Of a DNA stretch of 64,000 nucleotides, positions 1 through 64,000 are shown piece after piece. The translations under genes were made by a program, and so were the position numbers. Below the pieces are notes generated by a model. It saw nothing but the letters and a program-made list of their open reading frames with translations. It searched no databases and was not told where the DNA came from. The stretch comes from Trichosphaerium sp. ATCC 40318 (taxonomy: Eukaryota > Protista > Tubulinea), in NCBI GenBank assembly GCA_038496445.1, contig JALMLS010000376.1:434001-498000 (forward strand), in the 5' to 3' direction. Numbering within the stretch: the first letter of the stretch is position 1; each line of letters starts with the position of its first letter.

Positions 1-1
1 T

Positions 2-256
2 AACTATGTTAATGGTAAATATGAAGGTGAGGTAAAGTTTTGGCATGAAAATGGCGTGCCTAAAAGTCAAATGAAATATGTGAATTCTAAACTTGAAGGA
101 GAGTACAAGTCATGGTATTCAACTGGAAACCCAAGAATATTTTGCAATTATGTAAAAGGAGAACTAAAGGGAGTTTATAGGGAGTGGAAGCTCAATGGCC
201 AGTTAATCAAGCAGTATAATGCTTCTCAAGTAAACAATACCTGTACAATATCTTGA
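2..256 (+). CDS. MORN-variant (MORN_2/YwqK-like) repeat protein, 3' part (5' truncated by window)
   Basis: Open frame from base 2: NYVNGKYEGEVKFWHENGVPKSQMKYVNSKLEGEYKSWYSTGNPR..., with repeated YxNGxxEGxxxxWxxNG units. Confidence 0.85.
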   Translation, partial: NYVNGKYEGEVKFWHENGVPKSQMKYVNSKLEGEYKSWYSTGNPRIFCNYVKGELKGVYREWKLNGQLIKQYNASQVNNTCTIS

Positions 257-477
257 GAGACATACAACATCACAATAAAAAAACTTTTTATAGACATTTG
301 CATTCTGGTACTTTAAGTGTTCCAATAATCTATGTTCTGTGTCATATTCAATCGTTACTAAAGGTTTACTTATGTTTTGGCCTTTCAGTTACGATGAAAG
401 TGTAGCGATGCACTGCACAAAAACCGTACTATTTACAATCGCAAACAAAGCTATAAATTGAAGAACTAAATATCACT

Positions 478-2505
478 CTATAAAACTACTTTATTGTGTC
501 TACGATTGGTCTCTGTTTGTACTTGTGACTGGCGTGCATTGACAAAAACAGCATACCATGTCCAAACCATCATTGAACTCAATGCAATAATGAGTGTAGC
601 AGTAATATACGTGACAACAGAACCAGCAAAACCACCACCGAATCCTTGAAAACACCTGTACATATCATAACATACAATCAAACATGTAAAAACAGTCGCT
701 AAAAAAAATAGGTTTAGTGTCGCTTGAAATCACGTGGGCTTTAAAAAAAATACATGAGACGTACATGTAAAAAGTACATTGTATGTACTATCTCTTATCT
801 TATTCTTGGATGCTTCTGACTGAGCAATGTAGAACAAAAGCATGAACAGACCATAAAACATATACGATATTGTAGGGATTGTTTGCGCTATCGCTTTGAA
901 CTCCTCATACCTATTTTCTCTTAGTTAACAGCTTTGATTAATACACAAACAAAAGCCTAATCGCGTACAATTCAAGGGAGCCACCTCCAAAGACGTTCAT
1001 ACGATAAGCAATGACAATAAGGAACGTGCCAAGACATCCGTAAAGAAAGTACTTTTTTATGTCACCCATGTTCTTAGTAACATGCAGTATTGACCATATA
1101 GCAGTTCCAGCGTATATTATATGTCCAATTTGATCAGCTGAGATTGATCCTTGTCTAACAATGTCGGGGTTGTGATGAAGAGAAACCCTAAAGTCGTAAT
1201 CTGACATATACGATAAAATATCAACAACCATCCAGTCCAGTATTGCTATTGTAAAAGTAGATATAGAAGCTACCATCAATGCTATCTCTTGTCTTGATTG
1301 AGTTTGTTTGCTGATGAATGAGCTCTGCGTTGCTAAAACCACCAGGGTTGCTGCAATCAGGCAGGAAGTAAGTCTGAAAACAACCCAACTTAGTCCCCAT
1401 AGAAAGCCACTTTTCTCATTCTCTAGCCATAAGCTGGCGTACAAAATAATAGTAAAAAATACCACAAACAAAGCATAAACGTTCGTTATTAGCGTTAGCA
1501 TAGCGTTATCAATCAAAGGACTTGGTTTACGTTCCCTACATTAAAGCAAAGAAATAAGAAAAAAATAGGATTTAAACAGTGACAAAAAAAATCAACAAAC
1601 TTCATTACCTCGATACGCCCTGAGGTTTCCATAATATCCTAGACTTCCAAATAAACCATGATAATTGACCAGCAACTACAGTATGTTGACCAAGCATAAA
1701 TCCAGTTGACATCTTGCCATCGCCATCAAAAGCCTCAACACCAAAAAAGCATAGAGGAATGAACATCAGAAAGGCATTTGAGGCTAACAAGAAACTTTCA
1801 AACCATAATCCGCCGACAAAAGGTTCCCATGAAGTTTGTAAAGGTAGCAGATTGATTAAAACAAAGGGTAATATACAAGAGAAGAAGAAATAAACCATTC
1901 CTCCCAAGTAAGCAAAAAAATTATAAAATATCAAGAAACACAAGTCTACGAACATTACTACTATTGATCCTTCTCCAAATACATTAGATATAAATAACCT
2001 ACCACCTGCTAGACTTGCTTGTGTTAAATTAATAAAAGTGCCAATCTGAATAAGCGCGAAAATGCCGATAGACCACTTAATCGTATTATCTAAAATATAA
2101 CAAATTACATGCTCCCATGGAGGCCTTTGAGGTTTCCAATACTTTGGCTGCCATATATTAGGTTCACCTGACGCTATAAACAAGTTAAAGTCAAGATACG
2201 TTCACCTCAAGGCACATTCTGTTCGGTTTTTTTTTGTTTTTTTTTTGGGTACCTTTTCGTTGTTTGTCTGTTTTGAAGCGTCCTTTCTTTTCCTTCCAGT
2301 CAACCTTATCTTGTAATAACTTTTCGTAATTTTCTTTAGATAACTTTGTAAGCGCCAAAGTAAGTTTTTTAACAAGACCAGACAAGATAGCGTTCCCTCC
2401 ATAGTAAATAACAGCAAAAATGGGTATACTCCATAGTTGGATGTACAAACCACTCCAAAAGCGATCTATAAGCGCTTGAAGCTCTTCTGGTGTAAAAGAT
2501 GACAT
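478..2505 (-). CDS. Multi-exon multi-pass membrane protein, unknown function
   Basis: Consecutive minus-strand ORFs (2191-2505, 1605-2183, 938-1516, 478-681) rich in hydrophobic helices and separated by short GT-AG introns; no recognised family motif. Confidence 0.6.
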
Positions 2506-3594
2506 TTTGAAGCGATGTTGCTTGTACTGTTTCGCTTTACGAGGTATGAAATTTCAAAGTTTTTCAATTTCGCAATGAACTTTGTGTTGCCACGTAAATC
2601 TGTGTTTGTAGTCAACCAACCGTATTTTAGGTAAGCCCTAGTACACTAATACGACGTTTTGAAATTGTGTTTGTCAATACTTGACACGTGCGCAAAAGGA
2701 AAAAAGGAAAGTTTGGTTTCAGTTCCGAACTAAAACGTCGCGGAGAACGAAATTCAGAGATAATATGGTCGCAATGGTAATATCGATGACGTTTTGCCAA
2801 CGTGGCAAAATGCTACAAAATGTGAACTTCGTAATCCTGTAATAACCCGTGGAGAAATTGATAAAGAACAGTATTGATGCCGCCTAGTGATCCTTTAGCG
2901 ACCTAGCTTTGTATATAGTGGAGTGAAACAGCATAAGACTCATGCTCCATAACGGAACTACTTGTCTGTTTCGAAATACGGATATACCTTACCGGACGCT
3001 ATAGATATCTTACAAAGGCTCAGATACCACTCATAGGCCGGTTATTTGTAGGTTTAGTTATTGCATAAAGCGGAAATCGGAAGATAATTAAATTCTCCTA
3101 AAAAACATACGATTTCATAGTGCAATTACAGCGTACTTCTCTTTATAAACCTCCGAATATGGGCTTCAATTTGAATGAACTAAAGTTTCTTAGTGGTATC
3201 AAACCCAATAAGGAATATTCTACGTAGTACCCGGAACCTAGTGTAGTAAATAAGTGTACTCTGTAAAAGGGTATCTAGAACTTTTAATAACTGAGCACCA
3301 AACGTTTTTTTACCTTTACTTACTAAATACGTCATGCGAGGAGAAACTCTCTACAAATGAAGACAATGGAGAAATATTTACTCCATCTACCCCTCACGTG
3401 ATATGTTTTTACTGTAAGAGGCAATGTAGAATTAGGGAAATTAACAGTAAGTTTAACAGTGGTGCTGAGAAAAAAAGAATCGTATAAACTTAGTACGATT
3501 TTGAAGCGTCACTTAAGTATCGTTTCTTAAATAGACCTTTTTTATACCATTCAAACCAGTCTCTCACAAGCGTTACAACAACCTTACAATCCTC

Positions 3595-5399
3595 ATGACA
3601 TCATTTTCTTCTTCGACTATCTCGTTTAGGGTAAGCAATTCAACAAAAGTTTTTGTAGTTTTGCCCAACAAAGTTACAAACGCTAACACTTGACTCGCAG
3701 ACCACCAGACCTTTCGAAACACCGGATGATTTGGCTACAGAGTTTACAAAAACAGCAGGTATGCGAAGAAAGCTTCTTCTATGTATAATTTTGGGTTGTA
3801 GGATCTGCTGCGTGGTACTTTACACCACCTTACAAGTTTTCGGCTGATACAGAAAAAAAAGCCCGAAAGCCACTTATGGACACAATGTGTTTTCCTTTAC
3901 CGACAAAATGGGTTGCTCCTAATAAGAGTGCAGTACCTAGCGTTCGCTCAGTCCTTGACGAACGGATATTTTCTGCTGAATACGCACAAGATAGAAAGTT
4001 CAAAAAAACAGTTGAACATTTACAGCCGGAACTTATTGGGCCTTGTGTTGCACCTACAGCTACACTAGAATGGCAGGCTTATATCTCTTTTGTGACCACG
4101 TATTTATTCATGTTGGACGATGTATCGGAAGTACTACTTGGAGCTGATCACGTACTAGCAGTTGTAGATGTACGTAGAAACGAAAACTGATTTAGGGGTT
4201 TTTTGGATTTTTTTTTTACACAAAAAGTGTTAAATTGCAACCGAAATATTTTCAAATTTCTGACTTTTCTTAATTTGGAAATGTATCTGACTCTTCATAG
4301 GAATCGGATGATAATGTCTCCTTTGACTTTCAAAGGGACTTCGTTGACTATATTATGGAAATTATAGCAGGAAAAACTTCAAAACAGAAGGAGAATTCTG
4401 TAAAATGCGGCAAACGCATCGAATCTATCGTAGAAATGACATACGACCTTGTAAAATGGGCTAAAGAGCTTCTCGACCAAACTCAGCTAGATATAGTAAT
4501 GTCTCGCTTAGAACATTACACCAGAGGCGCAATGGGCGCAAACAAGTCTCTACTATCGGTACAATCCCGAAAAAATTTCGTTTAATCAGACTTTTTGTTC
4601 AAAAACTGCAAAAAACAATTTTCCGGAAAGCAATTTCCTCCTTCAGTGAGTTTTTTTGCATTTTTTTGCTTTTTTTTAAATCTTGCTGTAGGCTTTACAC
4701 AATGGAAAATCAGTTTCTATAGAAGAATATATGCCTTTACGTATGCATGATGTATATGTATTGGCTTGGTTTCGTTGTTCTGAAGGGTGTAAAAACGGAG
4801 CAGGGTCAGAAAGACCTGTACTTAGCGATGAACTATACGCAAGATTACCTACCATAAAAGTCATTGAAGAAATTCTTTGTCTTCATAACGGTTTGGGAAA
4901 TGACTTGCTCAGCTACCCTCGAGAACATAAGAATGGCGTCGCTCTTAACCCTAATATAGTAGCCGTAGTAAGGAAGCAACTACGTGTTGGTATTACTGAG
5001 GCTGTAAACTGGACTCTTCAATACATGGAGCACCTTATGACGGAGGAGAAACGACTCAAACAAAAAGTCCTCAGTTCGAAAGCTATTTCCTTATCTGAAA
5101 AGAAACAATTACAAAGTCACTTTGAAGGCATTGAAATGTTCGACTGTGGTATTACTATGTATCAGCTTATGATACTCCGTTATACTTTTCCCGACTCTGA
5201 GTTCGGTTTCCAAAGAAAAAAATGGAGCCTACAAGAGATAACACGTATGTCACGACTTTCTTTTTTTTCACACCAACTTTTTTTTGCTTTATTTTCAGCC
5301 TCGTAATAATTCTTACTTTTTAATATAGACACAGCTGTGGGCGGTAACTTGGAAGTTGTATTAAACAGCACTAAGGAAATAACAAGACGTGCTGAGTAG
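3595..5399 (+). CDS. Microbial-type class I terpene synthase (multi-exon)
   Basis: Asp-rich motif FMLDDVSE|ESDD, conserved Arg in YMPLRMHD, NSE motif NDLLSYPRE followed by NIVAVV, C-terminal LRY. Start and last exon are approximate. Confidence 0.85.
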
Positions 5400-6427
5400 A
5401 CAAGTTCATAAATAAGCTCCAAAACATTTTTTTTTGTTCCTATTTGTAAAACAAAAAAGTGGAATTCCACTAACCTGAAATTAACTTCAATACCAATAAA
5501 CACATTCAACTTTAATATTCCAGTTTCTTACAATACGGTTAAAGGAGAGAACAATAAATAAAAATGTGAAAGTCTCACTTTTTTTTTTTACATTTCGCTA
5601 CAATAAACTGTCTCGTAATAATAATAGAAATAGCACTAAACTACACTAATACTACATCTATTACATACAAATATGTGCCTTTTGTAATCAAATATGTGTT
5701 GTACTGTACAGGTACTGTGTAGTTAAACTTTTCGGGCTTTTTTTGCCATTGCCGGAATTTGCTCCGGAAGTACTTCCTTAAAGTGGTAGACTATAATTTT
5801 TGCCAACTCACGCCCAAGACACGGTGAGAGTATTTATTGGATATTATTCTGTCTTTTTCATTACTTTCGGAAAGTGTGAAAAAAATGTTTTTAGTCTGAA
5901 AACAAAGTCAATTTGACAATTGTCTTACCTTACTCTTTTTATATAAAGTTTGATATTCCTACTTTTTTAAATATATACACTTCTATTATATTCTAAATAT
6001 CACGATGATTGCTGGTACAACTTTGTGCAAATGGTCAGAAATTGTTGCCTTTTTTTGTAAAATTCTCGGCTAAATGTAAAAACCAGGAATTACAGATCAA
6101 AGCTAAAACCCTTTTTATAAAAACAGATCCACACACAAATATGTAATACTCTTGCTTTTGTCGTGAAGTCTAGCTATAACTTCAAGACGGGTTGTAACGA
6201 GGAAAGGTAAGGAGAAATCTGATATTTATTATCTGTATTTTGGTACACAAAATAATGTTCTCCGGTTTTGAAGGTACCGACGACAACTTGCTTGTACTTT
6301 TTTCGTTTTTTGGGTGGACTAATCTTTTTCGTTTTAGGTTTTCTGACTTTGCAAAGGAGTACAACCGCGTGAATGCCTAGTTTATATGCAAAATAATAGT
6401 TTACTACAGCCTCTAAGATGTCTATTT

Positions 6428-7293
6428 TCACTCAGCGTTGGGCTCATATACGCGCATGTTGACTAAAACTCCATGTTCATTCCAATGATGTAACTCTTTA
6501 ACATTTACATCGTCGTTAAATTCTCCTTGTATCTTCAATTGTCCGTTTGGGTGCCACACGCGGTATTTGCCTACACATATGTAAGTACTACACAATGAAA
6601 CAAACATGTATTATGACCTTGCCGCTTCCCGTTATCAAACTTTGCTTCAATTTTTCTTTTTCCATTTGGATGCCATGTATTATAACTACCATCTTTCTTA
6701 CCATCTTTACGATACACTCTAGATTTCATCTGTCCGTTTTCATACCACAAAGTCTCTTGTCCATGTTCTTGGCCGTTTTTATACTCGGTAGAAGCTTCTT
6801 TAACACCATTATCGTAGAATACTTCAAACAACCCATTGAATTTTCCATTTTTACACATCGCACGTGCGGACAGCTTTCCATTTGGGCTCCATGCTATTTG
6901 CTCACCTTCAGTCTTACCATCTCTCATGTTTTGAATTTCTTCTTTAACGCCAGAAGGGTAGTATCGGGTGACTACGCCCTGCAGTACGTTGTTTTCAAAC
7001 CAAGCTTTAGATTTCACTTTACCATTTTTATGGTACTCTAAGTAGATACCTTGTTTTACGCCTAATTCCATGTTACACGCTTTAATACGTTTCCCAGAGG
7101 TATCCCATTGTATCCATATCCCTCTACGCCTTAATTTATGATCAAAATGAGTAAGTAAGGCTGCTCTCTTTGAAAGTAAGTGCCATGACGTAAAAGCATG
7201 TTTGGAAAGGGAGCATATCTGGATTTGAACTTCACAAGGTAATTGAAGTATTAACGGCGTATCACTCTGACCATCGTCATTGTTTTCACACAT
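6428..7293 (-). CDS. F-box-like plus MORN-variant repeat protein
   Basis: N-terminal LILQLPCEVQIQICSL...WHLLSK (F-box-like), then about 8 repeats like YKNGQEHGQETLWYENGQMK; one intron near 6570-6618. Confidence 0.8.
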
Positions 7294-7433
7294 GGTAATC
7301 TCCAACGTGTTATTGGTTTTAAAAAGTTTGATGTTTATCACATTTTTATGTGCACGTGACTTATCGAATAATAAAAAGTTTCAAAAAAAAACAAGATACA
7401 GCTGAAGTGAGGCAACTCGTTTTATTAGGTACG

Positions 7434-9975
7434 TCAGTTTATTACTATTTTCTCAGTTTTTGACGCTCCAGGTGCTGGTTGACAGTTGTCTCCACAAGGA
7501 GGGAATGGAAGGATGTCAGGTACAATATTTACGAGGGTAGTAGCTAAAAACAGTGTTAGAACGTATTATTGTATAACTGTGTTTGTTTTACCTTTAAAAT
7601 CACTGTATTCAGCAAACAAATCCCAATTGTAGTCGTATGTCCAGATGACTTCAATTAGAAATCCTGTCCAACCTCCTTCAGGTGGAGCATCTTGTGAGGC
7701 TTCCCATACTCCAGGAGAACTCTCTAAGTCGATTTTAGATCAAATATACAAAGTTGTGAATATCCATCTCCGAAAGTGATGCGTGAAGAAAAAAGGGTTA
7801 TGACGCTCAAAGCACGTGCGAAATTTAATGTATTGGACTAATTACAACGCGTTTTATGCGCGTACGTGTGCGTAAAGGTCAAAAAGTTGAAGGAAGAATA
7901 AAAAACGCCTTTTAACGTACCTGATAGTTCTTTGTCATACCAGAAAACTGGGTTTACACAATTTTCAACGTCCTTACAGGTGAGTAATCTGAAGTCTCTT
8001 CTTTCTGTACTCAAAGTTGTTGCATGCCACATGTAAACAGAGGTAGGTTTAGGGTTGCAGTTCTTAACAATAATCTTTGCTGTTGTGTTTGATTTTATGA
8101 GTTCAAAATCAAATGTTGGTCGTGTCTTATTGGCAAGAATAGTCCAGTAAAATGTTTCAATATTTCTACCAACATCCCAGTAATCAGGAGCAAGAGCGTG
8201 CTAGCAAACAAAAGTCAATACAAGAAAAAAATACGAAAGGTATATATTATTCCTTTCAAAGGCTTTTTGGACGACTTACTTCCGTGTTAGGGAGCATGCG
8301 AGCGTATGTCTCTCCTTTAACATCATTAAAGAATACATTAGGTTGATCAGGCGAGAAGAATTCGTCATCAGTGGCGAACAAAAGGTACTACAGAAATAAA
8401 TGAGACTAGTGAAAAGTCTAAAAAACAACTGATTGTGGTGTTTACGCTATTTTACCTTTGGCATGTCAACGAATCTGTCGTTGTATGAGAACGGGTCTAT
8501 TATCGCTGCCATTTCGTTGAATACTGGTTTATTAAGATAGTTCATGATACCCATGTCAAGGTAATCATCCAAAGCGAAAGGCCATTCACTGGAGACAAAT
8601 ATGTGAGTACGTTTTAGGTTTTTTTGGAAGCAAAGAAATATTTTACCCATAAGTTCTCCAAATGTGATTGAAGTTTTCCTGCATTTTTAACACAGGAATG
8701 ACCATTGGTACTATACCTACTACACGCTTGTTGTATTCAACAGCTCCAACAGTCCATGTTGTCCAGCCTTGGATCAGAAAAATAAGTAAACTTAGATTGA
8801 AAACAAAGCTTCCCGCAAAAAAGAACCCTTTGGTGTGCTTTTGACAAAACTCAAGGCGTATTTCTTTCATCTTACCTCGCTTAGAAGCACCAGCTACAAC
8901 AAACTTTTTAACTGGAATAACACCAGGCATACTCGCTGTTACAGTCTAACAACAACAGTTACTCAAAAGAGAGTACAGAAAAACAGTAACAGTATAAACT
9001 ACAATACGTACTTCAATGGTATCCATGGCTCTTACTGCTCCTTTCGTCATAGGCAACCTATTTAACCACTCTGGTTGTGTGGTGTTATTAATAAAATGCC
9101 ACCAAGTGAAAGCGATTTCCTCATCTTCAACTCTACGTTTATGAAGAGGATCTGCTGTGAAATAGAGAGGCTAACAAAAGAGGATAAGAAACAGGGTTTT
9201 TTTAATACTTTGACGAGGTTCGTACTTGGTTAGGGATTTGTTGAAGGTAACCGACAACAGTTTTGGAAGACATGCAAATGGCGTAGGTCAATATATACAT
9301 GTTGGTTGGTGGAGGATCCTATCATTATTGTTTTGTTAGATGGCTTCGTAAATACTATTATTTTTACCGTATTATCTCCGCCGTCAATGTACATGAAGCC
9401 AATATTGGTATCACGTTGCTAGAAAAACATGAGAAAAATTCTTTAGGCACGTGGCTTTTTAGAACCAAACCAAAAAAAAAAATATCGCAAAACAAGGCCC
9501 ATTAAAAATGAGTGTAAAACATTGAGGCCTTTCCATATTTACAACGTCGTAACATATCACGTGATTTTCGCTCTAATTTATCTTCGTACCTTTGTAGGAA
9601 TACAAATAGTCAAGTAATGGAACCATATGTTCTGGTTAACATCATCTTTAGTGAGCCAAGCTTGGCTTGTCATGTTGATTACAACTTGAGTGTAATCTTC
9701 AGTTTTAGTTGTTCTAGATAGTATTAGATCAATTATGGAGTTAGAAAAACAGCGAGAAGAAGAGTTTAAAGCGATACAAAGTGTGAACGTTTTTTTCTTA
9801 TTTTGTTTATCGCTTATTCGCCTTATATTGTAGGTTGCTGTACGTACGAGAGTATTTCGTAGCCGTAGTGAGGATCTGGCTTGTATACATAATCATCAAG
9901 CGCTGTTAACTTGATAGCACCCCAAGCGCAACCTAAAACGCATAGAAGAAGCGCAAATGTAAAGTTTGCCTTCAT
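7434..9975 (-). CDS. AprA / PqaA (PhoPQ-activated pathogenicity-related) family secreted alpha/beta-hydrolase-like protein
   Basis: Signal peptide MKANFTFALLLCVLGCAWG, LDDYVYKPDPHY, FVVAGASKRG|WTTWTVGA, IIDPFSY, DEFFSPD; many introns. Confidence 0.85.
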
Positions 9976-10331
9976 CCTACACAAGAGAAAAGTCAATAGA
10001 CTGTTACAAACATAAACTCATTTTTACGTACCTTGCTTTATCGTGGTGTTAGTTTTTGGATAAAACAGCTAAAACAGAACTTACGAAAAAGGAAGCTAAG
10101 CCACGAAAAGAATGTGAGTTATACGACAATAGACACGCTATTGAATGCCCCTACTAGCTATAATACCTTTTTTACCTGTCAAAGCCTGTCACATTTGCAG
10201 AAATAAACAAATACGGCCGCTAGCTGTACCATCATATTATAATAGTACTATACGGTTCCTATGTAGCTCTGGGGGAGGACTTGTTGTACACTAAGTCACT
10301 CCGATCGTAAGTACGCATTCATTGTATTGTA

Positions 10332-11443
10332 ATGACTTCCTGTGCGTGCTTATCATCTTGCTGGTATTAGTAACGTTAAAATAGTTGCAGAGCCTGTGAA
10401 ACTAAGAGCTGCTATTCGCGCTGGTAAATACGATAAACCTACTTCTGGAGTATGTGCGGGGTATTTACAAGCGAAGTACGAAGCTACAACAAGAAACTTT
10501 GTGTTAATAGTCTACTAAGCATGGTCATTATGCCCAAATCATATGCAGATGACTTTAAACGATTCTGTGCTTTGAACAAAGATCCTTGCCCTCTGATTGC
10601 TACATTAGAACCAGGTTACGTTTAAAAGAGTGTTATCAAGCCTAATGCCACTCAAAGGTAATCCTGAGCCTACGACTCTAGCTCCAGGAGCAGATGTGCG
10701 CACAGACCTCCCAAAGTACCGTATATACGTTGACGGCAAGTTAAAAGAGGAAGTAACGGATATTAAAAAATACTGGCGTGAAGACAGCGTAACGTTTCTT
10801 ATTGGTTGCTCATTTTCATTCGAAAGCAAACTAATGGAACAAGGCGTACCAGTACGCAACATAGAACAGGTACAAGCTTCTATATTTCACCAGAACTGAG
10901 TTCCTTCGAATTAACGGTTTTTTCCAACAGAAATGCAATGTTGCCATGTACAACACGAACATAGACTGTAAGCCGTCAGGACCTTTTAAATGTAAAATGG
11001 TTGTTTCTTACAGACCAGTTCCTGAAGAAAAAGTAAAGACGGCCGAAAAAGTAAGTTAATTGTCACCCAACCATGACATTTTGACGTTTCCTATTCAATG
11101 AAAACATAGTGTCAAACACTTTTTTTTCCTTTAATAACAGTTTATTAAGGTAACAGCAGAATGTGGTGCGGCGCATGGCAAACCAATACATATTGGAGAT
11201 CCTGAGGTGATTGGTATAAAAGATATTAAAAAAGTTGATTTTGGAGACTACGTAAAAATGCACGAAGGCGATAAGCACATGTTCTGGCCTTGCGGCGTTA
11301 CCTCCACGCTTGCCGCTATTTCATCAGGTACGCATGGCTTTCGTTTGTAAATATTGGAGCTAATCTCGTCTTTAGACTGTCCACTGGTGATAACACACGC
11401 ACCAGGACATATGTTCGTCAGCGATGAAAAAGAAATGAGTTAA
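10332..11443 (+). CDS. DUF1445/UPF0317 putative hydro-lyase (D-glutamate cyclase family)
   Basis: [80 protein letters not shown]. Confidence 0.9.
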
Positions 11444-11474
11444 AAAAAATAAAATACAAGTCTCTTTCGAGATT

Positions 11475-13212
11475 TTATTTCAAGTCAGTTACACCTGCTT
11501 TTTTAAGGAACTCTTGTAGTTCCTCTTTAGTGTTATTTACAAATCTTGGGACTCTAGTAACACTTTCTTTCAAATCCACAGTTGAGTACGTAGGCCTATT
11601 AAATTCATGCCAATCCTCGCTATTAAAAAAACAAACAATTTAGTCAAGTAAAAAACGCAATTAAAAAAAGAGTTCGTACTTGCTATAGTCTGGGTTCCAA
11701 GGGCATATTGAGCGCATGAACCTAAAATCTGGGTATACAACATGCGTTTCAGGATGTACACGAGTATAGTGGATAATCTGGCTGTTGTGAATTCTTTTTT
11801 TTGGATCTTTGCTTCCTTTTAATTTATGAAACTTAAGTTGACTTAGGCGTTCAATGCGAACGCGCATAGACCACATAACTTCGCCATGGCATACAATAAG
11901 AACACGTTGATTTTTACACTCTCTTCTCAAAGTGTTAAACGTGTGGTCTAATAAAACAATGAGGCAAAAAACACAAAAAAAAAACAAACAAGAAGAAATT
12001 ATTACCAACACGAACGCAAACTTGCGCTAAAGATTCTCCGTTTGGCGGACGCCAAAAAAACCTAAAAAATTAATAAATATGACAACCACTACCACAGGTA
12101 CGCAAACAAAAATATTGCAAAGAGGAAATCCACGTGGGTTTTAAAAAAAAGATTAATTCCTATTTTTCAAAAAGAAAAAACTTCGTACGCATCTCGTTTT
12201 CTTAGCTTTAAAGCGTCACTGTAGTGCTTACGTCTATCTGCTTTGGACATATTATCAAAATTACCTTTATCCCTTTCACGCAACACAATCTCAGTGTACC
12301 TTTGACAAAGTCAATTAAAAGTACTCTTGGTATAAAGGCTTACCACTCTGCGTTAGGAATATCAAGTAACGATGCTGTTTCCATAGCTCTGAACACAGTA
12401 TTAGAAATGATTTGTGAACTGGATGCTTTTCGGCACAAAAACAGAAAAATCACTGCCTGGCTGTTAATGAAGTACAAGTTGATTTACCTGACGTATTCAG
12501 ATGTATAGCAGCGATCAAAGTTAGCGCCAATGTTTTCTTTAATGTATTTGCCCGCGATCTTCGCCTGAGCAACGCCAATATCTGTGAGGCGATACGAACT
12601 AGATCATTTAACAAGTGCATCAAAGGTTTGGTTTAAACTAGAAGAAAAAAAAGTGTGCCGTTGAGGCGGTATTATAAACGACGTTAATGCTTACCTTGAG
12701 TGTTTATGCTTGAAATCGCTATCACGGAAAGCGCTTTGATCGCCCTCTTCCCCACGTTTTTGTGCTAAAGGACATTGTTAGTTGCAGTACGTATGGGCTA
12801 TTCATACGACTATTCCACCGCATGTAGAGAAAAACTAATTTGTCTACGAAACAGTGGAAAATACGCACCGAGGTTACCCTCACTCTCTCCATGGCGAACT
12901 AATACCAATTCCAACGGCCAAGCAAATGGTTCCGTAGCATTAAAGTTAACAGCAGGTAAATCAACAGACTCTGATAAAGAGCGACCTTTACGTAAGAAGC
13001 TATCTTTAAACAGTTGGCTGTCTATTATAATTTTTTTGGTGTTGATTTAGCTATCTCCGGTATAGTCATGTCTTCAGGGTCGGAAGACTACCGTGGTATT
13101 AGTAACAAGATCCAAAACCAGCCAGTAGCATTTTAAAGTAAAACTAATTATAGAAGAGACGTACGTCTGAGCTACTACTCGCAGTTGTTCGCAGTCCTTT
13201 TGTGTCTGCCAT
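11475..13212 (-). CDS. Histidine phosphatase (phosphoglycerate mutase-like) family protein
   Basis: WPLELVLVRHGESEGNL near 12870-12920, GESLAQVCVR, VLIVCHGEVM; multi-exon. Confidence 0.85.
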
Positions 13213-13529
13213 GGTGGTAATAAGGAAGAGCCTTTAGATCTGTAAACTGCCCAATGAACAACAAAAGGACTACACTTGACTGCGATAAATTCTCATCTTC
13301 TGCTACATCAACGTTCGTTTGTAATAGATTCTCTGTTTGCTTGTTCAATAATCGTTGTAAAAACGAAGAGAACTTGAGACCATGACATCATGTCTATGAT
13401 AGCAGCTAATCGCACCTTCGTCTGCGTGGGAGGTTCTGACGTGTATAAGTAACGTGGTAAGTTGTTCGTAGGTTAAGAATGCTAGTGTTTAAACTAGGTC
13501 TTTCCAAGTCGTTGTCCATGAGAATTAAA

Positions 13530-14671
13530 ATGTCACGTGACGAAGAGACAATTCCTTTAAAACGATATGGGAGTGTTAAGAAGTATGCTGCTAATAAGGT
13601 AAGAGCCACAGGATGTACTGGGCGTAGTACATTGGTTTTTTGCGCTCTTGCCACGACTCTCGGACTAGCAGTGTACGGCCTTACGAACGTAATACGAAAT
13701 GGAAAGCAGCTAGACCTAATTGAAACAAATGGTACGCTCCATTGTTCTATACCAACGAATTGGCATATTTTAGCGACGGAGATGTAAATAGTGTGTTGTG
13801 GAGGTGGTAATCAAGTTTAGGTACTATGGAAGGGTTTGCGTTTGTAAATGATGCCGAAGGATTACTGTTCTCTTCAAAGGCGTTTTACTATATTGTATTG
13901 ATAGAGCTTGTGCTCATTGGCTTGGATACTTTGTTAGAAGTTATTCGTGTTAAAATATGTAAGCCACAGACCACAACCGTAAAATGTAAGTAAGCTGTCT
14001 GTTGACACTGTTTTTTTTCCTATGCTGATTTCGTTGTTAGGTGTTTACTTCTTTGCTCAACTTGTTAACGTTGTCACTGATCTTGTACCTCCGCTTATGG
14101 ATAATATTTCTTTGTTCTTCATTTTCGACTATGTTACAGATATTCTAACTATTGGGAAACCTTTTGATTACCCTTCTACAGCTGTTTATAAGTTTCTTGT
14201 CTTTGAAAACCTATTTTGTCTTACAGTCAGTATAATAGCATTTTCTAATTGGAAAGTTATCGTAAATGGTGAGGGTGAGGCTATTGACAGAGGATTGCTT
14301 CTTTTACAACTGCTATCAAGAAGGTACAAACTCAAAAAACATCTTGAGACTTCAAGTGTTTACAGTTTTTTTTTTCTTTCTCGTGAAGTTCTACCAAGCT
14401 TGGTCTTGAAGTGTTGTAAGATTTTCTTCTAATACTTTTTATAGGTATCGAGATTATGTAAAAAGAATATCAGAAGAAGAAGAGGATATGGAACCTTATG
14501 CGTACAAGACAAAAGTTGATGCAATTGGAAGAGCATATAAGGCTGGTAAACTTATTTTTAGAAAAGGTTCAGATATGGTTTAGAGATAATAACACTAACG
14601 CTACTCCTGATCAATACAAATCACTTAACGTAAGCAAAGCGAATGCAGATTACGCAAAAGAACTACAGTAG
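13530..14671 (+). CDS. Hypothetical multi-pass membrane protein
   Basis: Spliceable exons with several hydrophobic segments; no family recognised. Confidence 0.5.
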
Positions 14672-15099
14672 ATAGCCACTAACCAAATATGGAAGCCACA
14701 AACTTATTAATAAAATCAGTTTATTAACGAGCTTCAACACAAAAATCATGAGCACCGATACTCGTCCAAATATTTACGCTGTCAACAAAAATACGTTTTT
14801 TCTAAAGAGTTATTTTTTCATCGATTAACGCACAATTGAGGTATCAATGCAGTTTTTGTGAAAAAATACAACCGAAATTGCAATACGGTGAGTTTTCGTG
14901 TACAAAAACAAACTCACGTGATTGTAACATTTGCGGATACAGAGTAAAGATGGATTTATTTACCAAAGTGATTGCTATCTGTGCCTCCAAAGTGTAAATT
15001 TCTAAGACTATTATGACTTTGAGAGTCAATACTGGGATACAAGTTGTACAAAGCAACAGATTTTAGAGGTTTTTTTTTTAATTGGTACAAGTTTTAGTG

Positions 15100-15350
15100 T
15101 TATTTTTGTTGTGTGAGTGCGAACGAGTTCTCGTCATCACTATCTACAACAGTAGTATCATTTAATGAACCAGAGTTGTTTTTTAGTGGTGGAAGTGTCT
15201 CTAATTTAGATGGAGAGTCCCCCTAGAAAAAGATATGTTAGAACAAAGTTGGCATTGTTATGATTACATAGTACTTTTTTTTTTAAAACGTACGGACCTT
15301 GTTGCCTTCTTCTGTATCCAAGAATTTCTCTCCAAGTGAAGACATGATCT
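15100..15350 (-). CDS. Displaced 3' end of RdRP copy A (rest of penultimate exon plus last exon)
   Basis: Reads (IM)SSLGEKFLDTEEGNK, intron 15297-15223, then GDSPSKLETLPPLKNNSGSL...DSDDENSFALTQQK*. This is colinear with the copy B end MSLFRSKLELATRNNT|DFPRKLETSPPLRRSSGSF...SSDENDSFSLSQP, with the same intron position and phase. Confidence 0.85.
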
Positions 15351-18300
15351 GCTAAATTTGTAAATGTCGAATACTTGACCAAAAATGTCAAGTTTTTGGA
15401 GATGGGTGTACTGAGCGCCATTAGTACCTCTTGTAATAAAAATTTATTTTTAATGTACGTACAGGTATACAAGTAGTCCTAAACCGAGGTAAAAAATACA
15501 AATTGAAAGTCTTTAACAAATTTTATTTAACAACAAAGGAAAAGTATTTTATTTGACATTTTTTTTTTGGGCTACTCTGTGTAGTTCTTACGTGTTGTTC
15601 TCTTTTTTGAGGCCACCTGTAAGCGTTTATTGTATTGGCTGACTGTTTTGAGCTCTAAACTTGGAATTTTAGCCCCAACTTTTTGCCGTTTCACAACTTG
15701 TGTCTGTTGTTCCATCCGACGCTTTTTTACACGTATTGTGGTTTTCTTTGCTTTGCCCTTTTTTGGTTGCTTTTTTTCAGTAGCCTTGCTTTTTTTTTCT
15801 GCTGCTTTTTTTTTTCTTTGCCTTAGCCTATGTAGGATTTAGTATTAAATATGGATTGAGCATTCATACTATCTTTCGATCTATGATTTTATGAGCAACA
15901 GCAATAATTTTAGCTGAGTTTATTTTTCCTACAAAAAAGCTTAACGTTGTTTACATATTTACTTACTTCTTAGCAATGACACCCAATTGGACACCCTTTT
16001 GGCGCTTTGTAGCACTTTTGAGTGTTCCCACACCTCCAACACCTTTCAGTAAGCGTTTGGCATTGTCTGCAGAGGTTTCACAGTACGCTACTAAAGCATC
16101 AACTACTCTATTTGATGTTCCCTTTTTAGCTCTAGCTAACTTCAATGCATCTTGAACAACACGATTGTTTCCTTCACTGGTGTTGTTAGTACGATGTGAG
16201 TTAGCTTCGACATCATTCATATATGTATATGGCGCCCAAGTACAAGGTGGCCACCTAAATAAAACAACATTAGAACAAATAAATTGATTATCAATATGGA
16301 CCATTTGTTTTGTGGTGCAGGAGTTATATAATGCTTCTTTAAGTAGTTCAAATGGGTTTTAACGTTTTTTCCAAGGTACGTACCATCCTATACACGCTTA
16401 GTCAATGTTCAAAAACGTACTGGTACCTCATAGCACTCTGCCCATGTTTCTTCAAATTCTTCTTTGGTGGTTGCACTGAATAATTTATCAGCAACACGCT
16501 CACACCATGCATACTCCCCTTCATTGGCCTCCCCACCCATACCATGCTTCAAGCGCTTTTTTCGGAATGCATCTGCTACATGAAAGCGACAGTGGTGCAT
16601 TTTAAAATCCTCTGGCCATACTTCTTTAGCTGCTAAAATTCAACATCAGAAAAAAAAATGTGAAAAAGAGAAAAAACAATACCTTTTCGAATGTTGAGCT
16701 CACAATCAGCCATAATACGCTCAAAAAAGAACCCATATGTGTCTCGAAGGTGCCTAAACGCGAAAATATATTCTTGTAAAGTTTTACCCTCTGTAAGCGC
16801 CCATCCAAGGTTCATACCCATTGTACTTGTTTCTGACTCTGCCCTGATCCAGTAGAGCATGGCCTGACAAAATAAGTGAACAGAGGGAAGTAAATAACGG
16901 ACAAAATGCTTACATGTGCGCCTGTGTCCGATACTTTGTGTATGGAATCCATGTATAGTGTTTTGGTGTTGGCTTGTTTGAACAGCGAACCAACTTCCAA
17001 ATTTATATAAGAAAAAACAACATGCTCAGCAATAAGTATTTGGATAGTTTTGGGGTATTTAAGATGAATGTGGGTAAACAACTGTGCCTTGTAAGGAATA
17101 AATAATTAAGCTTGAGTACCTCTGGATGTAATCTGTCCATATTATGCGCTTTACGCACTTGTGACGCCATAGCATAGCCACCAGGTACTTCTGAAGTGTT
17201 TACATTATTTTTTGTGGGATCTTTTAAAAAAGATTGCAGCTGAGTGATTGTTAGTGTTATGTACTGCACATACTATGCTCACAATAGTAGTTGTTCGGAT
17301 ACCCAGTTCAATATCTTTTTGTATTTTCTTTCCTGCCGCATAACTTAATTTTAACTTGAACTCTGGGGTGGGTTGACACGCTTCATTGTGTTCTAAAAAG
17401 AAATAAGGTGGTTTTTTCATTTGAATGAGTTTATGCACCTGTAGTTTGCGACAGTTTGATCATTTTACCATCTCTAAGGTTTTCCTGATGCAATATTACG
17501 CGGGCTTTACATATCTTACGGTTAGGGCATTTAAAGTAATGAGCCCACACTGAATTCTTCTTGATGAGTGCTCCATTGTTGTCCGTATGCCATTGGTAGG
17601 CAAAATCTTTCTTTGTATTGGTGTAAAGTACCAAACGGTCACCATGGATCCACACTCCAAGTGTTTTGAACATTTCAGGCGTTACATCAGCCGCAACATT
17701 GTATTCTGGAGGAGTACCTTCCTCCATTATGTGTTTTAATGAGAGCAACAAATGGTTTTTAAGTTTTTGCTCCTATTTTAGCAAGTACTTAATGTTAATA
17801 CCTCATACCGTTGTTGATACGTTTAATAGGTCTGGTGAAAGCGCTGATAGAGTCTTAGCACGTTTCCTTTTTAAGACTCCTTGTAATTATATCAACAATC
17901 TTGTTTGACTGTCAAAAAAATATTCAAAGTCTCTATTGGACATATCTACGCGTGGAAAATGCTATCCTTGTGGTTTGAAGTGGTTTCATTCTTCATGTTT
18001 CTTTGAAGCTTCAACCTTTTTAAAACAGCGGCAAACAACTAATAATGGTTTAAAATGACCTGTTAATGTGCAAAAGAGAGGTTAGGTAACAGCATCAGGT
18101 CTTTACATCGACATTTTACCAACTATTGTAAAATATGTATATTTAGCTTTTCTACGCGTCTGTGACGCCTATGTATCTATTTTGAGGGTGTTTGACACTT
18201 CATTGTTCTTTGAAGCCCCAAACCTCTTCAAAATTACTGGTTCTCTTCAGATTGTTGTTTATTTAACGTGTAAATGCACTGTATTATGTATAACTGAGTC

Positions 18301-18490
18301 ACTGTTAACAAGATACGTTATTTCAGAAAACAGGTCTTATTTTCGGAAGAAGTGGGCCAATCACGTGATATTATTCACAGTCACATGGTCTGACTAGTCA
18401 ATAAACCAAAAACAACACTACAGTCTACAGCAAAACAATTCACCAAAACTCGACATTTTTTGTCAAATATTCGACATTTAACATTCAAAC
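15351..18490 (-). mobile_element. Mutator-like (MULE) DNA transposon, 3,140 bp
   Basis: TIRs at 15351-15396 and 18445-18490 (33/36 identical over TIR positions 11-46), flanked by an exact 8-bp direct repeat CATGATCT (15343-15350 and 18491-18498); contains a MULE transposase gene. Confidence 0.9.
15572..17780 (-). CDS. MULE-family DDE transposase (intron-rich; both ends uncertain)
   Basis: Zn-finger-like YFKCPNRKICKARV...EHN, then LYMDSIHKV (D), IMADCELNIRK (D), HCRFH (CxxH), TWAP, RTNNTSEGNNR (E). A Lys-rich segment follows whose splicing onto the core is unresolved. Confidence 0.85.
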
Positions 18491-21400
18491 CATGATCTTC
18501 ATACATTGTTGAAACCTCTCATATTCTTTTGTTGTCATTTGTACATTAACCATACCATTATCAAGTTTTTGAACATGAGGACAAGACCTCGATTGAGAAG
18601 CAGATAGTTTTGCAAATGGGTCTTGTTCAAGTTTTTGCTTTTTCTGTTCCTTCCCATCTTGCTCTTCTGATTTCCTTTTCTTGCCTGTTGCATTTTTTGA
18701 AGAAGGAGGAGTTATGGCTTTATCAACACGTTCTCTGACAACCTTGATGAGATCTGGTATTGTCTTTTGTTTGACTTCAACAAGCTCTGAATGAAATATC
18801 TGCCATAGTGCTTCAAGTATTGATATACCATGTGACACAGTACTATGCTTATTTATATTTTTGTGTACATGATGATAAGCCACTAATGCAGCTTGCAGAT
18901 AATCAATGTCAGGTTGTACTCTTTTAATATCTTGTCTCATTTTTTTTCTGCTCTCATCTAAGAGTTGCTTCTTCCTTACTTCTATGATATTCATTTTCTC
19001 ACCTTCATGTACTACGGAATTACGTAGTATGTCTTTGTAACCACCTGAACTCTTGATTGTATTTATAGCGTACATAAAGTTTTTGAGGTTAGCATGAAGT
19101 ATGTTGTCCCATAATCTATTCTTTGGATCAGCTAATGCCATGTCAAACGGGTTTTCTCCACTTGAAGTATCAGGATTATCAATGATTTTATTATATTCAT
19201 CTATGGCCTTTATTGTATCATCATGTAACTCGCCAAGGACCTATTAATAGACACCACAGTTAGAGAAAAAAACCCCAAACGATTGTTTGGTTTGGTGTAC
19301 ACTTGTTGACTTGTAAAAGTTCTTTGTATCTGGTTTTGCCAAGTAATGGGGTACCACTACACGCTCGGAAGGTATTGGTATTGATACACCATGTTTAAAA
19401 GATGATATGGATTGCCTAACGTTTGATAAGTAACAAGAAAAATCAAGGTTGTAGCTTACGATGCCAAATTCCCATAATGTTCTGCTTTTTTCAACTCTCC
19501 TTTATCAAGAGCCGCTATTATTTGTGTTATTTATTGTTTGAATTTGAAATTAAATCATGTTTGCATACAAAGAGCGTAGTTTGTTAAGATGCCTGTCGTT
19601 GAATTGTACATGAGAAAATACTAAGAAAAAAAAAAATGAGATCAAGTTTCTATTAAATAAAAAGCGATCGTTTTTACCTCGCACATGAGTCTGTATTTAT
19701 CTTTTGATAAGTTTTCTCGTTCAATCTCCGAGTTACGTAGCATCTCTTCCCCTGTATAGTCTACCTTATATGAAGAAGAATAGTGAAATGTCTTAGGAAC
19801 TGATATTGTAAAAGTGTTAGTGTATTTTATTGCAATGTATTGTGTTCGTACTGTCACGCAAAGGAACTTGTTCAAAAGATGAGATGATCTGAGGATCCCA
19901 ACACACAAAGTACCTGTCACCATCCAAATCACCTTTCTCCATGTCTATTTGTATTGATATTGTTAGTATTACTGAACATGAGATTATACCATATAAGTGG
20001 CGTACAGTAAAAGAGTGGTACTCCATCTGTTGTTTGTTGAGAGAAAATCACAACATTCTTGAGATGACACATTTCTTTTGGACGACGAACTGTAAAGTAT
20101 CGAAGTGAAAATGCTTGATACAAAGGTTGTCTGGACACCAATACTTTGGTACCTTCCTGATTGATTGTTTAGATTCTTTTCAGGTTGTAAGAGAGTTGTT
20201 GTTGGTACCGGTATATTTCTTGAAGTATTGATACAGATCTCATCTTCTTTTAAAACATTGTACTCATCGATACATCCATACAAAGAGCAACAGTATGAGT
20301 TCTAAAAGTTTACATGTTAATGGTAATGAAATGAAGTTCATCTTGTTACCTTTAACTTTGTTTTTTTGGTGAGTTGATCAAGTTCTTTCTTGACACTCGT
20401 TCTCAAGAAATTCTTGATGATTGGTTCATTGATGTCGATACCTTGAAAGTTTAACCACATCATATCTCTCAGCCGTGGATTATGTTTTGACCGCGTGAGA
20501 TATTCTAAATCATTGGTATTAGTGTTTGACTCATAAACACCTGAAATCGTATTCGTACCTTGTGCATCCTCAGAACTTTTTAATACTCGACTGAGCCTAT
20601 CGAACCTCTCTTGTTGCATTTTTCGAAACACTTCACCACCTGTTTCACAGCTTTAGTGATCGCGTGTATGTCGAGTCATCGTACTAACTCCTCTCTGAGT
20701 ACAAAGAAGTATGAACACTCGAGATAATGTAGATGAAGAGTAGTCGGCATATCCAAGAATTGTGATGAAATTAGTATTGAGAGATACTTTAATCATTTCT
20801 CTACGAAATGCTATTGATTCTCCTTCAAGATCCACGTTTGTCACGAGAATACCTTTGCATCCTCGATACCGGATCTATAACATGCGTCAGCTTGTAAGTA
20901 ACCTAGCAAAGTGCGAGAAAAAGTTTCACGAAGCAAAATATGTGCCTGGAATAAACAAGGTGCTTTGCCATTGTTCTTGGGATCAATCATGAACTCTTTG
21001 ATCAGGTAATTGTTCTCCGATTCAGAGTTGCATGTAAGTTTTTCATAAGTGTTTTTGTCAATCAGATCAAGTTCAAACCAATACCTACACGCCAATTGTA
21101 GCTGTTGAGAAATGGAGTTAATATCAAAGTACAATCAAAAGACGTACAGAGAGTTGACCACAACCATCAGTCAAACAGAATGTATTGCCACTTGAACTTG
21201 TTGCAACAATTTCAGGTATCACCTATTTGATTGAGTTTTAACAAACAGCAACCCACGGATTGAGAGTACGTACTTTGATATCTTTGAAGTTACAAGCTTT
21301 GTGTATGATACTTCCAGATGAGAAACTGAGTGATATCCTTGAAGCTGTTTTGGATGTCTGAGATATTGACCGAAAATTACCAATCCTCTAAACCAATATT

Positions 21401-22747
21401 AACAAAAAGAAAGGTATTGATCATACCCTCAGTACGTCCAATGAATGAAATGGTTTAGATGATTCCCTAGATTCAAAAAAATGTGCTTTTTTTTTCGACT
21501 AACGGGAACAAAATTAGAACTCAACAAAGATATCACGTGATTGTCAATTTTGTCTCGGATACTTGAAATACGCACGTGCAAGTCTTGATTTGCATTTAAA
21601 TATCTGAATAATCCAATTGGCGTTTTATCTTGCTTGGATGCAAACAAAAGAACACCAAATAGAAGACTACGTTGCATGATACGTTCTGCACGTGTTTTTT
21701 CTGCTGTAGTCATAAATCGTTTATCAGTTGTGATGAGTTTATTGAAAGATATTTGAAGAAGTCTATCAAGTGCTTTGTGTTGATTTAAAAACTGAACCAT
21801 TCCACAAGACTTTTTAATCACATCCTAGATTGTGGAACGCAACAATTAGCAAAATGCATCCCATTAAGGAGTTTGTCTTACCTCAACTTCTCCTCTGACA
21901 TATTCCGATTCCTTCTCAGGCAGTGTCAATTGCACATCAGGTAGTTTGACAATATTATCAGAACCAAGTTGTGTCCTTGTAAGCGTTGAAATGAGGTACA
22001 CCTTTTGAGGGCCATTGACGTTGTCCTCTTCGAGATCTTCATAAAACTTCATCACCTCATAAACACGTGTACATGAATGAATATGAGCATCCTTGTACCT
22101 ACTATTATTACATTTCCTACAAAGAAGAAATCAATCCAAAAATCTCGAGTTTTCTTATTGTACCATCTGTACTGATAAAAATAGATGTTCGTCAAATACA
22201 CGTTCCTCTTACCACCCTTAACTAATTTTTTACCATGTTCAACATCCTTTTTACCTTCACGGTTTGGATGAAGCCATAAAATTAAGTTTCTTCTCGTTTC
22301 TTGACCATGTTTTTTTTGAGAAATCCAACCAATAGGTACCATGTTTATTTTGTTGCCACGCTGTTCAATAAGAAAAAATAAAGTTAGAATACGCTGTAAC
22401 TAGTACGTTTATGTACTAGTTTTCATTCAGACACGTACTACACCGTCTACAATAGCCATAAGCTTTTCAAAACTTAAGCAAGGTTCAAACAAAACAGAAA
22501 TGGAGTAAGATGTCTTCTTATGCTTTGGTTCTGGTTCAATATCGCATAGATGCTTAAAATCTGGCGTAGCTGGGCGAAGTTTGCCAATGCCCAAGTCTGA
22601 GCTAGAAGTTAGTCTAGGTCGCTTGCACGGAGACGGGCTCTCGGCCCTAAAACGCGTGTTAAAAACCAGCTGTCAGAGATTTTTTTTATTGTACTCGTCA
22701 TCACTTATGACAATCGCTTCTTCTTCTTGCCTTGGTCGCTTAGACAT
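18491..22747 (-). CDS. Eukaryotic RNA-dependent RNA polymerase (RDR/QDE-1 family), copy A, interrupted near its 3' end by the MULE
   Basis: TDGCGQLS, PCLFQ|IRYRGCKG, LLYGCIDEYNVLKEDEI, HLKNVVIFS, GDLDGDRYFVCWDP, YKSTS|VLGEL. If unspliced, the frame stops inside the TIR (V* at 18485). Confidence 0.9.
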
Positions 22748-23231
22748 TGCCTGGAGAGGTCGGTTTAGCGTTTATTTGAGAACTTGGTTAAAAAGTGACA
22801 CCAAGCGCGCGTGGTTACCTGTGAAGTACCGCTAGTCGTTTTTGCGTGATATAAACACCAAAAGACGGCTTCAGAAAAATCAGAATTGTTGACAGTTGCG
22901 ACAATAAAATAGCACACGCAGTAGAAAATGAGGAGCTAACGGCTATTTAATAAAAATCTGTTTGTTTCCGCACTATAATACGTACCTGGGTGTTTTTTAA
23001 TACAATTATTGGCTATGGAGTCCACGCGAGCGACGGTTGGCGATTAAACGACCGTACGAGAATAAGTCACACATAAGCATGTTCCCACTTCCAACTTACC
23101 GAAATAGTACGTGACGCGCGTCACATGTTATTACAAGAAGAGAAATACTTTGAAACTACAAAGCACTGAATCTGTGAGGATACTAAGCTCATTTTTTAAT
23201 ATTACGTGTACAGTACACCACAAAGCGATAC

Positions 23232-24209
23232 ATGATGCATAGAGTCGCAGTACGATATGTTGGGATGTTTATTCAACCATTTCGCCTTGCAGGGCAAAAA
23301 TATGACCTGATGCTCAAAGCTCAACCTATACTAACAAAATGTACGCAAATGACAAGTGGGAACGAACACTAGTTTCTTTTTTTGTTCCCAGGAGTTGTAA
23401 ACACTATTATTCGCTTTTTCTACGCGTAGGTACTCGCAAACTAACATTTTTGCAGCAATCACAGCTTCGTGTATTTTTTTCATTTCAGACCTTACTGTGC
23501 AAAAGATACTAGAGCGCAAAGAGACTCTAGATGTAAAACGGTAAGACGTTAGCTTTTTTGTAAACCTCAACGAACTAACAAAACCAAAGAACAGCAGTTA
23601 TGAGTGCTTATGGCGCTTTCTGGGTTGCTCCAATGGGTACGGTACTGTTTTTAAGGAAAATAATTTTTTTCACTGACACTTTTTTACAAAAGCTCACACA
23701 TGGTACGTCTAATAGCATTCTGAGTGACATCAAATCGGCGGAAACGCTCAACAAAATGCGCAAATTAATTTGCCCGCAATGTTTAAATGTGTTAGGATGC
23801 AATATCTTGAAAGGAAGCTTCCTCTGGCAGCTCTCACTGGTGTCAGGCGTTATGGTATGCTTGGACTCAAATTAGCCATAGACCAATCTATTATGGCTCC
23901 AATTTTTATTTCATTCTTTCTTGTGATGAGATGTGGACTTGCTGGAAAGTCTTTGCAAGAGACTGGTGGGTTTCTTAAGGATAATTTTTTTGAAGCATAT
24001 TTTAATGCATTGAAAGTGTGGTAAGCAACGAAGGGTTCTTGTTTGTTTTCCAATTACTTTTTCTGATTTTTTTTTCTTTTTCTTTTAGGCCTGCTGTTCA
24101 GTTTATTAATTTTGCGTTTGTACCATTACGTTATCGTGTTTTGGTACTTAATATAACATCATTTGGTTGGGGATTATACCTTGCATGGTTTGCTTCTTCC
24201 AGAGAATAA
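23232..24209 (+). CDS. Mpv17/PMP22 family membrane protein
   Basis: YDLMLKAQPILTK, ISDLTVQ, KLAIDQSIMAP, VW|PAVQFINFAFVPLRYRVL, WGLYLAW. Confidence 0.9.
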
Positions 24210-24695
24210 TGTACAATAGTTCAAAAGAAAGTTGAGTAGTTCAACAACTTTACAAAAAAATAAAAGTTGTAACGAAAGTTTACAATATTTTGTTAGAATT
24301 AGAGGCTTTTTATTGTCACTGTTGTTTTTTGTTCATGTAGATATAACTTGCGATCGTTCGAATGGCGACTATATTCAGAAATTGCGTAGACAAGTTTTAA
24401 GGACATTGACACTTTTTATCACGTGACTTAATCTCACAATGTGTTCACTCTCTAACCGTTAGTTGTGGTCACTAAAATTTGGCTAGAGACAAGGGTACGC
24501 GGTATTTGGAGGAGAATACACTTTTTATTAAAAAACCGTTTACTCCTCAACGTAATTTGAGGATGATATTTTAATTGCGTGACAAGCTTATTTGTTAACA
24601 ACTTTACTCTTTTTTGGAGTTTGATGTCCTTTTGCGGTTAACTGCTCACTCGAAACAGCTTTGCTAAATAACCGCTACACTGACCTCTCCAGGCA

Positions 24696-27600
24696 ATGTC
24701 TAAGCGAACAAGAGAAGAAAAAGAAGCGATCACAAACGGCAGTGAGGGCGGTTCTCAACTATCTACCCTTGAGTAAACGAAAAAATTTGGACAATACGCT
24801 TTTACACTTACATTTTGTAGGGCTTCTCCACCGCGCAAGCGCATTAAACATGCTCACTCGGATATAAAAGTACTCAAGTCGGACTTGACAGACAATCGAG
24901 TTGATGACAGTACCCAAAATGACGTAGAAAATTATAGCAAGCCCAAGTTCAGCATCGGCTCACTCAGACCAGAGTTGCCAAGCTTTATACACATGGTAGA
25001 TATTAAGCACTCACTGAAGCCTAAGCCACCAGTTGTACACTCTGTTGCTGTATTATTTGAACCATGTTTAACCTTTGAGAGACTCAAACGTCTTTTGAAT
25101 GCTTCAGTAAGAAATAGAAAAACATCATTTTTGCTTGCGTTGACACTTTGCGACAGAATAGGAGAATTGTTAAGGAACCAATCGGGTGGATTACACAAGA
25201 TAATATCAGATTCAATTTAATTTTATGGCTTCATCCAAACCGTGAAGGTAAAAAGGATATTGAACATGGTAAAAAATTAGTTAAGGGTGGCAAGAGAAAA
25301 GTGTACTTGGCGAATATCCATTTTAATGCATACAGCCGGTAAGAATACAAATGAGATGTTCAATGCTTACTTCTCTTTATAGAGTGAATAATACAAAGTA
25401 CCAAGATGCTCACATTGATTCAACTACACGCGTTTATGAAGTGATGAAGTTTTATGAAGATCTCGAAGAGGACAACGTCAATGGCCCTCAAAAGGTGTAC
25501 CTCATTTCAACGCTTACAAGGACACAACTTGGTTCTGATAATATTGTCAAAATATCTGATGTGCAATTGACACTGCCCGGCGAAGGGTCTGAATATGTCA
25601 AAGCAGAGGTTGAGGTGAGACTTTCTTTACATGATGTACATTACTGATTGTTACGTACAATACTAGGATGTGATTAAAAAATCTTGTGGAATGGTTCAGT
25701 TTTTATATCAACACAAAGCACTTGATAGACTTCTTCAAATATCTTTCAATAAACTCATCACAACTGATAAACGATTTATGACTACAGCAGAAAAAACACG
25801 TGCAGAACGTATCATGCAACGTAGTCTTCTATTTGGTGTTCTTTTGTTTGCATCCAAGCAAGATAAAACGCCAATTGGATTATTCAGATATTTAAATGCA
25901 AATCAAGACTTACACGTGCGTATGACTTTTTGTTTCAACTACAAAATGTCTAACTTTATTCCTTTCAGTCCAAACAAAAAGCACATTTTTACCAAACTAT
26001 GGATGCCGAACCATTTCATTCATTAAATATATTGAGGGTATGGCATTTTGGTAAGAGTAGCATGTGATTGTTAATTGTTTGCGTGTAGTGGATTGGTAAT
26101 TTTCGGTCAATATCTCAGACATCCAAAACAGCTTCAAGGATATCACTCAGTTTCTCATCTGGAAGTATCATACGCGAAGCTTGTAATTTCAAAAATATCA
26201 AAGTACGTACTCTCAATCCGTGGGTTGCTATTTGTTAAAACTCAATCAAATAGGTGATACCTGAAATTGTTGCAACAAGTTCAAGTGGCAATACATTCTG
26301 TTTGACTGATGGTTGTGGTCAACTCTCTGTACGTCTTTTTGGTTTTCGTGATTGTATTTTGTTATTAACTCCATTTCTCAACAGCTACAATTGGCGTGTA
26401 GGTATTGGTTTGAACTTGACCTGATTGACAGAAACACTTATGAAAAACTTACATGCAACTCTGAGTCGGAAAACAATTACCTGATCAAAGAGTTCATGAT
26501 TGATCCCAAGAACAATGGCAAAGCACCTTGTTTATTCCAGGCACATATTTTGCTTCGTGAAACTTTTTCTCGTACTTTGCTAGGTTACTTACAAGCTGAC
26601 GCATGTTATAGATCCGGTATCGAGGATGCAAAGGTATTCTCGTGACAAATGAAGATTTGGAAGGAGAATCAATAGCATTTCGCAGAGAAATGATCAAAGT
26701 ATCTCTCAATACTAATTTCATCACAATTCTTGGATATGCCGACTACTCTTCATCTACATTATCTCGAGTGTTCATACTTCTTTGTACTCAGAGAGGAGTT
26801 AGTACGATGACTCGACATACACGCGATCACTAAAGCTGTGAAACAGGTGGTGAAGTGTTTCGAAAAATGCAACAAGAGAGGTTCGATAGGCTCAGTCGAG
26901 TATTAAAAAGTTCTGAGGATGCACAAGGTACACTTGTTTATGAATCAACGACTAATGCCAATGATTTAGAATATCTCACGCGGTCAAAACATAATCCACG
27001 GCTGAGAGATATGATGTGGTTGAACTTTCAAGGCATCGACATTGATGAACCGATCATCAAGAATTTCTTGAGAGCGAGTGTCAAGAAAGAACTTGATCAA
27101 CTCACCAAAAAAACAAAGTTAAAGGTATTTACAATGCTGAAAGCACAGTTTCATTGTTAAATCAGAAATTTTAGAACTCATACTGTTGCTCTTTGTATGG
27201 ATGTATCGATGAGTACAATGTTTTAAAAGAAGATGAGATCTGTATCAATACTTCAAGAAATATACCGGTACCAACAACAACTCTCTTACAACCTGAAAAG
27301 AATCTAAACAATCAATCAGGAAGGAACTAAAGTATTGGTGTCCAGACAACCTTTGTATCAAGCATTTTCACTTCGATACTTTACAGTTCGTCGTCCAAAA
27401 GAAATGTGTCATCTCAAGAATGTTGTGATTTTCTCTCAACAAACAACAGATGGAGTACCACTCTTTTACTGTACGCCACTTATATGGTATAATCTCATGT
27501 TCAGTAATACTAACAATATCAATACAAATAGACATGGAGAAAGGTGATTTGGATGGTGACAGGTACTTTGTGTGTTGGGATCCTCAGATCATCTCATCCT

Positions 27601-29286
27601 TTGAACAAGTTCCTTTGCGTAACAGTTAAGAAGCACTGTTGTTACTTTAAACTAACATTTATTGTATCAGTCCCCAAGCAATTCCGTTATTCTGGCAAAT
27701 ATGAATCAAGTGGCAAAGGAGAAGAAATCCTACAGAACGTTAAGTATAACATGGAAAACTTATCAATAGATAAATACAGACTCATGTGCGAGGTAAAAAC
27801 GATCGCTTTTGATTTAATCCAGAAACTTTATCTCATTTTTTATTCTTAGTATTTTCTCATGTACAATTCAACAACAGGCATCTTAACAAACTACGCTCTT
27901 TGTATGCAAACATGATTTAATTTCAAATTCAAACAATAAATAACACAATAATAGCGGCTCTTGATAAAGGAGAGTTAAAAAAAGCAGAACATTATGGGAA
28001 TTTGGCATCGTAAGCTACAACCTTGATTTTTCTTGTTACTTATCAAACGTTAGGCAATCCATATCATCTTTTAAACATGGTGTATCAATACCAATACCTT
28101 CCGAGCGTGTAGTGGTACCCCATTACTTGGCAAAACCAGATACAAAGAACTTTTACAAGTCCACAAGTGTACACTAAACCAAACAATCGTTTGGGGTTTT
28201 TTTTGCCTCTTACGTGTTTATTAAGGTTCTTGGGGAGTTGCACGATGATTCAATGGAGGCTTTAGATAACTTTGAGAGAATCATTAATAATCCCGACACA
28301 TCGGAGAACCCTTGTGAATGCAAACCGAACCAGTTTGACAAGACAATATCGCAGCCTAATAAAACATTATGGGACAACGTAATCTATAAGAACCTCCACG
28401 ACTTTAAGATCGCCATAGATACAATCAAGAGTTCCGGAAGCTACAAAGATATGATTCGTAATAAAACTGTACATCAAGGTGAGAAAGTGAGCATCACTGA
28501 TGTAAGGAAAAAACAAATCTTGGAGGATAGCAGAACAAAAATGAAACGAGATGTCATTGAATTTCACGATAGAACAAAATGTGCAATTGATTATCTTCAA
28601 GTTGCATTAGTGGCTTACCATCATGTACACAAAAATATAGATGAGTACAGCAGTTCACCACATGGTATATCAATACTTGAAGCACTATGGCAGATATTTC
28701 ATTCAGAGCTTGTTGAAGTCAAACAAGAGAATATGCTAGATCTCATCAAGGTTGTCAGAGAACGTGTTGATAAAGCCATAACTCCTTCTTATCGAAAGGT
28801 GACAGGTATCAAAAGGAAATCAAAAGAACTACAAGAAGTACAAGAACAGAAAAAACAAAAAATTGCTTCAAAATCAGGAAAAAAGCAAGAACGAGAAGAT
28901 GTTAATGACGCTTTTGTGTCACAGTTTTCTATATCGCCATCTACTTCTTCTCCTTCGTCAACCAGTATCCAAAGACATGGAGGGATAGTTAACATACAAC
29001 TGTCGATGACAGAAGAAGAATATGAGAAATGCATGTACGGCATGTCTTTATTTAGGAGTAAGTTGGAGTTAGCAACAAGAAACAATACTGTGCGTGTTTT
29101 AGTAGCAGGAGGATCGTTTTGTTGACATTGTTATTTTTCTAGGACTTTCCGAGAAAATTAGAGACAAGCCCTCCACTAAGACGCAGCTCTGGTTCGTTTT
29201 CTAGTTCGCAAGTTGATTATTCTAGTGACGAAAACGACTCGTTTTCACTCTCTCAACCGTACAAGACAATCTATAAAACAATTTAA
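24696..29286 (+). CDS. Eukaryotic RNA-dependent RNA polymerase, copy B (uninterrupted)
   Basis: Inverted paralog of copy A with the same motifs including GDLDGD near 27543-27560; starts MSKRTREE (copy A MSKRPRQE); last exon starts at 29143. Confidence 0.9.
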
Positions 29287-30027
29287 ATTTCAACCCAGAA
29301 TACGCATTGGTGTAGTGTTCGCTATTGAGTAGATGTTACAATAAATCAAAATATTCGTTTAACAGCATAGTTCTACGCACAAGAAGTGATATGGTTGGAT
29401 CACGTGACACTAATATTGAAAATAACTTAGTTTTCTCCTACGACAAGCTTTCGCTCCTTTGTTCGATTATTGGATGTTCAATTGGTGAGCCTGAAGAGAT
29501 TCCCACAATACTCATATTGCCTACGTTTTGTCTCAATGTCCACACTAACGCCACTTTTAACAAGGTCTAGAAAAAAAATCAAGCCCAGAAAAGTCGTGTG
29601 GTCCGAGTTCTCAAACCATTTCTCCCCGAATTTTATCATAGGTAAAGTTGCTATAACATGTCATTACCAACACTGCGGCCGAAATTAGGTGAAAGACACG
29701 AATACGTTTGAATTCGGGTTGCACTTTCCTAATTAGTGCATTAGAAGTTGCTGTGGCAATCTACTAGACCATGATTCCAATACCACTTTCTAGCACCTTA
29801 CAGGAGAAATGTCTCCCAAACTAATAATTGTCTTGCGGCTTTACAATTTACATTTAATAGTGTCCTTTGAAAGAAGAAAACGGCATGTAGACTATTAAAC
29901 AAGCCGGTGGTATTGTTCGTAAACTTTGGAGAATTAACCGAAAGTCAAGTTACATCACATACACAAATATTCAGCAATAATTTTTTTTTGCCAACTAAGT
30001 CACAACACCTGGAGAAAAAACTAGAAA

Positions 30028-33000
30028 ATGCCCACTTCACGCTGGCGTCAGTTAGGTATGTTATCTAGTGTTATAAGTAATACGCTTAAAACAATTTGAC
30101 ATTTCAAGGCGTTGTGCTCTTGAAGAATTGGTGGTTACAAAAGCGTTCACCAGTTGGTCTGGCATGCGAACTTATACTTCCAATCGTATTTGTACGCAGT
30201 ACATGGAGGTTTTTTGTTATTTACACTTTGTACATAGGCTGCTGCTGCAGGAGCTATTGTACTACTGTTTATGAACGTTGATATTACAGACAAAGGCAAA
30301 CCCGTTGAGTTTCCGCAAGACTTCCCTCTCAGGTAACCCAAAAAAACCCAAAGACGCCAAAAAACGCTTGTAACGCGCAGGATTTGAGCAAATACAGTGC
30401 TTTTGACGCGCGTGTCACTTCGCATAAACTAATTTCCCTAATAGCTTATTCGTTTGTTTAAATGTTACAGACGGTGATATCACTCAGTGTGTATTCGGTA
30501 TAACGCCTAAACCAACAAATGGTAAGCGTAGAGGCGAGAGAACAAGACCCCATTTTTTTTCTTCTTGCTTTTTTTGTTCTTTTTGGATGGACCTCGCCTG
30601 ACATTTGTTAGATTCGAATATACAAAGATTTGCAGAAGAAATAATAACGGATGTGTTAAGACCTCATTTTAACTCTTCGTTATTCGATCCTACTATGGTT
30701 CTAAAATACTTTGATACTGAAGATGATATGGTTAAATTTTATAGGTAAAACTATTTTCCGAAGATTTTTTTTTCTCATAATCAATTGATTGTTTGTCACT
30801 TTGACAAACCATAGAAATTACCGTAATTTTCGTAAAAGTTTCGATCAACTATGCTTTGTATTTTCATTATTACTAATGTCTCAAAAGCGCACCAGAAAAC
30901 TATGCAAGGTTATGGGCAGGTACTAATAAAACCAATTCTTCTTATCGGAACTACTTTTTTTCTCTTTTTTGGGTTTGCTATCATTCATCATATTTCAGGT
31001 TTGGTGTTTGATAAAGTTGGTGACGCTTATCAATATAAACTTCGTATGAACCAGACAGCTCTTCCTTATGAGTAAGTAACGAGTATTTTAAGACTGTTTT
31101 TTCCCGAGTTCTTAACAATTGTAGATCAACTGCAGTTGACTGCACGCAGAGATTGACACAGACAAGAGGAAGTGAAGCATATAGGTATCAATCCCTACTT
31201 TTGAGAAACAAAACACAACTCCACAAACGCTCAACAGTGGTGATTGCGTTAGGCTTTTAGTTAGTAACTAACGTAATTTGTTAGTTCATCTGGTTTTTTA
31301 AAGATTCAGAGTATTACTGAACCTGTTCTGTTGAATCACTTGTTTGCTGAGCGAAACGTCACGTTGGATCCTCCTCTAAAGCTTAATATAACCGTACAAG
31401 AATACCCGCTGACAGGTATCACAAGAGTATTCAAGTGTGTCATACCACAAGTTTATCCGACTGTACGAACAAAAAAAAATCACGTGATAACAAGTTGTTC
31501 TCATCTTAACTTCTCTGTTTGTAGTTGATTATATGGTGCTATGTACCTGCTCTTATTGTGCCTATTCTCAGCCTTGTAAACGAAAGAAAAGAAAAGCTCA
31601 AAGCAATGATGCAAATGATGGGTCTTCACGGATCTGTACGTCCACAAAACTCACGTGATTGTTGCTTGTTTTTTCATCTTTTTTTTCTTTCGGACAATAG
31701 TTTTCTTATATTTTTAAGATTTATTGGTTGTCTTGGATTATAACCATGGCTATCCCAATCTTATTCGCACATATATCACTCATAGTCCTTGGTATCCCCC
31801 TAAAAGTGTTTCAACACAGTAATATTGCCCTTGTATTCCTCTTCTTGTGCTTGTGGGGAGCATCTCTTATCACTTTTGCTATCTTTCTTGCAAGCGCTGT
31901 TAGCAATGCAAGAGTCGCTGGTATTGTCGCTTTCTTTTGGATGTACCTCCTCTCAAGTATGGCGTACTTTCTCGGCAGCGCTGGGAGCATAATACAGCTA
32001 TTTGCGAGTGTGTTATCTCCCATAGCATTCTCATTAGGAGCGAAAGAGATCATGACTCTTGAATTAACAGGAGTGCGTTTCCCTTTTTTTTTTTTGTGAA
32101 TCAACACTTTTTGTTGACACCATTTAAGGCTGGCATGAAGTTCAATAATATGCCTGCAAACTTTGGTATTACGTTGTTTATGCTAGCTTTCGATACTGTA
32201 CTATACACTGTACTTGCTTGGTATGCTAGTCAATTGACTGGAGGTACGTTACTGTGAAACAAAACACAAGTTCGCGTGTTAACTTTCTTGTAAAGGTGGA
32301 CTAGAATCAACTAAAAAATCTCCTTGCTTCTTGTGTATGCCTAGTTATTGGTTTAAAAAGTGTTCTTCGAAAAAAAAGAGAGGTATGTTGATACCAGTGT
32401 GGGCAATAGACACTTATACTTTGCAGTACGGAAAACCAAGAGAAAGCAAAGTGAAGCAAGCGGATTGATTGGTGACCATGAAGGCACTTTAATCGTTGAC
32501 CATAGAAGCGGTGCAAGGCTTAGCGGTGTATTCGAAAAGGGCGATGAATCTTACCACACTGGCATATCCATTGAAGGATTGACAAAGCGCTTCAGGATTG
32601 CAAATGAAGGTCTTGAGTTTACTGCTGTAGATGATATGAACATTGACTTATACAAGGTAAGATAAACATCCATACAGTAATAATCGTGTCCTTTTAGAGT
32701 CAAATTTTCGCCATGCTGGGTCATAATGGCGCAGGAAAGAGTACTACAATTTCGATGCTTACAGGTTTGAACCAAACGTTTTTTCTTCACGTGATAACCT
32801 TTGCTGTACAGGTCTTCTTCAACCATCCGAAGGAGATGCTTTCATAGAGGGTATGAGTATTATTGATGATATGGATAAACTCAAAGATTACATTGGCTAT
32901 TGCCCGCAAGTAAGTGCTTTTTCGTAATATTTGATTGCTGCCATTCTAACTTCACATCTAGCACGACATTCTATTAAATTCTCTTACTGGAAGAGAGCAT

Positions 33001-36000
33001 CTTACTCTGTTTGCATGTTTGAAAGGTGTACCAGCGAAAGAAGTGAAAGGAGAAGTGAATACTCTCATTGATGAGTTAGAGCTTGAAGACAAGGCGGATT
33101 CTCTTTCTAAAGGCTATTCAGGCGGTGTTAAAAGGCGCTTGTCCTTGGGCATCGCCTTGATTGGTGGTAGTACAGGCAAGTAACACTAGATAGACGAAGA
33201 TGTTGCTTTGTTAACTTTTTTTGTATAGTTTTGTTTTTGGACGAACCTTCGTCTGGTATGGACCCAGTTGCTAGGAGGCATATTTGGGATCTTCTCAAAG
33301 AAAAGAAGGAAGGAAAAACGATTGTTTTAACAACCCATTTCATGGAAGAAGCTGATATTCTAGGAGATCGTATTGGTATTATGAGTGATGGTTCTATTAA
33401 ATGTTGTGGTAGCTCTCAATTCCTCAAAAACAAATATGGTATTGGATACTACCTTACAGTTGAGCGTGACGATACGTCACGTGACGGAGATATTCTTGAC
33501 ATTGTTCAGAGTACGTCAACCAAAGAGACTACCAAAATTTTTTGATTTGCAACTTTATTTTGAGGTCTGTGTATGTCGCTTACAATATGTAGAACATGTG
33601 CCTAAAGCAACAGACAGTGGCGATACTGGAGCGGATTTGAAGATTATTCTGCCTCTTAAATCTACTGGTAGCTTCCCAGAGCTCTTTTCAGAACTCGAAG
33701 CGCATATCAGCGATAAGACTGGTACACTTTAACAAGAAAATATCCGACTAAAGAAATACTAGAAATTGGTATCAAAGGATATGGCGTAGCCATGACAACT
33801 TTAGAAGATGTTTTCTTAACAATTACGAAAGCGCATGCACACACTGAGGTATGTCAATCATAAGAGCACATTAACACAGATGTATTCTGGAGTTTTTTCT
33901 CACACGATGTTTAGTCTGAAGATAATGATTACAATACAATGGCTGGTGAAACTCATATCGACCTTGATTCACGTCATGATGATGTAACTGAAAAGCTACT
34001 AACATCGGCAGGAAGCCTTCAAGGTAATATTGTTTAAAACTGAACTTGATTTGTTTGTGCTTTCACTAACTGTTTTCTCAGTCAGTGGATCACTTGCTCA
34101 AGTACCCGAAGCGTCTCGCTTACAACAGTTATGGGCGTTTTTGAAAGTTCAGTTAATGATAAAAAGACGTAATCTCGTTCTCACATTATTCTTCTTTTTA
34201 CTACCTGCTGCCATCGCTCTACTGACTCTAGTATACTTAAAAGTACGTAAAACGCACAACATCGTCCTGTATTAATATTAAACCACTACACCTAGGTCAA
34301 TTCTGGAGGTACAAGTAACGAGTTGCCTGGACCTGTTGACCTTGACTTCATGTTAGTGTTTTTTTGTATTTGAGCAAACCATTTTTCTTATTTTATGTTG
34401 CAGATCTGGATTCCCTATGACAGTGCCTTGGACGATGTATCAGAATGCAACTGGCAACCCTATGCCATTACTTGATGCTTTCGATTTTAAACCAGATGAT
34501 TTAGAGTTTATTAATCGGACGACTGTTTCGTCATTACAAGACTTATTACTTGATGACGATGCACCTTATGAGGAACGTTTACGTCGAAGATTCTTTGCGT
34601 TGGTATTCAACAATATAACTGAAAACGATTACTCCATTACAGTCATGTACAATACAACTGAGACACATTCTTTGGCTCTTGGTTTTAATATGGTATCAAA
34701 AGCTATTGCTGGTTCTATTCTTGGTACAAAGATGTCAAATACAACAGCTTCCGTACGAATACTTATCTTTTTCTGTCCTACCTTTTGAAGTAACTTGTGA
34801 TATCTTAACATGCTCTTTAGACTTTCTTTGGTGCGACAAACGCGGCTTTAGAAGGAAGAGCATCAGCTGGGAATAACTTCAGTGCTACAAACCTTGGAGC
34901 TGGTTTATTTATGGGTATAGCACTTGTTATATCCGTTATTGCACGTGGTATTGTAAGAGAAAAAGAGAGCAACCTCAGGTAACACAAAATCAACAATAAG
35001 GGATTTATTTCTGACTATCTCATTTCTTAGATTCCTTATGGAACTTTCTGGAATGAACAGCGTTGTATACTGGTAAGCTCTTATCAGCTTCATCCTGGTA
35101 CCATTTTTTCTCAAAATATTCTTTTTTTTTAAAGGTCAACACATGGCATTATTGGATTCGTTATTCTATTCTTGTCATACATTCCTGTATTTCTCTTGGT
35201 ACTAGCTTTCGATGGTAACGTATTTTTCATCTGATTTTAATTAATAACTGAGTTTGTTGTAGTGAAAGCACTAATTGGTGTTGGGTTTATTGGATTCTTT
35301 GTTTTATCGCTTCTCTTCATTTTATCAATGCTCATACTAAACTACACTCTGTCATTATTCTTTGTTAAATCAAGTAGCGCATACAGTACGTTTATATCAC
35401 AAGCGGTTCCAGCCACTTGCCCTAGCAATAAGACATTAACTTTTCTTTTCACAGAGAACTTGCTTGTTTTCAATATCTTATCTGGTTTTATTCCTACAAT
35501 TATTGTTCTCATAATGCAGATCGCAACATCGAGTTCTCCAAGCCAATTGATCTCTGATATCACTCCTTATATCGAGAGTATCTTCCCAACAGCAGCTTTT
35601 ATAGCAGGCATATCAGACTTGTCTGCAATGGAGTCTTACAGTTTTATCACAGATAAACGTATGTATATTGAACATTGGTTCTAAAAACAATGAAGGATGT
35701 TAATGTCTACTGCTAGCTTTGAGTGTTGGAGACTTGTTCAAATGGGACAATAATCTATTGAAGAGGCTTGTTTTCATGATCATTAGTATTCTACTTTCTG
35801 TGGTAGTTATGTTTGTGGTTGACTGGAGATCACGCTCAGTCAAAAAGACAGTACCTTCTCGTACGTACTCCTTAGAGTCAAATCTTCAGCAAAGCCACAA
35901 GGACAAACTTATTAACCTTCCCTATAGAGCAAACAATACAACAAGACTTCTTGCCTTTGGGACCTGTAGACGTTGACGTATCTAGTGAGCAACAAAGGCT

Positions 36001-37329
36001 AGAAACAGATACTAGTTATCAACCAGCTGTAAGCTCTTACTTACTTCGTAAGAAGTACAAGCAATTCGTAGCAGTAAGAAACATATCACTTGGTGTATCT
36101 TTCAACGAATGCTTCGGACTTTTGGGGCCAAACGGAGCAGGAAAAACAACGACTATAGGCATGCTGACAAGAAAGTTGGCTCCTTGGGCTGGTGAAGCAC
36201 GTATAGATGGTAATTCTATATTCCAAGACAAGCTCAGCTTGTACAGGAGAGCGCATATAGGCACGTACAGTTTACTTGAATACACAAGAACACAGGAAGC
36301 AATAGTTCTGACTTTTCTTTTTTTTTGATTAGGCTGTTGCTTGCAGTTTTCAGCATTGTTCGATTATTTGACTCCTAGAGAGCACCTTGATTTCTTTTTG
36401 AGTCTTAGAGGGAAACAGCACGGAAATACTAAAAGAATAGTTGATGATGCATTAAAACGTATCAACCTTATGCAATACGAGCAAAGGTACAAATCCCAAC
36501 ACGTGGATTTCAAAACTCAAACTTTTTTTTCCTTTCAGGAACTCGAAGAATCTTAGTGGCGGTAACAAACGTAAACTCTCCGTTGCTATTGCTATGTTAC
36601 CTGGAAACTCTATTGTTTTCCTTGATGAACCTAGTACTGGTATGGATCCTGCTGCAAGACGTGCACTATGGAATGTTGTTAAAAAAGAGAGACAGGAGAA
36701 TAACAGATGCATTATTCTTACGACACATTCAATGGAGGTACACTTTCTTATATTCTTCGCATTATACTAACAGTTTCTCTTCAAGGAAGCCGAAGCACTT
36801 TGTGGAAGGTTAGGTATTATGGTCAGAGGCGAGCTTAGATGTCTGGGAACAACACAACATTTGAAGAGCCGCTTCGGCAAAGGTACCAAAAAACAGCTAA
36901 CAAAGTTCTAACCGCTTGTTTTAAGGCTACCGCCTCATTATTACTGCTCCATCTGAAGGTTATCAAGAATTGCAATCATTTGTGGACACATTAGTCGATG
37001 CCGGTCAAGGTGGTGCAATACTGTTAGAGCACTTCTCTGGTCATTTTACATTTGATTTGAAAGAAATTTCATCATTGGTACACCAACTTACCCAACAGCC
37101 TTATCAAAACACTTACGCTGCTTCCTTTAGGCACGTGTTTTTAAAGAAATACAAGCAAATAAAGATAGACTTAACATAGAAGACTATTCATTATCTCAAA
37201 CATCACTAGGTACGCACTTTAGTACCAAAAAATTGTTATGTTGGTGTTCTCGCTCTAACTTATTTCCTCTTAGAACAAGTATTTTTGCATTTCGCTAAAG
37301 CTCAAAATGAAGATAACCAAGTACGTTAG
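30028..37329 (+). CDS. ABCA-subfamily full ABC transporter
   Basis: WRQL...[68 protein letters not shown], second [15 protein letters not shown] / [10 protein letters not shown] / [23 protein letters not shown]. Confidence 0.95.
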
Positions 37330-37752
37330 AAATGATTTCAGAATAGTGAAGCTTTATGAAACACCATCGAAAAATGTTGTTTAAGAAAATACTAAATCTC
37401 TACATTTAGATTAAAGACTTGGCTACGTAATCAACAATTTCTAGTTCTTGTTTGTAAACAACAACAAAAAATTAAACCACGTTAGGTGAAATAAATAATA
37501 ACAAAACAGTTTATTAGCATCGTTTGTTATTGGAGCTAGACATCCAAGTAAATCAAATTCCTTCGTTCGTCAACATTCTTCAAGTCTCTAATAGAAGGTC
37601 CATACTCTATGATTCATAAAATTCCAATGGTTTCCATAGTAGTAATGGATCAATGAGCATGCAATTTATCTTATGGCTGTGAAAAAAAAAAACCAAAGTC
37701 AAGACTTTTGTACAATCATTTTTCTTTACTTTACATTTATCATTCTTTTTAG

Positions 37753-38828
37753 TTAATTTACATTCTGTTTTTGTTGTTTCTTTTGCTTTTTTAGCAATTT
37801 ACGTCGACGCCGTTTTTGTAATTTGGCGTGACTGGTATGTAGAGTCCAGCTCATACGTGCACTGTCTTTGAATTCTGCTGTATCAAGAGCTTGTGACATG
37901 AATGGATGATTCAGCAACTCTGATGCAGTTGATGGAATATCAAGGTCTAGGCATCTCTTGACAAAGTCTTTAAGTACCAAATCACAATCATTGTCATATT
38001 TTTCACATAATCTATCGAGGGCTGTGTTGGTGTTTCTTTCGCTTCCATCAAAACAGTCTGGATCGTTTCTCATCGAAGGCGAAGGAAAGATTTGACGAGC
38101 AGGCATAGCGAGTTGTATAGCTAGCATCCCAATTGCGTAAATATCGCTTTCTTCGTTGTATCCATCGTTCTTTACATTAGGTGATACAAAGCCCATTGTA
38201 CCAACAAAGTCTTTTGAATCTTCCAAGTCAGTTTTATATCCGGCTAGTCCAAAGTCAGCCAGTTTAGGGACAAAGTCTGGTGTAACCACAATGTTTTCTG
38301 CTTTGATATCGCGGTGAATGATACCAGAATCATGTAGTTTGGAGACAGCGGTGAGGGTTGCCTTAATAACAGTTGCTATCTGCGGGTTGGTCACACGCTT
38401 CAATTCTGCTGCATCACATATTGCCCTTGGCATGACCAAGGCTACATCTTTCCCGTCATCAACATACGCCACCGGTTCGAGAATATTGTCACATTGTACG
38501 ACTCGAGATAGGTCATATTCGGTTTTCTAAACGATTGTAAGACAATACCTAAAAACACCCAACTTGGCAAAAAATACAATAAAAAAGGGACGTACCAGGT
38601 TTCTGCCAGGTAATCGATCTCCTCTTGGCTCTTGCTCGTTTTGTCCAACACTTTAACTGCGAGTTTAGCGCCAGTTCTCTTGTCTTGTGCCTTGAACACA
38701 GAGCCAAAGCCGCCTTTGCCAAGAGGTTTTGTCGAAGTGAGTTCGAAGCTCGTTTTCGGTGTCCTGCCAGTTAATCGGTAGAAAACGGAAGTTGCACAGT
38801 TCGAGATAGCGTTTACAATTTTAGACAT
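37753..38828 (-). CDS. Ser/Thr protein kinase (one intron)
   Basis: LGKGGFGSV, LAVK, IIHRDIKAEN, LADFGLA, FVGT, SDIYAIG, ELLNHPF. Confidence 0.9.
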
Positions 38829-39644
38829 GTTGCTCCGTTGTTGTGTGGTTGAATAATTGAGAAAAGGCGGATTAAACAGTATGGAAAACTCGCTGTTTTT
38901 CAACAATGATAACAACCATACACCAGTATTTGAGAATCCGTAATGTATCTGGTTGACTGCCAAAACAACATCGGAGGCAGTTCCGGAAGTACCGGTTCAA
39001 AATGAGAAAATGAAATTGCAAATGTTAACCAATTGACCAACGTTCTAGAATGCCCAACCTGGATACTGGCATAACGCATCATCCTTACCAAAGCATTCTA
39101 CGGAGAAAACAGGCAGGCAAACATTTTACTGTGCAGCTTTTTACAGTTTTCCTTTTTTTAGTACATTTTGCAGACAGTAATAGGTACACAGCATTATTGT
39201 ACCCTTCACAAAACACTACGACACTATTATGTAACGTAGAAGGCATGAACTGGTTGTTTCATAACCCTGAAACCGATCTCGATTAAAATCACGTTTCGGC
39301 AACCGAAATACGCCTGAATAATCCGGAAACGCTATGAAGTTGTATCGAGAACTGTATTCACTAGATTTAAAGGGTTTGGTGAGCAACGGTTCGTAAAATA
39401 TTGGACTTTGTTTCTCCCTTTTTCCCCAAAGAAGGAAATACACTAAAAATGCAAATCAATTCTATTCTAACCACGCCGTTACGCCAACTAAGAAGGATAC
39501 GTCTTCAAAATGGATTTGTTCAGAGCGTTATAATGTTTCTCCGAGTACTCTACATTCTTGGTTATCGGCCTGCAAACTGCGCAGTATATGCGTACGCACC
39601 ATTAATATCTACAACCAATACAACACGCAACTCTTCTGCTCAAA

Positions 39645-40148
39645 ATGCCTATCCTATCATCCCTCAACAACAAGACGAAACAACCTACCTCCCAAACCCT
39701 CGAGCAATTTGCGCGTAAAGGATTAAAGCATAAAACAGTTCTCATGGTTCTAAAATCGACGGTGATACAGCTTGGCGCGTTACATCAAGCAGGATATGCT
39801 TACACGCACATTGATGGACAAAACATAAAAGTCCACCGAAAAGAACACTGCCTAATGCTCACTGGTTCGCTCAACAACGACAAGAACACCGGATACAGCC
39901 CTCTGGGACTTAAAGAGCAAAAAAGAAACGATATTCACCAACTCGGATGCTTGGCTACCTGGCTCACCCTTGGAGGCGAATTTGATTGCGTAAAAACACT
40001 GGACAGGCACCAACAACTTCTTGCTTTGAAAAAAACTCGAGCATCGGCCACACTCCTCAACTTTGTATCTGCGTGCTTTGACGAATCCACAACGACGCGA
40101 ACCCTTTCTAGCGCACTCGAAACTGTACATGTTAAAAAGATAAAATAA
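39645..40148 (+). CDS. Degenerate kinase C-lobe-like protein (pseudokinase or remnant)
   Basis: QLGALHQAGYAYTHIDGQNI (subdomain VI-like), NDIHQLGCLA (IX-like), LLNFVSACF (XI-like); no N-lobe, HRD or DFG. Confidence 0.55.
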   Translation: MPILSSLNNKTKQPTSQTLEQFARKGLKHKTVLMVLKSTVIQLGALHQAGYAYTHIDGQNIKVHRKEHCLMLTGSLNNDKNTGYSPLGLKEQKRNDIHQLGCLATWLTLGGEFDCVKTLDRHQQLLALKKTRASATLLNFVSACFDESTTTRTLSSALETVHVKKIK

Positions 40149-40269
40149 AAAAAAATTAATGTAAACAACTTTGCAATCACTTCAATAAGTTCTTTCAGTC
40201 TTTAGATTATATATAATTGAATTGGTACGGAAAGTGTTGTGGAGCATTTCGGTTTTAATTTCGTACGTA

Positions 40270-40883
40270 TTACTTGAGGCTGTTGATATTGCTTTTCTTT
40301 ACTCGCATGGTTGCTAAAATACAAATGTTTACAAGTTGCTCTACTAAGGAGGCTGATGTCAGCTGTTCAAATTGTCTTCACATGTCTCTTCAAGCGTCCA
40401 CTCATCTCAGGAGACCTTAGAAAATGCAACTACCTCAGTTGTGACTTCACGTAAAAGAGGTAGCTTAAGGACATTTGATATCCAGTGAGTACAAGTTCAC
40501 TTTTGTAAAAGTCGTTGAAAAGTAAAAATTAACCAGTGTTGCAATTGTAGTCAGAAAAGTAAACTACAACTGAGTATTGGCTACAGCTGATAAGAAAAAA
40601 TGCCAATTTTCGCCAATTAGATTTATTTCACAGCCGGTGCAGTGTTGTTACCGGTCCTTACCATCGCGTGCAATTTGACATAAAACTCTTTTCAGTGAAA
40701 ATCCCTTATTCGTAAGTACTGTAAGCTAATGCTTTGTATCTTTTTACCCTGGGTAAGCAAGCTACAAAATGATGCGATTTCTTCTTCGGTCTTTAAGGTA
40801 GTCAATTTTATACTCGTGTTGATTGCTTTGTTGTACCCTGAAGAGAAGTCACCAAAACGCGTTTGAGAGTCCCTGCTACTCAT
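40270..40883 (-). CDS. Possible short hypothetical gene
   Basis: MSSRDSQTRFGDF...FCSLLTQ followed by a GT donor; downstream exons could not be assembled. Confidence 0.3.
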
Positions 40884-41035
40884 AATGCGCGTAAACAAGA
40901 CGCGGCGTAATGCAATAACTCTTCTACCTTCGATATACGTACCTGAAGAAGACTCTACGGACACTGAGCCTAGGTACAGCCAAATGTGCACTTTCTTCTG
41001 ACAAATATGGCCTGTTGTTACCCCTTTTTGCGCAA

Positions 41036-44000
41036 ATGGCGTCAGCACCACCTACTCCAACCAAAAAACGTAGATCACGCTCGCTACGGTCACCTTCCTT
41101 TCGATCGTCAGTTTTACGGCGTTTTATCCATTCATAACTACTGCTTAGGCGTAAATCTAATGATTCTGGTAAGGGTAAAGCATCAAGGTACAAAATTTAC
41201 AAAAGCCATTGTCTGATCCGAAACGTAGAAAAAAAGCTGCTTTGGATAACCAGACGTTGATAGTACGCCAAATAAGTAAAAAAGAGCATTTTAATCATAT
41301 TTATTGCAGATTCTATCACCCAGTCTTTCAAGAAGGTAAACGGACGTATAAATACATTAACGTAATCAATTTAGATGTGAGATACTTCATATAGCCGAAC
41401 CTGAAGCAAAAGCCAATTATAATATTAGCATCACACTCCTTTATAACGACAAGGGCGACAGTATCCCTTACGACCGTTCTTTTTCGCCTGACGTATGTAT
41501 TTTTAAGGCTTTTAGTTTTTTCTATCAACGTGACCTTGCACGTGACTCAGCAAACTAAAAAAAACTCAATACAAAACAAGCTATTAATTTAGAGTTTTTA
41601 CCAATTGCTTTGTTACTAAACACTTTATGAATTAGGAAAGAGTATCAGCTGTTACAAAGGCGTGTATTGAAAGGCTTACGAAGAAAATAAAGTTCTGGAA
41701 GAAGGTAAAGTAGACCATAAAGTGTTTAGCGTAAATAACTGATGAGGAGTTACATAGAAAGCAAACTACGGCTTGTTCCTATGTCCTAATGATGGTAAGT
41801 TATTTATTTCTTCGTTTCCGCTCCATGTGGCGTTAAAACGCTTGAAATTATTTTATAGTGTGTCAGCTATTAATACATTATTACGTAGGTGTCAGTGATG
41901 AAATTCAACTTCAGGTAGTTCCTTTATTTTCAGTAACTTTTTTTTTACCATGATTTAATTGTTCCTCCAGAAAAACCTTCCGTTGTGGAAATATGACTTG
42001 AATGAGACAAGTGGGTTTGAATTAGAGTTTAAAAAAATACCACCAGAAGATGCTTCATCAACAGACTCCTTCATGTGCATAAAGTATAAGGAATCGTCTA
42101 CAAAGCATTTTCTGATTAAGTTACCGCTCGAACATGAAGGAAATCCAGTGTCAGTACAATACGTTGCAGAACATGTTAAGAAAAGGTTCAGTATTACTAT
42201 ACCTACTGGAGACTCTTGGAAATATTATGGTCTTTACTTGTATAAACAACGTGGAGGTTTATTTATGGGACTGACCAAGAACTTACTCGACCACCCAATA
42301 GAAGACATGGTACCAATCTTTTCACCTTTTTTTCTATCTTCGTGTCTGTTTTTAAGACTTTCATTTCCTTCTACTATAGCTCGAAGTTATGTTTTTGACG
42401 TTTATAAGTGAGATTGAGTTTTTGATTTAATTTTCTGGTTAAAGCCAACTCTGTCTCTTTTTTTTGCTATCTAATTTCTTTGCTTGTTAGGATATTATAT
42501 CGTTTAGAAGACGTATGATATATGAGATTACAACGTATAAAGTACCAGATTATACAAGGAGGTCATTGGCTACTACTTTCCTTATAATTAATCAACACGA
42601 CACTATTGTTGCAACAGTCAATGCTATACAAAAATGGATGTACCCAGAACAAAGTTCATTTCCAGAAGGTTACGGTCTAATGTACGCATAATATACATCG
42701 TATAGAATAATGACACGAGTATAATAGGATGACTACTGCTGGTGGTATTAAGGCTTGGCTAATGAAAGATGAACTTCTTTCTAAATACACACTTAATGTT
42801 GGAGATATTTTAACTTTGGCACGACGAGAAGTTGTCTCCGGTGAAGCTGGTGTTGGATCTGATACAACTGCTAACGATGTTCAATTGATCGTGACATATG
42901 CACCTTGTGCGTAGCATCATATTCGCTCTTCCCACTATAGGAAGCCTAAATCAAGTTAACCTTTTTTTCCTACCCATGATGCGTATCTTTGTTAAATTCA
43001 GTTTTAGCGAGAAAAACAAAACAAGTCGGATCATTCCATCAGTTTTACCATAAGAGAAAGAAAAAGGCAGATATTATCGTTGGAGAGATGATTGCAATTA
43101 CAATTGACAGTGTGTTGCTTGTTGAAACGGAAAATAATAGGATTGTTGCTGGGGATGTAAGTGTTTCAAACTATAGAATTATCTACCTCTACTGGGACGA
43201 AAACTGCAATGTACGCTTCTTAACACAACACATAAAAAGTTTTAAACGTTGTATAGCAAGAAAGTCAAGAATCGATACCTCTGTCTTGTATAAGTACGTC
43301 AATTTTCTTTTGGTGTTCCGAACTTTTAATGATGTTTTTTTTTTGTTTAACTTTGTTTTTTAGGTAGAGTTGATAAGATTGGTTCAAAGTCAAAGTGTGA
43401 GCTTGTTATACACTGTAAAAACTTTAGAAAGTGCTTGTAAGTATAGAGAGATGATATGATACTATGTAGCTAATTGCAACGTAAGGTTTCGATTCGAGAA
43501 TGACAGCATTAGAGGAAAGTTGCTAAGTTTGTTGGCTAGCTTTGTTCCTCCAACAAAACAATGCTTATTTGCTCCATATAATAAAGAATACTCAAAGGAT
43601 TGTTCATTCAACGGATGGAATGTTTATCACCCGGAGACTGAATACACTCGCCTTGGAGTTGGTAAGTGATACACAAACGCAAATCGTCGTTTACAATATT
43701 TTGTCAAGGTACTGTCAACAAAAAGTGGAGGGTATCATACATCAACGCTAACTATGGACTTGTCCCTTCATATCCACAAGTATTGGTTGTCCCAAGCGCC
43801 ATCACAGACCCGGAAGTAAGGTAAGTACAAGAGAAACCCGATAAATCAATCGATTTAACACGCTTTTCAGGAAAGCATGCACTTATAGATCGAAAAACAG
43901 ATTCCCAGTTCTCAGCTATCTTAACACGAGAAACGAAGGAGTAATATGCCGTTCTAGCCAACCTATGGTTGGGTCAATAAGTAAACACTCATCATTTGAT

Positions 44001-45582
44001 AGAATGCTTGTGGAATGTATACGCGGTACCCACTTTGGTTTTACCACGTGATTGTAAAAAATGCTCACAAAATTTAAAAATAGAGGCCAGCTCAAACACT
44101 CAACGTGTGTTATATTTACTTGATGCTAGACCGTTCTCAAATGCTGGTATGTTTCAGATTGTAAGGGGATGTTTAGTTCTAATATCTGATACTACTAGTC
44201 GCGAACATGGCAGTGGGTGGCGGATACGAAAAAGTTAAAAAGTATAACAATTGTGTTCTCGAATTTTTGGGCATTGACAACATACACGTCATGAGACAAA
44301 GTTACAACAAGCTTCAGTCTCTTATTGAGTCTGGTAAATGTGATGGATCAACTTATCTGGAGAAGCTCGCTGCAACTGGTACATAGTAGTGGTCCGACTA
44401 CAACTCATACTCATATTTTTGTTTAGGATGGCTTTCACATATTCAACTATTACTCTCGTACACGCTCACAGTTTTTATTTCAATATTAATATCTAACGAT
44501 GGTAAAGGTGCTCTAGAAAGATAGTTATGCGGATAGAACATGAGGCAGCAAGCATCCTATTACATTGTTCAGACGGATGGTACTTTCTATTTTTGCCTTC
44601 GTCTGGTTTGCGCTTTATCTAATGTAAATAAGGGACCGCACACCTCAGTTATCTTCATTGGCTATGTTGATGTTAGATAGTGAATATAGATCCATGAAGG
44701 GATTCCAAATTCTGATAGAAAAGGTAACTTGATAGGTCAAGAATGTCAATCGATTTTTCTGACTTTGCTTTTTTTAACAACAGGAATGGGTTTCTTTTGG
44801 GCATAAGTTTTTTATCCGTTATGGCCATGATACTGAACTATCAGCGAGTGAACACTCGCCTATATTCCTTCAATTCATAGTACGTAAAGTTCCACAAAAA
44901 CCTTGAGCGTTGGTTCATGGTCACTTTTTGTTCTAAAACGATTACGTAGGACTGTGTATGGCAAATCTCACAACAATATCCATGCGCTTTTGAATTTAAC
45001 GAGTTATTTTTAATAACAATAATTGACCATATTTACAGCTGTAGATTTGGTACGTGTTTAAAACAAAGAGGAAGACCAAAAAAAAAACAAGTTTTTGTTT
45101 CCTTCTTTTTTCTGTTCTCCATCCTGACACATTGTGACACTTTTTATTTTTAAGGTACTTTCATTGGTAATACTGAGAAGGAGCGTCTTGACGACTACGT
45201 ACAAGAAAAAACAGTTTCCCTATGGAGCTTCACTAACGATCCTGAAAATGTTGAAAAATATCGCAACCACTTTTATGAAAGGGATAATTCTTGCCTCTAT
45301 CCTGAACCAGCGATGGAGAACCTTCAACTATGGAAAGGATACTTCCATAGGTACACTAGAAGGAAAAAGAATCGAATGGATCCTGGATGGAAGATGGACC
45401 AATTATTAAAGCAGAAACGACGCTTAAGAAAGACTGTAGCTGATCTAGAAGCAAAAATACGCGCTTTAACGCCAGAACCTAAAGCTGAAGAAGAAAAAGA
45501 CGCTACACCAACAAAACCAGACGGAAATGACGCGGTGCCATGCGCCCCACCAATTGTATGGGTAGAGGATGTAAATGAGTAA
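41036..45582 (+). CDS. Myotubularin-family phosphoinositide 3-phosphatase with extended N-terminus (start uncertain)
   Basis: [53 protein letters not shown], catalytic LHCSDGW|DRT, IEK|[22 protein letters not shown]-terminal coiled coil. Confidence 0.92.
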
Positions 45583-45908
45583 CTTTTGTACACGGTAGTG
45601 GTATTGTTAGTTTCGGGGATATTGGAGTGTCGGGAACGCTTCATATTACATGAATCTTACTCTTCTACGCGTTGGTATCTTTGTTGAAGTATTTTAATCG
45701 GAGCTTCTATTCACAATGCGTTCCACTTAAGCCTGTGCCGCACAGTTTCTGGCAAATGCCAATCTTCCTCTAGACGCTATCTAGATGGTTCAAACAAAAA
45801 AAGGCTAACAGGTAGTGACCGACAGTGGGGCTAAGTTGAAAAAATGGTTCTTTGAACTCAATTCTAAACAAGTAAAGCGGATATCTGCAGTTTTAGTAAA
45901 CACCAACC

Positions 45909-47358
45909 ATGGAACCACGCATAACAATAAAATCAAAACTAGTCGGAAAGAACGACCTTAGAAGAGTTACAGTCTCAAAAACAGGTCTCGACTTTAAACT
46001 GCTTGTAAACAAACTTGCTTCATTGTACAACTATGAAGATATCTCCAACGCCACTATTAAGTACAAAGACCCTGAAAATGATAAAATTACAGTACGCGCT
46101 CAACGTTTACATATAAATCACTTCTCCTTATTAACCCACGCCCTAGATTGCTTCAGACGAAGAGCTAAAGGAAGCTTTGAACCTTGTTGGCGATGACAAC
46201 ATCTTACGTGTGTTTATTGTCCTAAAAAACAAGGAAGACGCGCCAGCCAACGTATGTACACTTTTATCTATTGTGTTTGTGTAATCTAACATTAAAATAC
46301 AGACTGCCACATTTGCAGAACGTTTGGAAGAAGCAACACGCGAATTGCTCGAAGACATTGGCAATCCTGCTCTCGAAGGTGAAATTCGCCGTTACATTGA
46401 TGAAGTGACCCAACACCTCCCTCCTTTCCTCTTGCGCTGCCCAAAGTACGTTTTTGATGACGAAATAAAGAATTTTGAACTAACGAACTTTTTTTGTAGA
46501 GCTGGCCGTCGCATTGCACGCATCTTGCGCCGTCGCGTATTCCAAGCTATGAACAACAAGGCATTAAGATTGTTGGACTCTAAAGCAGTCGAAGACTTGA
46601 CCCTCGGCCGCGATCTCTTTGCCGCTCAAATCAAAATCTGGCCTGGACATTCAGTTACTATGTACAACCTAGCATGCGCTGAATCTCTCCTTGGTAACAA
46701 GGACATCGCTTGCGCCTATCTCAGAAAGAGCGTAGACTTGGGTTATCGTAACGTAGCCCACATGAAACGCGATACCGATTTGGACAACATCAGGTACGCT
46801 TTAGTCAGAAGACAAAATTTTGATCTTTCGCCCAACTTTTTTGTAAACTGGTTTTACCATCTATTATTATTGATTCTTACTGTTCTATTTAGAAACGAAG
46901 TGTTGTACACTCAAATCATCTCTGAGCTCGAAAACGGAAGCAACAGAGGTTGCCGCAATCGCCCTCACTTTCGCTGTGGCGGTAGAGGCCGTGGTGGAAG
47001 AGGCCGCGGATGGCGTCGTCATTGTCGCAAAGCCGATGACGCTGTTGCCCCAAAAGAAGAAGTCGCACCAAAGACTGAAGCTGTTGTCGAAGAACCAGTT
47101 GTTACCGAACCAACAGTTGCAGAACCAGTCGAAGAGCCTAAAGAAGTCGAACCAGAAGTTACCGTAGAGGATGTCGAGGAAGAAGAAGAGATCCCTGCTG
47201 GTATCACCCAGTCCGCTGTTGATACCGCAAAGGACTTTGCTCGTTGCTTGGAGAGCTTGACCGCTATGGGTTTCTCCGACAGAAGAAAGAACATTGAAGC
47301 TTTGGTTCACTCTCGTGGTGACCTCACTGGCGCTGTTCAATTCTTGATTGCTAATTGA
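45909..47358 (+). CDS. PB1-TPR-like-UBA protein (p62/NBR1-like adaptor)
   Basis: PB1 (ITIKSKL...DLRR...IKYKDPENDKIT|IASDEEL), YNLACAESLLG...LGY...DTDLDNIR, acidic linker, UBA (LTAMGFSDRRKNIEAL...GDLTGAVQFL). Confidence 0.85.
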
Positions 47359-48125
47359 GCAAAAACTCCTCCATCGAAATGAGGAGAAAAAGGGCTAATC
47401 ACACTCAGTAGAGCATAGCTCCTGGTGACCCTTTTTACAGCACCCATCAACAATAAATACTTTTTTTATCCTTTGGAAATAACCGCCTTGTTTTTTTACC
47501 AGCTGTACAGCGTCGATAACTCGCCGACAACGCTTAAGTCATTTGAAGCATCATGTCAATGCTCACGTCATATTACACCCATTTTAAAAAGGTATTTTGT
47601 ATGCTTTTTTGTGGTTATTGTTATTTGTTACATCAACGCCAAAGTATATTACGTTAATTATTTTACTACTGACATTTTAGGAGGTAAAAAAACTCAAAGA
47701 AAACGTGTGGCGAAACGGCGTTTTTGTGACTATAATTGCGTCTGAGATGCGATGGTTAGGAGACAATAAACCTTACTTCTTAGTTAAAAACACCCTTACG
47801 CAACACCAACTAAGTTTTAGTACAGCTTTGCGGCGTGCTGTACTATTAATCCAAGTTTTTGCTGTCATTCTAACACAACTATGTTTTGAGATTTTTTTGG
47901 GTTTTACAAAGAAAACGTCCAAAGTAGTGAACAACTAACTCAAAGTGTTCGTCTATGTAACGGACCACAGCATACCCTAATGAGCGTTATTCTTATATCA
48001 CATTAATGCCTTTACACTAAACACATTGCCGTGGCTCGCTTAATCTCTGTTAAAAAATATTGCGCTCTGAAGAAGCAAGACTCACATTTTTTTATATTTT
48101 CAACACTTGCCGAGATACGCTTGAG

Positions 48126-51100
48126 ATGAAGCCTAGCAGCCTTTCACTCCTGCTTGTGATTTCGCTTGTATCTTGCGCTCTGGCACAGTTTAGACCGCTC
48201 TCATTACCCCCTGCTCAAAGAGAAGATTTAGCAGTTGCCACATGCAGGGACGTGCCAGAAGGCGGTCCAATCGTCGCTATCGTGGGTACGGATCTTAATT
48301 TTGTTCAGCCCTAAGTTGATAATCACGTGATTATGACCAAGAGCCGTATTTTTGAGTAATACAGGTGTTAACGGCTCAAAGTGCTTATTTGGCGCCTGAG
48401 TATTTTGGGTTTTTTTTTCAAATCACGAACCTTTGATATTGTATTCTCGAGTTGGCTTTTTCTACTTCTTTCGGTTGACGTTATCCACTAGACGCAAGAA
48501 GAATGCAATGCGACGCCCCAATGCCTCCAGGGGACCCTGTACTTATACAAAATTGGAATACTTCCATTTATCATGGAGAGGTAAGCGTCATAAGAGACTT
48601 TCTTCAACACCGATCCTTTGTGCAAACTTCCAAAATAATTTTTTTTTCTATTTTCTCGAAACTTCTAATTTTTCGCCTTAGGACAACGTCTTATGGAATA
48701 GAACAGCATTTGACAATAACTTAGTATTTGGTATTGCCTTAGACGAGGTTTTTAACATCTATGTTACATCCACATCAATCTGGGGGCCAGAGTTTGCCAG
48801 CGGTAATATTTTCCGTATTGATGGGCAAGATGGAAGTGTTTCTGTATTTGCGACTCTACCACAGCTAGGCGGTACAAATTCTGGTTTGGGTAATATTGCC
48901 TACCATCAAACAGCCAAGAATTTTTACGTCACGAACTTCTTTGACGGCGCAATTTATCGCCTAAACGCAACGGGCGGTATTTTAGACACATATCTCCCTT
49001 TTGGTGATGCAAGGAGTACTCCTGGTGCACCATTTGCTGACCAAGATAAACTACTTTGGGCTGTTCAAGTTAACCACGATGAAAATCGTTTGTATTTTGG
49101 TACGTAGATCGAAACGTGATTGTTCACCAAAAAAAAAAAAAAAAGCTCCACCAGGTTTTTTTTTGGTTTTCCTTTTTTCTTGTTTTGATTCTTATGTCAC
49201 ACCATAGGTACCAGGTTTGAAGATGGTAGTATTAGAGCTGATGGTGTTGGTCCTAATGCTAATCGCGTATATTCTATATCTCTAGAAACGTAAGAAAGAA
49301 CTTTATTTGATTGAAATCCTATATCATCTCTTTCTAATCTTGGTTTGTAGAGACGGTAGCTTTACAAATAACAGCATGAACTCTACATTGGTAGAAGAAC
49401 TTATTCTAGAAGAATTTGACCAAGCTCTTTGTGAAAGCGCTTTGAGTTGTGCAGATTCTCGTACGTTCAAACTAACTGCAAAAATATGTTTTTTTAGATT
49501 TAATTTACTTTCTAGCTATTGGTAACTGTGATTGTGATTTCACTATGCCTATATCTGATATCGCGTTTTCCGCCAACTTTAATACTATGCTTATATCAGG
49601 CACGTGATTAAACACGTGATTTGAGTGTAATTATTAACTTTTTTTTCGTTTACAGAAAAATCTATGAACGATGTTTTCTCCACTGTGGCTCACTTGGGAA
49701 GAGTAATACAGTACGCTGGAGCAAGTGGTAACTGGTCAGAAACAACGGCACAATTCGAGGCAGGATATTTTGATAATGAACGTCGCTCGAACGCTGGTGG
49801 TGGTGTAGATTACTTAGAATGTCTCAGTACGTTTAAAAACCTGAAAGAAAGAAAATAGTTTCATTCTTGTAACTTACTTTTTACGACAGGTGAAACAGAG
49901 TGTGCCGTGAACACAAGTGTGGCAGTATTCACAGCTGACGCGATTCTCGTCAGCCCAGGAGAAAACCTATACGGTCTTCAATTCACCAGAGCTGATACTG
50001 GCGGTGGTGTAGGAGATTCTTATGCACTTGACCTAGATGGTGACATAGGCGATACTTTTGATAAACGAAATCTTGGTGATGTAGAAGTTATGCGTGGTTG
50101 CATAGTATCAGGTACAAAAAGACATGCCATTATGTTTCCCTCTATTTACATCCGTAGCTTCTGGTCCAGGTGCTCCAGCAGCTCCAGTGCCTCCAGTAGC
50201 TCCAGTGGCAACTCCACCTCCTACAACTGCTGCACCTACAGCACCTCCAACTGAGGCTCCCCCAACAGCACCTCCAACTCAGGCTCCTCCAACAGCTCCA
50301 CCTACGAACGCTCCTTTTGCTCCATTTTCTCCTACAGAGGCTCCATCTAACGCTCCTGTGCCTGTCCCTACAGAAGCTCCATCGAATGCTCCTTTCCCAC
50401 CACCTACGGATCCACCTACAAACGCTCCTGTTCCTGAGCCGCCAACGAATGCCCCGGTTCCCCCAACAGATGCGCCTACTGATGCACCAACAGATGCTCC
50501 GGTAGCTCCTACAGACGCTCCAACAGATGCTCCTGTAGCTCCAACAGATGCTCCTGCAGCTCCAACGGCCGTTACTGTAGCTCCTACAGACGCTCCTGTA
50601 GCTCCTACTGGTTCAAACGACAGTACACCAACTGGAGTGCCTGTGGGACCCACTGTTTCTATTGGTAACATCATCTTTAACGATATTAACGGTGATGGTG
50701 ACCAAAGTAAGAACACATGAACATAAAAAACCCAATCGTATTTGAGGTTTATCCTTCTCTATGGCGAACTAACTTTGTTCTTTAGCCGGTGACGATAATA
50801 TTCCTCTTGTTGCTACAATCGTTCTATTAGACGCAACCGGTACTATGGCTCTTGGAGGAACTACGACAAACAATGAAGGATTCTACGAACTTGATGATCT
50901 TGAGCCTCTCACGGACTACATCATTTGTGTTGATTTCACAATTTCTATGCCACTTATGGGCGTACTAAGTCCAGCATTTGCAACAAATGATACTGCTACT
51001 GATTCTAATGGTCAACTCGCAAGATACAATGTTTTTGGATTTGTGGGCAGAGTACGACTTTCTTATGAATGATCACGTGTTTTTTTTTTTCGAAATGGAA

Positions 51101-54100
51101 TTTCTTTTTTTTTGGTTCATTTGTAACTATTTATTAGGATATGTCTTGTGCGAATGTTACTTCTCCTGCTACGGGTATAGATGATACAGTCGATTTTGGA
51201 TTCGCTATGATACCTCCTATTGCCCCTTCTGCACCTCCAACTGCAGCACCGACTGATGCACCAACAGAAGCTCCAACAATGGCTGCTAACGTTGAGATTG
51301 GAGATCTTGTTTTCAATGACGTTCTTGCTGATGGTATTCAAGGTAACAACCAACTTCGTCTTGTTTCTTGTTTGACTCATTACTTAGGTGCTGATGAAGT
51401 ATTTAACTCTACATTCCGTGTAATTCTATTGAATGCAAATGGATCAACAATCATGGCTGAAACGGAAACAGATGCCAGTGGTATTTACGGATTCAACTCA
51501 ACAGATGGATTGATACCTGAAACGGACTACATTGTTTGTGTTGATTACCTTGCATCTGAACCAACAGCATCCATCAGTTCTTCATTTGTTGGTAATGATA
51601 CTTCCCTTGATTCAAATGGACAAGAGGCATTCTATCCTATTGTCGCTAATACGGTGCGTTAAAACAATTGGTTTGTTTCTATCACCTGCCTTACTTTTCA
51701 ATAGAGTCTTTCATGTGCCAATGTGACCACACCAATGGCAGGACTCAGTGACTTTACTTACGATTTCGGATTCACCATTGCTCCTCCAACTGAAGCTCCA
51801 ACTGACGCTCCAACAGATGCTCCTGTAGCTCCAACAGCTGTTACTGTAGCTCCAACAATGGCTGGCAACGACACTACAACTGAACCACCAACCATGGCTG
51901 GCAACGGCACTACAACTGACGCACCAACGATGGCACCAAATGGTACTACTGATACACCAACTATGGAACCTTTAGGGCCAACTATGCCAGCTACTGTTTC
52001 TATTGGTAATTTGATTTTTAACGATATCAACGGTGATGGTGACCAAGGTACAATATTGTCATGTGGTGTAACACATACTCACATGGAATCTAGCTGGAGA
52101 CTTGCCTGTCGATAATTTAGCCGTCAATATTGTTGTGCTAAACGGAGATGGTACTCAACGTGTAGCCTCAGTCAGTAATACTGGCTTGACTGGCACATAC
52201 CAAGTTGATAATCTGATTCCTAACACACCATACATTGTATGTGTTGACTACCTTGTCGCTGATCCTCTCATGGGCGACTTGAGTCCAGCTTTTGCAACAA
52301 ATGATACTGCTACTGATTCCAATGGTCAAATCGCATTTTATCCAGCTCATAGTGCAAGCAGAGTACGATGACACTTTTTATGGTTAGAAACTTACTGTTT
52401 GTTTCATAAATAGAATCTATCATGTGCCAATGTGACCTCTCCTGCAAATGGCACAGATGACACCATTGATTTTGGTTTCACCATGCTTCCAGGTGCTCCA
52501 ACAGAAGCACCAACTGATGTGCCAACAATGGCAGGTAATACAACAGAACCACCAACGATGCCAGCAAATACAACCGAGCCGCCAACGATGCCAGCGAATA
52601 CAACAGAACCACCAACGATGCCAGCAAATACAACCGAACCGCCAACGATGCCAGCGAATACAACAGAGCCACCAACCATGCCAGCGAATACAACAGAACC
52701 ACCAACGATGCCAGCAAATACAACCGAGCCGCCTACTATGCCAGCAAATACAACAGAACCACCAACGATGCCAGCAAATACAACAGAGCCGCCAACGATA
52801 CCGGCCAATACAACAGAATCACCAACCATGGCGCCATCAAACGCCACATCACCACCTACTCTATCTCCAGCTAATGTGGGTATTGGTGACTTCATTTTTA
52901 ACGATGTTAATCAAAACGGAATGCAAGGCATGTATATCACGCCTACTCTTCTCTCCTCTTATATTTTATTTAGATGGTGATACAGCGTTCATTGTTAATT
53001 TCCCTGTTGCACTTTTGGATGCAAACGGAACTCAAGTTCTCGCTGAAACCATGTCTGGTATGGATGGTATTTACGGATTCAACTCACTTGATGGATTGAT
53101 GCCACAAACGGACTACATTATTTGTGTTGACTATCAATCTGTTTTGGGATCTTCAGCAGGAATCAGTCCTGCTTTTGAAGGGCAATCATTCCTTGATTCT
53201 CATGGTGAAGCCGCTATTTACCTAGCTTTTAGCAACGAGGTACGTTTTTTGCTTATTCTGTAAAAGTTCTATTGTTATGTTTTGCTTATTTTTATGATAG
53301 ACTGTATCTTGTGCAAATGTCACAACACCAATAGCTGGTTTTACTGATAACACCATCGATTTCGGTTTCTTCGAACCCGGAACACCTGCACCAACATTTG
53401 CTCCTAGTACCTCAGGAAATAATGGAACCATGTCACCAACTGCAGGTCCTGTTGCAAACGTAAGTATTGGTGACTTTGTGTTTATGGACGCTGGAATGGA
53501 TGGTCTTCAAGGTACATATTTCACTTCCAATATCAGCCGTATTAACGATCCCTCTTCTCCCATTAATAGGCCCTGACATTGCTTTTGGCGATTTGATTCC
53601 AACCATACTATTGGACGCTACAGGAACCATAATAATTGCTGAAAATAGTACTGATAGTCTGGGCATATACGAATTCAACCAAGACCATGGTGTATTACCA
53701 GAAACTGATTACATTGTCTGTGTTGACTACCAGGCTGTATTGACTAGCGTTGATATCTCTGAAGCTTTCGTCAATAACGACACCGCACTAGACTCGAATG
53801 GTCAAGCTGCGATATATGATGTTTACAGCAACACCGTAAGATAACCTTTAATGTAGTGTTACAAACTAATTCTTTTTTCCAAAAGACACAACTTTCTTGT
53901 GCAAATGTAACATCCCCAATGGCAGACGGTGTTGATGATACAATCGATTTTGGATTTTTTATTGTTCATACACCTGTGGCGAATGGCACCGATGCTCCAA
54001 CAATGGCAGCCAACGCAACTACAACCGAACCACCAACAGTACCAGGTAATACAACAGAGCCACCTACGATGGCACCCAACGTAACTACAACCGAACCACC

Positions 54101-57100
54101 AACAATACCAGCCAATACAACAGAACCACCAACGATGCCAGCCAATACGACAGAACCTCCAACGATGCCATTCAATACAACAGAACCTCCAACAATACCA
54201 GCCAATACAACAGAACCACCAACGATGCCAGCAAATACAACAGAACCGCCAACGATACCATCGAATACAACAGAGCCACCTACGATGGCACCCAACGTAA
54301 CTACAACCGAACCACCAACAGTACCAGCCAATACAACAGAACCACCAACTATGGCTCCAGTATCAAACGTGACATCACCACCTACTCTGTCTCCAGCTAA
54401 TGTGGGTATTGGTGACTTCATTTTTAACGATGTGAATCAAAACGGAATACAAGGTATGTATTACTAACACTTTTGCCAACACCTTACACTTTTATTTAGA
54501 TGGCGAGCCAGCGTTCATTGTTAATTTCCCTATTGTACTTTTGGATGCAAGTGGAACCCAAGTTCTCGCTGACACTATGTCTGGCATGGACGGTATTTAC
54601 GGATTCAACTCACCTGATGGATTGATGCCACAAACGGACTACATTATTTGTGTTGACTATCTATCTGTTTTGGGATCTTCAGCAGAAATCAGTCCTTCAT
54701 TTGCAGGCGGACAAGCATTCAGTGATTCCCATGGCGAAGCCGCTATTTACCCAGCCTACAGTAACGAGGTATTTTATTTATTTTTTTCTGTTTTTTTTCT
54801 TATCACAACCACGTGTCTGGTTGTTTATAAATAATGCCTTACAAAGTTGTTGTGCTTATTTTTTTATGATAGACTTTATCTTGTGCAAATGTCACAACGT
54901 TAATGGCTGGCTTTACTGATAACACCATCGATTTCGGTTTCTTCGAACCCGGAACACCTGCACCAACATTTGCTCCTAGTACCTCAGGAAATAATGGAAC
55001 TGTGTCACCAGCAGCTCCTATTGCAAACGTAAGTATTGGTGATTTCATCTTTAATGATGTAGGAGAAGACGGGGAACAAGGTACTTTTTTTCTTATTTTT
55101 TTCTGTTTGTACACGTTAATTCTATTATTAACCCATTACCTTTAGGTACCGATGTTGCATTCGCAGAAGATTTCATCGTCGTGCTTTTGGATGAATCCGG
55201 TACAACAATAGTTGCTGAGACAAACGTAACTGCTGGATTCTACGGATTCGATGGAACAGATGGATTACTAGCAAACACTTCATACATTGTATGTGTTGAT
55301 TTCCAAGCTGTTACAGGACTTGATCTAAACATGTCGCCTGCGTTTATCGGAAATGATTCTTCTACGGACTCCAATGGAGAAGCAGCTACATACACTGTCT
55401 ACAGTGACCAGGTAGAGTTTTAAACAAAAGTTATAAGCCCATGTATCAAGTGTGTTAACTGGCTGCTTAGATGCTTTCATGTGCTAATATCACTACACCT
55501 TTGGAAGGTTTTGCTGATGATACCATCGATTTTGGATTCTTTGTAGCAAATAACGCCACAGAGGCACCAACCGATGCTCCAACAATGGCAGGAAACGCAA
55601 CTACAACCGAACCACCAACAATGGCTGGTAACGACACTACAACCGAACCACCAACTATGGCTGGTAACGCAACTACAACTGAACCACCAACCATGGCTGG
55701 CAACGGTACTGACGCACCAACGATGGCACCAAATGGTACTACTGATGCGCCAACTATGGAGCCTGTAGGACCAACTATGCCAGCACCTACTGTTTCTATT
55801 GGTAATTTGATTTTTAACGATGTCAACGGTGATGGTGACCAAGGTGCGTCCCGACTTTTAGATTTCATGTTTGTTCTTTATTTCTCATTTATTTTAATAG
55901 CTGGAGACTTCGCTGTTCCAAATTTGGCTGCCTCAGTTGTTGTGCTAAATGGAGACGGTTCTGCACTAGTAACTATTGTGTCAACAGGCGGCCTCTCCGG
56001 AGAGTACCAAGTTGATAATCTGATTCCTAACACACCATACATTGTATGTGTTGACTACCTTGTCGCTGATCCTCTCATGGGCGACTTGAGTCCAGCATTT
56101 GCAACAAATGATACTGCTACTGATTCCAATGGTCAAATCGCATTTTATCCAGTTTACAGCACAAGCAGAGTACGATGATACATTAACTTTTATTCAATAA
56201 CTTACTGTTTGTTTCATCAATAGAATCTATCATGTGCCAATGTGACCTCTCCTGCAAATGGAACAGATGACACCATTGATTTTGGTTTCACTATGCTTCC
56301 AAGTGCTCCAACAGAAGCACCAACCGATGTACCAACAGAAGCGCCAACAGATGCCCCAACAATGGCTGCTAACGTTGAGATTGGAGATCTTGTTTTCAAT
56401 GACGTTCTTGCTGATGGTATTCAAGGTAACAACCAACTTCATCTTGTTTCTTGTTTGACTTATTACTTAGGTGCTGGTGAAGTATTTAACTCAACATTCC
56501 GTGTAATTCTATTGAATGCAAACGGATCAACAATCATGGCTGAAACGGAAACAGATGCAAATGGTATCTACGGATTCAACTCAACAGATGGATTGATACC
56601 TGAAACGGACTACATTGTTTGTGTTGATTACCTTGCATCTGAACCAACAGCTTCCATCAGTTCTTCATTTGTCGGTAATGAAACCTCCCTCGATTCAAAT
56701 GGACAAGAGGCATTCTATCCTATTGTCGCTAATACGGTATGTTAACATTGTTTCATTATGTATCACCTACCGTCTATTTACATTTGTATTTTCAATAGAG
56801 TCTTTCATGTGCCAATGTGACCACACCAATGGCAGGACTCAGTGACTTTACTTACGATTTCGGATTCACCATTGCTGAAGTGCCAACTGAAGCTCCAACT
56901 GACGCTCCAACAATGGCAGGCAACGTAACTACAACTGAACCACCAACAATGGCTGGCAACGACACTACGACCGAACCACCAACTATGGCTTCAAACGCCA
57001 CCGAAGCTCCAACAATGGCTGCTGGAAGTGTAGCACTTGGAGATCGTGTGTTCAACGACTTAAATGGTGATGGTATTCAAGGTATGTTATACATCCTAAA

Positions 57101-60100
57101 CTCTTTTATCCTAATATGTGAGTAGATGTCGATGAACTTTCAATCACAATGGAAGATATTCCAGTCATACTTCTCAATGCTGACGCATCAGCTGTCATTG
57201 CCAATACATCAACAGGTGTAGACGGCATGTATGAATTCAGTACAGCAGATGGCCTCGAGAACTCAACAGCATACATTGTTTGTGTTGATTATCAATCTGT
57301 ATTGGGCTCATCAACAGAGATCAGTCCTGCATTTGTTGGAAATGAAACATTCCTTGACTCAAATGGTGAAGCTGCAATTTATCAAGTTTACAGCAACGAG
57401 GTACTTTTATTTGTTTTTCTTGTTTTTCTTTTTTTTCTTACTCCTTTTTTAGACATTGTCTTGTGCCAATGTGACCACACCAATGGCTGGCCTTGCTGAT
57501 AACACCATCGATTTCGGTTTCATTCTTGCTGATGTTCCTACAGCCGCTCCAAATGGTACTGACGCTCCAACAATGGCTCCAGCAGCTCCAACAATGGCTT
57601 CTAATGGAACCGATGCCCCAACTATGGCTCCAAACGCTACCGAAGCACCAACAATGGCCGCTGGAAGTGTAGCACTTGGAGACCGCGTATTCAATGACTT
57701 AAATGGTGATGGTATTCAAGGTATGTTATACATCCTAAACTCTTTTATCCTATGCACTTCACTTTATTTTATCTAAAACGTGTATCTAGATATTGATGAA
57801 CTTTCCATCACAATGGAAGATATTCCAGTCATACTTCTCAATGCTGACGCATCAGCTGTCATTGCCAACACATCAACAGGTGTAGATGGCATGTACGAAT
57901 TCAGTACAGCAGATGGCCTCGAGAACTCAACAGCATACATTGTTTGTGTTGATTATCAATCTGTATTGGGATCAGCAACAGAGATCAGTCCTGCATTTGT
58001 TGGAAATGAAACATTCCTTGACTCAAACGGCGAAGCTGCAATTTATCAAGTTTACAGCAACGAGGTATAGCTTCTTTTCCTACTTTTGTTTATTTGATTT
58101 TTGGTATTCTAACATTACTATTTTATAGACTTTGTCTTGTGCCAATGTGACCACACCAATGGCTGGCCTTGCTGATAACACCATCGATTTCGGTTTCATT
58201 CTTGCTGATGTTCCTACAGCCGCTCCAAATGGTACTGACGCTCCAACAATGGCTGCGAATGGTACTGATGCCCCAACAATGGCATCTAATGGAACCGATG
58301 CCCCAACTATGGCTCCAAACGCTACCGAAGCTCCAACAATGGCTGCTGGAAGTGTAGCACTTGGAGACCGCGTATTCAATGACTTAAATGGTGATGGTAT
58401 TCAAGGTATGTTATACGCAATCTAAACTCTTTTATCTTAACTTGCGTTTAGATATTGATGAACTTTCTATCACAATGGCAGATATTCCAGTCATACTTCT
58501 CAATGCTGATGCATCAGCTGTCATTGCAAATACATCAACAGGTGTAGAAGGCATGTATGAATTCAGTACAGCAGATGGCCTCGAGAACTCAACAGCATAC
58601 ATTGTTTGTGTTGATTATCAATCTGTGTTGGGATCAGCAACAGAGATCAGTCCTGCATTTGTTGGAAATGAAACATTCCTCGACTCAAACGGTGAAGCTG
58701 CAATTTATCAAGTTTACAGCAACGAGGTACTTGTAATGTTTATTTAATTTCAGTTCTTATTATATTATTAGACATTGTCTTGTGCCAATGTGACCACACC
58801 AATGGCTGGCCTTGCTGATAACACCATTGATTTCGGTTTCATTCTCGCTGATGTTCCTACAGCCGCTCCAAATGGTACTGACGCTCCAACAATGGCTGCG
58901 AATGGTACTGATGCCCCAACAATGGCTTCTAATGGAACCGATGCCCCAACTATGGCTCCAAACGCCACTGAAGCTCCAACAATGGCATCCAATGCCACTG
59001 ATGCCCCAACAATGGCATCTAATGGAACCGACGCTCCAACAATGGCATCCAATGCTACTGATGCTCCTACAATGGCACCAAACGATACCGCTCCAGCCAA
59101 TGTTAGTATTGGTGGTGATGTTTTCAGAGACCCTAGTGGTGCTGGCGGTCAAGGAGGTACGAAGCTAAAAAAAGAAACCCACAGCCTCCTGTTTTTGTTA
59201 GTTTTTATTCACGAACTAATCATTCTATTCACAGGTGCTGTTCCATTCGATGTACTTTTGCCTGTCATCCTATTCAATGAAAATGGTACAGAAATCATAG
59301 CTCAAACAGAAACCGACCTATTGGGCGCATATTTGTTTAATGGAACGGATGGTGTATTGCCATTAACGACATACATCGTTTGTGTTGATTTCATGGAGAG
59401 ACTTCCTGGATTCGAGATAAGTCCTGCCCTCAGTACCAACAGCACGGATACCGACTCTAATGGTGAACCTGCTATCTTCCCTGTTTATAGTAACGAAACA
59501 CTTGCATGTGGTACAGTTACATCGCAAGCAGAAGGTTCTGGAGATTTTTCAATAGATTTTGGTTTCTTCCAATCCGCTCCTACAGAAGCTCCTGTAGCGC
59601 CTGTAGCACCTACCGAACCTGCCCCTACTGCCCCACCTACAATGCCACCTCCTCAACCACCTTGCACACTAAAGGAGACACCTCCAATAGCTTCTGTTCA
59701 CTCGTACGTTTACACTTCTTACTTTTAAAGTTTATCTTTTGGTAAACGTTACATGTTCTTATACAATGTTAAGCGCTGGAGTTTCATGTTCTAGAACAAT
59801 GGCTTACGAGATGGCAATGGAGAATGCCATCAACACTTGTAACGAGTACGTCTAATCTACTTTTAAGTACCACAATCTGTGACTTAACTTAACGCCTGTT
59901 TTTTAGAGAGTGTATGGAACTTCAATTTTGTCCAATAACGCCAGTGAATGGCACATCAAATGCAATTGATCCTTCTTTCTGCAAACTTACATTCACAGAA
60001 GACTGGAGCTACGACTGTACGCTTTATATTCTACACGTGTTTTTTTTTTGGTTTTTCTTCTTTGTTTTTTTGTCGGCTTTAGTTGACCTTTTTTTACAGG

Positions 60101-60182
60101 TGGTCCGGCTGCTGCCTACGCGGAATGGCATGCTAAACTTTCTTGCGGATGTAAATGTATTCAATGCGCTTGCGAGAGTTAA
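48126..60182 (+). CDS. Giant secreted mucin-like protein: beta-propeller-like N-terminus, 13 SdrD B-like domains separated by Pro/Thr linkers, Cys-rich C-terminus
   Basis: Signal peptide MKPSSLSLLLVISLVSCALA; repeats of SIGDxVFNDxNGDGxQ...GxYxF...YIVCVD...DSNG...TIDFGF starting near 50654, 51290, 51995, 52875, 53460, 54400, 55030, 55792, 56373, 57030, 57668, 58333 and 59101; ends ...LSCGCKCIQCACES*. Confidence 0.85.
52537..52830 (+). repeat. Coding 30-bp tandem minisatellite (PANTTEPPTM, about 9-10 copies)
   Basis: ccagcaaatacaacagaaccaccaacgatg repeated directly; related arrays near 53995-54350, 55560-55760 and 58870-59080. Confidence 0.95.
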
Positions 60183-60805
60183 TGTGCTCTACGAAACAAG
60201 CAAAATAAATTAGTTTAAGTAGTTTTACGTATCTATGAAAAAGATTGTCATATTTTCTGTCATACAAAAAACCAATTGTTACACCATGTCCATGTCGAAT
60301 TTTATCTAGATATGGCCTATGCTTGGCATATCACTACACTATGCGCAGCAATATTTTTGGATCGTTGTAATGTCCGCGAGATACGTATCTTGTATTTAGA
60401 AGCTGTTTTCAAAAAAAGATCCTTGGCCAAACAACGTAGCATCATTGCCGCTGTACGAAGCTACGCACGAAAAGGAGTGCGCGAGTGGCGCGAGAGACCT
60501 TATACCATATCCGTTCTCGGGGAAATAAAAAGCACGCCGGCGCACATGCTAATTCAGGAGTTAATGCCTACGACCACTAAACACGTGTAAGTTTTTGTTA
60601 TTTTGGGGTTCAGCCATAAAAGCCACTTCATCGCTCAAACATGTTGTGACAGTACCCTTAAAAGGCATCTGTAGCTAAGTTCATCATAGTAGAAGCGATT
60701 CTAAATTGTAGGGTAGCCAAAATGAGCGTAATAACTTAAAAAAAATTTAAATAAAATATTCGAAAAGACACCGAACAAAGACGTATTTCTAAAAAAACCG
60801 ACACG

Positions 60806-62104
60806 ATGCATCACGTGATTTGTATATTATTGTTATCAACATACGTAGCGTCGCAATTAATTTATAAGGCGAACAACGAAACTACTTACGAGTCAGAAGC
60901 TATAAGTATGATATTTGGCAGTGATCTAAGGTTTGAGAGTATAAATAGAGAAAATACAGAAGCAGTATGGTGGTTGAACGGAAATAAAACTTCTCGCCTT
61001 GTAATAGCGAATAGGTTCCCATCGAAGCGTAATCAATACTTAGATTGGATAAAAAAAGACGGAGCTTTAGGTGTAGTAGAAATAAGTACACCTGGAAGGT
61101 TTTTTTTCGAATGGAGCTTCGGAGACCCACGTGAAGCTATTCCTGTTGTTATAGTTGAAAATGGTTTCTCGGACTTTGTAAGGGAGGAACCTACATTCTC
61201 AACTTTTATTACAGTATACTCTCAAGACAGCACTCATAGAAACTACTTAAATTCACCATGGCCTAAAATATTCACAGCAGTACAAGTTTTTGTAAATGGG
61301 TTATGTATTGTTTACTTTATTTGGCGTGGACGTCACTTTTTTGGTACAAAGGCTACTCTAGCGAAGGCTGCTGTTATCTTTGAGACAATTGCAGCTTTTT
61401 TACGTATGATTGGCTTCTTATTCACTGATGTTTTGGCATACGTTATACCGACACCTTTATCGAGATTTCTGTTGACTATTGGTATACCTCTATCTCTTGT
61501 AACGAACTTTATGATTATCCTTTTCTGGCATGAATCCCTTCTAAACAAATCGCTACACGTGCCTAGATTTCTTGATAGATTCCAACCTGCTTTCTGGGTA
61601 CTAAGCACTGTTTTGATTTTATTGGATATTATTGGTAGTGTACTGGCAGGTCTGACTTATCTTCCATTGATTAATTTAATAACGACAGCTAGCTATGTTA
61701 TAGTAATGCTAGTAATGATTGTATACTGTACGTACACGTCTATCATTCTGTTAAGGAGAGCAAAAATGTTGGAAGACTCTACTGTTGCGAGACGTATAGT
61801 TAGAAGGATGGGTACAACAGTCGCTTTGATGCTTGCTCTTATACTAGTGTCTATTCCACTTGCGTTCATTCAAGGATATGTCGCAGGAAGATTTTTCTTA
61901 TCTCTCGTGTTCCTAATATTAGCTGCTCTTGGCATTGTAATTATTTCAAGTTTTCATGTTCCGAAGCTCAGGAGTTCTACGGCTGTTACAGGGTCTAAAT
62001 CAGGCGGATCAAGCGGTAAAACAAATGAAATGAGTGTTGTGCCTGGCCATGGATCTATAATGACAAATATGGAATCGGATAACGACGCTACACAAACAAT
62101 ATAA
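60806..62104 (+). CDS. Intronless signal-peptide protein with extracellular domain and about 7 TM helices (GPCR-like)
   Basis: 432-aa single ORF with an N-terminal signal, about 130-aa ectodomain, about 7 hydrophobic segments and a Ser/Gly-rich cytoplasmic tail. Confidence 0.7.
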   Translation: MHHVICILLLSTYVASQLIYKANNETTYESEAISMIFGSDLRFESINRENTEAVWWLNGNKTSRLVIANRFPSKRNQYLDWIKKDGALGVVEISTPGRFFFEWSFGDPREAIPVVIVENGFSDFVREEPTFSTFITVYSQDSTHRNYLNSPWPKIFTAVQVFVNGLCIVYFIWRGRHFFGTKATLAKAAVIFETIAAFLRMIGFLFTDVLAYVIPTPLSRFLLTIGIPLSLVTNFMIILFWHESLLNKSLHVPRFLDRFQPAFWVLSTVLILLDIIGSVLAGLTYLPLINLITTASYVIVMLVMIVYCTYTSIILLRRAKMLEDSTVARRIVRRMGTTVALMLALILVSIPLAFIQGYVAGRFFLSLVFLILAALGIVIISSFHVPKLRSSTAVTGSKSGGSSGKTNEMSVVPGHGSIMTNMESDNDATQTI

Positions 62105-62912
62105 GCTCATAGTAAATTTAAACATAAAATAATAAAACACTATTAAAATCTTAACCGCCTGTATTGTTGACGCTACTGTTCTATGTCAACATAATTTTTT
62201 CGCCTTTTCATTGCGTACCGAGTTGGCAAAAACTGAAAAAATGCCAGAAACCTATGCAGTTTTTTTTGGTATGCTTTGGAAATATTTTCTTATAACCTGA
62301 AGATGAATCCGCCAGTGCACAAGTAGATGGTTCTCTCTTCGCTTGTATTGTAGATATACAGCGACCCAGGTATCTTAAATGGAAGGTTTATTCAGTTACA
62401 ATTAAAACTACGCAGTCTCAAGCGAACCCATCCCTTTTTCCTCAATGCAACGAGCAAAATGCATTGGTTTTGTGCTGTCGGTTAAATGCATGTCATTCCG
62501 TCCACATCTCACTGTTTAATTTCCAATCTCTGAACGGGACACGCTAGTTACAGGCGCGTTCCTTTCCTTATTATACAATAGCCGCTGTGATGTTAGTGAA
62601 ATGCGCAGATTTCAAGAAGAAGCGAAAATATAAGATTTAAAAAAAGGGTAATTCAAACACTATTGTGCAAAACCATTTCGCTTGGAAATATGGTAAACAC
62701 GTGCCCAATAGAATATTTTAATATGGAGTTTTAAAATTAGGTACAAATACAAAAAAACGTATTTTGGGTTAGCGTCAATATAGCACTATCCACGTTATTA
62801 ACGTCCAAAATAAAACCAACAAAGACAATATACTGCACAAGATTTAGGCTGGCAAAAATAAAAAAAATTATGACGACAACCAAAAACCATAAAATTTATC
62901 CTTTAAACACAG

Positions 62913-64000
62913 ATGACACGGCTCACTCTTATTGTATTTGTATTAGCACTTGGTAAGATATTATTTTAGCCTATTTATGACGTTATTATTCAACTTTACA
63001 AGTCGCCACGTGTAGTTTTTTGAAATTAACTAATTTTGTCTTAGTAGCTAATGTTGTTGTATCTAAAAACTGTATCTGTCTGAGCCAACCGGACTGCCTT
63101 TGTACAGAATTAAACAATGAATTTCCTACTTGCGATCTATGTACCGCTTGCGGTCCAATATTAGATGCTTGTACTAATGTCATTAACGCTGGTAATGTCG
63201 GCCAAGTCGGAACTGGCTCTAGTACGTATTTATTGAATTTTATTTATTGAAAAAAACCATCTAAGACCTTGAGGATTACAATGTCTCTTGTACATATTCT
63301 TACCTTAGCTTAGCGGAACCTACCCTCAACATTAACAACCAAGAAAGAAACTGTGTTGTCATTGATGGAGTTACTGTCAATGGAAACATCAACGGCGGTG
63401 GTGACGACTGTATTAGAGTTATCAACGGTGGTGTACTCAACGGCGATGCAAGCGGTAACTGGGGATCAGATTGTATTGAGGTAATCGGACAAGGATCTTC
63501 TATCACTGGACGTGTAAGAGGAGGTACTTAAAGATCTTTTTGTTATGTGAATTTTCTGGAAACGCAGAGCGTCGAGTTTGTTCCTTTTTTTTTTAACCTT
63601 CAATTTAAATTTGTTTTGTCACGTTTTGTACTTCGCCCTCTTATTTTGTCGACACTATAAATACAAATCGTGACCAACAGTTTAATCAAAAAACACCAAC
63701 CACACTCGACTCTCCTTGCGTCACGTTACGTGCCAAACAAAATATAGAAAAAACGACAAGTGCAGTGCTTTTTATTTTTGATCAATGTTTTGTTCTTTTC
63801 CAAATTATACTAAGTTCACGTGTAGACTCTCAAGAAGATTGCGTTCGCGTAAACGGAGGTCATATTGGCGAAGCAAAACTTGGATCAGGAAGAGATTGTC
63901 TTGTTGCTATTGACGCTACTATTGGTTCTTCTACAACGAACGTTGCTGTTGACGGTGAATCTCAAGTTGACTGCTTCATTATCTCTAACACAATCATCGA
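62913..64000 (+). CDS. Secreted protein with Cys-containing RTX-like Gly/Asp repeats (3' truncated by window)
   Basis: Signal MTRLTLIVFVLAL, Cys-rich N-terminus, then GGGDDCIRV, GNWGSDCIEV, DSQEDCVRV, GSGRDCLVA, GESQVDCF. Confidence 0.7.

Follow-up and report, generated by a model that had tools for sequence, protein, structure and literature searches.

Transposons can be spliced from transcripts like introns, the classic cases being Ds and Mu in maize. In addition, WRKY zinc fingers are linked to MULE transposases and the motif series D/D/CxxH/E is a MULE signature, points that are reportedly covered by Babu et al. in 2006 and by Hua-Van and Capy in 2008. Autonomous TIR elements that generate introns also exist (PMC12130899). 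In maize, the mop1-1 allele is an insertion of Mu1.7 in ZmRDR2; transcription of the host gene continues into the element, which is left unspliced (Woodhouse, Freeling & Lisch 2006, PMC1563492). The RNA-dependent RNA polymerase (RdRP) mutated in mop1-1 belongs to the pathway that silences the Mutator family (PMC1563492). We analysed a stretch of 64,000 nucleotides (the window) from contig JALMLS010000376.1 of Trichosphaerium sp. ATCC 40318. An earlier note on this DNA had read it as a DNA transposon inserted in an RNA-silencing RdRP gene, and the target-site duplication (TSD), the terminal inverted repeats (TIRs), the genome copies and the PF05183 matches all agree with that reading. The RdRP genes of the window are laid out as follows.

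18491..22747, minus strand: RdRP-A from its putative start to the insertion point (approximate exon model; PF05183)
19916..19933, minus strand: catalytic GDLDGD motif of RdRP-A, intact, on an exon matched by Pfam PF05183
19240-18491, minus strand: last exon of RdRP-A before the insertion, open for 250 codons (ORF reading)
15298..15342, minus strand: displaced remainder of the interrupted RdRP-A exon, SSLGEKFLDTEEGNK, then donor GTCCGT (sequence reading)
15100..15222, minus strand: displaced last exon of RdRP-A, 40 codons and TAA, aligning with RdRP-B at 29143-29235
24696..29286, plus strand: RdRP-B, the uninterrupted head-to-head paralogue of RdRP-A (alignment, Pfam)

RdRP-A has the marks of a cellular RNA-dependent RNA polymerase, namely a DxDGD motif and PF05183 above the curated cut-off: 26.6-26.9 bits on the GDLDGD exon when searched exon by exon (cut-off 23.8), and 75.3 bits over profile positions 190-370 in a six-frame search. 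The same six-frame search gave RdRP-B 78.4 bits, and its GDLDGD motif lies at 27543-27560. Over 3.7 kb, with introns counted, the DNA of the two genes is 87% identical; the identity forms a mosaic, with 31 exact runs of at least 21 nt that total 2,324 nt. From this pattern we attribute the central identity to gene conversion, so intactness there would say little about selection on RdRP-A. Indels between the two genes that were not a multiple of three all fell between ORF segments. In the diverged parts, synonymous change per site exceeded non-synonymous change, and the last long exon of RdRP-A was only 60% identical to RdRP-B, yet its 250 codons were open. The dN/dS between the two genes was approximately 0.43; this value and the exon parallels come from a conservation-aided dynamic-programming gene model that is itself approximate and missed the GDLDGD exon. 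A gene finder using codon usage only was dropped for its poor models. At least six RdRP loci were found in the genome, and thus at least four besides RdRP-A and RdRP-B, as well as a Piwi/Argonaute locus.

The element that interrupts RdRP-A, with its borders, consists of the following parts.

15351..18490, minus strand: autonomous TIR DNA transposon, Mutator-like, 3,140 bp (TIRs, TSD, genome copies)
18491..18498, minus strand: upstream TSD copy, AGATCATG, coding for ...(K)IM at the end of the interrupted exon
15343..15350, minus strand: downstream TSD copy, AGATCATG, an exact 8-bp match to the upstream copy
18428..18490, minus strand: 5' TIR, beginning GTTTGA, with TTGAC in its core at positions 25-29 (inverted-repeat search, alignment)
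15351..15413, minus strand: 3' TIR, with the element end ...AAATTTAG/C (inverted-repeat search, alignment)

On the minus strand of the window, the junctions read ...CAACAATGTATGA-AGATCATG/GTTTGAATGTTAAATGTCG...CGACATTTACAAATTTAGC/AGATCATG-TCTTCACTTGG. The inverted ends of the element (53 nt, 79%) were found independently, and when aligned they match almost perfectly in a core at positions 11-46. Over their outer 10 nt the TIRs agree at only ~50%, with a mismatch at position 2, the left end having GT where the right end would predict GC. A search of the organism's own genome revealed full-length copies on contigs C323, C574, C183 and C575 as well, each matching query positions 1-3140, giving at least five full-length copies with the RdRP-A insertion and a family of ~5-6 copies of 3.1 kb. 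The four other copies stand between perfect 8-bp duplications that differ from copy to copy (ATTTTTTG, CAAATTTC, AACATTAT and AAATTAAT), and all five have identical termini. That every copy has its own 8-bp TSD far exceeds chance, showing that the element is mobile; TIRs, a TSD and several same-ended copies in different flanks identify a class II TIR transposon family. The copies are 99.2-99.8% identical (5-24 substitutions in 3,140 nt), while RdRP-A and RdRP-B have diverged by 13%, which argues that the insertion is much younger than the duplication. Judged from these sequences, the family is young, low in copy number and recently active, and the transposon is apparently still active. The RdRP-A insertion is the only one of the five that interrupts a long ORF; one of the remaining four lies just past a stop codon, one possibly at an antisense exon edge and two in non-coding DNA. 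Some copies are situated at contig ends or on duplicated contigs (C57 matches C574, and C575 carries the element twice). Loci related to the transposase number at least 30 in the genome. A 69%-identical relative on contig C194 has kept the subterminal 3' repeat, and its termini are not recognisable.

The transposase encoded by the element was read as follows.

15576..17727, minus strand: transposase coding region, ~9 exons with short introns, internal boundaries approximate (by-eye reading)
17439..17727, minus strand: exon 1, with a predicted N-terminal WRKY-like zinc-finger DNA-binding domain (sub-threshold Pfam WRKY; Foldseek)
16684..16863, minus strand: exon with the putative second catalytic Asp, …ERIMADCELNIRK (sequence reading)
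15966..16253, minus strand: exon with the RTNNTSEGNN motif, the putative catalytic Glu (alignment of relatives)

The exon with the second Asp shows 76% conservation at the protein level in the C194 relative, and the RTNNTSEGNN motif is invariant in six family members (alignment A1). Read by eye only, the motif order is D...D-x22-CxxH...TNNxSExNN. Pfam WRKY matched the element (E = 0.027) and its relative L032 (E = 0.013), both below the cut-off. The AF2 model of exon 1 had a mean pLDDT of 67, and in a Foldseek search of the PDB with this model WRKY domains made up 7 of the 11 top matches, the best being 6j4e_B (probability 0.99, TM 0.65 by target, rmsd 2.0 A, but E = 0.2); the modelled fold leans towards a WRKY-type zinc finger at the N terminus. 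PF10551 (MULE) and PF00872 (Transposase_mut) had no match in the element exon by exon, where the 99 positions of the domain are spread across three exons, nor in the exons and ORFs of relatives L008, L032, L038 and L039, nor in six-frame searches of the genome. A search of 1.84 billion representatives with a profile built from the E-motif exon (alignment A1) yielded no true relative; its two sole matches, an ankyrin protein and a low-complexity protein, were spurious hits to repeat proteins. A word search with the 288-aa ORF of L038 was likewise without a match. These searches detected no relatives of the family elsewhere. Protein-atlas neighbours carry MULE, SWIM and FAR1. Its motif order and predicted WRKY-like N-terminal fold would make the transposase Mutator-like; since all five copies have an 8-bp TSD, we do not file the element as a typical MULE.

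The transposase has the same orientation as RdRP-A, as the earlier note had observed: the transposase and RdRP-A both lie on the minus strand, and the element is a sense insertion in the last large coding exon. The note's reconstruction also held. The upstream piece of RdRP-A ends ...EYERFQQCMKIM at the element, and the displaced last exon reads GDSPSKLET...ALTQQK and stop, with the acidic motif SDDENSFALTQ conserved. Removal of the element and one TSD copy, rebuilt by eye, matches RdRP-B, which reads CMYGMSLFRSKLELATRNNT/DFPRKLET..., and in both genes an intron follows 20 codons past the shared CM. Unspliced, the frame of RdRP-A runs CMKIM-V-stop, ending two codons inside the element; 15 + 40 = 55 C-terminal residues are displaced and GDLDGD is kept, just as the note had stated. 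The last Pfam-matched residue (profile position 452 of 582) lies at 19868, 1.38 kb upstream of the insertion, and, RdRP-B apart, nothing in the genome was related to the interrupted exon of 250 residues. By sequence comparison, the insertion thus hits a tail exclusive to the two genes, a long way downstream of the catalytic domain. The motif KLET.PPL...SGS...DEN.SF.L.Q of the displaced tail is conserved between RdRP-A and RdRP-B, so loss of the tail may not be neutral. A search for an empty-site allele found each insertion flank only once in the 70-Mb assembly, and the empty-site 26-mer and the element terminus were absent from metagenome contigs, a collection without this organism.

We consider it probable that the locus represents a recent insertional mutation, in which a Mutator-like TIR transposon entered RdRP-A, one of two partly gene-converted paralogues. 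RdRP-A is otherwise open with its catalytic motif intact, and other RdRP loci are present. The autonomous 3.1-kb element, with its 8-bp TSD, jumped in sense into the last large coding exon. The allele would be a hypomorph or null, giving an RdRP-A truncated at its C terminus or else a chimeric transcript that is unstable. If RdRP-A is truncated, its mRNA could terminate at a poly(A) signal in the 5' part of the element, such as the AATAAA at 18263. Redundant paralogues may explain why the allele is tolerated, and within the population the insertion could be heterozygous or polymorphic. If silencing of the element is affected, this would presumably be a by-product, as in maize mop1-1, rather than an evolved circuit. 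As a counterpoint to truncation, the invariant GT...AG ends of the element are placed for removal in frame, and the protein might be untruncated.

On that account the element would behave as an intron, its GT start and …TTTAG/C end acting as splice sites and RdRP-A staying full length. The junction ATG/GTTTGA...AAATTTAG/CAGATCATG TCT has a donor in phase 0 and resumes CAG ATC ATG TCT; the predicted leftover of C and the 8-bp TSD, 9 nt, would always be in frame and would here add Gln-Ile-Met, with ...ATCATG/CAGATCATGTCT as the expected spliced junction. In its favour, the GT...AG termini are identical in all five full-length copies, the mismatch at TIR position 2 within the poorly matched outer 10 nt gives the left end its GT, and autonomous TIR elements have been reported to generate introns (PMC12130899). 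However, GTTTGA fits the inferred donors poorly, these having mostly GTA or GTG and a T at +3 in only 2 of ~30, and the inferred introns are 41-148 nt long, against a 3,139-nt element intron that would itself carry eight introns on the same strand, whose sites would compete. A GT and an AG at two fixed positions can easily arise by coincidence, and with a long ORF hit by only one of the five insertions the family gives no sign of specialising in exons. We therefore regard splicing of the element as unlikely, and the wider proposal as very unlikely: an autonomous intron-generating Mutator-like transposon whose GT...AG/C ends and 8-bp TSD would guarantee the 9-nt in-frame footprint, the RdRP-A insertion being a new 3.1-kb intron through which the pre-mRNA would continuously show transposon RNA to the silencing machinery. 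Another possibility, that the duplicate RdRP-A had begun to decay before the insertion, which would then be neutral debris in a pseudogene, is suggested by the near-identical neighbour of the gene and by a central identity that gene conversion, and not selection on RdRP-A, maintains, but the intact catalytic motif, the excess of synonymous change and the diverged parts, in which no stop or frameshift was found, make it quite unlikely.

The earlier note had further proposed a host-parasite feedback, in which silencing of the element co-silences RdRP through read-through RNA or the RdRP promoter expresses the transposase. With both in one orientation and a stop just inside the element, read-through RNA would be chimeric by construction, as seen for mop1-1 (PMC1563492). 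The exact runs shared by the two genes imply that co-silencing would reach RdRP-B, since secondary siRNAs from RdRP-A would match it, and a Piwi-domain gene is present; silencing of RdRP through silencing of the element is conceivable. The promoter arm fared worse. Under eukaryotic scanning, an ORF so far downstream of a long ORF is hardly translated, and the transposase ATG (17727) lies 763 nt past the stop of an ORF of ~1,000 codons, with 12 ATGs between and the AATAAA 228 nt into the element, so translation of the transposase from a read-through mRNA is improbable and this arm mechanistically unlikely. In addition, the further RdRP loci would buffer a loss, and so young an insertion would have left selection no time to shape a circuit. 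Taken as a whole, the feedback is highly improbable. A misjoined repeat copy would be the remaining explanation, given that the element is a multi-copy repeat with some copies at contig ends or on duplicated contigs as described above; it is extremely improbable, because the TSD is perfect, both flanks rebuild an ORF collinear with RdRP-B down to the intron position, and either flank is single-copy in the assembly.

The RdRP-A insertion is a real insertion allele, ordinary in itself and with a well-studied precedent in maize. Its meaning lies in being a natural, very recent transposon strike, in a little-studied protist, on a gene whose pathway would be expected to keep transposons in check, and the locus offers a convenient test case for allele polymorphism, transcript fate and the spread of small RNAs into both RdRPs. 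The element resembles Mutator/MULE transposons in its TIRs, its TSD, a predicted WRKY-like N terminus and the motif order, the last read by eye, whereas the classical TSD is 9-11 bp and that of all five copies here is 8 bp. It resembles introners in that the element ends supply GT and AG and that removal from a sense exon is predicted to leave an in-frame footprint; introner families, however, usually consist of short, non-autonomous copies spread over many genes, whereas this family has few and long copies, one of them in an ORF. By analogy, the closest precedent is maize mop1-1, likewise a TSD-flanked TIR element of the Mutator superfamily in a coding exon of a PF05183 RdRP, downstream of the domain. 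The mop1-1 allele arose in a laboratory line with active Mu; its non-autonomous Mu1.7 has a 9-bp TSD and sits in a conserved region, ~220 bp beyond the domain. Here, an autonomous element with an 8-bp TSD, known from the sequence of a natural protist assembly, occupies a lineage-specific tail with a twin gene adjoining, and more than 1.3 kb separates it from the last residue upstream that Pfam matched.

The earlier note, made from the sequence alone, had placed a DNA transposon inside an RdRP gene, and this was confirmed by inverted ends, an 8-bp target-site duplication (TSD) and further copies carrying TSDs of their own. On the minus strand, the left border consists of exon sequence ...CAACAATGTATGA-AGATCATG followed by GTTTGAATGTTAAATGTCG..., and about 3.1 kb downstream the right border reads ...CGACATTTACAAATTTAGC followed by AGATCATG-TCTTCACTTGG.

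Features of the interrupted gene RdRP-A, its paralogue RdRP-B and the element (window coordinates)
15222-15100, minus: last exon of RdRP-A, reading GDSPSKLETLPPLKNNSGSLNDTTVVDSDDENSFALTQQK-stop
18491-18498 and 15343-15350, minus: the two 8-bp TSD copies
15351-18490, minus: the element, 3,140 bp, its limits therefore set by the 8-bp repeats
19933-19916, minus: GDLDGD motif of RdRP-A
~22747 down to the insertion, minus: RdRP-A, Pfam PF05183
~24696-29286, plus: RdRP-B, head-to-head with RdRP-A
A 18628-22288 (minus) and B 25214-28865 (plus): A/B mosaic region, from DNA alignment

Ahead of the element, the interrupted exon stays open over 250 codons up to ...EYERFQQCMKIM, and read-through into the element gives a valine and a stop. 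The exon's frame resumes past the downstream TSD copy as SSLGEKFLDTEEGNK and runs to a GTCCGT donor. The displaced residues number 15 + 40 = 55 and GDLDGD is intact, as had been noted before. In RdRP-B, the equivalent stretch is CMYGMSLFRSKLELATRNNT followed by DFPRKLETSPPL...SSDENDSFSLSQ..., with an intron the same 20 codons past a CM common to A and B and a recognizable tail motif in both; the resumed frame and this intron position also bear out the empty site reconstructed previously. The Pfam match ends at profile position 452 of 582, 1.38 kb upstream of the insertion, and copy B, at 60% identity, is the sole genomic relative of the interrupted 250-residue exon.

A nucleotide search of the same genome with the element as query recovered full-length copies on contigs C323, C574, C183 and C575, matched exactly over query positions 1-3140, as well as partial copies at contig ends. 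Each full-length copy has a perfect, private 8-bp TSD (ATTTTTTG, CAAATTTC, AACATTAT and AAATTAAT), and only 5-24 substitutions per 3,140 nt separate the copies, the window copy differing from that on C323 by 5. The element therefore belongs to a genuine cut-and-paste transposon family, one that is young and low in copy number. It is bounded by inverted repeats (53 nt, 79% by repeat finder), near-perfect in a core at positions 11-46 and only half matched in the outer 10 nt. Two of the other copies lie at gene edges. The C575 copy has the same orientation as a coiled-coil-like ORF (79 codons or more) whose TAA stop falls within the TSD AAATTAAT; the C574 copy directly adjoins an antisense ORF of 95 codons, possibly where that ORF has its 5' splice site. 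Copies with identical flanks occur twice, on C575 (357-3494 and 12263-13238, in inverted arrangement) and in the pair C57:1-972 and C574, probably as haplotigs or through redundant assembly of contig ends bounded by repeats. The 5' subterminal region also holds a tandem duplication of ~206 bp (window 17930-18240, minus; element ~250-560) in two ~73% identical copies, both containing ACGCGTAGA; its ACGCGT resembles the cell-cycle (MluI-box) promoter motif, and the duplication could serve as promoter for the transposase or as a group of binding sites.

Inside the element lies a multi-exon transposase gene on the same strand, starting at 17727, in agreement with the shared orientation described earlier. 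Its exon 1 has the pattern Y-x-W-H...HYFKCxNRxxCxARV, and later exons contain LYMDSIHK, then ERIMADCELNIRK-AAKEVWPEDFKMHHCRFH, then RTNNTSEGNN. These exons are kept at 58-76% protein identity in a 69% identical relative on C194, and the genome has, by protein searches, at least 30 related loci. By eye, the motif order is D / D-x22-CxxH / TNNxSExNN, the signature of the Mutator superfamily. The exon with the putative catalytic Glu (RTNNTSEGNN) lies nearest, in the protein atlas, to clusters carrying MULE, SWIM and FAR1 (score 0.84, a lead only). Its profile found no true relatives among 1.84 billion representative proteins, and a relative's 288-aa ORF, used as query in a word search, gave no match. 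PF10551 and PF00872 had no match in exon-by-exon and six-frame genome profile searches; the transposase was searched exon by exon, and the MULE domain probably escaped detection because its 99 positions are split over three exons searched singly. Classical Mutator TSDs measure 9-11 bp, and that of this element, at 8 bp, falls outside this range; we therefore call it Mutator-like, a partially supported label.

Pfam WRKY gave sub-threshold matches to the element (E = 0.027) and to a relative (E = 0.013). Exon 1 was modelled with AlphaFold from an alignment of seven family sequences (mean pLDDT 67), and the model had the WRKY domain 6j4e_B as its best PDB match (probability 0.99, TM 0.65 by target), and WRKY domains made up 7 of 11 first-ranked PDB matches, with E-values of ~0.2 or weaker. 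The W-box core TTGAC, to which WRKY domains bind, stands in the repeat core at 18462-18466 and 15375-15379, equally far from the two ends (positions 25-29 counted from each); at the right end it is joined by a second copy in inverted orientation (TTGAC-N7-GTCAA; element positions 3100-3104). The terminal 120 nt hold 3 TTGAC against 0.33 expected, a placement compatible with a WRKY-like DNA-binding domain in the transposase.

The window (C6:434001-498000) comes from a 70-Mb assembly of 642 contigs and is eukaryotic in character, with a GC content of 35-42%, short GT-AG introns breaking ORFs and no bacterial gene structure. At 48126-60182 it also holds a large mucin-like surface protein gene, in which a long run of Pro/Thr-rich repeats (APTDAPT..., TEPPTMPAN...) alternates with globular modules (…GIYGFNSTDGLIPETDYIVCVDY…). 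RdRP genes are expanded in this genome, with at least six loci (two on C29, one each on C81 and C93, two on C6), and a Piwi-domain locus is also present. The C29 pair, 285656-288004 (+) and 305644-308858 (-), is convergent and ~17 kb apart; the loci on C81 and C93 are single.

PF05183 scored above cut-off on the RdRP-A exon carrying GDLDGD, and a six-frame search gave 75.3 bits over profile positions 190-370. Over 3.7 kb of exons and introns, RdRP-A and RdRP-B are 87% identical in DNA, in a mosaic in which long stretches of 97-100%, in exons and introns alike, are broken by patches of 55-80%, with both ends diverged. Exact runs of at least 21 nt number 31 (2,324 nt in total), the longest, 270 nt, spanning the GDLDGD catalytic motif. 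Such a mosaic is the mark of gene conversion acting repeatedly between inverted paralogues, and open frames within the converted core are little guide to selection on RdRP-A. Its diverged parts remain open, every A/B indel whose length is not divisible by three lies in an inferred intron between ORF segments, and dN/dS is ~0.43 by an approximate per-exon Nei-Gojobori count (exons unjoined, split codons dropped) on an imperfect exon model that skips the GDLDGD exon. Even so, RdRP-A shows no sign of having been a pseudogene when the element arrived.

What is seen is consistent with a simple insertional allele of very recent origin. From unspliced RNA, RdRP-A would be translated without its last 55 residues and with one extra valine. 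An AATAAA lies at 18263, 228 nt into the element, where the mRNA might end; transcription running on would yield a chimeric RNA with many introns downstream of a premature stop, a likely decay substrate. It is conceivable that the element is instead removed as an intron, GT to AG, preserving the RdRP-A frame: GT directly follows a phase-0 codon, the end reads ...TTTAG followed by C, both ends are common to all copies, removal would leave C plus the TSD, 9 nt in frame (CAG ATC ATG, Gln-Ile-Met), and intron-generating autonomous TIR elements have been described (PMC12130899). However, judged against the local donors GTTTGA is a weak one, inferred introns measure 41-148 nt against 3,139 nt, the element has eight same-strand introns of its own, and only one insertion in five, that in RdRP-A, interrupts a long ORF; of the other four, two are in non-coding DNA, one immediately follows a stop codon and one may border an antisense exon. 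We consider such splicing improbable.

The host-parasite feedback proposed in the earlier note fares differently in its two arms. The RdRP promoter is unlikely to drive the transposase, because 763 nt and 12 ATGs separate the transposase ATG from the stop of the very long ORF ahead of it. Silencing of the transposon may possibly extend to RdRP-A, and would reach RdRP-B too because of the long exact runs between them, but four other RdRP loci would buffer this effect and the insertion is too young for selection to have shaped a feedback.

The closest known case to this insertional allele is maize mop1-1, in which exon 4 of ZmRDR2 carries the Mutator element Mu1.7, with a 9-bp TSD, ~220 bp 3' of the pfam05183 domain; RT-PCR showed a transcript running into the unspliced element, and MuDR small RNAs are lost in the mutant (PMC1563492). 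The configuration is the same, here in a natural protist genome. Unlike in mop1-1, the protist element is autonomous and has an 8-bp TSD, the insertion is more distal, in a tail specific to the lineage, and the interrupted gene has a twin, RdRP-B, beside it.
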